From a virus (lineage: Duplodnaviria > Caudoviricetes): DNA of 64,000 nucleotides. How positions within the stretch are numbered: position 1 is the first letter of the stretch; the number at the start of each line of letters is the position of its first letter. The position numbers were made by a program, and so were the translations under genes. The DNA is taken from positions 20,442-84,441 of IMG/VR virus record IMGVR_UViG_3300030744_000156. One strand, given 5' to 3'. The notes beneath the pieces were generated by a model. The model was not told where the DNA came from. It searched no databases and saw only the letters and a program-made list of their open reading frames with translations. Shown in pieces: positions 1-64,000 of the stretch.

Positions 1-55
1 CGATCGCGGCTTCGAGGTCGTGTACGTCGAACAGGTCGTCAAGGCGGGTGGTCAT
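1..55 (-). CDS. Partial CDS running off the left edge (MTTRLDDLFDVHDLEAAI...); N-terminus reminiscent of actinobacterial Rnl1-type RNA ligases
   Basis: ATG at 55 overlaps the stop of the upstream gene (ATGA coupling); only 18 codons visible. Confidence 0.3.
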   Translation of the reverse strand, partial: MTTRLDDLFDVHDLEAAI

Positions 56-705
56 GCGGTAGCTCCAGCGGACTCGGTGTTGTGGTTGGGGCAGTAGTCG
101 CCGTTCTCGTCGCAGCGCCAGCCCTGGGTGCGCAGGAACGCGCGGGCGGTCTCGAACCGGGCCTCCTGCGGGTCGGCCTCGCGAACGAGGTAGTCGCCGC
201 GTTCCTCGTGGCCGCACACGTCGCAGAACACGGCGACCTGACACGGGAACCGGGCCAAGCTGTACGGCGGAACAGAAGCGGCGCCGTGGCCGAGTAGCCA
301 GCCGAACGTCGGGATGCCGAGACGGCTCGACTTCGCCGCCGTGTCCTTCGCACCCCGGCTGCCGGGTGCGAGGAACGCGTGCGTCTCGGTGATCGGTTCG
401 CCCAGGAACATCTCGGCGTTGCGGTACGGGCCAGCCGCCGGGCAGTACTCCTTGCCGTCGCGGCCGATCCGGCGGTGGCGTGGTCTGCACTTCGGCCGGC
501 ATGGGCCGTGCCAGTCGGCTGGATTCGGCTCGTCGACGCCGCCGAGGTCACGCCAGATCGCCGCCCCGTCCTGGTCGCCGTCCGGGCAGTCACCGTGCAC
601 GAGCACCGCATCCGGATAGCGGCAGCGCACGACCGTGAAGACCTCGCGCACCGTGGCAAAGTCGGTGTAGCCGCGGGCGAACGTGGCGAGGATGCGGGGC
701 GTCAT
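52..705 (-). CDS. SLOG-superfamily (DUF2493/YspA-like) protein with C-terminal Zn-ribbon
   Basis: VLVHGDCPDGDQ motif resembles the SLOG HG-x3-GAD loop; C-terminal CDVC...CPNH. Confidence 0.6.
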   Translation of the reverse strand: MTPRILATFARGYTDFATVREVFTVVRCRYPDAVLVHGDCPDGDQDGAAIWRDLGGVDEPNPADWHGPCRPKCRPRHRRIGRDGKEYCPAAGPYRNAEMFLGEPITETHAFLAPGSRGAKDTAAKSSRLGIPTFGWLLGHGAASVPPYSLARFPCQVAVFCDVCGHEERGDYLVREADPQEARFETARAFLRTQGWRCDENGDYCPNHNTESAGATA

Positions 706-1637
706 GACGCGTCCCGGTAGAGCTTGTTCACGCGCTCGATCAGGGCGTCCCAGCTCGCGCTACCCCACGGCGCGGTCGCGGGATTGACGCCGACCGCGGC
801 AGCCAACTCCTGGTACCTCTGCTGCTCGCGGGATACGCAGGCGTTGATCTCGTGGACCTGGTCCAGCATCTCGTCCCACGTCACGCTGGAGTCCTTGGTG
901 CCGAGGATCTGCATCAACCGCCAGCGTGCAGCCCAGTCGGCGTCGGTCGTGCCACGTTTGGCGCAGATCAGGTTGAGCTTGCGTGCGCGTTCGACCGCGT
1001 CCGCGAAGGACAGCTTCAGCTCTGGCTCATCACCGCCGAGCGCGCCGACGAGCGCCTGCCGCTGGAGTTCGACCGAGCGGCACACGTCGTCGAACGCCTC
1101 ACGCGTCGGCCGATCCGCGTGGCCTTCGTCCTGGCACCGCTTGGCGTTCCAGCCGTTCTCGACCATCGCGTCCAGCGTGTTCAGCCGTGACTCAGCCGAA
1201 GCGTCCAGCAGCATCCGCCACATCTGCGCGGAACTGAACCTGTCCCCGCCGTGCACGGTGAACGCCGCTCCCGCTTCGTACGCGGCCACCTTGGCTCGCA
1301 ACTTCTTGAGCTCGCCCAGCAGGTCGTCTTCGGTGAACGCGGCGACGAGCGGGCCGAGCTGGCGGAGCCGTTCCCGGTGCTGCTCGTCTTCCGCGAGCAG
1401 CGTCTCGAACTCGGTGTTGCGTTCGTCGCGCTGTCGGCAGAGTTCGATGACCGAGGTCTTGAACTCGTCGCGCTCGTGCTTAGTTGCTGCGGCGAGTCGC
1501 CCGGCCTCCTCCGTGACAGCCTTGAGCTGGTCGAGGTCACTCAGCACGCTGCCGTTGGGCAGATCTCCAGTGATAGCGATCAGGAGGCAGGCGACCAGTG
1601 CCCGGAGTTCGTTGGCCTCGGAGGGCTGAGCGGTCAT
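702..1637 (-). CDS. Hypothetical coiled-coil phage protein
   Basis: ATG at 1637 overlaps the upstream stop; heptad-rich middle section. Confidence 0.7.
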   Translation of the reverse strand: MTAQPSEANELRALVACLLIAITGDLPNGSVLSDLDQLKAVTEEAGRLAAATKHERDEFKTSVIELCRQRDERNTEFETLLAEDEQHRERLRQLGPLVAAFTEDDLLGELKKLRAKVAAYEAGAAFTVHGGDRFSSAQMWRMLLDASAESRLNTLDAMVENGWNAKRCQDEGHADRPTREAFDDVCRSVELQRQALVGALGGDEPELKLSFADAVERARKLNLICAKRGTTDADWAARWRLMQILGTKDSSVTWDEMLDQVHEINACVSREQQRYQELAAAVGVNPATAPWGSASWDALIERVNKLYRDAS

Positions 1638-2050
1638 GCGGCAGACTCCTTGATCGTTGTGGCGGCGGGCTTGTCGATCTGCCACGGCCCGTACAGGCGC
1701 ATCTCCGTGCGGTGCGCGGCGCCTGCCCCGGCGAGCCATCCGTCGGCGGCGAGCGCGTCGTCGAGCGTGTCGGCCGGGCACGCGTACTGGGCGTCGTCGG
1801 GGCTGTCGCCGGCGAGGAACGCTTCGTGCTGGACGAAGCGGCGGGCGCGGGCCGCGTACGTGTTGATCTCATTGACGCGGGCTGCCCAGTGCTCGGCGAG
1901 CAGGCCGGCGAGTTCGTCGGTGGTGTCCTCGATCGCTGCGGCGGCGGCGAGGAGTTCGCGGCGCAGGTGCTTGGCGGCGAGCGGCGGCATGACGAGTGCG
2001 GTGTGGGCGGCGGCCTCGCGGATCGCGGCCACAGCCTCGACGGCGTTCAT
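1634..2050 (-). CDS. Hypothetical phage protein
   Basis: MNAVEAVAAIREAA...; coupled to both neighbours. Confidence 0.7.
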   Translation of the reverse strand: MNAVEAVAAIREAAAHTALVMPPLAAKHLRRELLAAAAAIEDTTDELAGLLAEHWAARVNEINTYAARARRFVQHEAFLAGDSPDDAQYACPADTLDDALAADGWLAGAGAAHRTEMRLYGPWQIDKPAATTIKESAA

Positions 2051-2145
2051 GCGTTCACCGTCGCGGGCGTGACTTGGCTGCCGTCCAGTCGGGCGTAGAC
2101 CGTGCCGCCGTTGGGGAAGCGCCTGAACCACTCGACCTCGCTCAC
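2047..2145 (-). CDS. Very small hypothetical protein (32 aa)
   Basis: GTG start and stop both overlap neighbours by 4 nt and fill the gap exactly. Confidence 0.45.
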   Translation of the reverse strand: MSEVEWFRRFPNGGTVYARLDGSQVTPATVNA

Positions 2146-2702
2146 GCGGGCACCTCGGTCCACTCGGTGCAGACCGACATGCGGGTGCGCTCGAACACCG
2201 TCGAGCCGGGCCACACGTGGTCGGCGAAGTCCACGGCCGAGCCGATGTCGTCGAACGCGTCGTGCGCGTCGCCGTCGGGGTGGCGCACCTGGTACTCGGG
2301 CCACGCCCGCATCTCGTCGTTGTCGCCGAGTGCGATGTCGGCCAGCAGTGCGCGGGCTTCACGGCGCCACGCCTCCCGGTTGTGCTCCGGGGTGGTCCGC
2401 CACAACTCGCGGGCCTCGGCGACGTTGGACTGGCGGCTCGTAGCGCCGCAGACCTTCGTGCACAGCATGCGCAGTGCGATCCGGTCGACGACGCTCAGCG
2501 GCTTGTCCTCGGGCTGCGTGGTGCGCAGCGACTGCGTGGAGAGCGACAGCCGCCCCTCCCACTCGTCACGGCCGATCGGCTCGTCGAACGACTTCGCGGG
2601 CAGCTGCTTGCTGCCGCGCCATCCATCCGGGTCCATGACGGTCACGCCGTCCAGGGCGGACCACTCGGCAGGGGTGCGGAGTTCGGGGGCCGAGGCGTTC
2701 AC
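2142..2702 (-). CDS. Hypothetical phage protein
   Basis: GTG at 2702 coupled to upstream stop; RTPAEW...VMDPDGW motif. Confidence 0.7.
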   Translation of the reverse strand: MNASAPELRTPAEWSALDGVTVMDPDGWRGSKQLPAKSFDEPIGRDEWEGRLSLSTQSLRTTQPEDKPLSVVDRIALRMLCTKVCGATSRQSNVAEARELWRTTPEHNREAWRREARALLADIALGDNDEMRAWPEYQVRHPDGDAHDAFDDIGSAVDFADHVWPGSTVFERTRMSVCTEWTEVPA

Positions 2703-3481
2703 GCGTTCACCTCGGCACGGAACGACAGGACGGGCTGGTGGTCGCCGTCCGAGCAGGATGAGCACAGGTCATGGGCTTCGAACACGGCGAGGATCGCCTT
2801 ACGGGTGTCGTGGTCGAGGCGCAGCACGAAGTCTCGGGAGGTCTGCGTCCAGTCGACGTCGAGTTCACCGAGCCTGGCCGCGACGGACTGGGCGACGTCG
2901 AGGGGGTAGTCCCAGTTCTGCACGCGCAGCAAGGTTGCCTCGTGGGTGACACCCCAGCGGCCCTGCGACGGCTTCCAGGCAGCGCCGTCGAACGAGCCCG
3001 TGAGCGCCTGGGTGACGATCAGGCCAGGTGTGCGGGTGGGCACGTACGGCACGTCCTGCGTCTTGCCGTCGCGGGTGGTGATCTCGGCGGTGCTGAGGCC
3101 GGCGGGGATCGGCGGCTGCTTTTCGGTGTCGCCACCGAGCCAGGTCATCGGGTGGCCGTCGGCGATCTGCCTGGACCACTGCCAGTTCAGTTCGCCCGCA
3201 GTGTCGCCGTCTTCCATGGCCTGCTGGACCCATGCGGCGAGCCGGTCGGCTTCCTGCGGATCGCGGCGGCGTAGTGCTTCGAGGAACACCACGGCGGGGA
3301 ACTTGCCGATGTAGTGGGCGATCGCGATGTGGTTGGGGTTGCCGCTGTCGTCGACCATCCGATCGAGGAGGGACTTGGCGTCGGCGAGCGCTCGGCAAAT
3401 GAAGTCCTCGGCGGTCTTGATCTCGACTACGGGCTGAGACGCGCTCTCCGTCTCGGCGACGGCGGGGGGTTCCAGGGACAT
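2699..3481 (-). CDS. Hypothetical phage protein
   Basis: ATG at 3481 with AGGA-type RBS; protein-like composition. Confidence 0.7.
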   Translation of the reverse strand: MSLEPPAVAETESASQPVVEIKTAEDFICRALADAKSLLDRMVDDSGNPNHIAIAHYIGKFPAVVFLEALRRRDPQEADRLAAWVQQAMEDGDTAGELNWQWSRQIADGHPMTWLGGDTEKQPPIPAGLSTAEITTRDGKTQDVPYVPTRTPGLIVTQALTGSFDGAAWKPSQGRWGVTHEATLLRVQNWDYPLDVAQSVAARLGELDVDWTQTSRDFVLRLDHDTRKAILAVFEAHDLCSSCSDGDHQPVLSFRAEVNA

Positions 3482-3542
3482 GCGAGAGGGTCCTTTCGTG
3501 GCGCCCCGGCGAACTGGGGCAGGCAAACGGTGGGGTTGTTGA

Positions 3543-4904
3543 TCAGACGGCGCGCAGATACGGGGAACGCCCAGTTACCCGCTGGTACGGGCCGACCCAG
3601 AACAGGTCCAACACGCCCGTTCTGCCGCCGCGGTGCTTCGGGATGCGGAACTCGATCTGGTCGGCCGCCGTCTCGTCGTCAACGTCGCGGTGCAGCAGGA
3701 TCACGATGTCGGCGTCCTGCTCGATCGCCCCCGACTCGCGCAGATCCGACAGCTGCGGGCGCTTGTCGGCGCGGCCTTCCGGCCCGCGGTTGAGCTGAGA
3801 CAGGGCAACGACTGTGATGCCGAGTTCCTTCGCGAGCAGCTTCAAGCCGCGGGAGATCTCGCTGATCTCCTGCTGCCGGTTGTTGTCGCGATTACGGCCG
3901 CTGCCGCTCATCAACTGCAGGTAGTCCACGACCAGCAGCCGCAGCCCGCGGGCGGTACGTACCCGGTCACGGGCGACCGCCCGGATCGTCGCGAGCGACT
4001 GCTGCGCCGAGTCCACGATCTTCAACGGCAGCGTGCTGATCTGGTCAGCGGCGACCGCAAGGCGCTGTCGGTCATGTGCATCGAGCAGCTTCGGCTGCCG
4101 CAGACGTTCCAGCGCGACCGCAGCCTGGTCGGCAAAGATCCGCTCCATGAGCTCCGGCTCGGACATTTCCAGCGAACAGATCGTCGCGCCGAACCCGCGC
4201 TTCGCCGCCGCCACCGCAAAGTTCGTGCCGACGACCGACTTGCCGATACCGGGCCGTGCGCCGACAACGATCATCTGGCCCGGCCGGGTCCCGCCGCCGA
4301 GCAGCTCGTCGAGGTCCTGGATGCCGGTGGACAGCGGCGGCACCTTCGGCGCGTCAAGGCTGACCAGCCAGTCCTCGACGACCCGGTCGAACTCGCGGCC
4401 GTCCGTGGCGCGGCCGATGCCGGCTGCCTGCTCAAGGCTGGCTCGCGCCCGGTCGAGGACCTCGTCGACGTCCGCGCCGTTGCCGTCGTTCCCGGCGTAC
4501 TGCTGCAGTTGGATGCCGGTGGTGCCGACGAGCCGGAGCTTGTGGCGGCGCAGCACGGACTCGACGTAGTGGGTGACGTTCGCGGTCACGTGCGGCGTGG
4601 CGATGAGCGTGTGCAGGTACGGGGCGCCGCCGACGCGCTGCAGGGTATTGCGAGTGGTGAGCTCGTCGGACAGCACGACCGGGTCGATCGGGCCGTTGAC
4701 GCGGCTGAACACGTCGACCAGCGCCGAGAACACTTCCTGGTGTGCGGGCCGACGGAAGTGCTCAGCCTGCAGGCCGGTCTCAAGCACGTCGAGGACGGCG
4801 TTGCGCGAGAGCATCATCGCGCCGAGCACGTACTGCTCGGGGTCGATGTCGTGGGACACGGGGTTGGTGCCGTCCCACTCGGTGTCTTCTGCGGTGTGGG
4901 TCAT
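3543..4904 (-). CDS. dnaB: Replicative DNA helicase, DnaB family
   Basis: N-domain EQYVLGAMML; Walker A GARPGIGKS; VVDYLQLM; ALSQLNR; SDLRESGAIEQDAD. Confidence 0.97.
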   Translation of the reverse strand: MTHTAEDTEWDGTNPVSHDIDPEQYVLGAMMLSRNAVLDVLETGLQAEHFRRPAHQEVFSALVDVFSRVNGPIDPVVLSDELTTRNTLQRVGGAPYLHTLIATPHVTANVTHYVESVLRRHKLRLVGTTGIQLQQYAGNDGNGADVDEVLDRARASLEQAAGIGRATDGREFDRVVEDWLVSLDAPKVPPLSTGIQDLDELLGGGTRPGQMIVVGARPGIGKSVVGTNFAVAAAKRGFGATICSLEMSEPELMERIFADQAAVALERLRQPKLLDAHDRQRLAVAADQISTLPLKIVDSAQQSLATIRAVARDRVRTARGLRLLVVDYLQLMSGSGRNRDNNRQQEISEISRGLKLLAKELGITVVALSQLNRGPEGRADKRPQLSDLRESGAIEQDADIVILLHRDVDDETAADQIEFRIPKHRGGRTGVLDLFWVGPYQRVTGRSPYLRAV

Positions 4905-6061
4905 GCGCTGCTCCTGGTGGTGCGGTACGCGGTGCGGGCCAGGTACTGGCGGACGCGCTCGGCGCGGTGGTTGCGGAAGAACTGGGCTTTCCACTGCTGG
5001 TGCGCGGGCGTGCCGTAGTCGATGCCGTCGGGCGGGGCGGGCAGGGTCACGAGTGCCTTGCCGAGGACCGCGTCGAGTTCGGCGTCGGTGGGTTCGCCGG
5101 CGGTGTGACGGTGGGCCTGTTCGAGGTAGGGCTCGTACAGCTCGCCGTTGAGCCAGCCGGACAGGTCCTTGACGAACTGCGGGCGGGCGGCCATGTCGCG
5201 GGCGTAGGCGCGGGCTGCGGCGATGAGCGCGGTGTTGCTGACGCCAGCGGTCATGAGCTTCTGCCACGCCTTGAGTGCCTGCCCCTTGTGGCCGCGGTGC
5301 TTGCCGTCGCGTCGTGCGGCGGCTTCCCAGAGCGCCATGAAGTCAGCCGGGTAGGGGTCTGGGGTCTTCTTCGGCTTGCTCTTGGGTGTGGTGGTGGGCG
5401 GTGTGAGTTCGGGCAGGAGCGTGTCGCTGGACGCGCTCGCGCGCGTTGGTTGGTTCCTGGTGGTTCCTTGGTCGGTTCTCGCGGGCTCTGCGTCCCGGAC
5501 ATCCGGACTTAACGCCCCGGAATCCGGATTTAAAGTCCCGGACACCGCCGCATGTCCGGATTCAACGCCCTGGATGTCCGGCCTGTGTGCCCCGGAATCG
5601 GGCGCGTGTCCGGGATTCTGCGTCCGGACATCCGGACTCTGAGTACCGGACAGCGAGTCAGTGTCCGGACGCAACGCCCCGGACGCGCGAGAGGTCTTCT
5701 TGCGCCTGCGGTCACGGTCGCGGTGATCCTGAACCTCAGCGTCGATCGCTTCCCGATCCGACACTGGACGCACCAGCTCCGTCTTCAGCGCCCACTCGGT
5801 AACCCCGTCGCCGCGCACCCCAACCGACTCGATCAACCCGCCAGCAGCGAGCCTGCCCAGCGCCCGCTGAACGGTCTTCATGTCCAGTCCAGTCGTGTAC
5901 CGCAACAGCGCCAGCGACGGATGCGCCCTCGGCGGCGAGCTCGCGTCAGCGTGCTCAGCGACCGCGGTCAGCACAAACCTGGCGGTGGCGTCGAACTTGC
6001 CGGCCGCGGTGCGCAACATCGGCGCGCGGTGAAGGGCCCACTGAACGGCCTGCCAGCTCAC
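4901..6061 (-). CDS. Phage replication initiator (N-terminal wHTH, iteron-containing linker, C-terminal helicase-loader-like domain)
   Basis: HTH-like ARFVLTAVAEHAD...TVQRALGRLAAGGLI; F..LW..; WLNGELYE; directly upstream of DnaB. Confidence 0.8.
   Translation of the reverse strand: MSWQAVQWALHRAPMLRTAAGKFDATARFVLTAVAEHADASSPPRAHPSLALLRYTTGLDMKTVQRALGRLAAGGLIESVGVRGDGVTEWALKTELVRPVSDREAIDAEVQDHRDRDRRRKKTSRASGALRPDTDSLSGTQSPDVRTQNPGHAPDSGAHRPDIQGVESGHAAVSGTLNPDSGALSPDVRDAEPARTDQGTTRNQPTRASASSDTLLPELTPPTTTPKSKPKKTPDPYPADFMALWEAAARRDGKHRGHKGQALKAWQKLMTAGVSNTALIAAARAYARDMAARPQFVKDLSGWLNGELYEPYLEQAHRHTAGEPTDAELDAVLGKALVTLPAPPDGIDYGTPAHQQWKAQFFRNHRAERVRQYLARTAYRTTRSSA
5488..5684. repeat. Iteron-like cluster / probable phage origin inside the rep gene
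   Basis: About 12 CCGGA(C) copies; near-duplicated CTGCGTC(C)CGGACATCCGGACT at 5488 and 5618; short ATTTAAA patch. Confidence 0.7.
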
Positions 6062-6252
6062 GTCAGGTCCTCGATCTCCGCGCCATCGAGGATGGCGAGC
6101 AGCAGGACCGCGGTGTCGCGCGTGTACTCGCGGTGTCCGAGGACGGCCTTGGCGAGCTGCACTCGGTACCACAGGTCAGTGCGCGAGGGGACGCTGATGG
6201 GAGTTACCCGTGCGGCGGATATGCCGCGTTGAGGACTGTTTGAGACAATCAC
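6058..6252 (-). CDS. Small hypothetical protein
   Basis: Strong RBS GGAAGGAGG before GTG 6252; stop overlaps rep start. Confidence 0.65.
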   Translation of the reverse strand: MIVSNSPQRGISAARVTPISVPSRTDLWYRVQLAKAVLGHREYTRDTAVLLLAILDGAEIEDLT

Positions 6253-6296
6253 AGACAGCCCCTCCTTCCGTCCATGGCTAAGGAACGAGGTGGTGA

Positions 6297-6332
6297 GGAG
6301 TCGAGTGGGTGTTACCGGCACCCCTCGACTCC
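6297..6332. terminator. Stem-loop, possible terminator/attenuator
   Basis: GGAGTCGAG-T-GGGTG / CACCC-CTCGACTCC stem followed by CTCTTTT on the + strand. Confidence 0.5.
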
Positions 6333-6386
6333 GCTCTTTTCTCATTCCGATCTTACCATTCTGGCTGGGTTTCCCCTGGTCAGAGG

Positions 6387-6440
6387 TTGTCCACAGGTCG
6401 CACATAAGCGCTCCGCAAATGTGGATGGAAATGTGGACAA
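6387..6440. promoter_or_regulatory. Pair of inverted actinobacterial DnaA boxes
   Basis: TTGTCCACA at 6387-6395 and TGTGGACAA at 6432-6440, both perfect; degenerate third at 6420-6428. Confidence 0.6.
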
Positions 6441-6449
6441 CCCCGATTC

Positions 6450-6773
6450 TCACGCGGTTTCGCCTCTCTCCGTGCGCATCCGCACTCGCGCACCAGCAGT
6501 AATCGAACTGACTCCGCGCGCTCGCAGTCGGCGGTACTCGATCGGGTCGGCCAGCCACGCCAGCAGAGGTGCGGGCGGAACGTCGTCGGGCACCATCGCG
6601 GCCAGCACGAGCAGCAGGGCGTGCACACCGCGCACGCCAGCCAGGTCCTGCACCGCGGCGATGGTGTTCGCGATCGTGGCGGCGTCGCGTTCCCGTACCG
6701 CCCACACGATCTGGGAGGCGTGGTCGATGACGCCGTCGGTGAGCGGGTCACCAGTGAGACTCGGCGCCGTCAC
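6450..6773 (-). CDS. Hypothetical phage protein
   Basis: Coupled start, protein-like sequence. Confidence 0.7.
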   Translation of the reverse strand: MTAPSLTGDPLTDGVIDHASQIVWAVRERDAATIANTIAAVQDLAGVRGVHALLLVLAAMVPDDVPPAPLLAWLADPIEYRRLRARGVSSITAGARVRMRTERGETA

Positions 6774-6967
6774 GCCGCACCTGCTGTCTTCGCGACAGCG
6801 CGAACGAACGCTGCAATGCGGGTCTCGGTCATCGGCAACGGCTTGCGCTTCGGCGCCGGCCGCACCACGACGATCTTCCCGTCACGCACGTCGCTGACGA
6901 CCAGCCACCAGAAGTCCATGTAGGGCATGAACTCGGCGGGCGCGGCGAACAACGGTTCCATGGTCAT
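6770..6967 (-). CDS. Small hypothetical protein
   Basis: RBS AGGAG; coupled at both ends. Confidence 0.6.
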   Translation of the reverse strand: MTMEPLFAAPAEFMPYMDFWWLVVSDVRDGKIVVVRPAPKRKPLPMTETRIAAFVRAVAKTAGAA

Positions 6968-7278
6968 GCCTCGCTCCTGCTGACTGAAGGAAAGTCGGAA
7001 GGTCGACAGCGCACGCCGGGGCAGCGCGAGGTGTAGTCCGGGCCGTTGCCGAAGTGCCAGCGAATCCGGCCCTTGTCGTCCAAGGCGCAGCCGTCACGCC
7101 TGCACCACGGGCAAGTGACGCGTTCGACATGACGGGCCGGTGCCAGCGGTGTCCAGTTGGCCACCTGCGAGTCGAAGTAGCGCCTGCCATCGCTCCCACG
7201 CCAGGGGCGGCCGAACGGGACCTCCACGCGGATCGCGACGACTGTGCCGTCCGGGCTCAGCCGGACCTCGGGCGTCAT
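6964..7278 (-). CDS. Hypothetical protein with C-terminal Zn-finger (CPWC...H...CPG)
   Basis: Cys/His pattern; coupled start. Confidence 0.65.
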   Translation of the reverse strand: MTPEVRLSPDGTVVAIRVEVPFGRPWRGSDGRRYFDSQVANWTPLAPARHVERVTCPWCRRDGCALDDKGRIRWHFGNGPDYTSRCPGVRCRPSDFPSVSRSEA

Positions 7279-7790
7279 GCCGCAAGCTCCCACTCGGCTT
7301 GCAGCGGGTGCTGCTTGGCCGGAACCCAACCGGTCTCGCCCGGCATCTGGTACTCCTCACGCCCGAACCGACGCACGGGCCAGTCCTCGGGGCGGATGTT
7401 CATGGGCACCAGCCATCCGTCGATGTAGGCCTGCTTGCGGGCTGCGGCTTCCACGGCTTGATGACAGCCGCCGCGCGAGGTCGCCGACCCGCACAGCAGC
7501 ACCAGGTTCACCAGCGCGTGCGGGTCCGCTTTCGATCCGCCCATGCCTCGCGGGTCCCGGTGATGCCGGCTGAACGGGCCGGTGCCGATCAGCCGCCCGC
7601 ACCTCTGGCACTGCGGCCAGCCGTGGTGCTGGTCGCGGTCGCGGATGGCGTCCTTGACGGCGTCGGGGATGACCGTTGAGGCACTGGCCTTGCGGGACTT
7701 CGTGGTGCCAGTGCGCTTGAGGCTGCTGTTCGAGCGGAGTTCGGTGTGGCGCTTCAGTGGCTTGCCAGGCTTCAACGGGGTGCGCTTCAC
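7275..7790 (-). CDS. HNH endonuclease
   Basis: CQRC...HHRDPRGMGG...NLVLLC...CHQAVE. Confidence 0.88.
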   Translation of the reverse strand: MKRTPLKPGKPLKRHTELRSNSSLKRTGTTKSRKASASTVIPDAVKDAIRDRDQHHGWPQCQRCGRLIGTGPFSRHHRDPRGMGGSKADPHALVNLVLLCGSATSRGGCHQAVEAAARKQAYIDGWLVPMNIRPEDWPVRRFGREEYQMPGETGWVPAKQHPLQAEWELAA

Positions 7791-8011
7791 GCTCCACCGC
7801 CAGTGATCACGCCGTTCAGCTCGTAGCCGTAGGCGGTGACTTCCTCGCCGCTGTCGAGCCGAACATCCCAGGTGCCTTCGTCGCGGTCGTCCAAGCCGAT
7901 GACGCGGCCGAGTTCGCCGTGCCACGGGTGGCCCTCGCTGTCGATCTCCACGCGGTCGTCTGGGTCCCATGCGGACGCGGGGTAGACCCATCCCGGCTCT
8001 GGCTCGTTCAT
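7787..8011 (-). CDS. Small SH3/KOW-like beta-barrel protein
   Basis: DRVEI...HGELGRVIGLD...WDVRLDSGEE pattern. Confidence 0.6.
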   Translation of the reverse strand: MNEPEPGWVYPASAWDPDDRVEIDSEGHPWHGELGRVIGLDDRDEGTWDVRLDSGEEVTAYGYELNGVITGGGA

Positions 8012-8481
8012 GCCCTCACTCCCCACTTCCGGGCCCGACGCAACGCCTCGTAGGTGAACCGATGCACCGGCAACGACGGCATCGGGTGCCGTTCAGCGAA
8101 CGACAGGTGGAACCGCATCGACGTGTCGTACAGCGACGTGATGTCGTGCACCGGGGCCATGAAGTACGACGGCCGCCGACTGGTCAGCTCGGCCAGCCGC
8201 ACGATCTGTTCCCACGTCGGGTAGAGACGTCCGGCTTCCCAGTTGTCCACGGCGGGTTCTTGGACACCGCACGCCCAGTCGACCTGCGGCCCGTGGAGGT
8301 CTGCGCCGTCGAGCGCCATGGTGATGTGCGCCGGAACGACCAAACCCATGAGCCACTTCTGTCGGGCCTGTTCGTCCTCGACCTGCTGCTGTTCCATGAC
8401 ACGGCGGTGGAATCCGCGTGCGCTGCGCCGCCGCCGTGCTGACTCGGTGTCGCGGCGGCCCCACTTCGGCTGGTCGGTCAC
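8008..8481 (-). CDS. XRE-like HTH protein with Arg-rich N-terminus
   Basis: VDWACGVQEPAVDNWEAGRLYPTWEQIVRLAELT matches XRE HTH spacing. Confidence 0.65.
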   Translation of the reverse strand: MTDQPKWGRRDTESARRRRSARGFHRRVMEQQQVEDEQARQKWLMGLVVPAHITMALDGADLHGPQVDWACGVQEPAVDNWEAGRLYPTWEQIVRLAELTSRRPSYFMAPVHDITSLYDTSMRFHLSFAERHPMPSLPVHRFTYEALRRARKWGVRA

Positions 8482-8924
8482 GACGCAGCCTCGTTCGCGA
8501 TGCGCAGCAACACGTCGGCGTGGCACGGCTGATTGGGCGAGCACCAGCAGACGAGGTCCTTGCCGCACAACTCCTCACGAGTGGCGTCCACGTCGAACCG
8601 GGTCTTCCAGTCCAGCGGCCACCCACCGCCACGCACGTACGCCTCGAAGCACAGCACCGACTGCTCGGGCGTCATGGCGTAGACGTGGCACGGGATGATC
8701 CGGCCGTCCGGGTGGTAGTACGGGTGCAATGCTCCTGCCGCGCTGATCCGCCCCTCGTACTCCCACGGCTTGTCCGGGTAAGTGACGGTGGGGATTCGGA
8801 CCAGCCCGGACGGCGAGCCGATGGCGAAGGGGTTGCCCCACTTCGTTGGGCGCCCGACGTACACGGCGCCCACAGGCATCCGCCAGCCCTTGGTGCGCTT
8901 GCGCTGGATCCGCTGCGGCGTCAC
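8478..8924 (-). CDS. DUF4326 family protein
   Basis: AVYVGRPTKWGNPF and ELCGKDLVCWC...CHADVL motifs. Confidence 0.9.
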   Translation of the reverse strand: MTPQRIQRKRTKGWRMPVGAVYVGRPTKWGNPFAIGSPSGLVRIPTVTYPDKPWEYEGRISAAGALHPYYHPDGRIIPCHVYAMTPEQSVLCFEAYVRGGGWPLDWKTRFDVDATREELCGKDLVCWCSPNQPCHADVLLRIANEAAS

Positions 8925-9280
8925 GTCAGGCTCCCTTCGAAGTGCAGGAGGTCCATTGCGGCCAGCGCGTCCCGTGCCGCGTTCAGCCCGTCAGGGTCGA
9001 ACAGGCCCGCCACGTCGACGGCCAACCGCGAGAGGGCGTCGAGATCCCGCAGGTCGTCATCGATCCGGGCGGCGGTGACGAGATGGAAGGCGCGGCGCAA
9101 CGCCATCCGCAGCGCCGCGTCGTGGGCGCGTGCACCGCTGGCGAGCAGCGCCCGCACTGCCGGATCACCGGCCTGGCACGGGCACTCCAGGCAGCACGGG
9201 CAGTCCGGGGTGGGGCGGTGGCCACCGCAGCACACGGTGACCACCCGTCCTGTGTCCGGAACGGCAGGAAGGCCATTCAC
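8921..9280 (-). CDS. Cys-rich hypothetical protein
   Basis: CCGGH...CPCCLECPC; coupled start. Confidence 0.55.
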   Translation of the reverse strand: MNGLPAVPDTGRVVTVCCGGHRPTPDCPCCLECPCQAGDPAVRALLASGARAHDAALRMALRRAFHLVTAARIDDDLRDLDALSRLAVDVAGLFDPDGLNAARDALAAMDLLHFEGSLT

Positions 9281-10308
9281 GACTGCCCCTGCTTCCACGC
9301 CGCTTCGCGAGCGCAGTACGTGCACGACTCCTCGGGGTCGGTGTGCAGCTTGTCGTGCGCCTCACCTGCGGTGTCGCCCTGGCAGGTCTCGCACTCCGAC
9401 GACCAGGCCTGGCCGAGGCCGTGCCCATTGGCGTGCGTCGCCTCGACGACCTCGCCGTCCACGGTGGAATCGGGGTCGGGTCGTTCGCCGTGCAGCATGG
9501 CGTCCGGGTTCGGCGTGAGATCCACGCGCACGGTGCCGTCCGCAGCGATCGCAGCCGCGAGCTCGGTGGACTTCGGCATCCACTTTGCGAGCTTCAGAAA
9601 CGCGGTCTTCATGGCCATGGCGTCGAAGTCGTCGCGCCACGGTCCGGTGAAGTAGGTCTCGCCGCTCTGCTTGTCGGTGCCCTTGGCCATCGCGAACTTG
9701 TCGCGGTGCTCGATCGCTTCGGTCTTCGACAGGTGCACGAAGCTGTAGCCGCCGTTGGTGTACTTGACTACCGCGTAGTAGTGGGCAGGCTCGCCGCGGG
9801 GGCCGTCGAGGAACGGCTTGTGGATGAGGGTGTCCTCGATGCCGTAGCGGACGTCGTACTCGTCGTTCTCGTGAACTACACGGGCGATGACGCTCGCAAC
9901 CTGTGGCGCACGCTGGGCAAGTTCCCGGTAGCCCTGGTAGCCGAGGACGAGTTGCGCGCGGAAGCCGCCCTTCGGCCGGCCTTCACCGTTGTCGCGGTTC
10001 TTGTCCCAGAACGGCAGTAGCCACGCGTGCCCCAGCACGCCGACTCGCAGGCTGAGCTGGGCGCAGGTCATCAACCCGCCCAGCACTGAGAGCCGGTCGC
10101 AGCGCTCCAGCTTCGGCGTGGTCCGCAACGCGGTGAGTGCGTCGCGCACGAGCTGCGCAGCCTCTGCCCCCTTCGGCATGGCGGCCGAGAACTGCTCTTC
10201 CATCGCCTTGATGTACTGGCCCAGCGTCAGGTCCTCGTCGCGCGTGGCGACCTCGGTGCCGACGTTGTTCGCGCGCCCGTTGACGCGTTCCTTCAGGTTG
10301 CTGCCCAT
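9277..10308 (-). CDS. recT: RecT family single-strand annealing protein
   Basis: LMTCAQLSL, HAWLLPF, AQLVLGYQGYRELAQR, DFDAMAMKT; adjacent to YqaJ exonuclease. Confidence 0.93.
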   Translation of the reverse strand: MGSNLKERVNGRANNVGTEVATRDEDLTLGQYIKAMEEQFSAAMPKGAEAAQLVRDALTALRTTPKLERCDRLSVLGGLMTCAQLSLRVGVLGHAWLLPFWDKNRDNGEGRPKGGFRAQLVLGYQGYRELAQRAPQVASVIARVVHENDEYDVRYGIEDTLIHKPFLDGPRGEPAHYYAVVKYTNGGYSFVHLSKTEAIEHRDKFAMAKGTDKQSGETYFTGPWRDDFDAMAMKTAFLKLAKWMPKSTELAAAIAADGTVRVDLTPNPDAMLHGERPDPDSTVDGEVVEATHANGHGLGQAWSSECETCQGDTAGEAHDKLHTDPEESCTYCAREAAWKQGQS

Positions 10309-10321
10309 CGTGTCCTCCCCC

Positions 10322-11365
10322 TCAACTGGTGAAGCGCAGTTCGCGCGTGCAGAACTGGCGGTAGATGTCGGGTTCGTTCTCGGCGAGCGCGTCGAGGTCG
10401 AGCACGGTGGCCGCCTTCTGGTACTTCGCCCACATCTCCGGGCATGCCTTGCGGAACGCGGCGTGCTTGAACCGGTCGGTGTGCAGCCACGTCCAGACGG
10501 TGGTGTCGTCACACATCAGGCGCTCCGACGGGCCGAGAAGCATCCGGACTCGGTTCTTCACCGCCTCGTGCTCCTTTTCGGCCTTCTTCTCAGCTGCAGT
10601 CGCCTTCTCCCGCGCGGCAACGAGTTCGTCTCGTACGACCGCTGGAATTTCGACGGCGTCAGCGCCGGGATCGGACAGGCCGTACCGCTCCGTCAGCAGC
10701 GACGTGCACGCCTTGCCGCCGTCTACAGGGGGCTGGACGTCGGCGAGGACGTGGTTGTGCCAGAAGTCCTGTGAGATCAGCACGAGGTCGCCGATCAGGT
10801 CGTTGTCGCGCTGCACGAATCGCACGACGTTGCGCTGTCCGCCGATCAGGCACGCCACCCACCAGCCGGCCAGTCCGGTGACGGCCATGCACCACTGGGC
10901 TTGCAGCTCGGCGTGGTCGGGGATCAGGGGTTCCTGTTCGGTTCCCCACTCGTGGGCCTTCCACAGGCTGCACGTCTTGCCCTCGTAGCCGTTGCCGTCG
11001 GAGCAGATGCCGTCGGGGTTGGCGAGCATCCACGGGAAGCGGGTGGAGCGCAGCATCCCAGTCGGCCAGACGGTCACCTCGTGGACGCGAGCAAACCGAT
11101 CGCGAACCACCGGCTCCAGTAGCGTGCCCATCTCCGCAGCCTCGGACTGCTCGTCGACGAGCGGCAGCTTCCCAGTCTTGTCCTCCCACAACTCGTACGC
11201 GGACACGTAGTTGCTCATCCCGACGAGCGCGGAGATGTCCGAGCCGCCGAGCCCGGATCGGCGAGCCGCGAGCCACTCGTAGCGATTCGCGTCAGGACCG
11301 AGGATCTGGATCGCGTCAGCCGGGTCGATACCGCCGGTGGCGCGTCCTTCTGCAACTGCGGTCAT
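10322..11365 (-). CDS. YqaJ-like viral recombinase (lambda-exonuclease family)
   Basis: WLAARRSGLGGSD, ANPDG, YEGKT, QAQWCMAVTG. Confidence 0.93.
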   Translation of the reverse strand: MTAVAEGRATGGIDPADAIQILGPDANRYEWLAARRSGLGGSDISALVGMSNYVSAYELWEDKTGKLPLVDEQSEAAEMGTLLEPVVRDRFARVHEVTVWPTGMLRSTRFPWMLANPDGICSDGNGYEGKTCSLWKAHEWGTEQEPLIPDHAELQAQWCMAVTGLAGWWVACLIGGQRNVVRFVQRDNDLIGDLVLISQDFWHNHVLADVQPPVDGGKACTSLLTERYGLSDPGADAVEIPAVVRDELVAAREKATAAEKKAEKEHEAVKNRVRMLLGPSERLMCDDTTVWTWLHTDRFKHAAFRKACPEMWAKYQKAATVLDLDALAENEPDIYRQFCTRELRFTS

Positions 11366-12123
11366 GCCTCAGCTCCCACCCGCTCGAAGGGAACGATCGG
11401 CCAGAACCGAGGGATCGACACGTCCTCGCCCTGCCCGCGTTTGAACGCCTCGAAGTTGGCCGCCCAGCGGGAGTGCGCTTCCCGCTGCCAGACCTGCAAC
11501 TGATCGATGTCCATCCGCCCAGCGGGAGTGCGCTTCCCGAGACACCAGGCGACTCGCGCGGCGGCCATGCAGTCGCCAGCGGAGGTGTGCGCCTCGTCTT
11601 CGGTGAGCGTGACCCGGTGATGGCGCGCGACGTCGACGAGTTTCCGTGAGCCCTTGCGGCGGGAGGTGGCGCGGTCGATCACCAGCGGGTCAATCACCCG
11701 CAGCGGAACACGCGCGGCGCCGAGCGGTTCGATGCCGTGGCGGCGGCACTCACGGTCCAACAGGGTGAGGTCGTACGGGGCATTGAAAATCACCAGCGGG
11801 CGGCCCTCGTACATCGACTCCACCAGCGCGTCCCGGATCTCCACGATCGCCTTCGCGGCCGGAGTGCCGTGTGCACGGGCGTGCTCAGTGGTGATGCTGT
11901 GCACTGCGGTCGCTTCGGCGGGGATCTCCTCGCCGTCCACATCGGTCAGCCACGACCGGACGCGTGGCGTCGAGCCGACGATCGTCACGACCGAGGCGGT
12001 GACGATGCGCGCGGACTCGGTGTCCACGCCGGTGGATTCGATGTCGAACGCAGTCATGGGCTCGTCGGCCCACGTGCGCGCAGGTGGATCGGATGCAGCG
12101 GGTATGCCATCCTGGGCGTGCAT
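11362..12123 (-). CDS. DEDDh 3'-5' exonuclease (DnaQ/epsilon-like)
   Basis: AFDIESTG, IHSIT-like HSITTE, FNAPYDL, AHTSAGD. Confidence 0.92.
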   Translation of the reverse strand: MHAQDGIPAASDPPARTWADEPMTAFDIESTGVDTESARIVTASVVTIVGSTPRVRSWLTDVDGEEIPAEATAVHSITTEHARAHGTPAAKAIVEIRDALVESMYEGRPLVIFNAPYDLTLLDRECRRHGIEPLGAARVPLRVIDPLVIDRATSRRKGSRKLVDVARHHRVTLTEDEAHTSAGDCMAAARVAWCLGKRTPAGRMDIDQLQVWQREAHSRWAANFEAFKRGQGEDVSIPRFWPIVPFERVGAEA

Positions 12124-12137
12124 AGGGTGTTGTCTCC

Positions 12138-12230
12138 CTAAGTTCTGTGGCGATTGGTTGGCCGTCTGCGATGCCGGGTGCGAGCCGGCGTGGTGGACGG
12201 CCTTCGTCGTGTTGGTGAAGCAGCGGTCAT
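12138..12230 (-). CDS. Possible 30-aa Arg/Thr-rich peptide
   Basis: ATGA-coupled to xis stop; ends just before the exonuclease RBS. Confidence 0.3.
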   Translation of the reverse strand: MTAASPTRRRPSTTPARTRHRRRPTNRHRT

Positions 12231-12529
12231 CCAGCCTTGGGGGGACGACGCGGCTGCCGCGCTCGAAGCGGGACGACCTGCTCGGTGGGCGCGGGGCGCG
12301 CCTGGGTACGACGGCGCGGTGCGACAGTCGCGGCCCCCGGCACCGCTTCGGGTCGCTGTTCGAAGATCTCCAGGATCTCCGCCAGGTGTTCGTCCTTGAA
12401 CCGGTAGGCGCCGCCGACACGAACGAACGGGATCTCACGGCGACGTGCGCGTTCCTTCACCCACCACTCGGAGCACCCGAGCGAGCCAGCGATTTCCTTG
12501 GGTGTGCGCAGGCGGGGCAGCTCGGTCAT
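12227..12529 (-). CDS. Excisionase-like HTH protein (recombination directionality factor candidate)
   Basis: LRTPKEIAGSLGCSEWWV...IPFVRVGGAYRF. Confidence 0.8.
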   Translation of the reverse strand: MTELPRLRTPKEIAGSLGCSEWWVKERARRREIPFVRVGGAYRFKDEHLAEILEIFEQRPEAVPGAATVAPRRRTQARPAPTEQVVPLRARQPRRPPKAG

Positions 12530-12564
12530 CAGCGACCACTCCACTCGCCAGAAGGCGCGTTCGC

Positions 12565-12594
12565 CGTCCGGTTTGACAAAATCAAAACCGGACG
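12565..12594. promoter_or_regulatory. Palindromic operator CGTCCGGT-N14-ACCGGACG containing TTGACA
   Basis: 10-bp perfect arms; member of the five-site motif family. Confidence 0.6.
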
Positions 12595-12659
12595 ATCCGC
12601 GTACGCCTGATCACCGTTTGTCGCGCAGATAGCCTCCGGGGTGTACAGCGCGTCGCTGG

Positions 12660-12926
12660 TCATGCCGCGAGGTCTTCCATCTGAAGCGAGGTGCGAGGCT
12701 CGATGAATAGGAAGCTGGTCTCTACCTTGAGCAGCTCGGCGAACTTCTCGGCGGTGTTGACCGCGACGTCGACCATCTTGCCGCTGGTGAAGCGGTGTGC
12801 GGTGTCAGCTGTTACCCGAGACTTCCGCGCCAGGTCATTGACGCCGTTGATGCCGCGCAGCGTCATGAGTGCCTGGATCACCGCCGGCTGGGCGTAGAGA
12901 CGGAGGTACGGTCCCTTCGGTCTCAT
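12660..12926 (-). CDS. Cro-like XRE HTH protein
   Basis: Small HTH protein divergent from the repressor. Confidence 0.7.
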   Translation of the reverse strand: MRPKGPYLRLYAQPAVIQALMTLRGINGVNDLARKSRVTADTAHRFTSGKMVDVAVNTAEKFAELLKVETSFLFIEPRTSLQMEDLAA

Positions 12927-12959
12927 GTGGACCCTCTCGTTCACTTTTGACGGGCCCTG

Positions 12960-13026
12960 ACCGTATGTCCGACCGTCCGATCTAGCAACCCGCAGAATCG
13001 GACGGTTATCGGATGGTTATCGGATG
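12960..13026. promoter_or_regulatory. Lysis-lysogeny switch: palindrome CGTCCGAT-N15-ATCGGACG, leftward -10 TACGGT, tandem 11-bp ATCGGAYGGTT repeats
   Basis: Arms at 12974-12981 and 12997-13004; repeats at 12997, 13008, 13019. Confidence 0.7.
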
Positions 13027-13174
13027 CCCGGCCGACCGTTCGGCCCCTCCTGAACAGGTTCAGACGGCCTAGCAGCGAAAACCCCGCGTTGGCGATGCCC
13101 GCCGATCATGGGACACTCCGAAACGCATCCACCCGCGCAGGGATGCACACACCCCACACTTCGGAGGCTGCGCC

Positions 13175-13621
13175 GTGGGCAAGAACCTCAGCGACTACCT
13201 CGCCACCAACGAACGCACCCAGGACATGTCGACCGCCGAGTTCGGCAGACTTGTCGGCATCTCCAAGAGCCAAGCCGCTGAGATCCTCGCCGGCCGATCC
13301 ACCCCTGGGCCGCAGACGCTGCGGAAGATCGCCGCCGCGTTCCCTGACGTACCGCTCGCGACCCTGGAAGAGAGGGTGCTGCTCGACACCCCGTTCGAGT
13401 TGCAGGAGGGTGCGCAGCTGCTGAACTTGAAGCAGCGGGCGTTCATCCGGGGCGCGGTCGACCTGCTGCTGGAGTCATCCGGGAAGACTGAGCGAGTCCA
13501 GCATCTGAAGCCAGAAGAGCTGGAAGAGCTCCGGCGTCTCGCATCCGGGAATGTCGTGAGCCTGCATCCGCAGACGGAGCGAGTGAGCAAGGCCGCCTAC
13601 GACCCACCCGACGACGAGTAG
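13175..13621 (+). CDS. XRE-family immunity repressor
   Basis: STAEFGRLVGISKSQAAEILAGRSTPGPQTLRKIA HTH; upstream of ImmA and integrase. Confidence 0.88.
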   Translation: MGKNLSDYLATNERTQDMSTAEFGRLVGISKSQAAEILAGRSTPGPQTLRKIAAAFPDVPLATLEERVLLDTPFELQEGAQLLNLKQRAFIRGAVDLLLESSGKTERVQHLKPEELEELRRLASGNVVSLHPQTERVSKAAYDPPDDE

Positions 13622-13738
13622 CTACGCGTCGTTACTTGTATGCGGCAACCCTCACCCGGAAGCACCAACGCGGGGGTTACGTCGAACGCCTAATTCGACG
13701 CCAGGTTACTCCGCAACGGTGAACCACCCCCAGAATGT

Positions 13739-14191
13739 TTGCCGGAGCACGTAACAGGCATCACCCGGCCGGTCGATGAGCGGCGCGTGCACCACATTCC
13801 GCCGCTCCTCCACTTGCTCGACACACTGCTCGGTCACGCGCAGGACGTCACCATCCGCCGTGGCTTCCCCGACGTTGGGCTCGCCGAAGTCGACTTCGCC
13901 GCCCGACTCATCACCCTCGGACACGGCCTGACTCTCGGCCAGACGCACGTAGCGCTCGCGCACGAACTGTTCCACCTTCTCCGCGGCCCCGCCCTGATAG
14001 GCCGAGAGCAAGAGGAAGAGGTGGCGGTGCACACAGAAGTCGCGCGGCTGCTTGTCCCCAGGCATGAGCTGCCTGCCATCCTGCATGGTGCCAACCCCAC
14101 CGAGATTGCCGAACGCCTCGTAATCGATCGGCACACCGCGCGCCTCGCTCTCGATCTCGCGCGCGCGGAGGATGCGACAGGAGCCGCCTGA
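13739..14191 (+). CDS. ImmA/IrrE-family metallopeptidase (antirepressor); start uncertain
   Basis: ALAHELFH (HExxH) plus downstream EE; between repressor and integrase. Confidence 0.85.
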   Translation: MPEHVTGITRPVDERRVHHIPPLLHLLDTLLGHAQDVTIRRGFPDVGLAEVDFAARLITLGHGLTLGQTHVALAHELFHLLRGPALIGREQEEEVAVHTEVARLLVPRHELPAILHGANPTEIAERLVIDRHTARLALDLARAEDATGAA

Positions 14192-15774
14192 TGGGCTACG
14201 CGGAGAAACGCACCGGCAAAGACGGCCCGTACTACCGAGCCCGATACAAGATCGCCCCTGGCAGATACGGCACCGTCACCGATCCCGCAGGCGCAACGAT
14301 CAGGTACCGCACGAAACGCGACGCCGAAAAAGCAGCGAACGACGAAGAAGCCAAGGTCCGCGCCGGCACCTGGCGCGACGTCGCCACCAGCAAGACGCCG
14401 TTCATCAACTACGCGTCACGTTGGTACTCGGCACAAGACCTGGCCCTGTCGACGATGGAGAGCTACAAGTCCAGCCTCGAGGTGCACCTGCTGCCGTTCT
14501 TCGGAGAGATGGAGCTCGGCGCGATCACCGCGCTCGACATCGCCGAGTGGGAGAAGGCGGAGCGGGCGGCCGGCTACAAGCCGGGCAGCATCGGGGGCTG
14601 GCGACGCACCCTTCACCTGGTCCTCGCGGACGCCGTCGACGACGAGCTGATCCCCTCGAACCCGGCGACGAAACGCCGGGGCCGCGGCAAGCGGGCGGGC
14701 CGCACGCCCGACCGCGGTCCGGAGAAGACCATCACCGACCCGCTCGGCGCGCTGCTGCTCGCGGAGCGGACCGCACTGCTGGCCGGCCGCGACGACGAGT
14801 TCGTTGCGACGGTCCTGCTCTTCTACACCGGAATGCGGTGGGGCGAGCTCGTCGGTCTCGAGACGGAGTTCGCGCGGCTGCGGAGCCTCCGGATCGAGTG
14901 GCAGCTGTATCAGCTCAGCTCAAGCGAGTTGCACCGCTGCCCGCCCAAGGACGACTCGTACCGCACGGTCGATACTCCGGCGTGGTTGTCCAGGCTGGTG
15001 TCCGACCACATCTCCCGCACCGCGCCGAGCCCATGCCCCTGTCACGGCCGGACATACGTGTTCCAGGGCTTGGGTGCGGCGAACGGCGCGGCACATCGTC
15101 CTGGCGCGAAACTCGTCGACGTCGCGCGCCGTGCGGGAGTGTCGACCGGCACCGTGTCGAACGTGCTCAACCACCCGGAGCGGGTCGCCGACGACACACT
15201 GCAGCGCGTGCAGGACGCGATCGCCGAGCTCGGCTTCATCCGCGGCACGAGCGGCGGGGAGACGGCCGCGCACTGGCGGCGCAACGGGTTCGCCACGTGG
15301 CTGTTCCAGCCCGCGGCCACCGGCTGGTACCCGAAGAAGTCTCCGCACGACGCCCACCCCGTGCCGGTGATCGGCGAGCCGTGGCCCGGGGTGCCGGCCC
15401 GCGGACGCAACGCCGCTGGACGCGCCACCGCATCCTGGCTTCCCATCGCCAGCGGCCTCACCCCGCACGGGATGCGGCACAGCCACAAGACCCGGATGCT
15501 CGGGCTCGGCACGCCGACGAAGCTGATGGACGATCGTCTCGGGCACCTCGATGGCTCGATCCAGGGCCGCTACTCCCACGTGACCCAGGAGATGCGCGAC
15601 CGACTGCTTGAGGGGCTGACCGCGGAGTGGGAGGCGTCGCTGGACGCACGGCTCGCGATGAGCCCGCGGTCGCCGGTCGGTGTGCTTGACGAGTTGCTGC
15701 GTGCACGTGCCCGCAAGGTCAGCGAGAGCGTCCGGGACGAGGTGCAGTGGGGGATTCGCGGGGTGGCCCGATAG
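14191..15774 (+). CDS. int: Tyrosine integrase with inserted LacI-type HTH
   Basis: YTGMRWGE, HGMRH, RLGH, GRYSH catalytic motifs; KLVDVARRAGVSTGTVSNVLN at about 15109-15243. Confidence 0.95.
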   Translation: MGYAEKRTGKDGPYYRARYKIAPGRYGTVTDPAGATIRYRTKRDAEKAANDEEAKVRAGTWRDVATSKTPFINYASRWYSAQDLALSTMESYKSSLEVHLLPFFGEMELGAITALDIAEWEKAERAAGYKPGSIGGWRRTLHLVLADAVDDELIPSNPATKRRGRGKRAGRTPDRGPEKTITDPLGALLLAERTALLAGRDDEFVATVLLFYTGMRWGELVGLETEFARLRSLRIEWQLYQLSSSELHRCPPKDDSYRTVDTPAWLSRLVSDHISRTAPSPCPCHGRTYVFQGLGAANGAAHRPGAKLVDVARRAGVSTGTVSNVLNHPERVADDTLQRVQDAIAELGFIRGTSGGETAAHWRRNGFATWLFQPAATGWYPKKSPHDAHPVPVIGEPWPGVPARGRNAAGRATASWLPIASGLTPHGMRHSHKTRMLGLGTPTKLMDDRLGHLDGSIQGRYSHVTQEMRDRLLEGLTAEWEASLDARLAMSPRSPVGVLDELLRARARKVSESVRDEVQWGIRGVAR

Positions 15775-15789
15775 CGGCCAAGGCCATGA

Positions 15790-16049
15790 TCGTCTCCCCA
15801 GATTCTCCCCAGAGCCCCAGTGAGACGAATCAGGGCCGGTTTCCCGTTTCCGGAAACCGGCCCTGACCTGCTGTTTCGACCGTCGGGACGACAGGATTTG
15901 AACCTGCGACCCCTTGACCCCCAGCAAGGTCCCCACACCCTCGCTGACCTGCACTTCGCGAATAAGCCCTGTTCAGGGCGTTGGTGTGCGTTGGTCTCAC
16001 GTGGATTCGCACGGTCTTCTGGAGTGTGTCGTCTCCCCAGATTCTCCCC
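15790..16049. other. attP-like site: 43-bp core (3' half of tRNA-Pro GGG, minus strand, 15882-15924) with identical 21-bp arm repeats on both sides
   Basis: Core CTGGGGGTCAAGGGGTCGCAGGTTCAAATCCTGTCGTCCCGAC; TCGTCTCCCCAGATTCTCCCC at 15790-15810 and 16029-16049. Confidence 0.85.
15830..15866 (-). terminator. 15-bp perfect hairpin downstream of the tRNA fragment
   Basis: TCAGGGCCGGTTTCC / GGAAACCGGCCCTGA, 7-nt loop. Confidence 0.75.
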
Positions 16050-16192
16050 GCACACCCCCTCAGTACCCCGCTAGTCCGTTTGGGTGCAGCACCGAACCGG
16101 TCGCACCCACTGCTCGTTGACTCGGCAAGGACCTTCGCGACGGGCGCGGATCCGCCACGTTCCGCGCGTGTCCGCGTAAGGGAAGTGAGCCC

Positions 16193-16405
16193 ATGCCGAA
16201 CCGGGAGATTCCGTTCCGCGAGATCCTCGACTGCCGCGACACGAAAGGGAACAAGATCCAGATAGCGGCGGGATCCACACGAGACGGCAGGGTCGTACTC
16301 CTCAACCCCTCCGGACACATACCCGTGCTGAACCTCCAGCAGGCCACCGAGTTCGTGGACAAGCTGCGGCATGTCATCCAAGACGCCGCCCAACGCGACG
16401 GATAG
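16193..16405 (+). CDS. Small hypothetical protein, paralog of 32362-32571
   Basis: RBS AAGGGAAG; similar to the 32.4-kb protein by eye. Confidence 0.65.
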   Translation: MPNREIPFREILDCRDTKGNKIQIAAGSTRDGRVVLLNPSGHIPVLNLQQATEFVDKLRHVIQDAAQRDG

Positions 16406-16459
16406 CCGGCGGCCCCAGCGCCACGAGAGAGCACCGGGGCCGCTGCTGTGCGCCGCGAA

Positions 16460-16966
16460 CTATGCGTCCCCGTTGGTCGACACGGCGTTGTTCTGAACGA
16501 CGAGATCCCAGCGGTCGTCGTCGTCCTCGCCCTGCGCCTCGATCACCCCGTTCACCTGGTGGTCGAACGTGAAGTGCTGGAGTTCGTCGGCGTAGACCCG
16601 GCCAGGCACCGGAGCCGCGAGTTCCCGCTGGACCGTCGCGCCAGGCTTGAGGAACGTGTCGATCAGGTAGGTCATCCACTCGGCGGAGCGGTAGAACTTC
16701 TCGACGCCGTTCCACTCGATGCCGTCGCCGTGCTCGGTGGGCACCCATCCGCACCACAGTCCGGGCTGGTCTGCGGGCTGCTGGTTGTAGTCCTTGATGT
16801 CCGCGTCGCGCCCCTGGCCTGCGTAGCCGGTGCCATCAACGAAGTACGGGCCGTTGGCGCGGTGCATGCGGCGGGTGGTGCCGAACTTCGTCAGGTACGC
16901 GATCTCGTGCGGGTTCAGCGGCGGGACGACGGTGACGTGGCCGGTGAAGTCGGTGGTGTAGCCCAT
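16460..16966 (-). CDS. Conserved phage hypothetical protein (MGYTTDF...GLWC.W...IEW.G.EKFY type)
   Basis: RBS GAGGAG; recognisable motif set. Confidence 0.75.
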   Translation of the reverse strand: MGYTTDFTGHVTVVPPLNPHEIAYLTKFGTTRRMHRANGPYFVDGTGYAGQGRDADIKDYNQQPADQPGLWCGWVPTEHGDGIEWNGVEKFYRSAEWMTYLIDTFLKPGATVQRELAAPVPGRVYADELQHFTFDHQVNGVIEAQGEDDDDRWDLVVQNNAVSTNGDA

Positions 16967-16977
16967 CGAGGTTCTCC

Positions 16978-17355
16978 TCAGGTGTTGTTGGCGGTCTGTG
17001 AGCGGACGACGCCCGCCCACGTTTGGTGCAGCGTCGGCCAGTTCTCGCCGGGTTCGAGCGCTTGGGCGGGCAGTCTGCCCTGCGCCACGGCGAGCCGGAC
17101 GCCGACGTGCTCGTGCCCGAACTGGGCGAGCCATCCAGCGCAGGCGAGGTCGTCGTTTGTGCCGGGCTCGCCCTTGTGGCAGCCGAACAGCGGGTCACCG
17201 GGCATCGGCTGACGGCCGGTCTCCGGATCGCGCACGCTCGCGGTGAGGGCGTCCCAGCGTTCGGCGGAGAACTTCGCGTCCGGGTTGTCCGCGTTGTCCG
17301 CGCGGATCGGACAGGGCGCACACGGGAAGCGGCGGCGCGGCAGCTCGTCGGGCAT
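16978..17355 (-). CDS. DUF6283-like Cys-rich protein
   Basis: PCAPCP...FGCHK...ACAGWL...H.GVRLA. Confidence 0.7.
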   Translation of the reverse strand: MPDELPRRRFPCAPCPIRADNADNPDAKFSAERWDALTASVRDPETGRQPMPGDPLFGCHKGEPGTNDDLACAGWLAQFGHEHVGVRLAVAQGRLPAQALEPGENWPTLHQTWAGVVRSQTANNT

Positions 17356-17368
17356 TACTCAACTCCAG

Positions 17369-18139
17369 TCAGGCCGAGGCAAGGTCGACGATCTGCTTCA
17401 TGGACAGGTCGTTGCGGAACCGGTGCCCGATCCTCGCCTCGACCGCCACGTATTCGATGGCGAGCTCGGGATTCAAGCGAGCGGCGAGCACGAGCTCCTT
17501 CTGCCCGGCCAGGACGCAGAACACACACGAGAGGCGCGGCATCCCGGCGTCGTACGCCGGGTGGTGCGGCAGACCGGAGCGGCGGATCGTGGCCCACACC
17601 TGCTCCGTGGTCCAGTCGAAGATCGGCAGCCAGCGGTCCACGGTCCGCCGGCCGTTGGTAGCTGCGACGTCTGGGCCGAACGCGGTCTTCTTTGCTCGCG
17701 CCGGGGACTCGTCGGCGCGGATACCAAGGCAGTTCAGGATGCGGATCGGCCCCACGTGGCCAGCAGTACGGTGCTCGGCGGCGAGCCGGGTCATCAGCTT
17801 GGCCACCTGACTGGTCTTCTGGTCGCTGGTGCAGTAGCGCGCCGTGCTGGACGGGAACATGCCGCGCGCCTCGATCTGGTTCAGCAGATCACCACGCTCG
17901 CGGCGTACGACCTCGAAGCGCAGTCCGTATGCGGCGGCCTGCCGCTCGGCCAGTTCGCGGGTGCCCTGCCATTCGACCCGTCCGAGGTCAGCGTGCACCG
18001 CCACGATCCGGGCCCGCTCGACGCTGGCGGCATCGGCCAGCTCGACGACGTGCGTGAGCATCGCCTGTGAGTCCTTGCCTGCGCTGGAGTTCACGAGGAT
18101 CACGTCATAAGACGCGAGATCCGGCAGGGGCTTGCTCAC
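17369..18139 (-). CDS. PAPS reductase family (PP-loop) protein
   Basis: SSAGKDS, RYCTSDQK, GIRADESPAR, WLPIFDWT, RLSCVFC. Confidence 0.9.
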   Translation of the reverse strand: MSKPLPDLASYDVILVNSSAGKDSQAMLTHVVELADAASVERARIVAVHADLGRVEWQGTRELAERQAAAYGLRFEVVRRERGDLLNQIEARGMFPSSTARYCTSDQKTSQVAKLMTRLAAEHRTAGHVGPIRILNCLGIRADESPARAKKTAFGPDVAATNGRRTVDRWLPIFDWTTEQVWATIRRSGLPHHPAYDAGMPRLSCVFCVLAGQKELVLAARLNPELAIEYVAVEARIGHRFRNDLSMKQIVDLASA

Positions 18140-18142
18140 GGG

Positions 18143-18292
18143 TCAGTCCTCTCGGGCGGCGTTGCGGGTGATGGCTGCGATGAACGCGGGCAGCTCCGGC
18201 AGGATGTGCGTCTCGTTGACGTCGATCGGGTACTCGTTGCGGGAGAGCGTGTCGGCGATGTCGTAGGCCAACATCTCCAGGTCGATGTCCAC
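18143..18292 (-). CDS. Small hypothetical protein (49 aa), absent from the ORF track
   Basis: VDIDLEMLAYDIADTLSRNEYPID...; fills the gap in the operon. Confidence 0.55.
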   Translation of the reverse strand: MDIDLEMLAYDIADTLSRNEYPIDVNETHILPELPAFIAAITRNAARED

Positions 18293-18296
18293 GGCG

Positions 18297-18818
18297 TCAC
18301 GCTTTCAGCTCGTCGGCCGCGCGCTGCTCGCGGGCCTGGGCGGTGGCGAGGCGGCCGGCGAGTCGGTCACGCCGCTGGGTGAGCGCCGTGTACCGCTGCA
18401 GGTCGCGATCCATGCGCTCGAACCGGCGCCGGCCAGCACGGGCAGCCGCCCGGCTCCGGGCGTGGGGCGAGAGGTTCGCTGCCGCGCGGTCCGGCACGTC
18501 GTTGGCGTCGAACGTCGCCAGCTGGGCGATGACGTTCTCCAGTTCGGCGCGGATCGACTCGGCGGAGCGGTACACGCGAGGCTTCGGGACGCGCTTCGGC
18601 GCGGGTGTGGTCTCCGGCAGGACGACATGCTGCTCGTCCTCGTCGCGGACGAACCACTCCAGCAGCGGCGGGAAGCGCAGCAGCGGGCCGGACTGTTCCA
18701 GGGTGGCGACGTAAGCGGCCTGCCGGGCGAGGAGCACCAGGATGTAGTCCTCGCCGCTGATCGGTTCGGTGAGCGCCGTCGAATCGGCGGGGTCGTACGG
18801 AATCGGGGACGCGGTCAC
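18297..18818 (-). CDS. Hypothetical protein, helical C-terminus
   Basis: Coupled start; protein-like sequence. Confidence 0.7.
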   Translation of the reverse strand: MTASPIPYDPADSTALTEPISGEDYILVLLARQAAYVATLEQSGPLLRFPPLLEWFVRDEDEQHVVLPETTPAPKRVPKPRVYRSAESIRAELENVIAQLATFDANDVPDRAAANLSPHARSRAAARAGRRRFERMDRDLQRYTALTQRRDRLAGRLATAQAREQRAADELKA

Positions 18819-19288
18819 CGGGTCTCACCTCCGCCCAGGTTGTAGATCGGCTCGTCGTCGACGCCAGTCATCCATTCGGGGATCTCGCCGATCTCGTCCT
18901 CAACGGGGGCGGGGGCGAGTCGGCCGGTGCCCCTGCAGTAGCGGCAGCGGCGTTGAACCGTCCGGCGGCGGTGAGTGATGGCGGCGTGCACGGAGTCCTC
19001 GACACGCCCACGACCGCCACAGTTGCGGCACTCGGGGCATTCGGCCAGCACGTCCGCGATGACCTGTGCGCCAGTGCGGCCGTCGATGAGGTCCTCGGCC
19101 CATGCGTCGTACGCGGCCTTGACCTGCGGGTACTTGCCGTACAGGTGCTCGGTGATGAGGCCCCGCACGAGCTTCCCGGCGTCGTCCAGGTCGGGCGTCT
19201 CGTCGAGCGCGAGAAGCGCGGTGAGGTTGACCTGGTCGGATGCCTGCGCGATGTGCGCCACGAGGCGCTGACGGTCGGTGGTCTGCAT
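18815..19288 (-). CDS. Hypothetical protein with DnaJ-type CxxCxGxG Zn finger
   Basis: CRNCGGRG and CRYCRGTG. Confidence 0.7.
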   Translation of the reverse strand: MQTTDRQRLVAHIAQASDQVNLTALLALDETPDLDDAGKLVRGLITEHLYGKYPQVKAAYDAWAEDLIDGRTGAQVIADVLAECPECRNCGGRGRVEDSVHAAITHRRRTVQRRCRYCRGTGRLAPAPVEDEIGEIPEWMTGVDDEPIYNLGGGETR

Positions 19289-19307
19289 GTCGACTCCAAG
19301 AACTCGT

Positions 19308-19658
19308 TCAGGCGGCAGCCAGGATGGTGGCTGCAACCCTGTGAAAGCACACGCGCTGGTCGGCACGCTCGGACTTGAGGCCGGCGGCGCACGTGCAGGT
19401 CTGCGGTGCGGTGAGGTAGGTGCGGGTGCCGTCGGTGGACACGGCGCGGAATACGCGACGCCCCCGGATCGGCAGGATGCCGCCGTCGGCGATCAGCTCC
19501 TGGGCCTTGGCGATCTGGGCGGGCTTGAACTCGGCGGTCCTCGCGGCGGCGGCGATCTTCGCCTTGCAGGTGCGACCAGCACCGTCCGCGATCGCCTTGG
19601 CGGCACGCAGGACACGACCGCAGCGGATGCACTTGGCGGTGGTCTGCGTGGCGGGCAT
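19308..19658 (-). CDS. DUF6011-like Zn finger fused to SWIM-type Zn finger
   Basis: CIRCGRVL...GAGRTC; CTCAAG...CFHR. Confidence 0.7.
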   Translation of the reverse strand: MPATQTTAKCIRCGRVLRAAKAIADGAGRTCKAKIAAAARTAEFKPAQIAKAQELIADGGILPIRGRRVFRAVSTDGTRTYLTAPQTCTCAAGLKSERADQRVCFHRVAATILAAA

Positions 19659-19667
19659 CCCTGGCTC

Positions 19668-19734
19668 CTGTCAACTAGGTTCCGAACATGGTTGACAGTA
19701 CGTGGGCGCCGTGGCACTGTCAACCATGTTCCGA
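19668..19734. promoter_or_regulatory. Divergent promoter with three CTGTCAAC-type operator half-sites
   Basis: CTGTCAAC 19668, GTTGACAG 19691, CTGTCAAC 19717; 16-bp perfect inverted repeat 19684-19699 / 19716-19731. Confidence 0.7.
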
Positions 19735-19775
19735 CCCAAGGTCCAACCACAGTTGCGAACGGAGGTGATGGCACG

Positions 19776-20024
19776 ATGCTGCTCGTGGCACGAGACGAGA
19801 TTCCCAAGCTCAGGGCGCTACGCGACGAGCTCGACGCGGCGGCGAAAGAAGCCGCCGAGATCGTCGACCCGCCGAAGAAGGCCCTCATGGAGGCCATCGT
19901 GGAGGCGTTTGCCGCCGGCGAGCCCGACTCGCGGATTGCCCGCTCGGTGGATTGGTCGCGGGAGTACGTCGGGCGGTTGCGCAAGAAGCTGGCGTCGAAG
20001 CAACGAGATGACGAGGAGGACTGA
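19776..20024 (+). CDS. Small protein with C-terminal HTH (probable regulator)
   Basis: RBS GGAGG; GEPDSRIARSVDWSREYVGRLRKK. Confidence 0.7.
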   Translation: MLLVARDEIPKLRALRDELDAAAKEAAEIVDPPKKALMEAIVEAFAAGEPDSRIARSVDWSREYVGRLRKKLASKQRDDEED

Positions 20025-20025
20025 C

Positions 20026-20538
20026 GTGGGCGACGTGCCAAGACCACTGCTTCTGCTCGACGTCGACGGCCCTCTCAACCCGTTCCGTGCGACGAAGCCC
20101 GAGGGCTACACGATGCACAAGCTCCCAACCGCTGGCAGCTCGTTCAACGTGTGGCTCAACCACGGCCACGGCGCCATGCTGCTGGCGTTCGCGGAGCGGC
20201 ACAGTTTCAAGCTGGTGTGGTGCACGACGTGGGAGCACGACGCGAACAAGCACATCGGCCCGCACATTGGCCTGCCCGAGCTGCCGGTCATCGAGTTCGG
20301 GTTTACCGCCACCGAGTGGAAGTTCAACGCCGTCCTCGACTACGCCGCCGGCAGGCCGCTGGCGTGGCTGGACGACGACTTCGAGCTGTTCGACGCCGAG
20401 CAGCAGTGGTTCGAGCAGCAGCGCGGTGATGCGCCGACGCTGCTGCACCTCGTGAGCCCGAAAGTCGGGATCACGACCGAAGACCTCGACGCCGTCGCAG
20501 CCTGGGCGGCTCAACTCAAGGGAGCAGATGCCGCGTGA
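20026..20538 (+). CDS. HAD-superfamily phosphatase (Swiss-Army-knife RNA-repair-like type)
   Basis: LLLDVDGPLN, VWCTTWE, AWLDDD. Confidence 0.85.
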   Translation: MGDVPRPLLLLDVDGPLNPFRATKPEGYTMHKLPTAGSSFNVWLNHGHGAMLLAFAERHSFKLVWCTTWEHDANKHIGPHIGLPELPVIEFGFTATEWKFNAVLDYAAGRPLAWLDDDFELFDAEQQWFEQQRGDAPTLLHLVSPKVGITTEDLDAVAAWAAQLKGADAA

Positions 20539-20816
20539 GCGAGCAGAACGTGGACGACGAAGAGAACGGCACGCAGGACCTGGTGCTCGACTACGACTTC
20601 ACCGACTACGTCGAGGGCACAGTGTCGATCCGGCACGGCGAGGGTTCGATTACCTTGCCTGTCGGCGCCGCAAGCGCACTGCTCGAAAAGGCCGCGCGAG
20701 AGATCAGCGAGGAGCTGACCGAGCGATCGTGTCCCGGCAGGCCGGCCACCGGTTCCTCGGCTACCTCCACGGCCAGCGTCAACGCATGCTCAACGGCAAC
20801 GTCCACGCCCGCGTGA
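20535..20816 (+). CDS. Hypothetical protein, C-terminus probably altered by a deletion
   Basis: Acidic protein-like first 63 aa then S/T/A-rich out-of-frame tail overlapping the next frame. Confidence 0.5.
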   Translation: MSEQNVDDEENGTQDLVLDYDFTDYVEGTVSIRHGEGSITLPVGAASALLEKAAREISEELTERSCPGRPATGSSATSTASVNACSTATSTPA

Positions 20817-21142
20817 ACCGGCCCGAGCTCGTCGAGAAGTACGGCCATGACACGAAGTACGCCGCGCACATGGTCCGCCTCGCCGTGCAGGGCGTAGAGC
20901 TGCTGGAGACCGGGCGGATGACCCTGCCCATGTCGGAGCCGTGGCGTACCTGGATCCGGGACCTGCGGCAGGGCAAGCACACCGAGCAGGAAGCGATCGA
21001 AGCCGCTGACGAGCTGGAAGCACGGCTCAAGGTGCTCACCGAGACCGCGGACCTGCCGGCACGTCCGGACACGGCGCGGGCGAACAGGTGGCTGATCGAG
21101 ACCTACCAGCGGGCTTGGGTGCACGGGAGGTGGGTGCCGTGA
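20729..21142 (+). pseudogene. C-terminal half of a phage nucleotidyltransferase (Nuc-transf/pol-beta RNA-repair type); catalytic N-half absent
   Basis: RFLGYLHGQRQRML...RPELVEKYGHDTKYAAHMVRL..QGVELLETG; no GS..DxD upstream in any frame. Confidence 0.65.
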
Positions 21143-21438
21143 GTTCGACTGCTGTCGAGATGCTCGACGCCGCCCAGTGCCGGATGCGCGCGGCTGTCGC
21201 CGCTCAGGAACCGGCTGAGGTCGTGCACCCCCTGATGCTGGACGTCGCGGCCGTGTTCGACGCGCTCGGGTTCGACTCGACGAGTGTCCGCCGTACCGCA
21301 GACATGCTCGTGCCGATGTTCGGCCTGCACGCCCAGCACGAGCGGGAACGGCTGCCGTGGTGGCGGCGGCGCAAGTACCAGGCGCCGAACTACGCGGCGC
21401 GGGTCCAGGCCTACAGAGAAGGTGTGCACCGTGGATGA
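21139..21438 (+). CDS. Hypothetical protein
   Basis: GTGA-coupled; LPWWRR motif. Confidence 0.6.
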   Translation: MSSTAVEMLDAAQCRMRAAVAAQEPAEVVHPLMLDVAAVFDALGFDSTSVRRTADMLVPMFGLHAQHERERLPWWRRRKYQAPNYAARVQAYREGVHRG

Positions 21439-21811
21439 GACGTTGAAGGACGCGGCCGAGCACTCCGGCATCGCGGCAGCCAAGAGGTGGCTCACCGCCC
21501 TCACCGAGGCAATGGAAGCCGAGGCTGTGCCGGGTGACACGCGGCGCCGGATCGTGAACCGGGTTCTGTTCGGCGATCCGGACGGCGACGTGTTCGAGAA
21601 GGCCTCACTGGAGGTTGAGGCGAGGCTGGCCAGGATGGACCCCGCCAGGGTGCTCGGGTTCCGCCAGGACGAGTGGAGTAAGCGGGCCGAGTCGATGCGC
21701 CGTGCACTGGAAGACACCGGCCGGGGGCTGACCCGCGTCCTCGACGCTGCTGGGTTCGAGAATCTGGAAGTCCGCTGGGACGAGCACCCCGAGGAGACCG
21801 ACCGTGGGTAA
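21431..21811 (+). CDS. Hypothetical protein
   Basis: RBS GAAGG; overlaps neighbours. Confidence 0.6.
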   Translation: MDETLKDAAEHSGIAAAKRWLTALTEAMEAEAVPGDTRRRIVNRVLFGDPDGDVFEKASLEVEARLARMDPARVLGFRQDEWSKRAESMRRALEDTGRGLTRVLDAAGFENLEVRWDEHPEETDRG

Positions 21812-22085
21812 CCAGATCGTCAAGCAGCCTGACGGCAAGTACGCGATCTTCTCCAGCATCACCGACACCATCGTGTTCTGGGACGCCACCTACGACGAGA
21901 TCGTGCAGTTCTTCGTCGACCGGGCCATCGAGGACACCAAACGTTCAGTGCAGAAGGTCCTCGACCACGTCGCCGCTGACGAACCGCGCAAGGCCTACTA
22001 CCAGTTCACGATGACCTGGGAGGAAGCCCTTAGGGATGACCGTGACGGCGGCGGCGAAGTGTGGAAGGAGTACAGCCGTGGATGA
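21804..22085 (+). CDS. Conserved phage hypothetical protein
   Basis: IVKQPDGKYAIFSSITD motif; RBS GAGGAG. Confidence 0.7.
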   Translation: MGNQIVKQPDGKYAIFSSITDTIVFWDATYDEIVQFFVDRAIEDTKRSVQKVLDHVAADEPRKAYYQFTMTWEEALRDDRDGGGEVWKEYSRG

Positions 22086-22530
22086 CATCCCCATACGACC
22101 CGAGGCGGTCGCTGCCGCACGCTGGTGGGTCGACACCATCACCGCCCCGCCCAAGAACGACGAGTACGGCGATGCAGCGCTGAACGCAGGCATGGCGCGC
22201 TCACGCCTCCAGCCTGCGCCCACCACCTGGACACCCGAGCAGGTCGAGGCGTTCCGCGTTGAGCTCGAACGACGCATCGATGCCCACTGCGCCGAGACGT
22301 CGTGGCGCCCGGACGAGCCGAACTACGGCTCCGGGGTGCGGGTGATGATCTGCGACTACGGCCCAGACCCCGTGCTGAAGGACGCCGCCGAGGCAGTCGG
22401 CCTGCGGTTGCAGAACCGCGACACGCCAGCGAAGACGTTCGTGTGGGTGAACCCAGGCGAGGTCAAGGCACAGCTGGGCTACTCGGCACCGCGCGAGGTC
22501 GTGTGGAGCGAGGAGTACGGCCGTGGCTGA
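22078..22530 (+). CDS. Conserved phage hypothetical protein
   Basis: AARWW...DYGPDPVLKDAA...PAKT...GYSAP. Confidence 0.7.
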   Translation: MDDIPIRPEAVAAARWWVDTITAPPKNDEYGDAALNAGMARSRLQPAPTTWTPEQVEAFRVELERRIDAHCAETSWRPDEPNYGSGVRVMICDYGPDPVLKDAAEAVGLRLQNRDTPAKTFVWVNPGEVKAQLGYSAPREVVWSEEYGRG

Positions 22531-22981
22531 CGACTGGATGACCGACGACCACAAGGCCGCCGCCCTGGAGGGCTTCCGGGGAAACCCGGTGGCGGTCGCG
22601 TTCGCCCTGCAGAGGGCCGAGGAAGAACGCGAGGCACGCAAGGCTCAGGCCATGGTGGCGTGGGTGCGGGAGCAGATCGCCCACAATCGGGGCATCGCAG
22701 AAGCCGCCCACGCCGACGACTACCAGTCCATCGAGGACGAGTCGGACGCGATGGAAAGGTTCCGCCGCAGGTTCAACACGGAAGCCGTGCTTGAGCAGTG
22801 CACGGCGCACGCGGCGATCATCGACCGCTACGCGGTGGCCATGGGCATACCGGAGAACAGGATCTCCAGCTTCGTGCGCGGCCAGGACGACGGCTACCGA
22901 CAGGGCTGTCTCGACGCGATCCGAGACATCGCTGTGTCGATGGCAGACCGGCCCGGCTTCCGGGAGGAGTGGCGTCCATGA
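22523..22981 (+). CDS. DUF6221-like protein
   Basis: C-terminal ADRPGFREEWRP signature. Confidence 0.7.
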   Translation: MADDWMTDDHKAAALEGFRGNPVAVAFALQRAEEEREARKAQAMVAWVREQIAHNRGIAEAAHADDYQSIEDESDAMERFRRRFNTEAVLEQCTAHAAIIDRYAVAMGIPENRISSFVRGQDDGYRQGCLDAIRDIAVSMADRPGFREEWRP

Positions 22982-23244
22982 CCGAAACCGGTCGCCTCGT
23001 TGGCGGTCCGCACGACGGCACCACGTTCCCCGTCAATGACAGGTTCTGGCACGCCCGCCCCGACCAGCTCCCTGAGCCTGCGCAACGCGTCTACGTCACC
23101 GAGGACGGACACCGCTCGTTCTGGTTCACGGCCAGCGTGACCGGTGCCGGCGTGTTCGGCCCGCCGCCACTGAGTAGGTACGACCTGGACCCGGACGACA
23201 GCGGCTGGCTCTACCAGTACGTGGGCGAGGAGCAGCATGGATGA
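22978..23244 (+). CDS. Hypothetical protein (GGPHDG motif)
   Basis: ATG coupled, RBS GGAGGAG. Confidence 0.6.
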   Translation: MTETGRLVGGPHDGTTFPVNDRFWHARPDQLPEPAQRVYVTEDGHRSFWFTASVTGAGVFGPPPLSRYDLDPDDSGWLYQYVGEEQHG

Positions 23245-23587
23245 CCCGAGCCAGCACGACGAGCTGGTCCGCCAGGTCAAGGAGCGATACCGCGCCGCTG
23301 GCATCACGCCTGCCCTCCGCACTGACTGGGCCGAGGAGGACCTCGTCTACTGGCTGGAGGACGGCATCGAAGGGCAGATCCAACGTCTCGACGGCGACCG
23401 CGCCCTGGTCTGGTGGGAGGACGACGACCTCTCCTGGATCGACACCGCCGAGCTCCAGAAGCCCGATGACCTCCAGCACAGACCACCGACAAGACCGACG
23501 CGATCCGGCAGCCCACCCCATGCACCGATCTGGCCAGCCTGGACCCCAGGCAACCTCCCCGAAGGGACCGCCCGTGACCGCTCCTGA
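23237..23587 (+). CDS. Hypothetical protein, possible SH3-like core
   Basis: GQIQRLDGDRALVWWED; RBS GAGGAG. Confidence 0.55.
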   Translation: MDDPSQHDELVRQVKERYRAAGITPALRTDWAEEDLVYWLEDGIEGQIQRLDGDRALVWWEDDDLSWIDTAELQKPDDLQHRPPTRPTRSGSPPHAPIWPAWTPGNLPEGTARDRS

Positions 23588-23891
23588 CCTGGTGCGGCAG
23601 CCGCCCGCAGTCGCCAACGCCCCGCAGATCGGCATGTGCGGCGCCGGCTACTGCGACCGACCCGCCGTGGCCTACGTGTCCCGCACGGTCGGCGTCTCCC
23701 GCCGGGTCACGATCATCATCGGCCCGCGCGGCGAGTTCCTGGGCGAACAGAACCAGCCAGAGCTGCGCTGCTTCGACTGCCTACACGACGAGGTCGACAC
23801 CGCACTCGCCTCCACCGGCATCCCGGTGCACGCCGCAGAACGCCCGCCGGCTGAAGCGCGGGCTGATCGTCCGGTTTCACATACGCCTTGA
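23574..23891 (+). CDS. Hypothetical Zn-binding protein
   Basis: CGAGYC...CFDC. Confidence 0.55.
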   Translation: MTAPDLVRQPPAVANAPQIGMCGAGYCDRPAVAYVSRTVGVSRRVTIIIGPRGEFLGEQNQPELRCFDCLHDEVDTALASTGIPVHAAERPPAEARADRPVSHTP

Positions 23892-23906
23892 CAGGACGCT
23901 TACGCT
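23868..23906 (+). promoter_or_regulatory. Operator CGTCCGGT-N15-ACAGGACG with -10-like TACGCT upstream of the Y-like RNAs
   Basis: One mismatch to the palindrome family; TACGCT at 23901-23906. Confidence 0.55.
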
Positions 23907-23915
23907 GAGCGAGCA

Positions 23916-23985
23916 CTCCCGGTGCGAAGTCCAACGGCTACTTCCTTGGGTGAAACGACGCCGTCGGACGACCTGATCTCGGGAG
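23916..23985 (+). ncRNA. Short Y-RNA-like element (unit 1, no tRNA domain)
   Basis: Closing stem CTCCCGG/TCGGGAG; GGTGCGAAG resembles the Y RNA GGUCCGAxG strand; shares CCCGGTGCG, CTACTTCC and TGATCTCGGG with unit 2. Confidence 0.55.
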
Positions 23986-24000
23986 CCCACAACTCCACAC

Positions 24001-24131
24001 GTGCCCGGTGCGCAGGCGAGGCCTACTTCCAACTGCTAATTGGGTGGTCCGGGTTCGAATCCCGGCGGCCTTTCGGGGCTGTGGTGTAACGGCAGCACGC
24101 TATGTCGGCTTCACCGTCTTGATCTCGGGCC
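24001..24131 (+). ncRNA. YrlA-like Y RNA with circularly permuted tRNA domain (unit 2)
   Basis: CGAGGC/GTCTTG Ro-type helix; T arm CCGGG-TTCGAAT-CCCGG; acceptor closed by TTCG loop; D arm GTG-TAACGGCAG-CAC; immediately upstream of Ro60. Confidence 0.8.
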
Positions 24132-24173
24132 CGTGTGGGGCTGTAGCTCCCCTTCCGCTGAAGGGTTGAGCCC

Positions 24174-25787
24174 TTGTCGAAGTTCAACACCACCAAGACC
24201 CGCCCGGCCGTGTCGAGCCCGGTCACCAGCGAGTCCACCCCATCCGCCCGCACCTACGAGGGCGGCGCCGGCTACGCCCGCGACACGAAGTCCGAGCTGT
24301 TCCTGCTCGCCGTCACTCAGTTCGCCGAGGCAACGTTCTACGAGTCCGGCCAGGACCGCGACAGCCGCTACGCCCAGCTCATCCACGCCGCTGCACTCGC
24401 TGACCCGGAGTGGACGGCACGCCTGCTCAGCTGGCTCCGCAACGACGCCAACATGCGCACCGCATCCCTCGTCGGCGCCGCCGAGTACGTCAAGGCCCGC
24501 CTCGCCGCAGGAGCGGACACGGGCGTCTCCAACCGGGCCGTTATCGACTCCGTGCTGCAGCGCGCCGACGAGCCCGCCGAACTCCTCGCCTACTGGACCA
24601 GCCGCCACGGCCGCAGCATCCCGAAGCCCATCAAGCGTGGTGTCGCCGACGCCGCTCGTCGGCTCTACGACGAGCGATCCCTGATCAAGTGGGACTCCGA
24701 CGCCCGCGGCTACCGCTTCGGCGACGTGCTCAACCTCGTCCACCCGGCCCCGCGCGCCGACTGGCAGGCCGACCTGTTCACCTACGCCCTCGACCGCCGC
24801 TACGACCGGCCGACGAGCGACTGGCCCACCCTGCCGATCCTGCAGCGCCGCCAGGGCCTGATGGCGACCGAGCTCGACGACCGCCGCGCGCTCTTCGAGG
24901 ACCCTGCGCGCGCCGCCATCTGCCTCCGCGAGGCGGGGATGACGTGGGAATCGGTCGCCGGCTGGCTGCAGGCGCCGATGACAAAGGAGGTGTGGGAGGC
25001 GCTCGCACCGTCGATGGGTTACATGGCGCTGCTGCGCAACCTGCGCAACTTCGACGAGGCCGGCGTCTCCGACGAGGTCGCTGCCATCGTCGCGGCGAAG
25101 CTCTCCGACCCCGGCCAGGTCGCACGCTCCCGCCAGCTGCCGATGCGGTTCCTCTCCGCCTACCGCGCCGCGCCCTCCCTGCGATGGGGCCACGCCCTGG
25201 ATCAGGCGCTCACCCACTCGCTGGCCAACATCCCGCAGTTGTCTGGCCGCACCCTTGTGCTCGTCGACACCTCGAGCTCCATGGACGCCGGGTTCTCGAA
25301 GGACGGCACCCTGATGCGCTGGGATGCCGCTGCGGTGTTCGGTATCGCTCTCGGTGCCCGATGCGAGTACGCCGACGTCGTGTCGTTCTCCTCCAACCAG
25401 CGCTACTGGAACGACCCGGCCGGTGCGAACACCAAGCAGTTCAAGCTCCAGGCCGGCGAGTCCCTGCTCCGCTCGGTCGACCGATGGAAGAACGGCGGCT
25501 ACTTCCTCGGCGGCGGCACCGACACCGTCGGCGCCATCCAGCGCCACCTGCGCCCTGGCTTCCACGACCGGCTCGTCATCGTCACCGACGAGCAGGCGGA
25601 ACGCGGCGACGTCGGCCGCACCGTGCCCGCAGACCTGCCGCTGTACACGTGGAACCTCGCTGGCTACCGCCACGGCCACAGCGCCTCAGTCCACAGCAAC
25701 CGCCACACCTTCGGCGGCCTCACCGATCAGGCCTTCCGGATGATTCCCCTGCTCGAAGCCGGAAAGAACGCCGCCTGGCCGTTCTGA
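24174..25787 (+). CDS. Ro60/TROVE domain RNA-binding protein with vWA domain
   Basis: TYEGGAGY, ELFLLAV, DESFY-like EATFYE, RNDANMRT, YMALLRNLRN, LVLVDTSSSM MIDAS, VIVTDEQ. Confidence 0.95.
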   Translation: MSKFNTTKTRPAVSSPVTSESTPSARTYEGGAGYARDTKSELFLLAVTQFAEATFYESGQDRDSRYAQLIHAAALADPEWTARLLSWLRNDANMRTASLVGAAEYVKARLAAGADTGVSNRAVIDSVLQRADEPAELLAYWTSRHGRSIPKPIKRGVADAARRLYDERSLIKWDSDARGYRFGDVLNLVHPAPRADWQADLFTYALDRRYDRPTSDWPTLPILQRRQGLMATELDDRRALFEDPARAAICLREAGMTWESVAGWLQAPMTKEVWEALAPSMGYMALLRNLRNFDEAGVSDEVAAIVAAKLSDPGQVARSRQLPMRFLSAYRAAPSLRWGHALDQALTHSLANIPQLSGRTLVLVDTSSSMDAGFSKDGTLMRWDAAAVFGIALGARCEYADVVSFSSNQRYWNDPAGANTKQFKLQAGESLLRSVDRWKNGGYFLGGGTDTVGAIQRHLRPGFHDRLVIVTDEQAERGDVGRTVPADLPLYTWNLAGYRHGHSASVHSNRHTFGGLTDQAFRMIPLLEAGKNAAWPF

Positions 25788-25801
25788 CCCGCTAGCCTCG
25801 C

Positions 25802-25952
25802 CCTCGGCCGACCCATGCCCCCCGAGGTCGACCGTCCCACTGCGGCCCCGAATCAGCTGCCCCCGGTTCGGGGCCGCCGTCCGGTCTGCCTCTCGCTCAA
25901 ACCGGACGCTCTCACCTACAGTCACCACAGTGGACGCATCCGCCGAGCGTCC
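25802..25952. other. Hairpin cluster plus operator/promoter CGTCCGGT-N15-ACCGGACG-N8-TACAGT
   Basis: Inverted repeats at 25802/25822, 25842/25867 (11 bp), 25878/25901, 25932/25947. Confidence 0.6.
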
Positions 25953-25969
25953 CGCGTGGAGGTGCAGCG

Positions 25970-26233
25970 ATGCGGGTGACGACGATCCCCGACGAGGCCG
26001 TGTGGGCTGGTGCCCGCCGCGTGGTCGTGGGCCCGCCCGATGGTGACCCGACCGGTGCGATTCGCCCTGTTGAGGCCGTGCTGGACGAGTCGCCGAGCAT
26101 GGGCGTGCCGGTGTTGTCGGTGCGGTGCGCACTGGAGCAGGGCGATCTGGAACGGCTCGCGGCTGGCGAGCACTTGTGGGTGTCGTTCTACGGCGGCGGC
26201 ATGCCTCCGTTCTCGGTGGATGTGCGGCCGTGA
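25970..26233 (+). CDS. Conserved hypothetical protein
   Basis: RBS GGAGG; LEQGDLERLAAGEHLWVSFYG...PPF. Confidence 0.7.
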   Translation: MRVTTIPDEAVWAGARRVVVGPPDGDPTGAIRPVEAVLDESPSMGVPVLSVRCALEQGDLERLAAGEHLWVSFYGGGMPPFSVDVRP

Positions 26234-26508
26234 CCGCGCTGACGAGGCTCCCGGCCCTGCTGGAGCGCATCGACGCGGTCGTGTCCGACGTTGCACTGTG
26301 CCGCCGCCGCTACTGCTACGCCGAGGCGTTCAGCTGGCTGCCGTACTGCGAGGCCCATCAGGAACCCGCGCCGTTCCGGTTCTTCGAGCCGTCGGGCTTC
26401 AGCTTCGGCCGGTTCGCGCTCCAGGCTGAGTTCCGGCTCGGGTACGGGATCGGCCTGGCGGGGCCTTCGTCGCTGTCGCATTTCATCCGTGTCAGCTCGG
26501 CGTGCTGA
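26230..26508 (+). CDS. Hypothetical protein
   Basis: Coupled GTG; CRRRYC...YCEAH. Confidence 0.5.
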   Translation: MTALTRLPALLERIDAVVSDVALCRRRYCYAEAFSWLPYCEAHQEPAPFRFFEPSGFSFGRFALQAEFRLGYGIGLAGPSSLSHFIRVSSAC

Positions 26509-26593
26509 GGGGGCAGCTCTGACCGCTCGAACAAGATCGAACTATCGCATATCCGCAGGTCGCATCCGTACTGACTAGTAACAAGGAGTCGTA

Positions 26594-26836
26594 GTGCTCA
26601 ACGTCGAGGGCCGTCACACCGCCGTACAGGAGTTCGCGGACGCGTTCGAAACCGGGCACCTCCCGCCCGGCCTGCCGAAGGACGTGATGGTCAAGTGCGC
26701 CGCCCTGGCGCAGGACCTCATCGACCTGCTGCCCGACGGCCCATGCCTCACCCGCGCGTTGCACGACCTGTGGCGGTCGAAGAACGAGGCGGTGCTGTAC
26801 GCGGTGCGGCTCCAGCGCAAGGCGGACGCCTCGTGA
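26594..26836 (+). CDS. Small helical-hairpin phage protein (HLP...LPDGP...K.EAV type)
   Basis: RBS AAGGAG; recognisable phage motif. Confidence 0.7.
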   Translation: MLNVEGRHTAVQEFADAFETGHLPPGLPKDVMVKCAALAQDLIDLLPDGPCLTRALHDLWRSKNEAVLYAVRLQRKADAS

Positions 26837-27027
26837 CCCCGCAGGAAGCCGCCAACCGGGCGGCAGAGGTGCTGAGCAGGGCGGAGGACATGGCCAAGCC
26901 TGGTCGTGTCGTAGACGGCTCCAGTGCGGCGATGGCGCTCGCCACTGTCGCCGACAGCTGGACGCGGCTGGCTGAAGCGCTGGCCCAGAACCCGATCATG
27001 ACGTTGGGGTCGGAGGGCACGACGTGA
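26833..27027 (+). CDS. Hypothetical protein
   Basis: GTGA coupling. Confidence 0.55.
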   Translation: MTPQEAANRAAEVLSRAEDMAKPGRVVDGSSAAMALATVADSWTRLAEALAQNPIMTLGSEGTT

Positions 27028-27416
27028 GCGGCATCGTGCACATCGTCGGCACCGTCGTGGACGTCGGCACCCGCACCCGCCAGGTCTGCGCCTGGTGCGG
27101 CACGCTCCTGCTCGACGTCGACCGGACCCGTGGTGCCGCCGAGACCAGACATGACCCGGAGCCTCCGCACTTCCTGCCCGGCGAGCTACTGCGCGTAGAC
27201 GGGAACATGTCCGTGGTCGTCGACCACAAGGACGGAGACGACCTGCCCGACAACGCGTGCGCTCTGATTGTTCCGGCCGTGTCCGCTGATCGTCGGGCGC
27301 TTGAGATCGCAGACCGCATCGCCGCCGAGGAGCCAACCGCAGGCGCGGGGCGCGTGACGCGCAGGTTCCTCGCTGCACTGCTGGACGCCGGGCTGATCAC
27401 GCAGAAGGTGTCGTGA
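27024..27416 (+). CDS. Hypothetical protein (CAWC motif)
   Basis: GTGA coupling. Confidence 0.6.
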   Translation: MSGIVHIVGTVVDVGTRTRQVCAWCGTLLLDVDRTRGAAETRHDPEPPHFLPGELLRVDGNMSVVVDHKDGDDLPDNACALIVPAVSADRRALEIADRIAAEEPTAGAGRVTRRFLAALLDAGLITQKVS

Positions 27417-27778
27417 TGGACGGCATCGTCATCAAAGGCGACCCGGTACCGCGCAGGCAGCGCTGGCACTTCGCCCAGTCCGTCGTGCGTGAGATCGCAG
27501 ACGAGGACCCCGACACGCTCGACATCGTCGAGCAGATGCTCCGCGACCACGCCGAGGCTAAGAACGCCGAACAGGGCCTGAAGGTCGTCTCCGACACCGG
27601 CATCGAGTGGTTCGAGTCCCCGAACCGTGACCCCGAGTTCGACGAGGCCCGCCGGTTCCTTTCCGAGCGGGCGTGGACGCGCGGCGAGCCGATCGAGTTC
27701 GACTACCTGTTCTGCCGGCTGTCGGGCGAGTCCATCGCGCCGAGCGGGACCCCGCCCACCGAGGAGCCAGCCCCGTGA
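27413..27778 (+). CDS. Hypothetical protein
   Basis: Coupled; protein-like. Confidence 0.6.
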   Translation: MMDGIVIKGDPVPRRQRWHFAQSVVREIADEDPDTLDIVEQMLRDHAEAKNAEQGLKVVSDTGIEWFESPNRDPEFDEARRFLSERAWTRGEPIEFDYLFCRLSGESIAPSGTPPTEEPAP

Positions 27779-28092
27779 CCCGCGCCGACTTCAAGATCTG
27801 CGCCCGCGCCGTGCTCGACAGCGGGCGGGCCGTCACCGTCGTGCCCACGTCGCCGCAGGTTCCACGTGACGAGATCAACGTGATGGACGCGACGGGCAGC
27901 GTGCAAACCGTGCGCGTGGACCGGTTGCGACACGAGGACACTGCGGCGTGGCCGTCGTCAGGCACGTGCGGTGCGTGCCAGCACAAGGCGTCCCGGACCG
28001 GAGAGCCGTGGGCCAACCAGTACCGGTGCGGGGAGGGCTGCTGCTGCACCATGCAGGGCTGCTGTCCTGGCAAGACCACGCAGGAGGCGTGA
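27775..28092 (+). CDS. Cys-rich hypothetical protein
   Basis: CGAC...CGEGCCCTMQGCC. Confidence 0.55.
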   Translation: MTRADFKICARAVLDSGRAVTVVPTSPQVPRDEINVMDATGSVQTVRVDRLRHEDTAAWPSSGTCGACQHKASRTGEPWANQYRCGEGCCCTMQGCCPGKTTQEA

Positions 28093-28523
28093 TGGCCACC
28101 TGCGGCGAACTGTCCCCAAACGTCAAGAACATGCCCTGCTCGGCGCTGGACCGGCCAGGCCCGTGCCGGTGCATCAACGACTCGCGGCACGAGGACGACC
28201 ACCAGTGCAGGTGCGGCGACGAGTGGCCGAGCCGCACCCAACGCGAACTCGTCGACCTGATCGAGCGCGCCACCGTTGTCGAGGTCCGGCCGGGCGACCT
28301 GCTCCTGTTCGAGGCCAGCAACACGATGACCGATGCCGAGATCGAGCACTTCGAGACGGCCATGCGCGACCACATCTCCAGTGGCATCCGGGTCGCCGTG
28401 CTGGAGCACGTCCGGTTCGCGGCCGTCATCCGGCACGAGCACGCGAAGAAGCCCCATGAGCGCAGCGACGAGGCGTTCGGCCTCGACCCCGAAGGAGGCG
28501 ACACCCAGTGCAGAGTGGACTGA
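28092..28523 (+). CDS. Hypothetical protein with N-terminal Cys/His module
   Basis: RBS AGGAGG; CRCIN...H...HQCRCGDEW. Confidence 0.6.
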   Translation: MATCGELSPNVKNMPCSALDRPGPCRCINDSRHEDDHQCRCGDEWPSRTQRELVDLIERATVVEVRPGDLLLFEASNTMTDAEIEHFETAMRDHISSGIRVAVLEHVRFAAVIRHEHAKKPHERSDEAFGLDPEGGDTQCRVD

Positions 28524-28726
28524 TCCCCACCGGCGACGACCGGTGCTACGTGCTGTTCGGGCCCGACAACTGCCCCGACAGCGGCCAGTCGTGCACGTGC
28601 ATCAACCCGAAGGGCCACAAGGACCGCGACCCCGGCGGCACGCACGGCTGCCACTGCGGACGCCGCTGGAACGGCACCACCGACGAGGTCGACCCGCCGG
28701 GATGGGGGCAGGTGGTCAGCCCGTGA
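28508..28726 (+). CDS. Small Cys/His-module protein
   Basis: RBS AAGGAGG; CTCIN...H...HGCHCGRRW. Confidence 0.55.
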   Translation: MQSGLIPTGDDRCYVLFGPDNCPDSGQSCTCINPKGHKDRDPGGTHGCHCGRRWNGTTDEVDPPGWGQVVSP

Positions 28727-29130
28727 CCACGGGAGCGTCGGCCGACGACGAGATGGTGCGTCGCGTCGCAGAGGCCATGGGGCACAAAGACTCCGGTCTG
28801 GCCGACGCGTTCGGCGGCTACCTTTGTGCTTGCGAGCGAGCGTCGTGGCTTCATCTGAAGGAGTTCGGCTACCGCGGTGGCTGCACATCTGGGTGGGCTG
28901 ATGCACGGGCCGCCCTAGCGGCGATTCAGCCTGGCGGCATCATCTGCATCCCCGGAACGATCACCGACGAGGACTTCGCGCGGCTCGAACATCGTTGGCG
29001 CTGGGCGGTCAAGGAGCAGGGCAACGCGCTGCGGGTCCTCAACGACGACGGCACGCACGGCAGGTGGCTCGGTCGCCGCCCGCCGTCGTGGAAGCGCGCC
29101 TACTACCGCGTCCGGAGGTGGTTGGCGTGA
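28723..29130 (+). CDS. Hypothetical protein
   Basis: GTGA coupling. Confidence 0.55.
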   Translation: MTTGASADDEMVRRVAEAMGHKDSGLADAFGGYLCACERASWLHLKEFGYRGGCTSGWADARAALAAIQPGGIICIPGTITDEDFARLEHRWRWAVKEQGNALRVLNDDGTHGRWLGRRPPSWKRAYYRVRRWLA

Positions 29131-29429
29131 GCCTCACCAACGACATCATCGGCCTGCACGACGGCCGGACCTTGCTCGTCCACCCACCATCCGCGTGCGA
29201 GAACACAGCGTGCTGCGTGCACAACCCGAGCACGCACCCGCTCAACACCGCACCGCTCTCCTGGAACGCCTTCACCCGCACGATGGAACGGACGTGCCAG
29301 CACGACGCCACTCACCCTGACCCGGACGACCTCGCTTACAAGCGCAGCGCGCTCGGCGCCGACTTCGCGAGGCACTTCGAGTTCCACAACTGCTGCGGCT
29401 GGCGCTGCTGCAAGGACGTGACGCCGTGA
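29127..29429 (+). CDS. Conserved phage Cys/His protein
   Basis: CCVHNPSTH...MERTCQH..THPDPD motif. Confidence 0.7.
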   Translation: MSLTNDIIGLHDGRTLLVHPPSACENTACCVHNPSTHPLNTAPLSWNAFTRTMERTCQHDATHPDPDDLAYKRSALGADFARHFEFHNCCGWRCCKDVTP

Positions 29430-29977
29430 CCGCGCGCCGCAACCCCGGAGCGTCGGCCCCGGTCCCTATCGTGAAGACCGCCACGAACGAGGAGACCACC
29501 CCGCCACAACGAAGGGTGGACCTCGGCATGGACGAACTCGCGGCACGAACCACAGTGGACGCACACGCTCAGACCACGGTCACGACACCAGTTCGGCGCC
29601 TCGCTAGAGCACGGATCACCTCGACACCGGCAGGCGACGTCGCGCACGTGCAGTACACCAACCCCTATCGCACGCCCGCCGACGCCCGCCCCGATGCCGG
29701 CGCGTTCCTCAGCATCGGCCACCTCAACGACCTGCCCTGGTACCGCGCCGACCAGCCGCCCGCCCGGCACGACTGCTGGCGGCAGTCATGGCACACCGAC
29801 ACGGACGGGTACCTGTGGCTCGAACGCTGCCCCTGCGGGGGCTTGCGCACCTACCGCGAAGGACAACCAACCACGCTGTGGTGGGTCGCCCGCAACAGCC
29901 GCGCCACCGGCCGTGTCCTTTCCCCCTCAATCATCCGACGCGCCTGCACGTGGCTACGGCAGAAGGGCAGACCATGA
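29426..29977 (+). CDS. Hypothetical protein
   Basis: Coupled; ERCPCGG motif. Confidence 0.55.
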   Translation: MTARRNPGASAPVPIVKTATNEETTPPQRRVDLGMDELAARTTVDAHAQTTVTTPVRRLARARITSTPAGDVAHVQYTNPYRTPADARPDAGAFLSIGHLNDLPWYRADQPPARHDCWRQSWHTDTDGYLWLERCPCGGLRTYREGQPTTLWWVARNSRATGRVLSPSIIRRACTWLRQKGRP

Positions 29978-30210
29978 GCGACCTCCCCGAACGGCCACAG
30001 CCCATCACCGACGTGTACCTGCAAATCGCAGGCCACGAAGAGTGGATCCTCATCTCCCAGTACGGCGACCGCTCCAGCATCACCGGCTGCTTCGGCCCGT
30101 TCAACGACGAACAAGCCGCGCTCGACGCCAAAGCACCCCTGCTGGAGGCGGGCATCGATGGCACCTTGTGGCAGGCGCTGCCGCTGAAGAAAGTCATCAC
30201 CGAACCATGA
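29974..30210 (+). CDS. Hypothetical protein
   Basis: ATGA coupling; GCFGPF. Confidence 0.6.
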   Translation: MSDLPERPQPITDVYLQIAGHEEWILISQYGDRSSITGCFGPFNDEQAALDAKAPLLEAGIDGTLWQALPLKKVITEP

Positions 30211-30235
30211 CCGGCCGCAACGCACGGCGGGATCG

Positions 30236-30346
30236 ATGAGGCGCGGCACCCCACAGCCCGGCTGGCTGCTCGCCGGGGCACTCGCCGCCCTCTTCGCTGC
30301 GGTCGCTCTCATCGGCGTGCTGCTCGCCTGGTGGATCATGGGATGA
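30236..30346 (+). CDS. 36-aa single-pass membrane peptide
   Basis: MRRGTPQPGWLLAGALAALFAAVALIGVLLAWWIMG. Confidence 0.45.
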   Translation: MRRGTPQPGWLLAGALAALFAAVALIGVLLAWWIMG

Positions 30347-30391
30347 CCAGGCCAACGCTCGCCAATCAACCGACGTCAGGGAGGTGACCTA

Positions 30392-30958
30392 ATGCAAGCC
30401 AACGGCGAACACAAGCCTCGCTGCAACGGCACGACCAGGAAGAAAAAGCCCTGCACCAACCCGCCCGTGCATGGCGCGACGGTGTGTCGCATGCACGGCG
30501 GCGCCGCCCCCCAGGTGATCGCGAAAGCACAGGAACGCATCGCCGAGCAGCAGGCACGGAAAGCACTCGGCAAGCTGGACGACGTCCTCGGCCCCGCCCA
30601 GCCAGTCACCAACCCACTCATGGCGCTCTCACTGATCGCCGGAGAAGCGCTGCGCTGGAAGGAAGTGATCGCCGAACGCGTCGCCCGCCTCCAGGAGATC
30701 CGCTACACCGACGCCAAGGGCAGCGAACAGATGCGGGCGGAGATCGCAGTGTTCGAACGCGCCCTCGACCGCTGCTCCACCGTCCTCGCGAACATCGTCC
30801 GCCTCAACATCGACGAACGCCTCGCCACCATCACCGACCGGCAAGGCCACATCCTCGCCGGAGTCATCACGTCGGTGCTCGAGCAACTCGACCTCGGCGA
30901 CCAGCTCGACCGGGTCCGGGAACTGATCGCCGTCGAGCTCGAGCGGCTGGACGCCTAG
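30392..30958 (+). CDS. Terminase small subunit candidate (HGGxSTG-type)
   Basis: RCNGTTRKKKPC...CRMHGG; directly upstream of TerL. Confidence 0.75.
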   Translation: MQANGEHKPRCNGTTRKKKPCTNPPVHGATVCRMHGGAAPQVIAKAQERIAEQQARKALGKLDDVLGPAQPVTNPLMALSLIAGEALRWKEVIAERVARLQEIRYTDAKGSEQMRAEIAVFERALDRCSTVLANIVRLNIDERLATITDRQGHILAGVITSVLEQLDLGDQLDRVRELIAVELERLDA

Positions 30959-30961
30959 ACC

Positions 30962-32365
30962 GTGGGCGTGTTCGCAGCGGCAGCCGCAGCGCTGCGGCCA
31001 CGCGCCTACGTGACCGATCCGATCGGCTGGGTGAAGGGCAAGCTGTCGCAGATCGTCTGGTCGAAGCAGCGGCAGATCCTTGAGTCCATTCGCGACAACC
31101 GCAAGACCGCGGTCCGCTCCTGCCACGGCGTCGGCAAAAGCTGGACCGCGGCACTCGCCGCCAGCTGGTGGCTCGACACCCACGAGCCCGGCACGGCATT
31201 CGTCGTGACGACGGCGCCGACGTTTCGGCAGGTTCGGGCGATCCTGTGGCGGTACATCCGCCGCGTCCACAAGGTCGGCAAGCTGCCTGGCCGGGTCAAC
31301 CAGACCGAGTGGCATCTCGGCGACGAGCTCGTCGCGTTCGGTTCGAAGCCCGCGGACCACGACGAGTCCGCCTTCCAGGGCATTCACGCGCAGTTCGTGC
31401 TGGTCATCGTCGATGAGGCGTGTGGCGTGCCTGAGCAACTGTGGGTGGCGGCGGACGCGCTCACCACGAACACGGACTGTCGGATCCTCGCGATCGGCAA
31501 CCCGGACAACCCCGCCTCGCACTTCCGGAAGGTGTGCGCTGGTGGTTCAGGCTGGAACGTCATCGGCATCAGCGCCTTCGACTCGCCGAACCTGACTGGC
31601 GAGGAGGTGCCCAACGAGGTCGCGCAGGCCCTGGTGTCGCGGGAATGGGTGGAGGAGAAGAAACGCGAGTGGGGCGAGGACAACCCGCTGTACCTGGCGA
31701 AGGTGCTCGGCGAGTTCGCTTCGGACCACCCGAACCAGGTGGTGCGGCAGTCCGACGTGTACGTGTGCCGGCAGCCTGCCGAGACGCCACTGGCCGACGA
31801 GGATCTCCTGCCGGTCGAGCTCGGCGTCGACGTCGGCGGCGGCGGGGACGAGACAGTGATCCGGGAACGCCGCGGACGGCTGGTCGGCCGGGAGTGGCGG
31901 GCGCTCACCGACAGGCCCGAGAAGATCGCGCCGATGGTGTTGGCCGCGATCAAGGAATCCGGCGCGACCGACGTGAAGGTCGACTCCATCGGCATCGGGT
32001 TCGGCGTCATCGGCGAGCTCCGCAACATGGCCGGCAACAAGCTGCACAGTGCGCACATCACCGCAGTGAACGTGGCGGAGAAGTCGTCGGAGCCGGACAA
32101 GTTCATCAACCTGCGCGCAGAGCTGTGGTGGCAGCTCGGCCGCGGCCTGTCTGAGCGGCATGGCTGGGACCTGTCGACGATGGACAACGCGGATGCCACG
32201 GTCGCCCAGTTGCTGGAGCCCCGGTGGGAGATCGATGCGCAGGGCCGGATCAAGGTCGAGAAGAAGGACGATGTGCGAGCGCGGCTGGGGCGCAGCCCAG
32301 ACAACGCTGATGCGCTGCTGCTGGCGTTCTACCGCGGCGAACGGACACGCCTGCGGTGGATCTAG
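30962..32365 (+). CDS. terL: Terminase large subunit
   Basis: SCHGVGKS Walker A, VIVDEA Walker B, GNP, LGVDVGGGGDE nuclease motif, SPDNADA. Confidence 0.95.
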   Translation: MGVFAAAAAALRPRAYVTDPIGWVKGKLSQIVWSKQRQILESIRDNRKTAVRSCHGVGKSWTAALAASWWLDTHEPGTAFVVTTAPTFRQVRAILWRYIRRVHKVGKLPGRVNQTEWHLGDELVAFGSKPADHDESAFQGIHAQFVLVIVDEACGVPEQLWVAADALTTNTDCRILAIGNPDNPASHFRKVCAGGSGWNVIGISAFDSPNLTGEEVPNEVAQALVSREWVEEKKREWGEDNPLYLAKVLGEFASDHPNQVVRQSDVYVCRQPAETPLADEDLLPVELGVDVGGGGDETVIRERRGRLVGREWRALTDRPEKIAPMVLAAIKESGATDVKVDSIGIGFGVIGELRNMAGNKLHSAHITAVNVAEKSSEPDKFINLRAELWWQLGRGLSERHGWDLSTMDNADATVAQLLEPRWEIDAQGRIKVEKKDDVRARLGRSPDNADALLLAFYRGERTRLRWI

Positions 32366-32571
32366 AACTGCCGCCGCCTCGACGCTTCGGTCACGGCGGC
32401 GCGGATCTTCATCTGTAACTCGGTGGCCTCGTGCATCGACAGCGGCAGCGGCTCGCCGTTCGGCGGCGGCAGGATCACGACCTCGCCGCGGTCGTTGACG
32501 GCTGCGCCGATGTTGAACTGGGTGTCGCGTCGGCGGACGGTGAGCAGGAAGCTGGCGACGTACTCGCGCAC
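32362..32571 (-). CDS. Small hypothetical protein, paralog of 16193-16405
   Basis: RBS GAGGA before GTG 32571. Confidence 0.6.
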   Translation of the reverse strand: MREYVASFLLTVRRRDTQFNIGAAVNDRGEVVILPPPNGEPLPLSMHEATELQMKIRAAVTEASRRRQF

Positions 32572-32729
32572 GATGTTTCCTCGGGCGTGCAGATCGGACA
32601 CCACGAGCATGGCCCTGAGCTTGCGGTGGGAATGGAGACGGCGCCACAGCGGGCAGCACGGAACGGGATGCCTTTGAAGACGAAGCAGATCGGGGCTGGG
32701 TCGACGAGATGCTTCAGTCTTCGGAACAC
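32475..32729 (-). CDS. Possible small Zn-finger protein; C-terminal overlap with next gene looks non-native
   Basis: HLV...ARCG...CSWCPIC; RBS GAGG. Confidence 0.35.
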   Translation of the reverse strand: MFRRLKHLVDPAPICFVFKGIPFRAARCGAVSIPTASSGPCSWCPICTPEETSCASTSPASCSPSADATPSSTSAQPSTTAARS

Positions 32730-32755
32730 GCCTCGCCCGAGCTGCGGCGGGCCTT

Positions 32756-33133
32756 CTACGGCGTCCACAGCGCAGGCGCGTTGCCGACGACCAGCTGCGG
32801 TGCGAGCCGCGTGTCTGGTGCTGGCAGCGTCATGAGTCTCTCGACGACCTCGGCCAGGGTGCCGCTGTATTCCCACACGATCTCAGGGTTCGTGTGTCGG
32901 TCTGCGGGGACGCGGATCCGGATGCCGAGCGCGTCGGTCTCTTCGCGGACGCGGATGCAGTCGCGCCACCCATGCGGCCATCGTTTGAAGCCTTCGAGCG
33001 CCATGATGTTCGCGACACCCCGCAACGGCAGGAACTTCCAGCCTGCGTCGGGGAGCAGCGCGAGGCCTTTCAGGCAGGGGTAGAGCTCTATCGCTTGGGC
33101 TGAGGTGAACGTCTGGGTAGGCACGTCGGTCAT
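32756..33133 (-). CDS. Hypothetical protein of a type usually found beside XRE regulators in Pseudonocardiaceae
   Basis: GW.F...WPHGWRD...TDA...VW...G.L.EVV..L..LP.P...APQLV...LWTP. Confidence 0.7.
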   Translation of the reverse strand: MTDVPTQTFTSAQAIELYPCLKGLALLPDAGWKFLPLRGVANIMALEGFKRWPHGWRDCIRVREETDALGIRIRVPADRHTNPEIVWEYSGTLAEVVERLMTLPAPDTRLAPQLVVGNAPALWTP

Positions 33134-33320
33134 GCGCGGGCCTCCGGTGGTCGTCATGTGTGCTGCGCCGGGCACTCCCACCCGACATGATCAGTGTCGG
33201 CACTCTTGACCTGCGACAACACAGCGGCAAAGGCGCAGCTCGCAGTAACCTTGGAGGGTTACCCGGCGTAAAAAGCAGAGAAGGACCCGGCGTTCATTCT
33301 GCCCAGTACCCTGCTTAGCT

Positions 33321-33821
33321 GTGGACTTGTTGCCGTACGCCGAGTACGCCGCCTCGCTCAACAGGAAGCGCACGAGCGCAGGTGTGCTCTACCGCGACCG
33401 CCGCGGTCGTGTGCTTCTCGTCAAGCCGACCTACAAGTCCGGCTGGGACATCCCAGGTGGAGCGGTCTCGGAGGGAGAACCACCGTGGCGCGCCGCTCGC
33501 CGCGAGGTCCAAGAAGAGATCGGATTCGACCTGCAGCTCGGCTCCCTCCTCGTCATCGACTACATCCCCACCGAGCCCCCCATGCCGGAAGGTCTCGCGT
33601 TCGTCTTTGACGGCGGCCTGATCACCGACGAGGAGGTCTCGGCCATCGAGCTGCGTGACCCGGAGATCGGCACAGTGCGTCTGAGCACCATCGACGAAAC
33701 TCGTACCCTGATGAAGCCTCGGCTGGCCCGCCGGATCGAGGCCGCGCAACATGCCGCGCTCAACGGCGTTCTGACGTTCTGCGAGTCCGGGAAACCGATC
33801 ATCGAACCCCGGCACAGCTGA
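33321..33821 (+). CDS. NUDIX hydrolase
   Basis: Nudix box GGAVSEGEPPWRAARREVQEEIG. Confidence 0.93.
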   Translation: MDLLPYAEYAASLNRKRTSAGVLYRDRRGRVLLVKPTYKSGWDIPGGAVSEGEPPWRAARREVQEEIGFDLQLGSLLVIDYIPTEPPMPEGLAFVFDGGLITDEEVSAIELRDPEIGTVRLSTIDETRTLMKPRLARRIEAAQHAALNGVLTFCESGKPIIEPRHS

Positions 33822-33833
33822 GGGAGACCGCCC

Positions 33834-35057
33834 ATGCAAGCGCCGCCGATCGCCGAGAACCTTGCCCGATTCCGCAAGTCCCGGACCATGTCCCAGGAGG
33901 AGCTCGCCGCCTGCTCCGGTGTTGGCGTCGACACCATCGGCAGGATCGAACGCGGTGAGCGCCGCACCACCCGGCCAGGCACCGTCGCGAAACTCGCCAG
34001 AGCACTGGACGTCTCTGCCGAAGCGCTACTGGGATTGAGACCGGCGCCCAGCACGAGCCAGGCGCCGCAGGTAGCCGAGCTGCGGCACGCCATCACCGCG
34101 ACCGCCGAGATCCCTGGCCTGTCGGACTTCAACGAGGTCAACGAGGTCGCGGCACCAAGCGATATCGCAGCCACGGCACATCGAGCATGGCGCGCCTACG
34201 TCGACGGCCAGCACGCCGAACTGCTGTACGCGCTCCCGATCCTGCTTGTCGACGCTCGGCGGCTCGTGCATCACACCTCCGGTGACGACAACGCCATCGC
34301 TCACCGGCTGCTCTCCACCGCTTACCGGCTCGGCGCCGGCCTCGCGGGACGCTACGACCTCGATGACCTCGCATGGACAGCAGCGGAACGTGCGCTCACG
34401 GCGGCGCACCACTCGGATGCGGCCGAGATCGAGACGGCCATTTCGCTGCGCTACCTCGTGTGGACCCTCGTCCGCCAAGGACGGTTGGATGATGCCGAAC
34501 GGGTAGCGGTGATGGCGGCCGAGAAAATCGAGCCTCGCATGCTCGACCGCGACCCCGAGCGCGCCGGGGTGTTCGGCAACCTCGTCTTCAACGCTGCCAC
34601 TGCCGCGCAGCGCGCCGGCAGCGAGAGCCGCGCTGATGACCTGCTGGCGGTGGCGCAGGCTGCCGCCGTGCGGGCAGGCCGGGACACCGCGTCCGAGAGC
34701 GCGATCTTCGGCCCGCGTGTCGCCGCCTTCCAGCGGGTCGACAAGGCCGTGCGGGCTGGTGATCCCGAGACCGCCCTGCAACTGGCCATGCGGGTACCGG
34801 AATCGCAGGGCGTGGTGCCCGCGTTCTGGGAGGCCGGCCACCGGCTGCACCTGGCCGCTGCGGCGTTGCAGGTTCGGCGCGATCAGCTCGCGCTCGACTT
34901 CCTGTCCGAGGCCCGCGACCTCGCCCCGGACTGGGTACGGCAGCAGCCGCTCGGAGCGAACACGATGCGGCAGCTGGTCGACCGGGCGCCTCGTCGACGC
35001 GGCGCCGACTTTGCGCTGCTGGCGGCGCATTACGGGGTCGTTGAGACCGGACGGTGA
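33834..35057 (+). CDS. XRE-family HTH regulator with long helical-repeat C-terminus
   Basis: MSQEELAACSGVGVDTIGRIERG; all-alpha remainder. Confidence 0.88.
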   Translation: MQAPPIAENLARFRKSRTMSQEELAACSGVGVDTIGRIERGERRTTRPGTVAKLARALDVSAEALLGLRPAPSTSQAPQVAELRHAITATAEIPGLSDFNEVNEVAAPSDIAATAHRAWRAYVDGQHAELLYALPILLVDARRLVHHTSGDDNAIAHRLLSTAYRLGAGLAGRYDLDDLAWTAAERALTAAHHSDAAEIETAISLRYLVWTLVRQGRLDDAERVAVMAAEKIEPRMLDRDPERAGVFGNLVFNAATAAQRAGSESRADDLLAVAQAAAVRAGRDTASESAIFGPRVAAFQRVDKAVRAGDPETALQLAMRVPESQGVVPAFWEAGHRLHLAAAALQVRRDQLALDFLSEARDLAPDWVRQQPLGANTMRQLVDRAPRRRGADFALLAAHYGVVETGR

Positions 35058-35065
35058 AGTAGAGC

Positions 35066-35187
35066 TGGTGACGAGGACGGGATTCGAACCCGCGTCTCCT
35101 ACTAGCCCCCTGCCTGACTGGCCGTCCGGACGTGCCAGCAGGCAGTACGTGGGGTGTTCAGGATTCTGGCCGCTGAACTACCTCGCC
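35066..35187 (-). ncRNA. tRNA-like RNA (122 nt) with acceptor, D and T arms and encoded CCA, anticodon arm replaced by a long hairpin
   Basis: GGCGAGG/CCTCGTC-A-CCA; GTTC-AGCGGCCA-GAAT; GCGGG-TTCGAAT-CCCGT; -10-like TAGCCT 7 nt upstream. Confidence 0.75.
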
Positions 35188-35293
35188 GTAACCGAGGCTA
35201 GCTGACAGCGCGCGAGTGGCCAGCCACCCACAGCACCCTGAACCGACGATTCAACGGTCACAAACCGGTCTCACCGACGAATCGCAGGCGTGT

Positions 35294-35338
35294 CGTCCGG
35301 TCCTGCGCTTGTTTAAACCGGACGAAGCGATCTACCTT
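35294..35338 (+). promoter_or_regulatory. Late-operon operator/promoter CGTCCGGT-N15-ACCGGACG-N8-TACCTT
   Basis: Same architecture as the sites at 25878 and 12960-13004. Confidence 0.7.
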
Positions 35339-35406
35339 GTGTCCATGCAGGACAGCGCCGCACACCCCACCGCTACCCAAGCGGCGCTCCCGGCATGCCA
35401 GGACTG

Positions 35407-35446
35407 GGACGCCCAACCCCCGCGTGGGGTGTGGGGTTGGGCGTCC
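35407..35446. other. 14-bp perfect hairpin in the late-operon leader
   Basis: GGACGCCCAACCCC / GGGGTTGGGCGTCC. Confidence 0.6.
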
Positions 35447-35462
35447 TCCCCCGGCGGCCCGA

Positions 35463-35642
35463 ATGAACCTTAAAAGGCTCAAGGGCGCACGCAGCGCCGC
35501 ACTCGTTCTTGGCGGCCTCGGCTGCATCGTCGCCGGAATCTGGGTCATCGCCGCCGTCATCTTCGGCGCCATCATCGGCGCCGGCGCAGGCCTCATCGCC
35601 ACCGGTTTCGCGTTCCTGCTCACCGAGCTGGTGAGCGAATGA
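35463..35642 (+). CDS. Small two-TM membrane protein preceding portal
   Basis: Hydrophobic; stop overlaps portal ATG. Confidence 0.65.
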   Translation: MNLKRLKGARSAALVLGGLGCIVAGIWVIAAVIFGAIIGAGAGLIATGFAFLLTELVSE

Positions 35643-37681
35643 GAAACCCACTTAGCCTCGTCTTCAACCAGGCGCCCGTCCCGCTCGCGACTCGCCGCAG
35701 CAGCGGTGGCGCGATGCTCAGCGCCGGCGGCACCGCAGGCGGCTTCGAAGCCCAGCTCCGCTCCTACACCTCGAACGGCACGGTCAACGGCATCGTCAGC
35801 CGCACCAGCACCGCCGTCTCCCAGTCCCAGTGGCACCTGTACCGCAAAGCCAAGTCCGGCAAGCCAGAAGACCGCGAGGAGATCACCAGCCACGCGGCCC
35901 TCGACCTGTGGAACAAGCCCAACCCGTTCATGCCCCAACAGGAGTTCCTCGAGGTCGTCCAGCAGCACATCGACCTGGCCGGCGAATCCCCGTGGGTGAT
36001 CGCCTACGACAAGCGGGCCAAGAACCTGCCGCTTGAGCTGTGGCCCGTCCGCCCGGACCGCATGGAACCCGACCCGGATCCCGACAAGTTCCTGCTCGGC
36101 TGGAACTACCGCAGCCCCGAGAACGGCCAGCTCATCGGGTTGGGCTTGCGTGAGGTCATCCACCTCCGCACCCCCAACCCGCTCGACCCCTACCGCGGCT
36201 GCTCCCCCATCGCCACCCTGCTCACCACCCTCGGACGCACCAAAGCCGCACAGGAGTGGAACAAGAACTTCTTCGTCAACTCGGCCCGGCCCGGCGGCAT
36301 CATCCAGGTCCCCAACCGGCTGAACGACGACGAGTTTGACGAGCTCCGCATGCGCTGGAACGAGCAGCACCGCGGCGTCGGCAACGCCCACAAGGTCGCG
36401 GTGCTCGAGCACGGCGAGTGGAAAGAGCTCGGCTTCAGCATCAAAGACCTTCAGGTCACCGAGCTACGCGAGTCTGACCGGGACGAGATCCTCGAGGCCT
36501 ACGGCTTCCCGCGCTCCATGCTCGGCATCGACGAGTCGGCGAACAAGGCCGTGGCCGCCACCGCCGAGTACATCTTCGCCAAGTGGTTGACGGTGCCCAG
36601 GTTGCAGCGCATCCGAGGAGCCCTCAACCACGACCTCCTGCCCTTGTACGGCGAGACCGCGCGGGACCTTGAGTTCGACTTCGACAGCCCCGTACCCCAG
36701 GACGAGGCCGCCGAAAACGATGCCCGCGACTCGAAGGTCAACGCCTACAAGGTCCTGGTCGTCGACTGCGGTGTGGACCCGAAGGACGCGGCCGAGGTCG
36801 TCGGCCTGCCGGTCATGGAGATCCGTGAACGCGTCGAAGCGCCGGCCCGCGAGAAGACCACGCCCGCCGAGAAGGTGGATGACGCGCAGTGGTCGCGGAT
36901 CGTCGCCAACCTCGTCCGCAATGCCGCCGAGGATGAGGCACCCGAGGTGGACCTGTCCGCCGTCGAGGAAGCCTGGACTGCTGCGCTGGTTGCACTGCTC
37001 GCGCAGTGGACGTCCGTCGTCGCCGACTGGATCACCCAGCTCCTCGCCCAGATCCGCGGTGTGTTCGAGTCCGGCACCCGCTCCGGTCTTGCTGATCTGA
37101 GCGTCTCGACGGCGACCGCGACCGGCGTGTTGCAGGACGCTCTGCTGCGGCTCGGTGAGACCTCTGCCCGTCAGGTCGTCCGCGAGGCAGCCGAGCAGGA
37201 CGTCGACCTGTCCGCCGTCTACCCCTCACGGGACGACTACGCCGACGACGCCAGCCTGACCGTCGACCTGCTCGCCCGCGGACTCGAAACCTCGGCGGCC
37301 CGCGAAGCTCAGCGTCTCGCCGGACCTGAGCCGGACGTGACCGCAGTCGTTGACGGGGTACGGGAACACCTTGAGGCCCTGACTGACGCCGAGCCGCGCA
37401 GGGTGCTGGGCGGGGCGCTGCACGGCGCAACGAACGCGGCACGAGCAGCCACGCTCGCAGCCGGCCCGCTCGGCGCCATCTACGCCAGCGAAATGAACGA
37501 CCACAACCGATGCAAGCCCTGCGCCGACATCGACGGCCGCTGGATCTGCAACACCGACGACCTCACCGCGCTCTACAAGCTCTACCCGCTCACCGGCTAC
37601 GTCGACTGCCTCGGCGGGGTTCGCTGCCGCGGCACTTTCCACGGCGTGTGGCGACCGCAGACCGGCAAGGAGACCTCATGA
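35639..37681 (+). CDS. HK97-type portal protein fused to a MuF/gp7-like head morphogenesis domain
   Basis: KPNPFM...LAGESPW...ELWPVRPDRM...NSARPGGII; C-terminal ASEMNDHNRCKPC...CLGGVRCRG. Confidence 0.9.
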   Translation: MRNPLSLVFNQAPVPLATRRSSGGAMLSAGGTAGGFEAQLRSYTSNGTVNGIVSRTSTAVSQSQWHLYRKAKSGKPEDREEITSHAALDLWNKPNPFMPQQEFLEVVQQHIDLAGESPWVIAYDKRAKNLPLELWPVRPDRMEPDPDPDKFLLGWNYRSPENGQLIGLGLREVIHLRTPNPLDPYRGCSPIATLLTTLGRTKAAQEWNKNFFVNSARPGGIIQVPNRLNDDEFDELRMRWNEQHRGVGNAHKVAVLEHGEWKELGFSIKDLQVTELRESDRDEILEAYGFPRSMLGIDESANKAVAATAEYIFAKWLTVPRLQRIRGALNHDLLPLYGETARDLEFDFDSPVPQDEAAENDARDSKVNAYKVLVVDCGVDPKDAAEVVGLPVMEIRERVEAPAREKTTPAEKVDDAQWSRIVANLVRNAAEDEAPEVDLSAVEEAWTAALVALLAQWTSVVADWITQLLAQIRGVFESGTRSGLADLSVSTATATGVLQDALLRLGETSARQVVREAAEQDVDLSAVYPSRDDYADDASLTVDLLARGLETSAAREAQRLAGPEPDVTAVVDGVREHLEALTDAEPRRVLGGALHGATNAARAATLAAGPLGAIYASEMNDHNRCKPCADIDGRWICNTDDLTALYKLYPLTGYVDCLGGVRCRGTFHGVWRPQTGKETS

Positions 37682-38850
37682 AGGACCGGACGAGGGCTGC
37701 GCGCCGGATGGCGGTCGCCAAGACCGCGGCCCCGCAGAAGCGCGTCAACGCCAACAAGTGGTACCGGATCGAGAACCTCGTCGACCGGCCCTCCGCCGCG
37801 GCGATCTACATCTACGACCGCATCGGCTGCTCCTGCTGGTGGGACGACGAATGCCGGTGCCTCACCGCGAAGAACTTCGTCGACGAGATCAACGCGCTGC
37901 GGGTCGACGAGCTCCACGTGCACATCAACTCGCCGGGCGGCGAGGTCGATGACGGCATCGCGATCCACACGACGCTGCGCAATCACCGCGCCCGGAAGAC
38001 GTCGTACATCGACGGGATCGCCGCGTCTGCCGCCTCGTTCATCGCGCTCGCCTCGGACGAGGTCGTGATCGCCGAAGCAGGTCAGATGATGATCCACGAC
38101 GCCTCGACCATCGCGATCGGTGACGCCGCCGAACTGCGCGAGACCGCCGAACTGCTGGACCGGTACTCGAACAACATCGCCGGGATCTACTCGCGCAAGT
38201 CCGGCAGGTCCGTTGAGGAGTGCCGAGACCTGATGCGCGCGGAGACGTGGTTCACCGGCGTCGAAGCCGTTGAGGCTGGCCTCGCCGACCGCACCGACGC
38301 GGACCCTGCCGAGGAAGACGGCGACGAGGACATGCAGCAGCGCATGGCGGCCCGCCACAACCTGTCGCTGTTCGCGTTCCGCTACGCCGGCCGCGAGCTG
38401 GCCCCCGCGCCCGCGCTCACCAACCACGTGGAGCCAGGCGAACCTGCGGCGGACGTCGAACCGGAGGCCGTTGTGGACGCCCCCGAACCTGTCGAGCCCG
38501 ATGTGGCCGCTGTGGTCGAGCCCGTGGAGGACACCACGGGCACCGTCGATGCCGCTGTCGTGTCCGAACCGTCCGCTCTTGAGGTTGACGAAACCGGACG
38601 GCTCGACGAGGAGACCCCGGCTGAGGCCGCCTTGACCTCAGAGCCGGCCGAGTCCGAGGCGGACGGCACGCCCGCCGATGCCCTGGCCGCCGAGCCGGAC
38701 CCCGAACCCGTCGATGCCACGCCGGAACCGGACCCGGTCACGGCAACCACCGACACGGACCCGTGGGCGCAGCTCATGAGTCCCCTGCTCTCCGCCACCC
38801 CAGCGTCGTCCACCTGGGACGACGTGTTCTCCACCCTCACCAAGCCCTGA
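37678..38850 (+). CDS. ClpP-type head maturation protease with acidic scaffold-like tail
   Basis: HINSPGG, DGIAASAAS, MMIHDA, AETWF. Confidence 0.92.
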   Translation: MKDRTRAARRMAVAKTAAPQKRVNANKWYRIENLVDRPSAAAIYIYDRIGCSCWWDDECRCLTAKNFVDEINALRVDELHVHINSPGGEVDDGIAIHTTLRNHRARKTSYIDGIAASAASFIALASDEVVIAEAGQMMIHDASTIAIGDAAELRETAELLDRYSNNIAGIYSRKSGRSVEECRDLMRAETWFTGVEAVEAGLADRTDADPAEEDGDEDMQQRMAARHNLSLFAFRYAGRELAPAPALTNHVEPGEPAADVEPEAVVDAPEPVEPDVAAVVEPVEDTTGTVDAAVVSEPSALEVDETGRLDEETPAEAALTSEPAESEADGTPADALAAEPDPEPVDATPEPDPVTATTDTDPWAQLMSPLLSATPASSTWDDVFSTLTKP

Positions 38851-38857
38851 AGGGGGC

Positions 38858-40339
38858 GTGACGATGAAGACGAAGCTCTCTCCGGGGCGGCGTGCGCTGC
38901 TCGCATCTCGCGGCATCGACCCGAGGTGGGTCGGCCGCATCTGCAACCGGGCCACCCTCACCCCGCCGCCCGGTGTGCCGATCCCGAAGAACGCCGACGA
39001 GCTCGCCGAGATGATCGGCGACCCGTCCAAGGTCAAGGACATCGCGAAGGACGCCGCGACGCTCGCCGGGTTCGTGCAGGCCTACGCCGACGAGCAGCAG
39101 GGCGACGGCACCGACCTGCGTCGTGAGATCCAGGCGGAGACGCAGCGGACGCTCGCGAAGATGCTGCGCGACAGCGACGTCGACGACGACGGTGCGGAGA
39201 ACATCAAGCGCCTCAACCTCGACCCGCAGAACCGTGCGGCCAACTCGCGGATGCTGTCGAACTACAAGCAGGCGGCGGCGCACAACCCCAAGGCACTCGG
39301 TGCCGCGCTGGACGGCAAGTTCGCGTCCAGCAACGAGTACATCCGCAACATCTGGCACCTCAACAAGCGGCCCGAGGCGCTGGCGGCACGGTCGGAGATC
39401 AGCAACGCGTTCGGCAGCGTGGTGCCGTCCGACGGTGGCTTCCTCGTCCCGGAGACGCTGAGGTCGCAGCTGCTGGAGATCGCGCTGGAGATGGCCGTTG
39501 TGCGGCCGCTGGCGACGGTCGTGCCGATGGAGTCGGCGCGCGTCCCGTTCCCGATGATCGACTCCACCACGAACTCGGGCAGCCTGTTCGGCGGCATGAT
39601 CGCCTACTGGGCCGAGGAAAGCGCCGCGCTCACCGACTCGTCGGCGAAGTTCGGCAAGGTCACGCTCGACGCCCAGAAGCTCACGGGCCTGTCCGCGGTG
39701 CCGAACGAGCTGCTGCAGGACAGCCTCATCTCCTTCACGGCCCTGATCGAGCGGCTGTGGCCGCAGGCGCTGGCGTTCTTCGAGGACGCCGCCTTCATGA
39801 CCGGCACCGGTGTGGGTCAGCCCCTGGGTTTCCTGGGTGCGGGCAACAACGCCGCCATCGAGGTCGCCGCCGAATCTGGCCAGGCCGCGGACACGATCCT
39901 CATCGAGAACATCGTCAAGATGTACTCGCGGATGCTGCCCGCCTCGCTGAACCGGGCGGCGTGGATCGTGTCGCCCGAGTGCATCCCGCAGCTGTACACG
40001 CTGGCACTCTCGGTCGGCACCGGCGGTGCCCCGGTGATGCTGGTCAACGCCGTAGGCGCGGGCCCGGCCACGATGCTCGGCCGCCCGATCATCGTCACCG
40101 AGAAGGCCGGTCGTCTCGGCAACCGCGGCGACATCTCGTTCGTCGACCTCGCCTACTACCTGGTCGGCGACAGGCAGGTCATGACCGCCGACTCGTCCAC
40201 CGACTACCGGTTCGGCGAGGACAAGACCACGTTCCGGATCATCCAGCGTGTCGACGGCCGCCCGTGGGTGCAGAGCGCGATCACCCCGCAGAACGGCGGC
40301 TCCACCCTTTCCCCGTTCGTCGAGCTCGCGGCCCGCTGA
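38858..40339 (+). CDS. Major capsid protein, HK97 fold
   Basis: DGGFLVPE, AYWAEESAAL, LLGRP-like MLGRPIIVTE, FRIIQRVDGRP. Confidence 0.93.
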   Translation: MTMKTKLSPGRRALLASRGIDPRWVGRICNRATLTPPPGVPIPKNADELAEMIGDPSKVKDIAKDAATLAGFVQAYADEQQGDGTDLRREIQAETQRTLAKMLRDSDVDDDGAENIKRLNLDPQNRAANSRMLSNYKQAAAHNPKALGAALDGKFASSNEYIRNIWHLNKRPEALAARSEISNAFGSVVPSDGGFLVPETLRSQLLEIALEMAVVRPLATVVPMESARVPFPMIDSTTNSGSLFGGMIAYWAEESAALTDSSAKFGKVTLDAQKLTGLSAVPNELLQDSLISFTALIERLWPQALAFFEDAAFMTGTGVGQPLGFLGAGNNAAIEVAAESGQAADTILIENIVKMYSRMLPASLNRAAWIVSPECIPQLYTLALSVGTGGAPVMLVNAVGAGPATMLGRPIIVTEKAGRLGNRGDISFVDLAYYLVGDRQVMTADSSTDYRFGEDKTTFRIIQRVDGRPWVQSAITPQNGGSTLSPFVELAAR

Positions 40340-40351
40340 TCCAGCCAACGT

Positions 40352-40410
40352 CCCAGGCGGCAATCAACCCCCGCCTGGGGCCCCACCAGAACGGCATTAA
40401 ACCCCCGTTC
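40352..40410 (+). promoter_or_regulatory. Tandem hairpins with near-identical 10-nt loops
   Basis: Loops CAATCAACCC and CATTAAACCC, both closed by CGG/CCG. Confidence 0.55.
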
Positions 40411-40424
40411 GGAGAGGCACCACC

Positions 40425-40841
40425 ATGGAAGGACTCGGAAGGGTCTTCAACGTCGTCCCGGCGGCGAGCGGCGTGCACATCCCGCTCAAGAACGCCAGGG
40501 CCGTCAGCTTCGTCACCTTCGAGGACGACGGCTCCACGATCATCACGATCAAGGAGTCCGTCGACGGCGCGAGCGAGCAGAACCTCGCTGTCATCGACCT
40601 CATCCACAAGGCCCCCGGCGTCGGCGGCACGTGGACGAAGGTCACCCAGGCCGCGGCAGCGACCTACGACCTGGCGGACGACACCACCAACGACGCCACC
40701 GTCATCACGGTGAACGCCGAGTCGTTGTCGGACGGCTTCAACTGTGTCGAGGCGACTGTGGACGGCGGCATCTGCATCGCGGTCATCCACGACCTCACCC
40801 CCCAGCGGACCCCGGCGAACCTGCCGCGGAACGTGGTCTGA
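40425..40841 (+). CDS. Virion structural protein (head decoration candidate)
   Basis: Directly after MCP; beta-rich. Confidence 0.6.
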   Translation: MEGLGRVFNVVPAASGVHIPLKNARAVSFVTFEDDGSTIITIKESVDGASEQNLAVIDLIHKAPGVGGTWTKVTQAAAATYDLADDTTNDATVITVNAESLSDGFNCVEATVDGGICIAVIHDLTPQRTPANLPRNVV

Positions 40842-40855
40842 GAGGGATCTGACTC

Positions 40856-41338
40856 ATGGCAACCATGGTTCCTGGGAAGCAGCAGCGGAATCTGCTGCTG
40901 GGCAGCGCTCCAGTCGCCTCGGCGTCGGGTGCGTTCGCGGCGGACACGCGCACGATCTTCACGGTCGCAGGCGGCGAGGTGCTGGTGACCGCCCTGTGGG
41001 GTGTGGTCACCACCGCCATCACCGTCGCGAACACGGTGGCGCTGCAGACGAATCCGACGACCGGTGACACGAAGGTGTTCGTCGAGGCCACGGACATCGG
41101 CACCAACGACACGGCGGCCGGAACGGTGGTGGGGTTCAACGACTCCATCGACGACCCGGCCACGAACGGTGCCACGGTCGAGGAGAAGATCGAGCTCGGC
41201 GGCCACGCCCTGCGCGACCTTGTCGTGACGACCGGCGACATCGAGATGGTCGTCACCGGCACCAACCCGGACGGCGCGATCACCTGGTACGCCACGTGGA
41301 TCCCGCTCACTGACGGCGCGACGCTGGTGGCCGGCTAG
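40856..41338 (+). CDS. Probable virion structural protein
   Basis: T/G/V-rich beta composition; head-gene cluster. Confidence 0.6.
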   Translation: MATMVPGKQQRNLLLGSAPVASASGAFAADTRTIFTVAGGEVLVTALWGVVTTAITVANTVALQTNPTTGDTKVFVEATDIGTNDTAAGTVVGFNDSIDDPATNGATVEEKIELGGHALRDLVVTTGDIEMVVTGTNPDGAITWYATWIPLTDGATLVAG

Positions 41339-41340
41339 TC

Positions 41341-41766
41341 ATGGCGGGCTCGATCACCGTGACGACGTCGGAGGTTGCAGGCGGCGCTGGAGTGCGTGAG
41401 TACTCGATCGCCTGGACCTCCGACGCGTCCGGAGCTGTCTCGGGCAACACCGTGGCGGTCGCCGCGGGCACGATCATCGCGGTCGAGTTCGTTCCTGGTG
41501 CTGGCGGTGTGCAGCCGTCGGATCTCTACGACGTCACGTTCACCGATGCCGAGGGCGTGAACATGTTCGACGACGGCGCGGGCACAAGCGTCGGGGCGAA
41601 CCTGTCGAACTCCGCTGCCAGCCACAAGGTTCCGTTCGTGGGTGGCGGCTCCGTCACCTACGTCCGGCAGTGGTTGCACGGCGGCACCTACACGCCGGTC
41701 GTGGCCGCTGCGGGCAACGCGAAGCAGGGAACGATCAACGTCTACGTGGCGCCGGGGGTTCTGTGA
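41341..41766 (+). CDS. Probable virion structural protein
   Basis: T/G/V-rich; head-gene cluster. Confidence 0.6.
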   Translation: MAGSITVTTSEVAGGAGVREYSIAWTSDASGAVSGNTVAVAAGTIIAVEFVPGAGGVQPSDLYDVTFTDAEGVNMFDDGAGTSVGANLSNSAASHKVPFVGGGSVTYVRQWLHGGTYTPVVAAAGNAKQGTINVYVAPGVL

Positions 41767-42230
41767 TGGCGCTGTGGGTCTGCCGTTCATGCACCACCCG
41801 GTTCTCGGTGGGCGCTGCGGCGTGCCCGCACTGCGGATCTCTTGAGCACTACGAGGAAGGCAGCGTCATGCCGAAGATCACCGTTCACGGCGGGCCGACG
41901 AACGCCGCTGCCGACCCGCCGAAGCCCGGACCGGTCACGGTCGGGGAGGCGGAACCCGAACCCGTTGTGCTGCCCGAAGGTGCTGTCGTCGCGTCGGTCT
42001 CGGTCGACGGCGTGGACCAGGGGCCCGGCGAGGTCGGCGAAGCGCTCGGTGGCGGCTTCGAGCCGCTGCCCGAGGCCGTCGAAGGCGACACCACCAAGCA
42101 CGTATCGGTGCCGGACTACGAGGCGTGGACGAAGACCCAGCTGCAGGAGGCACTCGCCGAGCGTGAGCTTCCGACATCCGGCACAAAGGCCGAACTCGTC
42201 ACTCGGCTGCGAACCCACGACGAGCCATGA
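41766..42230 (+). CDS. Zn-ribbon plus SAP-domain protein; possible internal start at 41868
   Basis: CRSC...CPHC; WTKTQLQEALAERELPTSGTKAELVTRL. Confidence 0.7.
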   Translation: MALWVCRSCTTRFSVGAAACPHCGSLEHYEEGSVMPKITVHGGPTNAAADPPKPGPVTVGEAEPEPVVLPEGAVVASVSVDGVDQGPGEVGEALGGGFEPLPEAVEGDTTKHVSVPDYEAWTKTQLQEALAERELPTSGTKAELVTRLRTHDEP

Positions 42231-42388
42231 GCTGGGAGGAGCTGCTCGACATCGGCCGCGAAGCACGCCAGTACGCGGAAGCCGAGCAGTCCCAGCCACC
42301 CCAAGCGTGTCCGAACGACGGCGAACCACTGGAGCGAGGCCCGAACGGGATCTTGCACTGCCGGTTCGACGGCTGGACTGACCAATAG
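42227..42388 (+). CDS. 53-aa conserved protein (MSWEELL...ACPNDGEPL...C.FDGW), absent from the ORF track
   Basis: ATGA-coupled; C-x-x-D and C-x-F-D-G motifs. Confidence 0.65.
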   Translation: MSWEELLDIGREARQYAEAEQSQPPQACPNDGEPLERGPNGILHCRFDGWTDQ

Positions 42389-42448
42389 CAGCTGGGGATC
42401 CGCCGGCGGACGGATTCCCAGCCCCTTCGGGAGAGGAGGTGAACCGGG

Positions 42449-43501
42449 ATGGCGCGACCTTGGCACTGTGCCCGTGAGGACGTGATGGTCCGCGGGGACA
42501 TCAAGCTGACGGCGCGCATGGTCGCGCAGGTCGACGATGCGATCGAAGCCGCTACCCGCGATGTGGAGAAGCGTCTGCACCGCGTCTTCTATCCGAGGAT
42601 TGAGACGCATCGCTTCGACTGGCCCAGCAGCCAGTACGCCACGTCGTGGCGGCTGTGGCTCGACCAGCACGAGCTGATCTCGGTCACCACCCTCACCTCC
42701 GCTGGCACTGCTATCGCAGCGTCGGACTTCTTCCTCTACCCGGACAGTGGTCCCCCGTACAACCGGGTAGAGATCGACCTCGACTCCAGTGCTGCGTTCG
42801 GCGGCGGCGACACGCATCAGCGGTCGATCGAGATCCTGGGCTTGTACGGCTACAACGACGACTCCAAGACCGCAGGCGCGCTTTCGGCGGCCATCTCGAC
42901 TACGGCCACGCCCACTGTGGACGTCACGAACTCGTACGCGGTCGGCGTCGGCGACCTGATCAAGGTTGATTCCGAGCGGATGATCGTCACTGGCAAGACG
43001 ATGGCCGATACCACCATCAACACCGCCGGGGCGCTCACCGCTACCGCCAACAACCAGTCCCTCCCCGTTTCAGACGGCAGTGGTTTTACCGTCGGCGAGA
43101 TCCTGCTGCTGGACTCCGAACGCGTCCGCATCGACGACATCGCCGGCAACACGCTCACCGTCACCCGGCAGTGGGACGGTACGACGCTGGCCGCGCACAA
43201 CACGGGCATCGACGTGTACGCACCACGCAGGCTCACCGTTGAGCGCGGCGCCGTGGGCACTACCGCAGCAACACACCTGATCTCCGCCGCCATCACGAAG
43301 TGGGCCGCGCCCGGGCCGGTTAAGCGGCTCACGATCGCCGAAGCGCAGACCACGCTCGCGCAGGAATCTGTTGCATGGGCGCGTCTCATTGGCACTGGCG
43401 AGCACGCCCGGGAGTCAGGTGCGAAGGGTCTCAAGGACGCCCGCGAGGAGTGCTACGAGAACTTCGGCCGCAAGGCGCGCATCCGGGCGGTGACCGGATG
43501 A
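42449..43501 (+). CDS. Head-to-tail adaptor with internal beta insertion
   Basis: RBS GAGGAGG; position after head genes. Confidence 0.7.
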   Translation: MARPWHCAREDVMVRGDIKLTARMVAQVDDAIEAATRDVEKRLHRVFYPRIETHRFDWPSSQYATSWRLWLDQHELISVTTLTSAGTAIAASDFFLYPDSGPPYNRVEIDLDSSAAFGGGDTHQRSIEILGLYGYNDDSKTAGALSAAISTTATPTVDVTNSYAVGVGDLIKVDSERMIVTGKTMADTTINTAGALTATANNQSLPVSDGSGFTVGEILLLDSERVRIDDIAGNTLTVTRQWDGTTLAAHNTGIDVYAPRRLTVERGAVGTTAATHLISAAITKWAAPGPVKRLTIAEAQTTLAQESVAWARLIGTGEHARESGAKGLKDAREECYENFGRKARIRAVTG

Positions 43502-43932
43502 TCAAGGTGAAGGTCCAGGCCAGCGGACCACTCGCAGATGGTGAGTTCCCGGCGATCATCCACGACTACCTCGAAGACGCCACCTGGGAACTCGGCCAGC
43601 AGGCATTCGCGGACGTCCACTCCATCCTCGACGCCAGCATTCAGAACCCGACGCCGTACTACGAGACGCAGATCAGCGTGCAGCGAGGCGGTGCCGACAG
43701 CCTCGAAGGGCTCGCTTCCGACGTGACACCAGTCGTGGTGCACGACCGGGGCGTCATCTACGGCCACTGGTTGGAGGGCGACGGGAGCCGCAACGCCCCC
43801 GTCACGTCGTTCCGCGGCTACGCGGCCTTCGGCACCACTGCGAAGGCTCTGAACGTCGCCAACGGCAAAGCCCTCCCCATCGCGGAGGCCGTACTGCAGC
43901 GGTACCTGCCGCGCCTGCGAGGTGAGGGCTGA
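43498..43932 (+). CDS. Neck protein (HK97 gp10-like)
   Basis: VIYGHWLEG...SFRGY motif; position. Confidence 0.65.
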   Translation: MIKVKVQASGPLADGEFPAIIHDYLEDATWELGQQAFADVHSILDASIQNPTPYYETQISVQRGGADSLEGLASDVTPVVVHDRGVIYGHWLEGDGSRNAPVTSFRGYAAFGTTAKALNVANGKALPIAEAVLQRYLPRLRGEG

Positions 43933-45179
43933 TGGCTCTCGCATGGAACGGCAGCGACCCGGTTCAGGTCGCGGACACCGAGGACTACGAGGTCGGTGTC
44001 GCGTACCGCACCAACGGCGACATCACCATCTCCCACGTGCGCGTCTGGTCCGGCGCTGGCGAAGAGGACATCACCAACCGCCGTGCCCGCATCTGGACCT
44101 CGGTCGGTGGCCAGCTCGCCGTCGTTACCCTGCCGGACAACCTGACTCCCGGCTGGACACTGCACGCCCTCGACACGCCGCTCGAAGTCACCTCCGGCAC
44201 GACGATCGTCGTGTCGTACATGACCGGCGGCAACTACGGCTCCTTGGCCAGCGCGCTCGACAACGACGTCCCCTCCGCCGATGGCTTGGTTACCGCGCTC
44301 TCGGCAGCAAACGCACCCGGCGGCAACAACGGCCGCTTCAACGAAACCCCCGGCAGCTTCCCCAGCCTCGGAGTCGGCACGCATCCGTTCTACGGGCCGG
44401 ACTTCCAGTACACGGCGGGCATCGGCGGCAACACGGCGCCACGAATCACCGACACCTCCGCCACCGCGGGCGGCCTTGTCGCGACTGCGGCAGCCACGGT
44501 GGAGGACGACGAGTCGCTGACCGGGCTGACGCTGCGGATCGACTGGGGCGACGGGCAGAACAGCACCGTCACCTACCCCACGCTGTCGGCACAGCACACC
44601 TACGCGAGCGCGGGCACCTATCCGCTGCTGTTCCGTGCCACCGACTCCGATGGCCTGTCGGACTACGAAGCCGACTACGTCACCGTTATCGCCGCCGACG
44701 CGGCCGTGAACACGCTGGACGCGGAGGCGATGCAGCAGGCGATCGCCAGCCACGCCATGAAGCTGGGCCAGTTCGACAGCGCTGTCGGCCTGCACGAGCC
44801 GCGCATGCGGCCCACGTCGGATCTGCACGCTGCGTTGTGGCTCAACGGAATCACGCCGATCCGCGCGTCCGGCCTCAACACGGTGTCAGCACGGGTTGAG
44901 TGGCTGTTCCGCATGTACACGGGCGGCGAGCAGGAACCGCAAGACGAGGTCGACGCCAAGGTCCTCACCGCCACAGACCGGTTCATGTCCTCGCTGTGCG
45001 GCGACTTCGACCTTGACGACCACCTCACAGACGGTCTCGTCCGAATGATCGACATCTTCGGCTCGTACGGCACCGGCCTCAACGCCGCAGCTGGGTGGGC
45101 GCGCTGGTCCGACGGCATGTCCAGAGTGGTCACGATCACCATCCCTGTGATTGTCAACGACGTGTGGCAGGAGGCCTGA
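43932..45179 (+). CDS. Tail terminator-like domain fused to N-terminal DUF4082-like and PKD domains
   Basis: YEVGVAYRT...ISHVRVW; IDWGDG...HTYASAGTY; SHAMKLG...HEP...GDFDL...TIPVIVNDVW. Confidence 0.7.
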   Translation: MALAWNGSDPVQVADTEDYEVGVAYRTNGDITISHVRVWSGAGEEDITNRRARIWTSVGGQLAVVTLPDNLTPGWTLHALDTPLEVTSGTTIVVSYMTGGNYGSLASALDNDVPSADGLVTALSAANAPGGNNGRFNETPGSFPSLGVGTHPFYGPDFQYTAGIGGNTAPRITDTSATAGGLVATAAATVEDDESLTGLTLRIDWGDGQNSTVTYPTLSAQHTYASAGTYPLLFRATDSDGLSDYEADYVTVIAADAAVNTLDAEAMQQAIASHAMKLGQFDSAVGLHEPRMRPTSDLHAALWLNGITPIRASGLNTVSARVEWLFRMYTGGEQEPQDEVDAKVLTATDRFMSSLCGDFDLDDHLTDGLVRMIDIFGSYGTGLNAAAGWARWSDGMSRVVTITIPVIVNDVWQEA

Positions 45180-45180
45180 C

Positions 45181-45939
45181 GTGGCAAAGAGTTCCGGCCT
45201 GGGCGACGCGTTCTACATCGGCGGCTACGACCTGTCCGGCGACACCCAGGATCTCGGCGAGGTCGCGGGCGGCTTCACGCCGTTGCTGTCGACCACGATC
45301 GAGATGAGCGCGGTCGCACGCCAGATCGGCGGCAAGCGCGACGGCCGCATGTCCTGGGCTTCGTTCTTCAACGACGCCGCCGGCCGAGCGCACCCTGTTC
45401 TGTCCGCGCTGCCCACCACGGACCGCATCGCCTCCTACTACCGGGGCACCGCGCTCGGCGGGCAGGCGTTCTGCCTGAACGGCAAGCAGATCAACTACGA
45501 CGGCGCCCGCGGCGAAGACGGCGGCTTCATGCTCGCCGTGAACGCCCAAGGCAACGCCTATGGCGGCGAGTGGGGACGCACCCTCACCCTCGGCAAGCGC
45601 ACCGACACGGCCGCGACGAACGGCACCGGCGTGGACTTCGCTGCAGCGTCGTCGTTCGGCTTGCAGGCGTACCTGCAGGTGTTCGCGTTCACCGGCACGG
45701 ACGTGACGGTCAAGTTGCAGGAGTCCAGCGACAACGGGGGCGCTGATGCGTTCGCCGACGTGACCGGTGGCGGGTTCACGCAGATCACCTCCACGACTCC
45801 GCAAGCTCAGCGGATCGAGACCGCGCGGGACCTCGCCGTTGAGCGGTACCTGCGGGTGGTCACCACCACGAGCGCCGGGTTCACCAGCCTGACCTTCGCG
45901 GTTGTCGTGTGCCGCAACGACACCGAAACCCTCTTCTAG
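45181..45939 (+). CDS. Major tail (tube) protein candidate 1
   Basis: AKSSGLGDAFYIGGYDLSGD; position after terminator. Confidence 0.65.
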   Translation: MAKSSGLGDAFYIGGYDLSGDTQDLGEVAGGFTPLLSTTIEMSAVARQIGGKRDGRMSWASFFNDAAGRAHPVLSALPTTDRIASYYRGTALGGQAFCLNGKQINYDGARGEDGGFMLAVNAQGNAYGGEWGRTLTLGKRTDTAATNGTGVDFAAASSFGLQAYLQVFAFTGTDVTVKLQESSDNGGADAFADVTGGGFTQITSTTPQAQRIETARDLAVERYLRVVTTTSAGFTSLTFAVVVCRNDTETLF

Positions 45940-45948
45940 GAGTCCGCC

Positions 45949-46389
45949 ATGCGCCCACTCAACCGAGTCACGCCGCGTCTCCCGGAGGCGATGGCCACCA
46001 CCTACCAGATCTCGGCGCCTGCCCAGACGCACCGGGTCAAGAGGTCCTGCGCGCACGTGCGCTGCGAGCACCATGTCAAGGGCTGGACTTCGCACTGCGA
46101 CCCGAACATCCACGCCGCGCAGATCCACTACATCCGCACCGAATCCGGCCGGCGGTTTGTCGAGCGCGTCACGCCCGAGGGTCTGATTGCGTTCGACTTC
46201 TATCCCGGCCAGGACTGCTTCCGCAGTCCGCACACCGTGCGCAACGAAGACGTCGCCGAGATCTATGTCGTCCGACAGGGCGACTACCGGACTCCGGCCC
46301 CGTACGCGAATCCGGTGCGGATGAGCGGCGACAACTGGCTCGAATCCTTCGCTGCCAACCAGGAGACCTTGGCGCGCCTCAGGGAGTGA
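45949..46389 (+). CDS. Conserved hypothetical protein in tail region (Cys/His)
   Basis: SCAHVRCEHHVKGW...FYPGQDCF..H. Confidence 0.65.
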   Translation: MRPLNRVTPRLPEAMATTYQISAPAQTHRVKRSCAHVRCEHHVKGWTSHCDPNIHAAQIHYIRTESGRRFVERVTPEGLIAFDFYPGQDCFRSPHTVRNEDVAEIYVVRQGDYRTPAPYANPVRMSGDNWLESFAANQETLARLRE

Positions 46390-46449
46390 TGCCAGCGGTT
46401 GGTCTCGCCGAGCTCGCTCAACAACTCAGAGTAAGTCAGGAGCGGTACC

Positions 46450-46484
46450 CCCACTGCCCTCCGTTCATCAAGGAGGGCAGTGGG
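46450..46484 (+). promoter_or_regulatory. 13-bp hairpin sequestering the RBS of the next gene
   Basis: CCCACTGCCCTCC / GGAGGGCAGTGGG; ATG at 46486. Confidence 0.65.
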
Positions 46485-46485
46485 T

Positions 46486-46893
46486 ATGGCCAAGGAGTCC
46501 GGTCTCGGATGGACGACCGCCGCGTTCGACGACAGTGGCGGCGTGGCTCGGAACATCCGCAACGACATCACGAACATCGAGTTCGCCACGCCGCGCGCAG
46601 TGCAGGACATCACCGGTCTCGACAAGTCGGCGATCGAGCGGCTGCTGTTGCTGGCTGACCTGTCGGGCACGGCGAACGGTGTCTTCAACGACGCGGCGAA
46701 CACCGCGCACGACGTGTTCAAGACCGTTCCGTCCACGTCGGTCGCCCGCACCGTCACCCTCACCCACTCCGGCCAGACCCTGGCCGCCGAGTGCGTTCTC
46801 ACCGACTACCCGCTGACCCGCGCCGCCACCGGCGAGCTCACGTGGGCCGTCCCGTTCGCGCTTGCGGACGGGACCGTTCCCACGTGGGCATGA
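46486..46893 (+). CDS. Tail tube protein candidate 2
   Basis: AKESGLG...QDITGLDKSAIERLLLLAD...GELTW; precedes the chaperone. Confidence 0.7.
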   Translation: MAKESGLGWTTAAFDDSGGVARNIRNDITNIEFATPRAVQDITGLDKSAIERLLLLADLSGTANGVFNDAANTAHDVFKTVPSTSVARTVTLTHSGQTLAAECVLTDYPLTRAATGELTWAVPFALADGTVPTWA

Positions 46894-46920
46894 CCCGCTA
46901 ACCGTCCAGAGGGGACAGAG

Positions 46921-47352
46921 ATGGGATTCCGCCCGAAAGTCCATCACCTGACGTTCGAGGAGTTCGAGGACCCGGAGAACCCAGGTGACTCGCTGTTCGC
47001 GGACGTCGTCAAGCCGTCAGTTATCGAAACGATCCAGATGACCGCTGGGCGGCGGGAGGACGAGGACAGCGAAGCGTTCACGCGCCGCTGCCTCGGCTAC
47101 CTCGCCCCGCGCATCAAGGCGTGGAACGTCGAGGACCTCGAGGGACAGCCGACCCCGCGCACGGTGGAGGGATTGCTCAACACCGAGGAAGAAGTGGTGG
47201 TCGCAATCCTCAAGAAGTGGCGGCAGCTCAACGAACCGGAGCCCGCCACGGCCCCTTTGGACGGCAGCTCCGAGACGACATTGACCGCTGGGCCTTCATC
47301 CGGGCACAGCGCGGCGATCTTGGAGATGGAGCACTCGATCCCAACGACCTAG
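46921..47352 (+). CDS. Tail assembly chaperone (short form)
   Basis: IKAWNVEDLEGQPTP; upstream of tape measure. Confidence 0.8.
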   Translation: MGFRPKVHHLTFEEFEDPENPGDSLFADVVKPSVIETIQMTAGRREDEDSEAFTRRCLGYLAPRIKAWNVEDLEGQPTPRTVEGLLNTEEEVVVAILKKWRQLNEPEPATAPLDGSSETTLTAGPSSGHSAAILEMEHSIPTT

Positions 47353-47528
47353 CCCGGCTGCCCGAGGAGGTCGAGTACTCGCTGTGGCTGCTCGCCCAGT
47401 GCCAGCGGTTCTCGAAGCTTCCCGAGGAGATCGAGGAGTCCAGCGGGGTGCTGATGAAGCACCTCGAACACGAAACGTTGGTCGCCCAAGCGGTGGCACG
47501 GCACAGGAAGCGGGGTGAGCCCCAGTGA
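46921..47528 (+). CDS. Tail assembly chaperone, -1 frameshifted long form (slip site CCCTTTG at 47253-47259)
   Basis: C CCT TTG is an in-frame X XXY YYZ; the -1 frame is open to 47528 and overlaps the TMP start. Confidence 0.75.
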
Positions 47529-49642
47529 ACAAGGTCGAACTCGTTGTCACGGGCCAAGACCGTTCCAAGGGTGCCGTGTCTGGTCCGAAGAAGGAACTCT
47601 CCGAGGTCGAAAAGGCGGCCACCAAAGCCACCGCTGCGGCGAAGACTCTGAACGAGGAACTGGCCGACGGTCTCGACAAGCGCGGCGGAATGAGCAATGC
47701 GGAGAAGGCGCTCACGAGGCTGAGTAAGGCGGCTGATGCCGCTTTCGACGACGTCAAGACCAAGATGGAGGAGGCGTTCGAGGGGGCCGGGAAGGGCGAC
47801 GCCGAACATAAGATCAAGATCAGGGCTGAGCTGGACAAGGAAGCTCTCAAGGGCAGCGTGGGCGACGCTCTCGGCGGCGTCGACTTTTTCGGCGGCAAGG
47901 ACGCCGTTCGCGGCGGCCTAGGAGGGAAGCTTCTCGAAGGGCTGCTCAAAGGCCCCGAGATCGTCAAGGCCGGAGCGAAGGGTGCTGTCGACTTCGTCGG
48001 CGGCCTCAGTGGTGGCCTGAAGAACCAGCATCCCGCTGTGCAAGCCGCCGTGTACGGGACGCTGGCGGTTGCGATCGCGGCGGCAGCTCCTCTTGCCGGC
48101 GGTGCGCTTGCGGGCGGCCTCGTCGCAAGCTTCGGTGCAGGCATCGGTGTGCTGGGCATCATCGCCGCAGCGCAGTCCACGAAAGTCCAAGAGTCGTACT
48201 CCCTGATGTGGACCCAGGTCGTCGCTCAAACCAGGCAGGCAGCGACGCCACTGGAGCAGACGCTCACCGACTTCGCGGGCCGCTCCATGACCACGTTCTC
48301 GAAGATGCGGCACAGCCTCGCCGAGGCATTCGTGGACCTCGCCCCCGGCCTGGATCGACTGGGTGACGGCCTGCTCAAGACCATCCAGCGGTTCGAACCA
48401 GCCCTGCGTCCGCTGGCAACCGCCACCACCGCGGTGTTCACCGATCTCGGGGACCGTCTGCCGGACATCATCGGCGGCATCGCGGACGCCATGAGCGACC
48501 TTTCGAGCGAGATCTCCGAAAGCCCTGAAGCTCTCGGTGACCTGCTTGCCGCTGGCGGCCAGGTGATCGAGTGGGGCATCGAGTTCATCGGGGTCCTGAA
48601 CTCCATCTGGAACCAGTACAAGGCCGCATTCGACGTCATCTCGACGCCGCTGGAGTGGATCGGTCTCAAAGATGGCGCTGACGCGGCCAGTGACACCTCG
48701 ACCGCGCTTGAGGAAGTAGCGTCCGCGTCCTACAACGCCCAGAGCCCAGCGCAAACTCTCGACCAGATCTTCGACGACATGGCCGAGTCCGCCGGCGACG
48801 TCGCGTCGCGGGGCAGCGACATCGTGAAGATCCTCGACGTGCTCGCTGGCCGTGCCCCTGGTTTCGAGGAGGCCGTGCAGGGCTTCAACGACGTCATGCG
48901 GGACATCTCTGAAACGTTCGGCAAGACCGGTGCCGCCGCTGACGGCTGGGGCAAGGCGCTGATCAACGCGGACGGAACCGTGAACACCGCAACCGAGAAC
49001 GGTTCGAAGCTGCAGGACATGATGGGGGACCTGCAGAGCGAGTTCAGCAACCTCGCTGCCAGCACCCGTGACCTTGAAGCATCGGGCATGAGCCACGACG
49101 CCGCGGTCAAGCAGGTCACCGAGTCGATGGCGAGGCAGCGGGACCAGCTCATCGAGAACGCGTGGCGCATGGGGTTGACCAAGGACCAGATGCGGGCGCT
49201 GCTCGACACCTACGGCCTCAACCCCAAGAACCTGCTCACCGTTGCGACGCTCGATGATGCTGGCGCGCGGGGCCGCCTCGCGGACCTTTTGACGCCGCGG
49301 ACGTTGTGGATCGAGCCGCGGCTGACGTCGACTGGTTTGGGTGCTGGCGTACCGAAGCTCAGTGGACCGGCCAAGGCGCATGCGGTCGGTGGTCCGGACG
49401 GTGGCGGCTGGATGACGGTCGGCGAGATGGGCCCCGAGCGGGTGAAGCTCCCGCCTGGCGCGCAGGTGTATCCGGCTACCCGTTCGCAGCCGTTGCTGCA
49501 GCAGCAAGGCGGTTCGTCGGGCGGCACCGGGGTGTTTCAGGTGAACCTGATGCTCGACGGAACGGTGCTCGCCAGGCTGATCGTCGATCCCATGAAGGGG
49601 GTTGTCCGCAACCGCGGCGGCGATCCGGGGGTGTTCGGCTGA
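47525..49642 (+). CDS. Tape measure protein (705 aa)
   Basis: A/G-rich helical; C-terminal HAVGG...VGEMGPE. Confidence 0.9.
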   Translation: MNKVELVVTGQDRSKGAVSGPKKELSEVEKAATKATAAAKTLNEELADGLDKRGGMSNAEKALTRLSKAADAAFDDVKTKMEEAFEGAGKGDAEHKIKIRAELDKEALKGSVGDALGGVDFFGGKDAVRGGLGGKLLEGLLKGPEIVKAGAKGAVDFVGGLSGGLKNQHPAVQAAVYGTLAVAIAAAAPLAGGALAGGLVASFGAGIGVLGIIAAAQSTKVQESYSLMWTQVVAQTRQAATPLEQTLTDFAGRSMTTFSKMRHSLAEAFVDLAPGLDRLGDGLLKTIQRFEPALRPLATATTAVFTDLGDRLPDIIGGIADAMSDLSSEISESPEALGDLLAAGGQVIEWGIEFIGVLNSIWNQYKAAFDVISTPLEWIGLKDGADAASDTSTALEEVASASYNAQSPAQTLDQIFDDMAESAGDVASRGSDIVKILDVLAGRAPGFEEAVQGFNDVMRDISETFGKTGAAADGWGKALINADGTVNTATENGSKLQDMMGDLQSEFSNLAASTRDLEASGMSHDAAVKQVTESMARQRDQLIENAWRMGLTKDQMRALLDTYGLNPKNLLTVATLDDAGARGRLADLLTPRTLWIEPRLTSTGLGAGVPKLSGPAKAHAVGGPDGGGWMTVGEMGPERVKLPPGAQVYPATRSQPLLQQQGGSSGGTGVFQVNLMLDGTVLARLIVDPMKGVVRNRGGDPGVFG

Positions 49643-52530
49643 TGGCCCACGTCAACGACATCGTCACACGCTTGTACCTCGACGGGGTCTGGCGTGATGT
49701 GTCCACGCATGTCCGCGCCGAGGACGGCATCAGCTACCAGCGGGGTCGGCAGGGCGAGGACAACACCACTCCGCCGCAGGAGTGCTCGCTGGTGCTCGAC
49801 AACAGTGCGAGCAAGGGCGACGGGGACTACACCGAACGGAACCCGCTCGGCCAGTGGTATGGGCACCTCAAAAGGTTCACGCCGGCAGAGGTCGCGATCC
49901 GCACCGTGAAGGACACGTGTACCGCGACCGCGTCCAGCAGCTGGGGTACCACCGATACGCACGCCGACGGGGCGTGGGATGTGCTGACGTGGACCAACAC
50001 CGGCGGGTCCGCGGGCGACTTCAACAAGGCCGCCGGTAAGGCCACTCACCTCATCGGCGCCGCCAACTCCAACCGCTTCTCCCATCTCGCCAACCTGTCC
50101 CAGCGCGACGTGAACTTCGCGGTCACGTTCTCGCTGTCGTTCAGCAACGTGACAGGAGGCGTGGTCGGCACGGACTACCTGATGCGCGGGCAAAGCCTGG
50201 GCTCGTACTACGCGGCAAGGGTGCTGATTCAGACAGACGAATCCGTCGAGATCAACATCGTGGACGCGGCCGGCACCAGCCTCATCGGCGGCCCCGAGGT
50301 CGTCGCCGGGTTGACGCATTCCTCGTCGCAGCCCCTGCGGATGCGCATGCAGTGCGAAGGCCAGACGGTGCGGGCGAAGATCTGGAACGCCAACAGCGAC
50401 GAACCGTTCGACTGGGACGTCTCCTTCACCGACGAAGGTGACAACGCCACCACCCTGGCCCTGCGTGACGCCGCCGGGTTCGTCGGTATCCGGTCGATCG
50501 TCGGCGCCGGCAACACGAACGTTCCGGTGACCCTGTCCTACGACGACATCGAGGTCTCCTCGATGATTACCACCGGCGAGGTTGCTTCGTGGCCACAGAA
50601 CCGGGACGAAACCGGCAACGACCAGACCGTGCGGATCACCATCGGCGGCCCGAAGCGCCGGCTCACCGCCGCCAAGACGCTGGCCCGTTCCGCGCTGTAC
50701 CAGTTCTTCCTCGTCAACGCGCTCGGCGGTTTCAAACCGACACCGCACGCCTACTTCCCGCTGGAAGATGACACCCAGACCGCGACCGACTTCATCGCGG
50801 AAGCAACCGGTGGACTGTCGCGCCTGAAGTTCGTGCCGTCCAGCGTCAGTTCCACCGTCAGCAAAGTGACCTGGGGCGGCGACACCACCCGCCCCGGCGC
50901 GAGAAAAGCAGCGACACTCACCGGCGGCGGGCATCTCATCGCGACACTGAGCCCTCCCACAGGCGAGTCGACGTGGGGTGCGACCTGGCAGGCGAAGTTC
51001 AACTACTCGGACGGGGCGCACGCAGTCCTGGGCACCCTGCCGACACCGGACGCCCCGATCTACCTCACGCTCGACATCGCCGCCGACACCACCACGCTCG
51101 AGTTCCGGTTGGACGGCGGCGGTGCGACGGTGCCATCGATGCTGGTCCACGACTTCGGCACCAAAGAAGAAGTCGAGGAGTGGCACACCATCCAGGTTGA
51201 TGCCAGCCAGAACGGTGCCGACGTCGACTTCTTCCTCACCGTTGACGGCGAGGTAACCGACTCCCACACGCAGGCGGGTTTCACGCTGCGAGGCCTGTAC
51301 ACCGTGCAGCTCAGCTCGACCGTCAACGCCAGCGGCGCCACAGGCTTCTCCCACCTCGCCGTGTACGGCTCCGACATCACCACGCTCGATTCGTTCGGGG
51401 TGGACCTCGCCGGGCGTGGCAATCCTGGCGAGAACCCTGTGTACCGGGCGAAGCGGGTTGCTCAGGAGTACGGCTTCGAGTTCGACTGGATCGGATACGG
51501 CGGGGTCACCGGCGTCCCCGACGTGTTAGGGCCAGGCGAAGGCGACGGCCGCACGATGGGAGCGCAACGCGTCGTCAACGTGATCGACCTCCTCAACGAT
51601 GCGGAGCAGGTCGACGGCGGTCTGCTGTACGAGCAGCGTTCCGTTGCGGGCTTCGAGTTCCGGACGCTGCGTTCCATGTTCTCCCGGTCGAGTTGGCTGA
51701 CCCTCGACATGGGCACCAGCAAGCATCTCTCCCCGCCGCTCGTGCCGACATCGGACGACCGCAACATCACCAACCGGTACACGGCTCGCCGCGCAGACGG
51801 CGGCGAGTACGTGTACACGCTTGAGGCTGGCCCGATGTCGACGCTGTCCCCCGACGAGGGCGGCATCGGCCTGATGGACAGCGGCGACTCGTTCAACCTG
51901 GAAAGCGAAACGTCGCTGCCGGACACAGCCTCCTACCAGGTTGCACGCGGCACGATCGACCAGGAGCGGTACCCGGCGGTCACCGTCGAGCTTCACCGGC
52001 CCGCTGTCTACAACACTGCCGGGCTGGTCGCGAAGGTCAGGGACCTCAACGTCGGTGACCAGGTCACGTTGGCCGGTATGGCGTCGAACGGCATCTACGA
52101 CGACCGCGACGTGCTGGTTCTTGGCTACACCGGCCAGTTGGACCGGTTCCGGCACACGCTCAAGCTCGTCACGACCCCAGCCGAGCTGCTGCGGGTGTGG
52201 ACACCAGGCAGTACGACGTCGTCGGCGTCGGAGTTCGCGCGCGGGGACTCGGACTACACGACGATCGACGAGGACCTCACCCTCACCGAAACGGACGTGA
52301 CGATCGAGGTCGAGTCGAATCGGGCGTTCTGGGTGAACAGCACCAGCCATCCCAACAACTTTCCGTTCGACGTGATGTGCGGCGGCGAACGAATGACCGT
52401 CACCGCCGGCACCGCGCCGTCTGGGCAGAACCAGACGTGGACCGTCACGCGGTCCGTGAACGGCGTGGAGAAAACACACACAGCGGGAGCGAAGATCACG
52501 CTCGCCGAACCGAACTACATGGGACTGTGA
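49642..52530 (+). CDS. Large minor tail / tail-tip protein (962 aa)
   Basis: WRDVS..VR...ISYQRGR Dit-like start; LamG-like YFPLED; follows TMP. Confidence 0.8.
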   Translation: MAHVNDIVTRLYLDGVWRDVSTHVRAEDGISYQRGRQGEDNTTPPQECSLVLDNSASKGDGDYTERNPLGQWYGHLKRFTPAEVAIRTVKDTCTATASSSWGTTDTHADGAWDVLTWTNTGGSAGDFNKAAGKATHLIGAANSNRFSHLANLSQRDVNFAVTFSLSFSNVTGGVVGTDYLMRGQSLGSYYAARVLIQTDESVEINIVDAAGTSLIGGPEVVAGLTHSSSQPLRMRMQCEGQTVRAKIWNANSDEPFDWDVSFTDEGDNATTLALRDAAGFVGIRSIVGAGNTNVPVTLSYDDIEVSSMITTGEVASWPQNRDETGNDQTVRITIGGPKRRLTAAKTLARSALYQFFLVNALGGFKPTPHAYFPLEDDTQTATDFIAEATGGLSRLKFVPSSVSSTVSKVTWGGDTTRPGARKAATLTGGGHLIATLSPPTGESTWGATWQAKFNYSDGAHAVLGTLPTPDAPIYLTLDIAADTTTLEFRLDGGGATVPSMLVHDFGTKEEVEEWHTIQVDASQNGADVDFFLTVDGEVTDSHTQAGFTLRGLYTVQLSSTVNASGATGFSHLAVYGSDITTLDSFGVDLAGRGNPGENPVYRAKRVAQEYGFEFDWIGYGGVTGVPDVLGPGEGDGRTMGAQRVVNVIDLLNDAEQVDGGLLYEQRSVAGFEFRTLRSMFSRSSWLTLDMGTSKHLSPPLVPTSDDRNITNRYTARRADGGEYVYTLEAGPMSTLSPDEGGIGLMDSGDSFNLESETSLPDTASYQVARGTIDQERYPAVTVELHRPAVYNTAGLVAKVRDLNVGDQVTLAGMASNGIYDDRDVLVLGYTGQLDRFRHTLKLVTTPAELLRVWTPGSTTSSASEFARGDSDYTTIDEDLTLTETDVTIEVESNRAFWVNSTSHPNNFPFDVMCGGERMTVTAGTAPSGQNQTWTVTRSVNGVEKTHTAGAKITLAEPNYMGL

Positions 52531-52539
52531 GGGCTCACC

Positions 52540-52968
52540 ATGGGCATTCTGGCGGGCCAGAAGGTAACAGCCGACGAGTACAACGCCGACGTCACCGACT
52601 ACCTCCACGTCATCCTCGCAGCCGACGAGACGGTCACCACGACGCTCACGGACGTCACAGGCGTGACCTCGACGTTCACGACGCCGGTCGCCAACACCGA
52701 AGTCAAGGTCACCGCGATGTGCGATGTCGGCATCAGCGGCACCACCGACTTCGCCGTGATCACCTGCGTGGTCGACGGCGTGACACAAACAGGAAACGCG
52801 AAGCTCCTGGGCAATGTGCGGACGACGATTTACGGCGAATGGGTCGTGACCTTGGCGACCGCCGGATCGCACACCATCAAGCTGCAAAGACAGAAAATCA
52901 ACAACGCGAACACAGTCGTCCTTTATGGATCGCACTCAAAGATGACCATTGAAGGCAACGGGATCTAG
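52540..52968 (+). CDS. Minor tail protein
   Basis: AGQKVTA..YN start; beta-rich. Confidence 0.65.
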   Translation: MGILAGQKVTADEYNADVTDYLHVILAADETVTTTLTDVTGVTSTFTTPVANTEVKVTAMCDVGISGTTDFAVITCVVDGVTQTGNAKLLGNVRTTIYGEWVVTLATAGSHTIKLQRQKINNANTVVLYGSHSKMTIEGNGI

Positions 52969-52980
52969 GAAGGAGTGAGC

Positions 52981-53847
52981 ATGGCGCCTTTCAGCAGCAG
53001 TCGTCCTGGACGCCCGTGGTTCGTGACCGTGCACACCGGTGAGGGAATCCTCGACGCCGACGACATGGCGGCGTTCCTTGACGGCAATCCCAACGCCAGT
53101 GCGCATGCGGCGTCGGACGCGGAAGAGGTGCGGGCGCCGCTGGTGCCGTATCTCCGCGCGGCATGGACCGCCGGCGCCACGGCGAACGACTGGGGCCTGC
53201 ACATCGAGGTGTGCGCCTTCGTCGCGTTGTCGCGCGAGCAGTGGCTGTCCGAAGAGGACGTCGACGTCTGGGTCCCGTACCTGAACAAGGGCGCCGGGGC
53301 GTGGCGGCGAATCCGTTCGCCGCGGTCGATGCTGCGGAACACCGCCGCGTGGGTGCGTGCGAGGTGCGACGAGTTCGGCATCACCAAACGCAAGATCACC
53401 GCAACCGATCTGCGCAACGACGTGGACGGCATCTGCGGACACGCCGACACCAGTGCGGCGTGGAGAGAAACCGACCACACCGACCCCGGCAAAAACTGGC
53501 CGTGGGATGTGTTCATCGCGATGGTCAACGACCAGGACGTTCAGCCAGAGGAGGACTTCCCAATGATGATCATGGGCCAGGACGGCAAGTACTACGACGC
53601 CCCACAGGTCTTCTTCTGGATGGACCAGAACCTCCACACCCTGATCGCCAAGGTCGACGCGCTCACCGACGCAATCTCCGACGACGAAGCCAACGTCATC
53701 GCCGCGGTGCGCGCGCAGAACAGCGGCGGCCAGGACGGCGGCCCCGTCGACGTTGTCGCCCTCGCGAACGCCCTCACGGAGCGCCTGTCTCCCGAGATGC
53801 GCAAGGCACTGGCCGACGTCCTCAAGCGCGGCACCGACGCAGCCTGA
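52981..53847 (+). CDS. Endolysin, N-acetylmuramoyl-L-alanine amidase (type 2)
   Basis: VHTGEG, ASAH, GLHIE, ICGH, HTDPG..WPW. Confidence 0.88.
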   Translation: MAPFSSSRPGRPWFVTVHTGEGILDADDMAAFLDGNPNASAHAASDAEEVRAPLVPYLRAAWTAGATANDWGLHIEVCAFVALSREQWLSEEDVDVWVPYLNKGAGAWRRIRSPRSMLRNTAAWVRARCDEFGITKRKITATDLRNDVDGICGHADTSAAWRETDHTDPGKNWPWDVFIAMVNDQDVQPEEDFPMMIMGQDGKYYDAPQVFFWMDQNLHTLIAKVDALTDAISDDEANVIAAVRAQNSGGQDGGPVDVVALANALTERLSPEMRKALADVLKRGTDAA

Positions 53848-53898
53848 TCGGACCGCGCACTCATCACCCCACAGCACAACGGATCCAAGGAGGGATGA

Positions 53899-54141
53899 GT
53901 GGGTGACCTCACGCAACTGCTCGGCGCGATCACTGGCCTCGTTACCGCCCTCACCGGTCTCGCCGGCCTGGCGTACGGCATCGTCCGCACGCTCCGCAAA
54001 GAACCACGCCAGGCAGCCAAATCCGGGGCTCAGCTGTACGCGGACGAGATCGCAGCCGCCGCTGAAGACGGCGAGATCACGCCCGAGGAGTTCGCGGCAG
54101 CGCAGCGCCATCTCGAACAGCAGAAAGGAGACCGGCCGTGA
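53899..54141 (+). CDS. Single-TM holin-like protein
   Basis: N-terminal TM then charged tail; follows endolysin. Confidence 0.55.
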   Translation: MGDLTQLLGAITGLVTALTGLAGLAYGIVRTLRKEPRQAAKSGAQLYADEIAAAAEDGEITPEEFAAAQRHLEQQKGDRP

Positions 54142-54764
54142 CGACCGACCAGGTGAAGACCGTCATCGACGAGGCAGTCGACGAGTCCCGTGACGGGTTC
54201 GGTCGCCGCGTCATCGTCGCGAGCATCCTCGTCGTGTTCGCGGGCGTCGTGGTGCTGGCGTACACGATGCTGCGCGGTTTCGAGCGGATCGACTCCCTGC
54301 AAGGACAAGCCGACGACCACGCACGCACCGCCCAGATGCTCGCCGAGCAAGTCACGCGGCTCGGCGGCACACCGGTGGTGCAGCCGCCGACCGTCGCCGG
54401 CCCGACCGGACCCGCCGGGCCGGCTGGCAGAGATGGCACGAACGGACGCGACGGGCAGAACGGCACCACGCCACCGTGCGTGAGCGAACCGCCGCAATGC
54501 CGCGGTGCTGACGGCGAACCCGGAACGAACGGGCAGGACGGCCAGGACGGCGCCGACGGCCAGGACGGGAAAGACGGTAAGGACGGGGTCGACGGGAAGC
54601 CCCCTGGCGGCTGGACGTGGGTTGACGGCGATGGCCGCACGCAGAACTGCACCCGCGTCAACGGGAGCCCCGACACCGATCCCAGGTACGCGTGCACGGC
54701 CCCGTCCAGCGGCCCACCCGGCACGACCACCACCACGTTTCCACCTCTGCTCGGAGGGCCGTGA
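54138..54764 (+). CDS. Membrane-anchored collagen-like protein of the lysis cassette
   Basis: TM, short coiled coil, G-X-Y repeats. Confidence 0.8.
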   Translation: MTTDQVKTVIDEAVDESRDGFGRRVIVASILVVFAGVVVLAYTMLRGFERIDSLQGQADDHARTAQMLAEQVTRLGGTPVVQPPTVAGPTGPAGPAGRDGTNGRDGQNGTTPPCVSEPPQCRGADGEPGTNGQDGQDGADGQDGKDGKDGVDGKPPGGWTWVDGDGRTQNCTRVNGSPDTDPRYACTAPSSGPPGTTTTTFPPLLGGP

Positions 54765-54768
54765 ATCC

Positions 54769-55521
54769 ATGAGACGCATCCTCATCGCAGCTGTCGTACT
54801 GCTGCTCGCGTGCGCCCCCGCCGTGGCATCCAACGTCGGGGAATCGCAGGCACGGCAGGCCCCGCGACTGTGCACGGATTTCGCTGCCGGACAGTTGACG
54901 GTCGAGATCCTCGGCAACTCGATCGCCGCCGGCTACGGCGTGGTCGAGTCGAAGAGGTGGGCCAACCAGTTCGCCCGCCAACTGCCAGGGCCGAACAGCG
55001 CGGTGTGGCAGGGCGCCGTGTCCGGCTCCTTGGTCGGCGACTATCTGCCAGGCGGCCCGTACCAGTTCCATGTGGAGTTCACGAAGACCGCGAAACCCAC
55101 CCTGGTGATCCTCAACTGGCGGGTGAACGACCAGTGGATGAGCATCGAGCACGCGTCCGAGGGCTACACGCCGGCCACGTTCAAGGCCCGCTACCGGCAG
55201 ATCCTCACCGAGATCCACGCGGCCTCACCCACCACCACGTTCATGATCGCCGTGTCGCCGTGGATCCTCGACACCCGCATCGACGCCGGCACCTACTCCC
55301 AGTGGGACTACATCAACGTCTTGTGGGAGCTGAAGGTCGAGTTCGGTGCGATCTGGATGGACTGGATGCGGTTCATGCCGCACGCAGGCGACAGCAACAG
55401 CGCAGGCCTGCTGCTGTACGACCTCGGCCACCCCAGCGAGTCAGGTCAGTCCGTGCTGGCCGCACACACCTACGAGCGCATCGCCTCGTACTGCCTCGGA
55501 TTGGAAGGAAGCACACCATGA
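54769..55521 (+). CDS. Secreted SGNH/GDSL hydrolase
   Basis: Signal peptide; LGNSIA, GAVSG, RVND, DLGHP blocks. Confidence 0.82.
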   Translation: MRRILIAAVVLLLACAPAVASNVGESQARQAPRLCTDFAAGQLTVEILGNSIAAGYGVVESKRWANQFARQLPGPNSAVWQGAVSGSLVGDYLPGGPYQFHVEFTKTAKPTLVILNWRVNDQWMSIEHASEGYTPATFKARYRQILTEIHAASPTTTFMIAVSPWILDTRIDAGTYSQWDYINVLWELKVEFGAIWMDWMRFMPHAGDSNSAGLLLYDLGHPSESGQSVLAAHTYERIASYCLGLEGSTP

Positions 55522-55877
55522 TCCGTCTCGTGTTCGGCCGCGAACCCGCCTACTGGCTGGCCCTCGCCAGCGGCCTCATCGCCTTCGTCTCGGCCTCGGT
55601 CACCTCGTTGTCGACCGATCAGCAGGGCGTCCTCAACGCCGCGGTCGCCGCCGTGTTCGGTGTCATCACCGCAGGGTTCCTCGCTGGCGAGAAGTCCGTG
55701 GCCGCCATCGTCGGTCTCTTCAAGGCGTTGATCGCGGTCGGTCTGGCGTTCGGCCTGGCCTTGTCGCCCGAGGTGCAGTCCAGTGCGATGGTCGTCGTCG
55801 AGCTGGTCCTGACTGGTGTGCTGGTGAGGCCGAACGTTGCCGCCCCGGTGAAGTCGAACTACGACCTCGCCAGGTAG
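55518..55877 (+). CDS. Holin, actinophage FGREPA type
   Basis: VFGREPAYWLAL; multiple TM; VRPNVAAP. Confidence 0.8.
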   Translation: MIRLVFGREPAYWLALASGLIAFVSASVTSLSTDQQGVLNAAVAAVFGVITAGFLAGEKSVAAIVGLFKALIAVGLAFGLALSPEVQSSAMVVVELVLTGVLVRPNVAAPVKSNYDLAR

Positions 55878-55937
55878 ACCAGTCGCCCGCCGATAGCGGC
55901 GGCGGGTCGCGTTGCCCCCTCCCCTCGGGCGGCGCGA

Positions 55938-55989
55938 ACGGACGGCCTCAACTCCCCGCAGTGGGCGCGGGTGGAGTGGGGCCGTTCGT
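55938..55989. terminator. Long hairpin between convergent genes
   Basis: ACGGACGGCCT / GGGCCGTTCGT outer stem. Confidence 0.55.
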
Positions 55990-55990
55990 G

Positions 55991-56365
55991 CTACCCGCTG
56001 CACACCCGGTAGTAGAGCGCCCAGGCGTGGATACCGTCCGGGGTTTTCGTCTCACGCGAAAGCATGGGTTCACCCGACAGGCCGATCAGGTCGGCCATCT
56101 CCCACAAGCGCCGGCCGTCCTTGCACTGCGTGACCTTGCCCAGCCGTACCGCTCCGTTGCTGTCCACGCAGCCCTTGTCGATGAGGGTGTCCGTGACCCG
56201 AGCCCCGTCTTGAGCGACCTGCTCGCACCGATCAGCACCGGCCGCCGACGTGGATGTAGGCGTTGACGTCGGTGTCGCAGGCTTCGACACGTCGGCCGCT
56301 GGCTGGGTGCTGCTTGAGCAGGCGGCGGCGAGCAGGGCGGTGAGGATCAAAGCTGTGGGGCGCAC
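55991..56365 (-). CDS. Lipoprotein
   Basis: Lipobox LLAAAC; S/T/P linker; four further Cys. Confidence 0.75.
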   Translation of the reverse strand: MRPTALILTALLAAACSSSTQPAADVSKPATPTSTPTSTSAAGADRCEQVAQDGARVTDTLIDKGCVDSNGAVRLGKVTQCKDGRRLWEMADLIGLSGEPMLSRETKTPDGIHAWALYYRVCSG

Positions 56366-56441
56366 GGGCTGTCTCCGCTCAGTCGGGTGGGCTATCCGGT
56401 CCTGTCGCGGGTGCGTGAGCACGTGTTACGCCCCGAACCGG

Positions 56442-57275
56442 CTACTTGCCTGGCGGCTTCGGTATCTCCACTGCCGGCTTCGGCGGCCACGCGGCGGAAG
56501 CATCCCGCTCCAGCACCGCCACAACCTCGAACCGTGCGCCGTCCATGCGCGTGTCGTTGACTTCTACCGGCCGCCCGTCCGGCAGTGACGCGGTGCGCAG
56601 GATCCGCACCAACGGCCCGCCATGCACCACACCATCCAGCACAGCGACCTCCTCGTCGCTCGCCGCCACCGCGCCCTGGACGTCTTCCCACAACAAGGGC
56701 TGATCGAAGTGCTCCTCGATCCGGTCGTAGATCCCGCCGAAGCCCGTGTCCGTCGCGCCCACGACGGGCAGTTCTGCGAGCAGCCACGCCGGCAGATACG
56801 ACACCGCCCATTGCAGGCCCTGCGGTTCCGGCTCGACCTCGCCGAGGACACGTGACCGCTTCACGACCTGCGACCCCGGTTCGATATTCAGGCGCCGGGC
56901 GATCTCGGCGGACACGGGCACAACCCTCACGGTTGGCGTGGCCACCAGTCGGTAGCCCTGTGCGGCTTCGTCGAAGTAGTAGCCGATGCGATCGCGGAAC
57001 ACGTACCGCCGACGAGCGATCCGCTGCACGTCCGGCAACTGGCGCACGTAGAAGCCTTTGCGCTGGACGCCGACGACGAGGCCTTCGAGTTTCAGCTGGT
57101 CGAACGCGTTCTGGACGGTTTGGGTCGACGTCTTGAACCGGCTGACGAGGTCGCTGGTGCTGGGCAGGCGTTGGCCGGGCTTGTAGTCGCCGCGCTGGAT
57201 CTCCTCGCGGAGGACCTTGGCGATCTTCTGCGCGGTCGTTTTGCCTGCTGGCGCGGGGTGTTCGTCGGCAGCCAT
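56442..57275 (-). CDS. GntR/HutC-family repressor with UTRA domain (KorSA/TraR-like)
   Basis: YKPGQRLPS...TVQNAFDQLKLEGLV...RKGFYV; UTRA C-terminus. Confidence 0.92.
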   Translation of the reverse strand: MAADEHPAPAGKTTAQKIAKVLREEIQRGDYKPGQRLPSTSDLVSRFKTSTQTVQNAFDQLKLEGLVVGVQRKGFYVRQLPDVQRIARRRYVFRDRIGYYFDEAAQGYRLVATPTVRVVPVSAEIARRLNIEPGSQVVKRSRVLGEVEPEPQGLQWAVSYLPAWLLAELPVVGATDTGFGGIYDRIEEHFDQPLLWEDVQGAVAASDEEVAVLDGVVHGGPLVRILRTASLPDGRPVEVNDTRMDGARFEVVAVLERDASAAWPPKPAVEIPKPPGK

Positions 57276-57328
57276 AGCCGGGAGCGTACGCGCCTGCCCT
57301 AGACAAGCTTGCGCATACAGCTACTCTG

Positions 57329-57356
57329 CTTACCTAGAGCATCTACTCTAGGTAAG
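57329..57356. promoter_or_regulatory. Probable GntR operator in divergent promoter
   Basis: CTTACCTAGAG-N6-CTCTAGGTAAG perfect inverted repeat in an AT-rich gap. Confidence 0.7.
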
Positions 57357-57399
57357 AGTTACCAGTGTGAACAGTGCAACCACAGCGAAAGGAGGCGAG

Positions 57400-57603
57400 G
57401 TGGACAAGCCCGTTCGAATGCTCCTCGTCGAAGAGGTCGCGGACCTTCTCCGGGTCAGCCCAACCACGGTTTATCGGGCCATCCGCGAGGGCGACCTTGG
57501 CGCCGTCCGTGTTGGGCGGGGCTCGGGCGCGATCCGCATTCCGGAAACCGCCTACGACGCCTACCTGACTCGCTGCGCACTGGCCGCCGCCCAGCCCGCC
57601 TGA
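57400..57603 (+). CDS. Excisionase-like HTH protein
   Basis: LLVEEVADLLRVSPTTVYRAIREGDLGAVRVG; RBS AGGAGG. Confidence 0.85.
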   Translation: MDKPVRMLLVEEVADLLRVSPTTVYRAIREGDLGAVRVGRGSGAIRIPETAYDAYLTRCALAAAQPA

Positions 57604-57623
57604 CCACGAGAGGACACCCCACG

Positions 57624-57815
57624 ATGCACAGCCTGCTGACCGGCAAGTTCGAACCCTTGAGCGTCGGCCCGGACCCGATGGTCGAAGGTCCGTGGCCCGC
57701 AGGCCGCACGCCCATGCCCGTCAAGACCGCGCCCGCAACGACCGCCCCGTCTACGAGCCGGGTGCGGATCAACACCGAGCCCAGGACCGTGCCGCGCGAC
57801 GGCGACACGATCTGA
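57624..57815 (+). CDS. Small P/T-rich hypothetical protein
   Basis: RBS GAGGA. Confidence 0.5.
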   Translation: MHSLLTGKFEPLSVGPDPMVEGPWPAGRTPMPVKTAPATTAPSTSRVRINTEPRTVPRDGDTI

Positions 57816-57853
57816 CCTGCAGCACACCGCCACTGAACCCGAGAGGGACTCTG

Positions 57854-58669
57854 TTGAACGCCACTGCCAGCACGCAGGAACGCTGGGTCAACCCGACCAT
57901 CTACACCGGCGTAGGAATCGTCGCGGTGTACTGCGTCGGCGTGTCCGGCTACTGGCTGGTCAAGCTTGCCGGGTTCTGCTCGATGCACAACGTGCTCGGG
58001 TTCAGCGTGCCAGTCTCCCTCGATGTCGCAGGCGGAATCGCCGCGCTCGTGTGGGTCAAGGGATCTACCAAAGAGGCGCGGATGTGGGGCGCCGCCATCG
58101 CCGTGGGCACCCTATTGGGCTCGCTTGGCGGAAACATCCTGGCGCACCTCATCGAGGCAGGCATCGTCAAGGTCACGCCGTGGCTGATCATCGGCGTCGG
58201 CTCAATCCCGCCGATCATGTTGTTCCTCGCGATCCATCTGCTGATCGTGTCCAGCAACCGGCCAGCGCCGGTCGCCCGCCGCGTCAGGCAGCCGATGGCG
58301 ATCGCCTCCGAACCCCCTCGCAGCGCGCGGACCCCCGCCGCGCCCCGCGAGGCCACCGCGCCAGCCGCCCCAACCTCCCCCGCGGCTGGCGCATCCGCGC
58401 CGGACCCCACCCCCTCATCCCAGGGGTCCGGCGCGGACCCTGCCGAGAACACCAACGTCCGCCCCATCAGCACCGGACTCAGCCAGCGCGAGCAGGTCTG
58501 GATCTGGTTCAAGACCCAGGTCGACGCCGCCGACGGCGACGTCACCAAGGTCACCGGCCCGGACCTCGTCGCCGAGTTCGGGGCCGAGCACCTGCGCAAG
58601 AAGATCAGCGACCTTCGCCGCCGCTACCTCGACGTGTGCACCGCCACCAGCAAGGCCGTCAACGACTGA
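57854..58669 (+). CDS. DUF2637/SpdA-like membrane protein with C-terminal wHTH
   Basis: Four TMs, VPVSLD, NILAH, IPPIMLFLAIH; Pro/Ala linker. Confidence 0.78.
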   Translation: MNATASTQERWVNPTIYTGVGIVAVYCVGVSGYWLVKLAGFCSMHNVLGFSVPVSLDVAGGIAALVWVKGSTKEARMWGAAIAVGTLLGSLGGNILAHLIEAGIVKVTPWLIIGVGSIPPIMLFLAIHLLIVSSNRPAPVARRVRQPMAIASEPPRSARTPAAPREATAPAAPTSPAAGASAPDPTPSSQGSGADPAENTNVRPISTGLSQREQVWIWFKTQVDAADGDVTKVTGPDLVAEFGAEHLRKKISDLRRRYLDVCTATSKAVND

Positions 58670-58713
58670 ACGCCCGCCAAGGGCAGAAAGACCAAGGAGA
58701 GGGGGAACGCGCT

Positions 58714-59196
58714 GTGAACACCGCTCTGGTCGGTTCCAGCCTCGTCGGCATCGTCGCACTCGTGTGGGGCGCGGTCCGACTGTGGAAGAAAAAGCCGCTC
58801 AAGCTCACCACCTGGCTGTGGGTGATCGCCGGATTCACCCTGGCAGGCAGCCTAGTCACCAACTTCCGTGAGCTCATCACCACCGCCGCCGGCGTGGCTG
58901 GCGGGCCGATCGGCGTGGGCGCGAAGGTCGTGGTGGGCCTGGCTGGCCTGGTCATGCTGTGGCTGGTCTGGCACGAAGCGCCATTGCGCAAGGGCAAGGG
59001 CGGACGCCGGGCCGCGATCGGCGACGGCAGCAGCGGCTCCAGCCGGGGCGGCGCGAAAACCTACACGCCGTTCCTTGGACTGCTGGCGCCGATCCTGCTG
59101 CTCGCCGCCGGCGGGCTACTGGGCGACTGGTCCCGCGGCATCGCGAACATGCTCGGACGGCTCGCCGGTCCGCTCAGCACGTTCTTCGGGGCCTGA
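58714..59196 (+). CDS. Multi-pass membrane protein (Spd-like)
   Basis: Four hydrophobic segments; RBS AAGGAGAGG. Confidence 0.7.
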   Translation: MNTALVGSSLVGIVALVWGAVRLWKKKPLKLTTWLWVIAGFTLAGSLVTNFRELITTAAGVAGGPIGVGAKVVVGLAGLVMLWLVWHEAPLRKGKGGRRAAIGDGSSGSSRGGAKTYTPFLGLLAPILLLAAGGLLGDWSRGIANMLGRLAGPLSTFFGA

Positions 59197-59197
59197 C

Positions 59198-59767
59198 ATG
59201 GACCTGATTCTGTTCGTGCTGCTGCTCGCCTGGTTTCTGACCGGGCGTCTGCTCGGCGACCTGCAGACCCTGGCGCGTCGCGGCATGGCGTGGGTGGCGG
59301 ACAAGGTCGCCGACATGGCCGACCGCCGCACCGACCGCTCACCTTGGCTGGCCAAGCACGTCGCGCGGATGGCGCGCTCCGGAGCAGCACGGCTGCGCGA
59401 CCGACGCCCGCCGATGCAGCCACTTACCAGCGACGGCCAAAACGCCGGGCAGAACGCGTTCGACGGTGCCGGCCAGGTCGCCGTTGCTGGCGTGGTGCTG
59501 GTGCTGGTGTGGGTGCGTATCGCCGTCGCCGACGCGCTGGGCGCCGCCCAAGCCGCCGCCCAGCCCCGAGCCAGCACCACCTCCGGGCGGTGGTCGTGGG
59601 CTGCGGGCTGGACCACGTGGGCCCGCTGGCCTCGCGACGGCGAACCCCATGCCCCCGTGCGGGCCACCGCGACCCGCGCCGACCGCCCTGAACCCCTAGC
59701 ACTTCCCCCGGCCACTTCCTGCGGGGGCAGTACCACCGAATTCACCACTCACTGGAGGACTACATGA
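59198..59767 (+). CDS. Membrane protein of the transfer module
   Basis: N-terminal TM and a second TM. Confidence 0.6.
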   Translation: MDLILFVLLLAWFLTGRLLGDLQTLARRGMAWVADKVADMADRRTDRSPWLAKHVARMARSGAARLRDRRPPMQPLTSDGQNAGQNAFDGAGQVAVAGVVLVLVWVRIAVADALGAAQAAAQPRASTTSGRWSWAAGWTTWARWPRDGEPHAPVRATATRADRPEPLALPPATSCGGSTTEFTTHWRTT

Positions 59768-60090
59768 CCGACCCGCAGCCCGTGTCCGACACCACCACGA
59801 CCGTCAACGTCGGCGAGGGCGGCCTGGGCGCCTACATCATCTTCGCCGACAACATGGCCAACACCTGCCAGCAGGGCTTCGACGTGTGCGAGTACACCCT
59901 CGCCGACATGCAGGCCCACGGCTGGGGCGGCGAGAAGACCGCGGGCTTGGAACGCGCACAGGAGTCCTTGGCCAACGCCCGCATGCACTTCCGCCAGATG
60001 GAAAGCGACCTCAGTGCCGCCCTGTCGATCACCGAGCAGTACGCGGCCAACCCCGGCGCGGGCGACCGCGAGTCCGTCACCAACGTCTGA
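59764..60090 (+). CDS. Small helical protein of the transfer module
   Basis: RBS GGAGGA; helical hairpin pattern. Confidence 0.65.
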   Translation: MTDPQPVSDTTTTVNVGEGGLGAYIIFADNMANTCQQGFDVCEYTLADMQAHGWGGEKTAGLERAQESLANARMHFRQMESDLSAALSITEQYAANPGAGDRESVTNV

Positions 60091-60113
60091 CCACGCACCG
60101 CAGGAGGGTCGCC

Positions 60114-62288
60114 GTGACCACCGAGCTCGAGCCCCGCATCGCCCCGCCGCCGCTGGCCGTGGTCGAGCACCAGTTGCGCCAGCAGTACCGCGCGATGTTG
60201 CTGCCGCCACTGGCCTCCACCGGCACGGTGCTCGGCGGCGGCTGGATGCACGACCGGATCATGGCGACCCTCGCCGTCGGAGGCCCGGAGATGCTGCTCG
60301 TCGGCGTTGGCGGCGGCGTCCTCATCGCCGTCGCCTCCGCTGGCATCGCCACCCTGTACGCCGCCCGCGCCGGGGCGTTGGACGGCCTGCCCCCGGCCCG
60401 CAAACTGTTCGGCGGAGCAGCCGGGGCAGGCCTGGCTCTGACGCTGTTCGGTGACGTCACACTGCTCGTGGCCGGCGTCTACAGCGTTGGCGTGCTCGGT
60501 GTGACCCGCTGGTACCGGGCACGCTGGGCTATGCGTTCCTCCCTGCTGCAGCGGCGCGATGAGCTCGCCGCCATCGCACCGGCAGCCGAGGTGGAGTCAC
60601 AGCCGGGGCCCGGCGACGACTCGTCGATCATGGACGCGGAGCTCGTCGAACCGGACGAGGCCGACGTCTTCGTGACCCGCTGGACCCAGGGCGCGGTCAA
60701 GCATCTTCCCGACACCCGCCTCATCGCCCTGCCCGGTCCGCGGCTGGCCTACATCGTGCAGGCCGGGCCAAACGGCGTGACCCTCGAAGCCGCCAACACC
60801 GCACGAGAGAAGATCGCCGGAGCCCTGCGCCTAACCCTGCCCGGGCCCCGAACCGGCGGGCAGGACATCGTGTTCGACCAGCCCACCGACGGCACCCTCA
60901 CCGACCGCTCACAGCTGCGCGCCCAGATCGTCGACCTCGCCGCCGCGGCCGCCGCAGGCCGTCGCGTCACCGGGCAACCCGAGCACGCACCAGGCAACCC
61001 ATGCTCGTTCCGCATCGGCGGCTACATCGACGACGGCCACGCCTACTACTACGACCTCGCTGACTGCGACGGCGCCTGGTCCGGTGTTCTGCTCGGCGGC
61101 ACCGGCATGGGCAAGTCCAGCGTCGGCGACCACATTGCCTACAACGCCATGCGCGTGAGCTTCGACGTCGCCTACCTCGACCCGCAGCGCGGCGCGTCCT
61201 CACCAGTACTGGCCGCGCACGCCCAGTACCCCGCACTCGGGCCCGAGCACGCCGAGGCGTTCCTGCTGTTCCTCGAGGAATGCGCGGACACCCGCGAGAC
61301 GTGGATGGCGATGCACTCCGGTGTCGGCACCATCACCTGGAACATGACCGCCCCGTGCGCGCCGGACGGCACCCACCCAGACCCGAAGTGCCCGTGCGGC
61401 GGCGTCGTCCCACCCGGCATCCTCGCCTTGATCGAGGAATGCGACCAGGTGTTCAACGCGGTGCACGCTGGCACCAACACCAAGCTCGCCGAGCGCTACG
61501 GCCAGCTCGCCAAGCGCATCCGCAAGCTCAACATGGCCCTGCTCGCCATGACCCAGATGCCCGAGCTCAAGACCTTCGGCGGCTCGGAGTTGCTGCGTTC
61601 CAACCTGCCCGTGCGCAACCTGCTCGCGATGCACATCTCCAGCAACGTCTCCGGCACCCTCATCCCAGGCCTGCCCTACAGCCCGAAGCTGCTGCCCAAG
61701 ACCTCCGGCCGCGGACTGGCCTGCGGACGCGACACCCGGACCATGCAGGTCGCGCTGGACTACACGCCCCGCCGAGAGAAGGCTGCCGAGGGAGTGTCTG
61801 GTCCGTACGCCGAGGACCTGTTCGAAGTGCTGCCGCAGCGTCGCCGCTACGAACTCGACGTGGTCGCGTGGCGGCGCCACTTCCCACAGGGCGCCGTCGA
61901 CGCCGTCACCGCCAACCGGGAAGCCGCCCGCGCCCGATTCGTGGCGAAGAAGAACGGCACCGCACCGCCACCGGTCGCCGCGCCTGTCACGTCTCCAGCG
62001 ACAGGAACCCTGACCTGGCCCAAGCCGGTCGTGCTCGTCGGGCGCGGCCCCACCGGCAAGCTCGCCGCACTCGCTCACGCCGTGGACGGCCTGCCCGCCG
62101 ATGAGTGGATCACCGCAGGCGACCTGGCCCGCCGCACTGGCCGCGTGCCCGCCGACGCCGAAGACGGCGAACGTCGCGCCATCGCCCGCCAGGTCGCCGC
62201 CGAACTGACCGCCGCCGGCTTGGTGCTCCGCAAGCGCGAAGCTGGCATGTCGGTCACCGTCCACCAGCTCCGCAGAGCGTGCGCATGA
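60114..62288 (+). CDS. TraB-type FtsK/SpoIIIE conjugal DNA translocase
   Basis: N-terminal TMs; GGTGMGKSS Walker A; LIEECDQ Walker B; RKLNMALLAMTQ; C-terminal wHTH. Confidence 0.88.
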   Translation: MTTELEPRIAPPPLAVVEHQLRQQYRAMLLPPLASTGTVLGGGWMHDRIMATLAVGGPEMLLVGVGGGVLIAVASAGIATLYAARAGALDGLPPARKLFGGAAGAGLALTLFGDVTLLVAGVYSVGVLGVTRWYRARWAMRSSLLQRRDELAAIAPAAEVESQPGPGDDSSIMDAELVEPDEADVFVTRWTQGAVKHLPDTRLIALPGPRLAYIVQAGPNGVTLEAANTAREKIAGALRLTLPGPRTGGQDIVFDQPTDGTLTDRSQLRAQIVDLAAAAAAGRRVTGQPEHAPGNPCSFRIGGYIDDGHAYYYDLADCDGAWSGVLLGGTGMGKSSVGDHIAYNAMRVSFDVAYLDPQRGASSPVLAAHAQYPALGPEHAEAFLLFLEECADTRETWMAMHSGVGTITWNMTAPCAPDGTHPDPKCPCGGVVPPGILALIEECDQVFNAVHAGTNTKLAERYGQLAKRIRKLNMALLAMTQMPELKTFGGSELLRSNLPVRNLLAMHISSNVSGTLIPGLPYSPKLLPKTSGRGLACGRDTRTMQVALDYTPRREKAAEGVSGPYAEDLFEVLPQRRRYELDVVAWRRHFPQGAVDAVTANREAARARFVAKKNGTAPPPVAAPVTSPATGTLTWPKPVVLVGRGPTGKLAALAHAVDGLPADEWITAGDLARRTGRVPADAEDGERRAIARQVAAELTAAGLVLRKREAGMSVTVHQLRRACA

Positions 62289-62351
62289 CCCACGGCATCG
62301 CTACGCAGCGTCGCTCCAAGCCTCTCCTGAACACCGGGAGGGGCTTCGCGC

Positions 62352-62552
62352 TGTTGCAGGTTGTTGCAGCCGCTGTTGCAGGCACCTGCAACAGCCTGCA
62401 ACAGCGCCTGCAACAGCGAACCACACTTGACCTGCGGAAACGCGAATCCTGCTTCAGGCTGCAACATCTACGCGCCGACACCCCGCACCACCCGTTTCCG
62501 CAGGTCAAGCAGCAACCGACACGAACAGCCGGACGCGGCCCCGCTGTTGCAG
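62352..62552. repeat. clt-like locus: eight CTGCAACA 8-mers in both orientations plus a 16-bp inverted repeat
   Basis: TGTTGCAG at 62352, 62362, 62374, 62545; CTGCAACA at 62386, 62396, 62408, 62459; TTGACCTGCGGAAACG 62427 / CGTTTCCGCAGGTCAA 62493. Confidence 0.7.
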
Positions 62553-62594
62553 CCCACGCACACCAAGTCGTCACTCACAGTAAGGAACTGACCG

Positions 62595-63068
62595 GTGTAC
62601 TCGGACCCGAACGCCCTGTTCTACGTCGTGGCCGGCGTGGCCGTGTTCGTCTGGTGGTACCGCAACCGCGACCAAGCCCCCGTCCACGACGGCACCGAGG
62701 CCACGGTCGACGGCCTGCGGGAGATCGACTTCGTTCGCGCCGCGTGCGACGACCCCCAGCACCACCCTGACCGCATCCCCACCTCCCCACTGCGTGCCCG
62801 CCACATCGACCTCGACGTCCGCGACATGCACCTCAACGGCTGGGGATCCACCGGCCACCTGCTGCTGTGCACGATCCACAACCGCGGCCGGTACCCACTC
62901 GACGTCGTGCACGTCCGCTGCGGCCGCGGCTGCGGTACCCACGCCGAGCTCGACGCTGACGACGCCAGGGTGGGGATCGGCGGGCTGCGCAACGACGGCT
63001 GGTGCAACGACGGGGACCTCCCCATCTGTCCCTACTGCGCCGGTACCCGATCCCGTACCTGGCGCTGA
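62595..63068 (+). CDS. Membrane-anchored Cys/His-rich protein
   Basis: N-terminal TM; CGRGC, CPYC. Confidence 0.6.
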   Translation: MYSDPNALFYVVAGVAVFVWWYRNRDQAPVHDGTEATVDGLREIDFVRAACDDPQHHPDRIPTSPLRARHIDLDVRDMHLNGWGSTGHLLLCTIHNRGRYPLDVVHVRCGRGCGTHAELDADDARVGIGGLRNDGWCNDGDLPICPYCAGTRSRTWR

Positions 63069-63632
63069 TCCCCACCGCCAGGTCCCCACGGCCCCGTACC
63101 CACCGATCCCCCAGGAGTGATCCCCATGATGGGTCGCACCCACGCGCTCACCGGCCTCTGCGCCGGCCTCGCCCTCGCACCCCTGCTCGTGGGGACCCTT
63201 GCTCAGACGCTGGTCATCGCCATCGTCACCGCCGGGTACGCGCTGCTGCCTGACCTCGACCACCCTGGCGCCCGCGCCTCCCGTCTGCTCGGACCGCTCA
63301 CCGGCCTGCTGTCCCGCGCCGTCCGCGCAGGGTCGAGCTGGCTGTACCTACGCACCAAAGGTCCCCGCGACGAACGCCACCGTGGGGAACATCGGCACGC
63401 CACCCACACGCTCGCGTTCGCGCTGCTCGCGGGTACCGCGACCACCTTGGGTACCTGGAGAGGTGGAGCGTGGGTACCCGTGGGGATCGTCGCCCTGGGG
63501 ATCGTGCTTGCCGCCGACGCCCTTGGGGACTGGGTACTGCCGATCGTGGGGATCAGCATCGCCGCCTGGTGGGGATCGATCCCTGGGGACCCGCTGGCCG
63601 AGCTCGCAGGGATCGGCCCCGCTCTGGGGATC
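62841..63632. repeat. Second 8-bp repeat family TGGGGATC embedded in coding sequence
   Basis: Direct copies at 62841, 62971, 63481, 63496, 63547, 63570, 63625; inverted at 63067, 63119. Confidence 0.65.
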
Positions 63633-63872
63633 GCGGTCGCCGCCGGTTGCCTCACCCACTGCCTCGGTGACGCGCTCACTCTGTCCGGCTGCCCGTTCCT
63701 GTGGCCGCTGCCGATCGCTGGGGAGACCTGGTACGAGATCCGCCCGCCCCGACCGCTGCGATTCCGCACGGGGGGCGCGGTCGAGACCCGACTCGTGTTC
63801 CCCGCGTTCGTTGTCGCCGGCGTGCTGCTGCTGCCCGGCGCGACCGGGTTCCTGTCCAGCATCGTCACCTGA
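63126..63872 (+). CDS. Membrane-bound metal-dependent hydrolase (YdjM/DUF457-like)
   Basis: MGRTHA, LLPDLDHP, HRHATHT, THCLGDALT..GCPFLWP. Confidence 0.85.
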   Translation: MMGRTHALTGLCAGLALAPLLVGTLAQTLVIAIVTAGYALLPDLDHPGARASRLLGPLTGLLSRAVRAGSSWLYLRTKGPRDERHRGEHRHATHTLAFALLAGTATTLGTWRGGAWVPVGIVALGIVLAADALGDWVLPIVGISIAAWWGSIPGDPLAELAGIGPALGIAVAAGCLTHCLGDALTLSGCPFLWPLPIAGETWYEIRPPRPLRFRTGGAVETRLVFPAFVVAGVLLLPGATGFLSSIVT

Positions 63873-63942
63873 GCGTTGCCTGCGGTGAGAGGCAACGGGC
63901 AACACCTCTCCGCGCTCGCCCTCCGCGACGACGCTGAACCAC

Positions 63943-64000
63943 ATGACGTTCACCGCTCACCGGCCCGACGTCCTCGTCCTCACCCGCGGTTTCCTCCACC
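63943..64000 (+). CDS. Partial CDS running off the right edge
   Basis: ATG then 19 open codons. Confidence 0.3.
   Translation, partial: MTFTAHRPDVLVLTRGFLH

What the first reader, a model, noticed from the sequence alone, without database searches (positions are those of the whole stretch)
35066..35187. tRNA-like gene with intact acceptor and CCA but a long hairpin in place of the anticodon arm
Seen: canonical acceptor, D and T arms and ACCA end. About 64 nt lie where the 17-nt anticodon arm should be, folding as CCCC/GGGG, CTGCCTG/CAGGCAG, CTGGC/GCCAG and CGT-CCGG-ACG, with no U33 anticodon loop. A -10-like TAGCCT lies 7 nt upstream. It complements the Y-like RNA, which has an anticodon but no free acceptor end. 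Inference: a chargeable or uncharged tRNA mimic that cannot decode; it could titrate a synthetase, affect Rel sensing, prime a reaction, or be spliced by an unknown route.
Basis: partly seen in the sequence, partly recalled or inferred. Interest (0 to 1): 0.85.

Follow-up and report, generated by a model that had tools for sequence, protein, structure and literature searches.

The report
Anticodon-less tRNA-shaped RNA gene in actinophage
A temperate soil actinomycete phage carries a conserved gene for a tRNA-shaped RNA whose anticodon arm is replaced by a long sealed helix, so it cannot read codons; relatives keep it, but its job is still unknown.

Summary
On the minus strand at 35066-35187 lies a 122-nt gene with a complete tRNA acceptor stem, D arm, T arm, tertiary-contact nucleotides and an encoded ACCA. 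About 65 nt, folding as a long hairpin, sit where the 17-nt anticodon arm belongs (Rfam tRNA 39.5 bits, above the 29-bit cut-off; ARAGORN misses it).

It is not a decaying one-off. I found seven relatives in related Pseudonocardiaceae (Lentzea-type) temperate phages and prophages, all in the same non-coding island between the terminase-side regulator genes and the portal gene.

- The tRNA body is identical (56/56) between the window and a phage whose flanks are only 78-81% identical.
- The arm diverges fast but keeps pairing (98.8% of cells; five pairs changed on both sides) and length (63-65 nt in six members).
- It folds better on the tRNA-sense strand in six of eight members.
- One member sits intact inside an integrated prophage, so it is not attP.
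- A conserved -10-like TANNNT precedes the island.

Function is only inferred. My best guess is a stable, non-decoding tRNA mimic that occupies a factor binding the tRNA body. A link to the phage's Ro/Y-RNA pair is not supported. This scan has reported similar anticodon-less mimics in other phages.

The parts
35066..35187 (-). 122-nt tRNA-shaped RNA gene, including the encoded ACCA at 35066-35069
   Evidence: Rfam RF00005 39.5 bits. Own model R1 129 bits. Fold.
35181..35187 (-). Acceptor stem, 5' strand GGCGAGG. It pairs with 35070-35076 (CCUCGUC; G2-U71 wobble).
   Evidence: All eight family members share it, as does the phage tRNA-Met(CAU) of L196.
35163..35178 (-). D arm GUUC-AGCGGCCA-GAAU, with A14, G15, the two D-loop G (18/19) and A21
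35106..35154 (-). Long near-palindromic hairpin in place of the anticodon arm: 4-bp base, 5-nt 5' bulge ACGUA, 7 bp, 5 bp, an A bulge, then 3 bp. The apex GUCCGGAC is at 35124-35131.
   Evidence: Fold. Unique in the window. The apex motif is shared with L199, L234, L202, L236 and L198.
35155..35162 (-). 5' linker CCUGAACA between the D arm and the hairpin. GAACA is conserved in L193.
35094..35105 (-). 3' linker plus variable region CUAGUAGGAGAC, with C48 as the Levitt partner of G15
35077..35093 (-). T arm GCGGG-UUCGAAU-CCCGU
35195..35200 (-). -10-like TAGCCT, 7 nt upstream of G1; the probable promoter of the RNA island
   Evidence: It fits TANNNT and is kept at the same place in L197 and L202 (TAGCCT), L199 (TACCCT) and L193 (TAGGCT). 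The sigma-70 consensus scan found nothing.
35201..35446 (-). Conserved non-coding block upstream. It includes the palindrome TGTCCTGCATGGACA and a strong hairpin at 35406-35446.
   Evidence: 75-83% identical to L193 and L196-L202
33834..35057 (+). Convergent XRE-type HTH regulator (407 aa), preceded by a NUDIX gene at 33321-33821. This is context, not shown to be a partner.
   Evidence: Pfam HTH_3, phrog_5823, NUDIX
35463..37681 (+). Small membrane-protein ORF and the portal gene, which bound the island on the other side
   Evidence: Phage_portal 1.7e-64. Same layout in all relatives.

Best explanation
It is a gene for a stable, non-decoding RNA derived from a phage tRNA (a Met-CAU-type chassis). 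Shown: the tRNA body is kept under strong purifying selection. That body comprises the acceptor stem, the D/T elbow and all the usual tertiary-contact nucleotides. The anticodon stem-loop is replaced by a rigid, closed helix that evolves fast in sequence but keeps its pairing and its length. Shown: the gene sits in a non-coding RNA island between the terminase-side regulators and the portal gene of temperate Pseudonocardiaceae phages. It points away from the late genes and follows a conserved -10-like box. Inferred: it is transcribed on its own, probably also in the lysogen. Host tRNA enzymes (RNase P or Z, 3' trimming or CCA addition, elbow modification) then mature and stabilise it. It stays uncharged and off the ribosome. 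It acts by occupying a protein that recognises the tRNA body or the acceptor end, for example a host or rival tRNA-directed toxin or defence enzyme. The sealed arm removes the cleavable or decodable loop and sets a fixed reach.
For: A real tRNA body:
- Rfam 39.5 bits.
- U8, A14, G15:C48, the D-loop GG, A21 and G53-UUCRANY-C61 are kept in all eight members.

A family:
- The window plus L199, L234, L202, L236, L193, L198 and L237 score 59-129 bits with model R1. All lie in the same slot upstream of portal genes that are 73-81% identical to the window's; L193 is too short to show its portal.

Selection on the body:
- Window versus L199 is 56/56 identical in the body, while the flanks are 77.8% and 81.2% identical. 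By my arithmetic, 0.8^56 is about 4e-6.

Selection on arm structure:
- In the four L199-type members 98.8% of cells pair. Five pairs change on both sides (ACGAG/CUCGU becomes GUGGA/UCCAC in L236), against 0-1 in slid controls.
- The base helix changes from CCCC/GGGG to CCCU/AGGG in L193.
- The middle segment is 63-65 nt in six members, although L199 and L193 arms are unalignable (z 0).

An RNA-level feature, on the tRNA strand:
- The sense strand folds 2.7-9.4 kcal/mol better than the antisense strand in six of eight inserts.

Not attP:
- L202 is intact inside a 2.6-Mb Lentzea contig.

Not a copy of a host tRNA:
- No tRNA with this chassis in 401 Pseudonocardiaceae genomes.
- No long form among the matches listed for 151 genomes, the best being 57.8 bits and 76 nt.

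Promoter and context:
- The TANNNT box is conserved.
- The same island holds true tRNAs (Met with the same acceptor stem, Glu, Trp) and other odd tRNA-like RNAs in relatives.
Against: No expression data exist, so transcription, processing and stability are inferred. No partner protein was identified. Neighbouring genes differ among members: NUDIX plus a 405-aa HTH regulator in some, HTH-DUF5753 plus DUF397 in others. Many tRNA-directed nucleases recognise the anticodon loop, which this RNA lacks, so a decoy role would fit only enzymes that read the body or the acceptor end. Only eight members are known, in five arm types, so the covariation rests on few independent events. The window's own arm is a perfect Watson-Crick palindrome and folds equally well on both strands.
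Confidence: 0.45

Rival explanations
1. It is a second Y-like RNA, a partner of the phage Ro (TROVE) protein. Topologically it is a circular permutation of YrlA: open acceptor end, and a closed long helix where YrlA has its Ro-binding stem.
For: The window encodes Ro at 24174-25787, with a YrlA-like RNA just upstream, and RNA-repair-type domains nearby (HAD_SAK_2, BTG). The arms carry motifs that loosely resemble published Ro-contact motifs: the apex GUCCGGA against GGUCCGA, and the bulge GCGAACG in L199-type arms against GNCGAAN0-1G (PMC4201824).
Against: The gene is 9.3 kb from Ro and on the other strand. None of the 120 best Ro homologues lies on a contig whose length matches those holding the other members. 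There is no copy within 10 kb of the closest phage Ro. Y RNAs bind Ro through a stem made by their two ends, whereas here the helix is closed. The window's own arm lacks the GNCGAA-like bulge.
Confidence: 0.1
2. It is a regulatory or processing RNA in the manner of P1 c4 or P4 CI. The tRNA body is only a handle for RNase P/Z maturation and stability. The fast-evolving arm carries the specificity, such as an antisense or immunity determinant, or a protein-binding hairpin.
For: Closely related phages share the chassis but have different arms. The gene lies next to regulator genes in an accessory island with its own promoter. In relatives several RNAs are strung together in the island, where tRNA-like units could serve as cleavage marks. 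From general knowledge, RNase P matures c4 and CI RNAs.
Against: The arm is almost fully self-paired, leaving little free sequence for antisense pairing. The best complementary matches in the window are one 14-mer inside an ORF and one 13-mer, which is near chance. In the window the island is reduced to this one gene, so punctuation is not needed there.
Confidence: 0.13
3. It is a dead tRNA gene, disrupted by a palindromic insertion or expansion in the anticodon loop, with no function of its own.
For: It cannot decode. The arm is a near-perfect DNA palindrome through its centre. Relatives hold ordinary tRNAs in the same island. There are no expression data.
Against: The body is 56/56 identical against flanks that are about 20% diverged. 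Eight members keep every tertiary nucleotide. Compensatory changes and a kept arm length argue for selection. G-U pairs make the sense strand fold better in six of eight members.
Confidence: 0.08
4. The arm acts at the DNA level, as a protein-binding palindrome or a two-way terminator that happens to sit in a tRNA-derived sequence.
For: The apex GTCCGGAC has the same core as an array of about 16 (T/C)CCGGA(C/T) repeats at about 5480-5690, upstream of the DnaB-like gene. The hairpin lies 49-97 nt beyond the stop codon of the convergent regulator gene. L193 has a different palindromic apex, GCCATGGC.
Against: GTCCGGAC is not enriched in the window (5 found, 4.05 expected). In L202 the regulator operon has its own terminator, and the element lies more than 200 nt away. 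The strand asymmetry of folding favours RNA. This reading does not explain the conserved tRNA body.
Confidence: 0.07
5. It is a tRNA precursor with an unusual intron that is removed to give a decoding tRNA.
For: L199-type members keep a 5-bp anticodon stem around the 52-nt insert. ARAGORN in intron mode can force solutions.
Against: At 52-65 nt the insert is far too small for a group I intron. No 7-nt loop with U33 and an anticodon can be rebuilt from the insert's ends in any member. The window copy has no anticodon stem at all. From general knowledge, bacteria have no known tRNA splicing endonuclease.
Confidence: 0.03

Closest known systems
Canonical tRNA (Rfam RF00005), in particular the phage tRNA-Met(CAU) of the relative L196
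   Same: 7-bp acceptor stem (the same GGCGAGG sequence as the L196 tRNA-Met), D arm, T arm, Levitt pair and other tertiary nucleotides, discriminator A, CCA end. It scores above the family's gathering cut-off.
   Different: There is no anticodon loop. About 65 nt of closed helix stand where 17 nt belong. It cannot pair with a codon, and ARAGORN does not call it.
YrlA / bacterial Y RNA tRNA-like domain (Chen et al. 2014, PMC4201824)
   Same: A non-decoding RNA with tRNA-like D and T arms and tertiary contacts plus a long helix. It is found in actinophages, and a YrlA-like RNA and Ro are present in this same phage.
   Different: The topology is opposite: here the acceptor is open with CCA and the long helix is closed. 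The gene is not next to Ro, has no end-formed Ro-binding stem, and co-occurrence with Ro in relatives is not seen.
tRNA-like processing or stability modules: mascRNA/MALAT1, the tmRNA tRNA-like domain, the stable 'species 1 and 2' RNAs of the phage T4 tRNA cluster, and engineered 'tRNA scaffolds' that carry a hairpin in place of the anticodon arm (all from general knowledge)
   Same: A tRNA body serves as a handle for tRNA enzymes, and the anticodon end is replaced or absent. The engineered scaffold has the same architecture.
   Different: None is homologous. mascRNA lacks a D arm. tmRNA carries a reading frame and is charged with alanine. The function of the T4 RNAs is also unknown.
Other anticodon-less tRNA mimics reported earlier in this scan (e1-5121199, e1-2653850, e1-4045518 and others); unchecked AI notes
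   Same: Phage genes with an intact tRNA chassis and a sealed or replaced anticodon arm. One note also describes one chassis carrying different inserts.
   Different: Different chassis, hosts and neighbours (PTH2, Mu F protein, Bacteroidota). No sequence relationship was shown here.

Membership tests
tRNA (RF00005) | Cloverleaf body: 7-bp acceptor stem, D arm, T arm with GTTCRANYC | tested here: met
tRNA (RF00005) | Score at or above the Rfam gathering cut-off | tested here: met
   39.5 bits against 29; missed with default filters
tRNA (RF00005) | 5-bp anticodon stem with a 7-nt loop, U33 and an anticodon | tested here: not met
   62 nt replace 15 model positions. The fold shows a closed helix. 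ARAGORN finds none, and intron mode gives only a forced solution.
tRNA (RF00005) | Aminoacylation and use on the ribosome | not testable with these tools
   Needs acid-gel and ribosome assays
YrlA / bacterial Y RNA | Encoded next to a Ro (TROVE) gene | tested here: not met
   Ro is at 24174-25787 and the element at 35066-35187 on the other strand. Relatives' contigs are not among those of the 120 best Ro homologues.
YrlA / bacterial Y RNA | The 5' and 3' ends pair into the Ro-binding stem, and the acceptor-like arm is closed | tested here: not met
   The ends form an open acceptor stem with ACCA, and the long helix is closed
YrlA / bacterial Y RNA | GNCGAAN0-1G motif near the 5' end (PMC4201824) | tested here: not met
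   Absent from the window copy. L199-type arms have only a near match, GCGAACG.
YrlA / bacterial Y RNA | Binds Ro in vivo | not testable with these tools
   Needs co-immunoprecipitation
Phage attP / tRNA-derived attachment site | Split into attL and attR in the integrated prophage | tested here: not met
   The L202 copy is intact in mid-prophage on a 2.6-Mb bacterial contig
tRNA with a group I intron | An intron of about 200 nt or more with a catalytic core in the anticodon loop | tested here: not met
   The insert is 52-65 nt, and there is no Rfam intron match at E<=10

The most novel reading that the evidence does not exclude
A natural 'tRNA scaffold'. Temperate actinophages keep one invariant tRNA chassis and rapidly re-tune a fixed-length rigid arm (63-65 nt, or 49 nt). 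This gives a modular RNA that plugs a tRNA-body-binding host or rival protein, such as a tRNA-directed toxin or defence enzyme. The arm measures or blocks a second site, and its fast divergence reflects an arms race. Together with the other odd tRNA-like RNAs in the same island, it would define a lysogeny-expressed RNA counter-defence or defence cassette.
Probability: 0.2. Interest if true: 0.8.

Novelty: new variant of a known kind. Interest (0 to 1): 0.6.

Why it matters
Phage tRNA genes are usually read as codon-usage helpers, replacements for cleaved host tRNAs, or complements for tRNA genes disrupted by integration (PMC10865867). A conserved phage gene that keeps every part of a tRNA except the part that reads codons shows another use of the tRNA shape, one that does not depend on decoding. 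The family has an invariant chassis, a fast-changing arm of fixed length, and a cultured lysogen (a Lentzea strain). That makes the question testable: what the RNA binds, and whether it protects the phage or the lysogen. It also warns annotators, because such genes pass the Rfam tRNA cut-off or are labelled 'tRNA-OTHER'.

Tried and rejected
- Exact-pattern scans of IMG/VR for the element and its hairpin found nothing.
- A loose pattern for long tRNA frames found many unrelated long tRNA-like genes, but no kin of this one.
- IMG/VR portal relatives (66 loci, 58% identity or less) have no such element.
- The genome-contig scan gave two chance hits in coding DNA.
- The INPHARED phage collection gave only T-arm matches.
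- Host-tRNA origin: no matching chassis in 401 Pseudonocardiaceae genomes. No long form appears among the matches listed for 151 genomes. Six of those genomes are unpublished (G130, G063, G005, G039, G124, G088); only this negative survey rests on them.
- ARAGORN in intron mode gives forced, unconvincing anticodons.
- The antisense-target search in the window gave one 14-mer and one 13-mer, not convincing.
- GTCCGGAC is not enriched.
- Ro co-occurrence could not be shown.
- No nuclease or defence-family hit among the island or neighbouring ORFs, apart from generic HTH and NUDIX matches.
- Sequencing runs: no RNA holder listed, and only small-share soil and rhizosphere DNA runs.
- The sigma-70 consensus scan found no promoter or terminator.
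- Literature searches found no description of this family.

Full report
WHAT IS THERE

The window is part of an 84.4-kb IMG/VR virus record with terminal repeats. It is a high-GC siphophage-like genome with an integrase, RecT/YqaJ, DnaB, terminase, an HK97-type portal, a ClpP-like protease and a capsid gene.

The finding lies on the minus strand at 35066-35187. Read on that strand it has:
- a 7-bp acceptor stem (GGCGAGG/CCUCGUC) and U8 A9;
- a D arm, GUUC-AGCGGCCA-GAAU;
- a 4-nt variable region, AGAC;
- a T arm, GCGGG-UUCGAAU-CCCGU;
- discriminator A and an encoded CCA.

Rfam's tRNA model aligns end to end at 39.5 bits (cut-off 29), with 62 nt replacing 15 positions of the anticodon arm. The default-filter Rfam scan and ARAGORN both miss it. 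No anticodon loop can be drawn, and ARAGORN in intron mode returns only a forced solution.

CONTEXT

The gene sits in a 2.8-kb accessory insert between the large terminase gene (30962-32365) and the portal gene (35639-37681). From left to right the insert holds:
- two small minus-strand ORFs;
- a NUDIX gene and a 407-aa XRE-type regulator, both on the plus strand;
- the RNA gene, convergent with the regulator;
- about 270 nt of non-coding DNA;
- a small membrane-protein ORF, followed by the portal gene.

Ro (TROVE) with a YrlA-like RNA lies 9-11 kb upstream. Beside it are genes with HAD_SAK_2 ('Swiss army knife' RNA repair), BTG and DUF6221 domains.

RELATIVES

Close relatives are missing from IMG/VR and the phage collection. 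One metagenome contig (L193) carries a clear homologue.

Portal homologues of 63-87% identity exist in Logan, JGI, ENA and NCBI assemblies. They include prophages of Lentzea cavernae, Lentzea sp. and Actinosynnema. The phage group is therefore temperate and infects Pseudonocardiaceae. Fetching eleven of these loci showed the same layout everywhere. A 0.9-1.3-kb (sometimes larger) non-coding island lies between regulator genes and the small ORF plus portal. The regulators are either NUDIX plus a 405-aa HTH protein, or HTH-DUF5753 plus DUF397. A conserved block sits at the portal side of the island.

A covariance model built from five members finds eight long-form members:

| Member | Score (bits) |
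|---|---|
| window | 129 |
| L199 | 126.6 |
| L234 | 125.3 |
| L202 | 121.9 |
| L236 | 111.3 |
| L193 | 102.8 |
| L198 | 89.9 |
| L237 | 58.7 |

In other relatives the island holds ordinary tRNAs instead: Met(CAU) with the very same acceptor stem in L196, Glu(UUC) in L197 and Trp(CCA) in L200. It also holds further odd RNAs that bear a T arm.

EVIDENCE FOR SELECTION

1. The body. Window and L199 differ by about 20% in the flanking genes and in the upstream block (77.8% and 81.2% identity). Yet all 56 body positions are identical. All eight members keep U8, A14, G15:C48, the D-loop GG, A21 and G53-UUCRANY-C61. Across the 12 aligned sequences the frame helices pair in 96-100% of cells, and 12 of their 16 pairs show a change on both sides (this set includes four matches outside the long-form family, three of them ordinary tRNAs).
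2. The arm. There are five sequence types. Within the L199 type, 98.8% of cells pair and five pairs change on both sides. One whole 5-bp helix is rewritten, ACGAG/CUCGU to GUGGA/UCCAC, against 0-1 such pairs in slid controls. Between window and L193 the base helix changes from CCCC/GGGG to CCCU/AGGG.
3. Arm divergence and length. Arm sequences range from recognisably related (window-L193 z 5.3, window-L199 z 3.4) to unalignable (L199-L193 z 0). Even so, the middle segment is 63-65 nt in six members and 49 nt in the other two. This is a fast-evolving helix of kept length.
4. Strand. The insert folds 2.7-9.4 kcal/mol better on the tRNA-sense strand in six of eight members, because of G-U pairs. 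That points to an RNA, not a symmetric DNA site. The window's own arm is symmetric.
5. Shared arm features. A 4-5-nt bulge on the 5' side near the base (ACGUA, GUGAA, GCGA) recurs in three arm types (six members). An A bulge followed by the apex GUCCGGAC occurs in six members; L193 has GCCAUGGC instead.

WHAT IT IS NOT

- Not attP: the L202 copy is intact in mid-prophage on a 2.6-Mb Lentzea contig.
- Not a captured host tRNA: no tRNA with this chassis in 401 Pseudonocardiaceae genomes, and no long form among the matches listed for 151 genomes.
- Not a group I intron: the insert is too small, and Rfam shows no intron match.
- Not a repeated mobile hairpin within this genome.

PROMOTER

It is kept at the end of the conserved upstream block in L197 and L202 (TAGCCT), L199 (TACCCT) and L193 (TAGGCT). 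In those relatives it precedes other RNA genes of the island. In the window the island is reduced to this single gene, which would then start at or near its mature 5' end. This is inference. No RNA data could be obtained.

HOW IT MOST LIKELY WORKS

Shown: a conserved, structured, non-decoding tRNA-derived gene. Everything beyond that is inferred.

The intact elbow and acceptor end should make the RNA a substrate for tRNA maturation and modification enzymes, and so make it stable. YrlA RNAs behave this way (PMC4201824). The chassis equals that of a phage tRNA-Met(CAU). MetRS depends on the anticodon (general knowledge), so the RNA is probably uncharged, and the long arm should keep it off the ribosome.

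I therefore favour a mimic that occupies a protein reading the tRNA body or the acceptor end. The sealed arm removes the cleavable or decodable loop and provides a fixed reach. The minus-strand, moron-like position suggests expression in the lysogen. The fast-evolving arm suggests conflict.

I put about 0.8 on 'functional non-decoding RNA' and about 0.3 on the decoy mechanism. The rivals are a Ro partner, a c4/CI-like regulatory or processing RNA, a DNA-level palindrome, a dead gene and an intron. They are listed with their evidence in the rival explanations.

The Ro idea is attractive on topology: this RNA is the circular permutation of YrlA. Loose motif resemblances exist. Co-occurrence is not seen.

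COMPARISON AND NOVELTY

The element passes the Rfam tRNA cut-off but fails the defining anticodon loop. It fails three defining features of YrlA. The nearest functional analogues are tRNA-like handles (mascRNA, the tmRNA tRNA-like domain, the T4 stable RNAs) and, in architecture, the engineered tRNA scaffold.

I found no paper describing this family. Earlier notes of this scan describe other anticodon-less tRNA mimics in unrelated phages. Later checks priced their bold functional readings at 5-14%. I take this as a caution on mechanism, not on the observation.

I class it as a new variant of a known kind (tRNA-like non-coding RNA), with interest 0.6.

CAVEAT ON DATA

The negative survey of 151 genomes included six unpublished genomes (G130, G063, G005, G039, G124, G088). 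No positive claim rests on them.

Noticed in passing
window:23982-24155 (+) and 24174-25787 (+): A YrlA-like Y RNA lies directly upstream of a Ro/TROVE gene. It has a long stem formed by its two ends, and ARAGORN calls its tRNA-like core at 24001-24074 'tRNA-Ser gct'. No Rfam family reached its gathering score.
   Followed up: partly
window:19702-22981 (+): Genes with HAD_SAK_2 ('Swiss army knife' RNA repair), BTG and DUF6221 domains lie just upstream of Ro, suggesting an RNA-repair or RNA-conflict module in this phage.
   Followed up: no
window:5480-5690: A dense array of about 16 (T/C)CCGGA(C/T) repeats lies upstream of the DnaB-like helicase gene. It looks like origin iterons or operators. 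The core is the same as the apex of the tRNA-like hairpin.
   Followed up: partly
window:14191-15774 (+): A tyrosine-integrase-like ORF (N-terminal SAM-like and C-terminal catalytic matches) has a LacI-type HTH match in the middle. This is an unusual architecture, or possibly a miscalled fusion.
   Followed up: no
L202:2455-3800 (-), L199:2880-3830 (-), also L197, L198, L201: The same island in relatives encodes several further structured RNAs:
- an RNA of about 95-115 nt ending in GGGGCCAC(C/A)A, with an anticodon-like arm but an odd D region;
- a long tRNA-like RNA of about 150-175 nt (T arm UCUGG-UUCGAAU-CCAGA), akin to ones on large IMG/VR contigs (L054, L118);
- an RNA of about 330 nt ending in a T-arm-like GAGGG-UUCGACU-CCCUC, which neither ARAGORN nor Rfam calls tmRNA.
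   Followed up: partly
L002:347-432, L006:299-384 (Streptomyces phages JustBecause/Kela, Frankenweenie), L007:~1452-1535 (Yara): These are 86-nt genes annotated 'tRNA-OTHER' or left unannotated. They have a normal tRNA body and a 17-nt 'anticodon loop' that forms a mini-hairpin (UA-CUGG-NUCANG-CCAG-C). JustBecause and Frankenweenie differ by compensatory changes. This is another non-standard tRNA family in actinophages.
   Followed up: partly
IMG/VR loci L087/L094, L027/L099, L030/L042/L067/L071, L018/L021/L076, L026, L057, L082: Many unrelated viral contigs carry tRNA-like genes of 105-135 nt with an intact acceptor stem, D arm and T arm and long inserts. Several form small families with conserved internal sequence.
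   Followed up: no
L197:9880-10049 and G001:C24:96865-97053 (L203): In the Lentzea cavernae prophage, a SAP-domain ORF downstream of the capsid genes appears to continue into a 599-aa frame with a TROVE match. I did not verify that both lie on the same contig.
   Followed up: no
L238:13288-13935: The closest phage Ro homologue (83% identity) lies on a 51.7-kb contig. That contig also encodes a protein with a weak RLIG1 (5'-3' RNA ligase) match.
   Followed up: no

What the first reader, a model, noticed from the sequence alone, without database searches (positions are those of the whole stretch)
55878..64000. Complete-looking siphophage joined seamlessly to a TraB mycelial-conjugation module: candidate conjugative phage
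Seen: about 560 bp after the holin stop a KorSA-like GntR begins a divergent unit of Xis-like HTH, DUF2637/Spd-type membrane genes, an FtsK/SpoIIIE translocase and 8-bp repeat arrays. I find no tRNA fragment, att repeat or transposase at the junction, and attP is intact elsewhere. Established: TraB plus clt suffices for dsDNA transfer between actinomycete hyphae, and Spd proteins spread the element. Inference: one element may move by virion and by conjugation, using phage Rep/DnaB and Int rather than an AICE RepSA. The alternative is an AICE inserted in or next to the phage with its int/rep beyond the window.
Basis: partly seen in the sequence, partly recalled or inferred. Interest (0 to 1): 0.9.

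Follow-up and report, generated by a model that had tools for sequence, protein, structure and literature searches.

The report
Temperate phage carrying a TraB conjugation module
A closed 84-kb temperate tailed-phage genome from a mycelial actinomycete carries an intact, conserved plasmid-style DNA-transfer module, so the phage may spread between hyphae by conjugation as well as by virions; nobody has tested this, and the Streptomyces plasmid-phage pZL12 is a partial precedent.

Summary
The window is the last 64 kb of a single IMG/VR virus record of 84,441 bp. Its first and last 99 bp are identical, so the assembly closes into a circle.

The whole circle has:
- one tyrosine integrase and one tRNA-type attP;
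- no serine recombinase and no ParA;
- no repeat of 11 bp or more flanking the module.

The module (56442-63872) comprises:
- a GntR+UTRA repressor with CTAG-palindrome operators;
- an excisionase-family HTH protein;
- translationally coupled small membrane proteins, one of them DUF2637/SpdB2-like;
- a 724-aa translocase that Pfam, NCBIfam and PHROGs all miss, but whose model has the FtsK-motor fold;
- eight copies of TGTTGCAG in the 200 bp just downstream of the translocase gene;
- a YdjM-family gene.

Homologous modules, each with its own 8-mer variant at the same place, occur in at least eight other elements. These include a second closed phage genome with unrelated virion genes and integrated proviruses in Actinosynnema mirum and Lentzea.

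My best reading is TraB-type dsDNA transfer or spread of the excised prophage (about 0.6). Transfer itself is untested. pZL12 is the precedent, so I rate this a new variant of a known kind.

The parts
55518..55877 (+). Holin, the last gene of the late (virion/lysis) operon; marks the left neighbour of the module
   Evidence: phrog_9752 holin, E 9e-19; 4 predicted TM segments
55991..56365 (-). 124-aa lipoprotein-like ORF (signal peptide with an LAAC lipobox); not part of the block that is inverted in relatives
   Evidence: Gene call and sequence. In L005 this stretch keeps the orientation of the late genes while the module is inverted
56442..57275 (-). GntR/HutC-type repressor (GntR HTH + UTRA), the counterpart of TraR/KorA/KorSA
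   Evidence: PF00392 E 1.5e-15 and PF07702 E 3e-11. Conserved at this position in L003, L005, L006 and L008
57276..57399 (.). Divergent control region with CTAG-centred palindromes: CCCTAGAC at about 57296, and an 11-bp inverted repeat at 57329-57339 / 57346-57356. Likely GntR operators
   Evidence: Sequence. The same kind of CTAG palindromes occurs in the equivalent intergenic region of L003, L005, L008 and L006
57400..57603 (+). 67-aa excisionase-family (HTH_17) DNA-binding protein, first gene of the rightward operon
   Evidence: PF12728 E 1.5e-12; TIGR01764 'excise' E 4.9e-12; phrog_66
57854..58669 (+). 271-aa membrane protein: 4-5 TM segments, a Pro/Ala-rich linker and a C-terminal domain; DUF2637/SpdB2-like
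   Evidence: TM prediction. C-terminus matches the A. mirum DUF2637 protein, E 9e-13. Nearest named Atlas cluster is DUF2637, score 0.93. No direct Pfam hit
58714..60090 (+). Three small genes (160 aa with 3 TM, 189 aa with 2 TM, 108 aa soluble); the first two abut and the second and third overlap (coupling-type junctions); Spd-like by position and character only
   Evidence: Gene call; TM prediction. Conserved in order in L003, L005, L008 and L009. dN/dS 0.23-0.34
60114..62288 (+). 724-aa TraB-like dsDNA translocase: N-terminal hydrophobic helices, FtsK-fold motor with Walker A (GTGMGKS) and Walker B (IEECD), C-terminal winged-helix-like domain
   Evidence: FtsK motor 6t8g E 3e-10; TcpA 6o1x; Atlas cluster 'plasmid transfer protein TraB', 0.97. 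No Pfam/NCBIfam/PHROG hit
62352..62552 (.). clt-like array: eight TGTTGCAG copies (3 direct, 3 inverted, then 2 more) at spacings of 10-12 bp, around a perfect 17-bp inverted repeat (62426-62442 / 62493-62509)
   Evidence: Relatives carry 6-10 copies of their own 7-8-mer variant at the same place
62595..63068 (+). 157-aa Cys-rich protein with a hydrophobic stretch near the N-terminus (below the TM threshold I used); function unknown; the most conserved module gene (94% identity to G001)
   Evidence: dN/dS 0.15
63126..63872 (+). YdjM-family membrane protein; right end of the block that is inverted in relatives
   Evidence: PF04307 E 1.3e-23. Present after the translocase in every relative examined. 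The block boundary maps to about 63830-63875
14191..16050 (+). The only integrase of the element (tyrosine type, with a LacI-type HTH insert), followed by attP (3' tRNA half at about 15880-15925, flanked by a 20-bp direct repeat at 15791 and 16030)
3543..6061 (-). Phage replication genes: DnaB helicase (3543-4904) and replication initiator (4901-6061)
   Evidence: PF03796 E 4e-77; phrog_270 E 9e-20
30962..55521 (+). Siphovirus late module: TerL 30962-32365, portal 35639-37681, ClpP-type protease 37678-38850, HK97-type capsid 38858-40339, major tail 45181-45939, tape measure 47525-49642, 962-aa tail protein 49642-52530, endolysin 53023-53847, fibre-like proteins 54138-55521

Best explanation
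The element is one integrative temperate siphophage of a mycelial actinomycete, probably of the Pseudonocardiaceae. Its genome contains, as a phage module, a complete Streptomyces-type transfer and spread apparatus. Proposed mechanism (inferred): in the lysogen the GntR/UTRA repressor binds the CTAG palindromes and shuts off the rightward operon, a kil-kor arrangement. When it is relieved, the excisionase-family protein, the small membrane (Spd-like) proteins and the TraB-like translocase are made. The prophage is excised by the phage integrase to a circular dsDNA. The translocase hexamer recognises the 8-mer array just downstream of its own gene through its C-terminal winged helix. It then pumps the unprocessed double-stranded circle into a neighbouring hypha and, together with the membrane proteins, across septal cross-walls. 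In the recipient the phage's own Rep/DnaB replicate the circle and the integrase inserts it into the tRNA gene. The same genome would therefore have two routes: virions, and contact-dependent transfer that does not kill the donor. Shown here: the gene content, the fold, the cis repeat, closure of the genome, the single int/attP, conservation and purifying selection. Inferred: regulation, DNA binding and transfer.
For: One molecule: a single 84,441-bp record with a 99-bp end overlap, classed by IMG/VR as having direct terminal repeats. One integrase, no serine recombinase, no ParA. One attP. No repeats of 11 bp or more flanking the module.
Translocase: Walker A and B invariant across 20 homologues. 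The AF2 model matches FtsK motor domains and the TcpA coupling protein (E 3e-10 to 9e-9). N-terminal hydrophobic helices. The C-terminal domain models at pLDDT 87 and its best, though weak, matches are winged-helix domains. Distant homologues carry MarR/IclR/DeoR-type wHTH domains and, in 4 of 40, PF01580. tblastn reaches only plasmids of Pseudonocardia, Amycolatopsis, Saccharothrix and Nocardiopsis; the Saccharothrix ParAB plasmid has a NUDIX gene next to its homologue.
cis site: TGTTGCAG x8 within 200 bp directly after the gene. Relatives have the same layout with their own 7-8-mer (CTGCAAAG, ATGCAAG, CCATGCA, CTGCAACA). Published clt sites are arrays of 8-bp repeats recognised by the cognate TraB (PMC4447253; PMC3583192).
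Context typical of actinomycete transfer regions: a GntR regulator. The A. mirum version of the module also has NUDIX (Pif-like), KilB and DUF2637 genes (roles of KorSA and Pif from PMC2440964).
Conservation: syntenic in an 84,135-bp JGI contig. Inverted as a block in a 91-kb contig and in a Lentzea chromosome. Present in a second closed 60.5-kb phage with unrelated TerL, portal and capsid. Present in a 65-kb A. mirum provirus more than 20 kb from either end. dN/dS 0.15-0.34.
Against: No experiment: neither transfer, excision nor DNA binding is shown. The translocase fails every curated family model, PF01580 included, so homology to characterised TraB proteins is remote. No Streptomyces plasmid and no isolated phage matched it by tblastn. 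The winged-helix assignment rests on weak structural matches (E 0.18 or higher). The Spd assignment is indirect. The module is accessory: 3 of 4 phages with 59-68% identical capsids lack it. It is also rare, found in 5 of 301 species genomes of the host family, which is a floor. Those capsid relatives have 44-54-kb genomes, so whether the 84-kb genome is packaged whole is open. A second weak HTH_17 gene lies near the integrase, so the module's excisionase-like protein need not be the phage's excision factor.
Confidence: 0.6

Rival explanations
1. The module serves only to spread incoming or replicating phage DNA through the compartments of an already infected mycelium (an Spd-type function), not to transfer it between individuals.
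For: Thoma et al. proposed this role for SpdB2 homologues on actinophages (PMC4447253). The module is rich in small membrane proteins. TraB also takes part in intramycelial spreading.
Against: A full TraB-like translocase with a cognate repeat array is what suffices for intermycelial transfer in plasmids. A GntR kil-kor switch separate from the phage's own repressors suggests expression from the lysogen rather than during infection.
Confidence: 0.15
2. The module is the remnant of an AICE or plasmid transfer region that recombined into phages and is carried along as cargo. It benefits itself or the host but does not mobilise the phage genome.
For: Mosaic distribution. The same module (85% identical translocase) sits beside different virion genes in G001 and G002. 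It is absent from most capsid relatives. It has been inverted as a block.
Against: It has no integrase, replication gene or att of its own in any of the contexts examined. Its cis site lies on the phage genome, so any active translocase would act on that genome. The genes are under purifying selection.
Confidence: 0.1
3. The translocase and repeat array do something other than transfer. Examples: segregating the excised or replicating phage DNA into spores or compartments (an FtsK/SpoIIIE-like, centromere-type role), superinfection exclusion, or anti-phage defence.
For: FtsK/HerA-fold ATPases also occur in segregation and defence systems, and HerA and EssC appear lower in the fold hits. Repeat arrays can also be centromeres or iterons. 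A lipoprotein-like gene and a YdjM gene are nearby.
Against: The nearest sequence-detectable relatives are plasmid transfer genes. The A. mirum variant carries KilB, NUDIX and DUF2637, the standard companions of conjugation genes. The array sits exactly where clt sites are described for TraB plasmids (placement from my own knowledge; the papers read give repeat content, not position).
Confidence: 0.1
4. Assembly chimera: a phage and an unrelated conjugative element were joined by the metagenome assembler.
For: The record is a metagenome assembly, and no sequencing run could be listed to check read support.
Against: The same junctions (late genes - module - early genes) recur in independent assemblies, including isolate genomes of Lentzea and A. 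mirum. Composition is uniform across the junction (GC 0.67-0.70).
Confidence: 0.03

Closest known systems
Streptomyces plasmid-phage pZL12 / phiZL12 (Zhong et al. 2010, J Bacteriol 192:3747; PMID 20472796) and its relative pSLE1
   Same: One roughly 85-90-kb circular actinomycete element that encodes a tailed virion and a conjugal transfer locus. [quoted passage not shown]
   Different: pZL12 and pSLE1 are ParA/ParB plasmid-prophages (PMC4487206). This element has an integrase and a tRNA attP and no ParA, and its relatives are integrated in chromosomes. Its translocase gave no tblastn match to any Streptomyces plasmid in PLSDB or to any phage record. I could not read the pZL12 paper itself.
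TraB/clt/Spd transfer system of Streptomyces plasmids (pSVH1, pIJ101, pSG5)
   Same: A membrane-associated FtsK-fold ATPase with a C-terminal DNA-recognition domain; an array of 8-bp repeats next to the gene; a GntR-type repressor; coupled small membrane proteins, one of them SpdB2/DUF2637-like (PMC4447253).
   Different: Sequence similarity is too low for PF01580 or any curated model. The repeats are arranged as direct plus inverted triplets. The replicon is an 84-kb phage, not a 9-30-kb plasmid.
AICEs (pSAM2, SLP1, pMEA300)
   Same: Prophage-like integration into a tRNA gene by a tyrosine integrase; a KorSA-like GntR regulator; a Tra translocase. The A. mirum relative also has a Pif-like NUDIX gene.
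   Different: No RepSA, RepAM or Prim-Pol type replication gene was seen among the proteins scanned. Replication is by a phage initiator plus DnaB. A full virion and lysis module is present, and the size is 84 kb rather than roughly 9-24 kb. Surveys that require PF01580 (PMC3218068) would not detect this translocase.
SpdB2 homologues on actinophages
   Same: The literature already notes Spd-type membrane proteins in actinophage genomes and suggests a role in spreading phage DNA (PMC4447253). The nearest Atlas cluster for the 271-aa protein is DUF2637, with 56% viral members.
   Different: Here the membrane protein comes with the translocase, its repeat array and the regulator, that is, the whole apparatus.

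Membership tests
Streptomyces-type TraB (conjugative FtsK/SpoIIIE-like dsDNA translocase) | Matches the FtsK_SpoIIIE sequence family (PF01580) | tested here: not met
   No hit at E <= 0.01 on the protein and none at E <= 10 in a six-frame search of the whole record. NCBIfam and PHROGs also blank. Only 4 of 40 distant homologues reach PF01580.
Streptomyces-type TraB (conjugative FtsK/SpoIIIE-like dsDNA translocase) | FtsK-type motor fold with Walker A and Walker B motifs | tested here: met
   AF2 model pLDDT 77. Foldseek hits: FtsK motor 6t8g/6t8b/2ius at E 3e-10 to 2e-9 (TM by target 0.57-0.67) and TcpA 6o1x. G333, K334, S335 and E442, D444 invariant in 20 homologues.
Streptomyces-type TraB (conjugative FtsK/SpoIIIE-like dsDNA translocase) | N-terminal membrane association | tested here: met
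   Helices 30-154 in the model; hydrophobic segments at 55-84 and 104-122. This is a prediction only.
Streptomyces-type TraB (conjugative FtsK/SpoIIIE-like dsDNA translocase) | C-terminal winged-helix domain that reads the clt repeats | tested here: inconclusive
   The domain models well (pLDDT 87) with an H-b-H-H-b-b-H order. The best matches are winged-helix domains (MarR, IclR, ArsR-type, histone H1), but all at E >= 0.18. Distant homologues carry Pfam wHTH domains. DNA binding is not testable here.
Streptomyces-type TraB (conjugative FtsK/SpoIIIE-like dsDNA translocase) | Cognate cis-acting locus (clt) made of 8-bp repeats | tested here: met
   Eight TGTTGCAG copies in 62352-62552, against 1.7 expected in the whole window. 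The array is conserved in position, with element-specific 7-8-mers, in 8 relatives. Met as a sequence feature only; its function is untested.
Streptomyces-type TraB (conjugative FtsK/SpoIIIE-like dsDNA translocase) | Mediates intermycelial plasmid transfer and pock formation | not testable with these tools
   Needs mating experiments.
AICE (actinomycete integrative and conjugative element) | Own int, rep and tra within one att-flanked element | tested here: not met
   The module has no integrase or recombinase of its own. The record has a single integrase 40 kb away. No flanking repeats of 11 bp or more. No replication family among the module ORFs. RepSA/RepAM models were not searched specifically.
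Phage-plasmid of the pZL12/pSLE1 type | Plasmid maintenance by ParA/ParB and a plasmid RepA, with no integration | tested here: not met
   No AAA_31/ParA match in six frames. Integrase and attP are present. Relatives are integrated in chromosomes.
Temperate siphovirus (HK97-fold, tailed) | TerL, portal, protease, HK97 capsid, major tail, tape measure, lysin and holin, plus an integrase | tested here: met
   No tail sheath among the proteins scanned.
SpdB2 / DUF2637 | Matches PF10935; four-TM integral membrane protein of transfer regions | tested here: inconclusive
   No PF10935 hit. 4-5 TM segments. The C-terminal domain is homologous to that of the A. mirum DUF2637 protein (E 9e-13). Nearest Atlas cluster is DUF2637, score 0.93.

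The most novel reading that the evidence does not exclude
A lineage-crossing module turns integrative temperate tailed phages of mycelial actinomycetes into dual-route elements. The prophage would be excised and pumped as double-stranded DNA into neighbouring hyphae by its own TraB-like translocase acting on an element-specific 8-mer array, under a GntR switch separate from lytic control. Lysogeny would then spread by contact without virions or host death. The translocase clade is invisible to the FtsK Pfam model (PF01580), so such phage-AICE hybrids have gone uncounted in surveys that rely on it.
Probability: 0.45. Interest if true: 0.85.

Novelty: new variant of a known kind. Interest (0 to 1): 0.68.

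Why it matters
Phages and conjugative elements are usually treated as separate vehicles of gene transfer. The one studied actinomycete hybrid, pZL12, is regarded as a singleton (PMC7157519). Here the same transfer module appears in at least nine elements with several unrelated virion modules, including proviruses in culturable strains. Whether a tailed phage can also spread by conjugation therefore becomes directly testable. It also shows that AICE and conjugation surveys that depend on PF01580 miss a whole translocase clade. The element-specific 8-mers, paired with a small C-terminal domain, offer a natural series for studying how TraB/FtsK-type winged helices read DNA.

Tried and rejected
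- DNA searches of the module against phage and plasmid records (megablast): no match.
- Sequence and profile searches of the translocase against PDB sequences: nothing meaningful. Only the fold comparison worked.
- Promoter and terminator consensus scan of 55.7-64 kb: uninformative in this high-GC DNA.
- Sequencing-run look-up for 55000-64000: none was listed, so read support, circular junctions and expression could not be examined.
- pZL12 paper (PMC2897331): not held. I relied on papers that cite it.
- Searching the records behind L003, L005, L006 and L008 for portal and integrase: those records are not held.
- Module's HTH_17 as the only excisionase candidate: rejected, because a second, threshold-level HTH_17 lies at window 12368-12505.
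- Tandem accretion of an AICE and a phage at one att site: rejected, because there is one integrase, one attP and no internal att-like repeat.
- Inverted repeats at the block borders to explain the inversion seen in relatives: none of 11 bp or more found.

Full report
**What the record is.** The window is bases 20442-84441 of a single-contig record of 84,441 bp. The first 99 bp equal the last 99 bp, and the record is an IMG/VR virus entry classed as having direct terminal repeats. A codon-usage gene call gives 139 genes.

**The phage.**
- The late genes lie on the plus strand: large terminase, portal, ClpP-type protease, HK97-type capsid, major tail protein, tape measure, a 962-aa tail protein, endolysin, fibre-like proteins and holin.
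- The early genes include DnaB, a replication initiator, RecT with a YqaJ exonuclease, a C5 methylase, and PNKP with an RNA ligase.
- The whole record has one tyrosine integrase (14191-15774), no serine recombinase and no ParA.
- The closest isolated phage is distant: the portal is 45% identical to that of Streptomyces phage Dagobah.

This is an integrative temperate siphophage, captured as a closed circle or as circularly permuted DNA.

**The module.**
- After the holin stop (55877) comes a lipoprotein-like ORF on the minus strand (55991-56365).
- Then comes a GntR+UTRA regulator on the minus strand (56442-57275).
- The 124-bp divergent region holds CTAG-centred palindromes. Four of the relatives' equivalent intergenic regions (L003, L005, L008, L006) have the same kind.
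- The rightward operon starts with an excisionase-family HTH protein.
- It continues through a 271-aa protein with 4-5 TM segments and two small membrane proteins, whose genes abut or overlap as expected for translational coupling, and a 108-aa soluble protein.
- It then reaches a 724-aa protein (60114-62288).

**The 724-aa translocase.**
- It matches no Pfam, NCBIfam or PHROG model and nothing in PDB by sequence.
- It has Walker A and Walker B motifs that are invariant in 20 homologues.
- Its AlphaFold model (pLDDT 77) matches FtsK motor domains and the TcpA coupling protein at E 3e-10 to 9e-9.
- The N-terminus is hydrophobic helices.
- The last 85 residues fold confidently (pLDDT 87) into a helix-strand-helix-helix-hairpin domain. 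Its best matches are winged helices, but all are weak.
- A profile search of 1.8 billion representatives finds only 387 relatives. Among 40 distant ones, 4 reach PF01580 and many carry MarR-, IclR- or DeoR-type winged helices.
- By tblastn the only matches in plasmid records are 27-30% identical genes on plasmids of Pseudonocardia, Amycolatopsis, Saccharothrix and Nocardiopsis. On the Saccharothrix ParAB plasmid the gene is followed by a NUDIX gene.
- No phage record matches.

**The cis site.**
- The 307-bp non-coding stretch after the translocase holds eight TGTTGCAG copies in 200 bp. They run as three direct, three inverted and two more, at spacings of 10-12 bp, around a perfect 17-bp inverted repeat.
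- The whole window has ten copies against 1.7 expected.
- Every relative examined has an array at the same place with the same layout but its own word: CTGCAAAG in four, CTGCAACA in one, ATGCAAG in one, and CATGCA-type words in two.
- Published clt sites are arrays of 8-bp repeats read by the cognate TraB (PMC4447253; PMC3583192).
- One arginine/glutamine/lysine position in the C-terminal domain tracks the word used. This is only a hint, given nine sequences.

**Is the module part of the phage?** The evidence says yes.
- No repeat of 11 bp or more bounds it, it has no integrase or replication gene of its own, and composition is even across the junctions.
- An 84,135-bp JGI contig has the same order: tail genes, lysis genes, GntR, translocase, YdjM, early genes.
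- In a 91-kb Logan contig and in a Lentzea chromosome, the block from the GntR gene to YdjM (about 56440-63870) is inverted as a unit between the same neighbours.
- In a 9.4-Mb genome (G001) the module and some early genes are 67-94% identical to the window, but the virion genes are unrelated.
- A second record with direct terminal repeats (G002, 60.5 kb, CheckV 100%) has a different terminase, portal, protease and capsid, and one integrase. It carries a homologous module with the same 8-mer as the window.
- In the 65-kb Actinosynnema mirum provirus the module lies more than 20 kb from either end. There it also carries NUDIX, KilB and DUF2637 genes, the usual companions of actinomycete transfer genes (roles from PMC2440964).
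- The 271-aa membrane protein shares its C-terminal domain with that DUF2637 protein.
- Between the window and G001, six of the seven module genes have dN/dS of 0.15-0.34.

**Limits.**
- The module is accessory. Three of four phages with 59-68% identical capsids lack it, and those genomes are 44-54 kb. Packaging of the full 84 kb is therefore an open point.
- The translocase family is rare: 5 of 301 species genomes of the host family, which is a floor.
- Nothing here shows excision, DNA binding or transfer.
- No sequencing run could be listed to check reads.

**Comparison with what is known.**
- The Streptomyces plasmid-phage pZL12 already combines virion genes with a conjugal transfer locus (Zhong et al. 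2010, cited in PMC3583192; described as a singleton in PMC7157519). It and pSLE1 are ParA/ParB plasmids (PMC4487206), not integrating phages.
- SpdB2 homologues on actinophages have been noted (PMC4447253).
- I found no paper describing integrative tailed phages with a complete TraB/clt/GntR module.
- AICE surveys that use PF01580 (PMC3218068) would miss this translocase.

**Verdict.** The most likely function is TraB-type transfer or spread of the excised prophage (about 0.6). This is a new variant of a known kind, with good experimental handles in cultured lysogens.

Noticed in passing
window 14191-15774: The only integrase carries a LacI-type HTH (PF00356, residues 308-350, E 4e-15) between the SAM-like N-domain and the catalytic C-terminus. 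This is an unusual insertion for a tyrosine recombinase.
   Followed up: no
window 24001-25787: A TROVE/Ro60 gene (24174-25787) lies directly after a sequence that ARAGORN calls tRNA-Ser(GCT) (24001-24074), which looks like a Y-RNA/tRNA-like partner. Earlier notes of this scan describe the same locus.
   Followed up: partly
G000:C1:18404-20496 (just before and into window 1-55): A polynucleotide kinase-phosphatase (AAA_33 + HAD_PNKP) and a T4-type RNA ligase sit side by side on the minus strand: an RNA-repair pair.
   Followed up: no
G000:C1:3102-3560, minus strand (outside the window): A stand-alone 152-aa protein with an N-terminal HTH and an FtsK gamma domain (PF09397, E 2e-16) lies about 3.1 kb past the module on the circle. 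It might read the same or another oriented DNA word.
   Followed up: no
alignment A2 (C-terminal 85 residues of the translocases), window 62031-62285: One position in the long helix is R in the two elements with CTGCAACA arrays, Q in the four with CTGCAAAG, K in two others (ATGCAAG; CCATGCA/CCTTGCA), but also R in the A. mirum element (CATGCA-type words). This is a possible specificity determinant, but the sample is small.
   Followed up: partly
IMG/VR record G007 (53,652 bp), 50718-51362: A phage whose capsid is 68% identical to the window's carries a much more distant 654-aa relative of the translocase (E 2e-9). Other TraB-like clades may therefore also sit in phages.
   Followed up: no
L010 (CP091383.1, Saccharothrix plasmid) 19041-21215: The plasmid's 724-aa TraB-like gene is annotated as 'sigma-70 family RNA polymerase sigma factor', probably because of its C-terminal winged helix. 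A NUDIX gene follows it.
   Followed up: no
window 17369-18139 and G000:C1:8198-10129: A PAPS-reductase-domain protein and a 643-aa C5 cytosine methylase lie in the early region. Relatives share the methylase.
   Followed up: no
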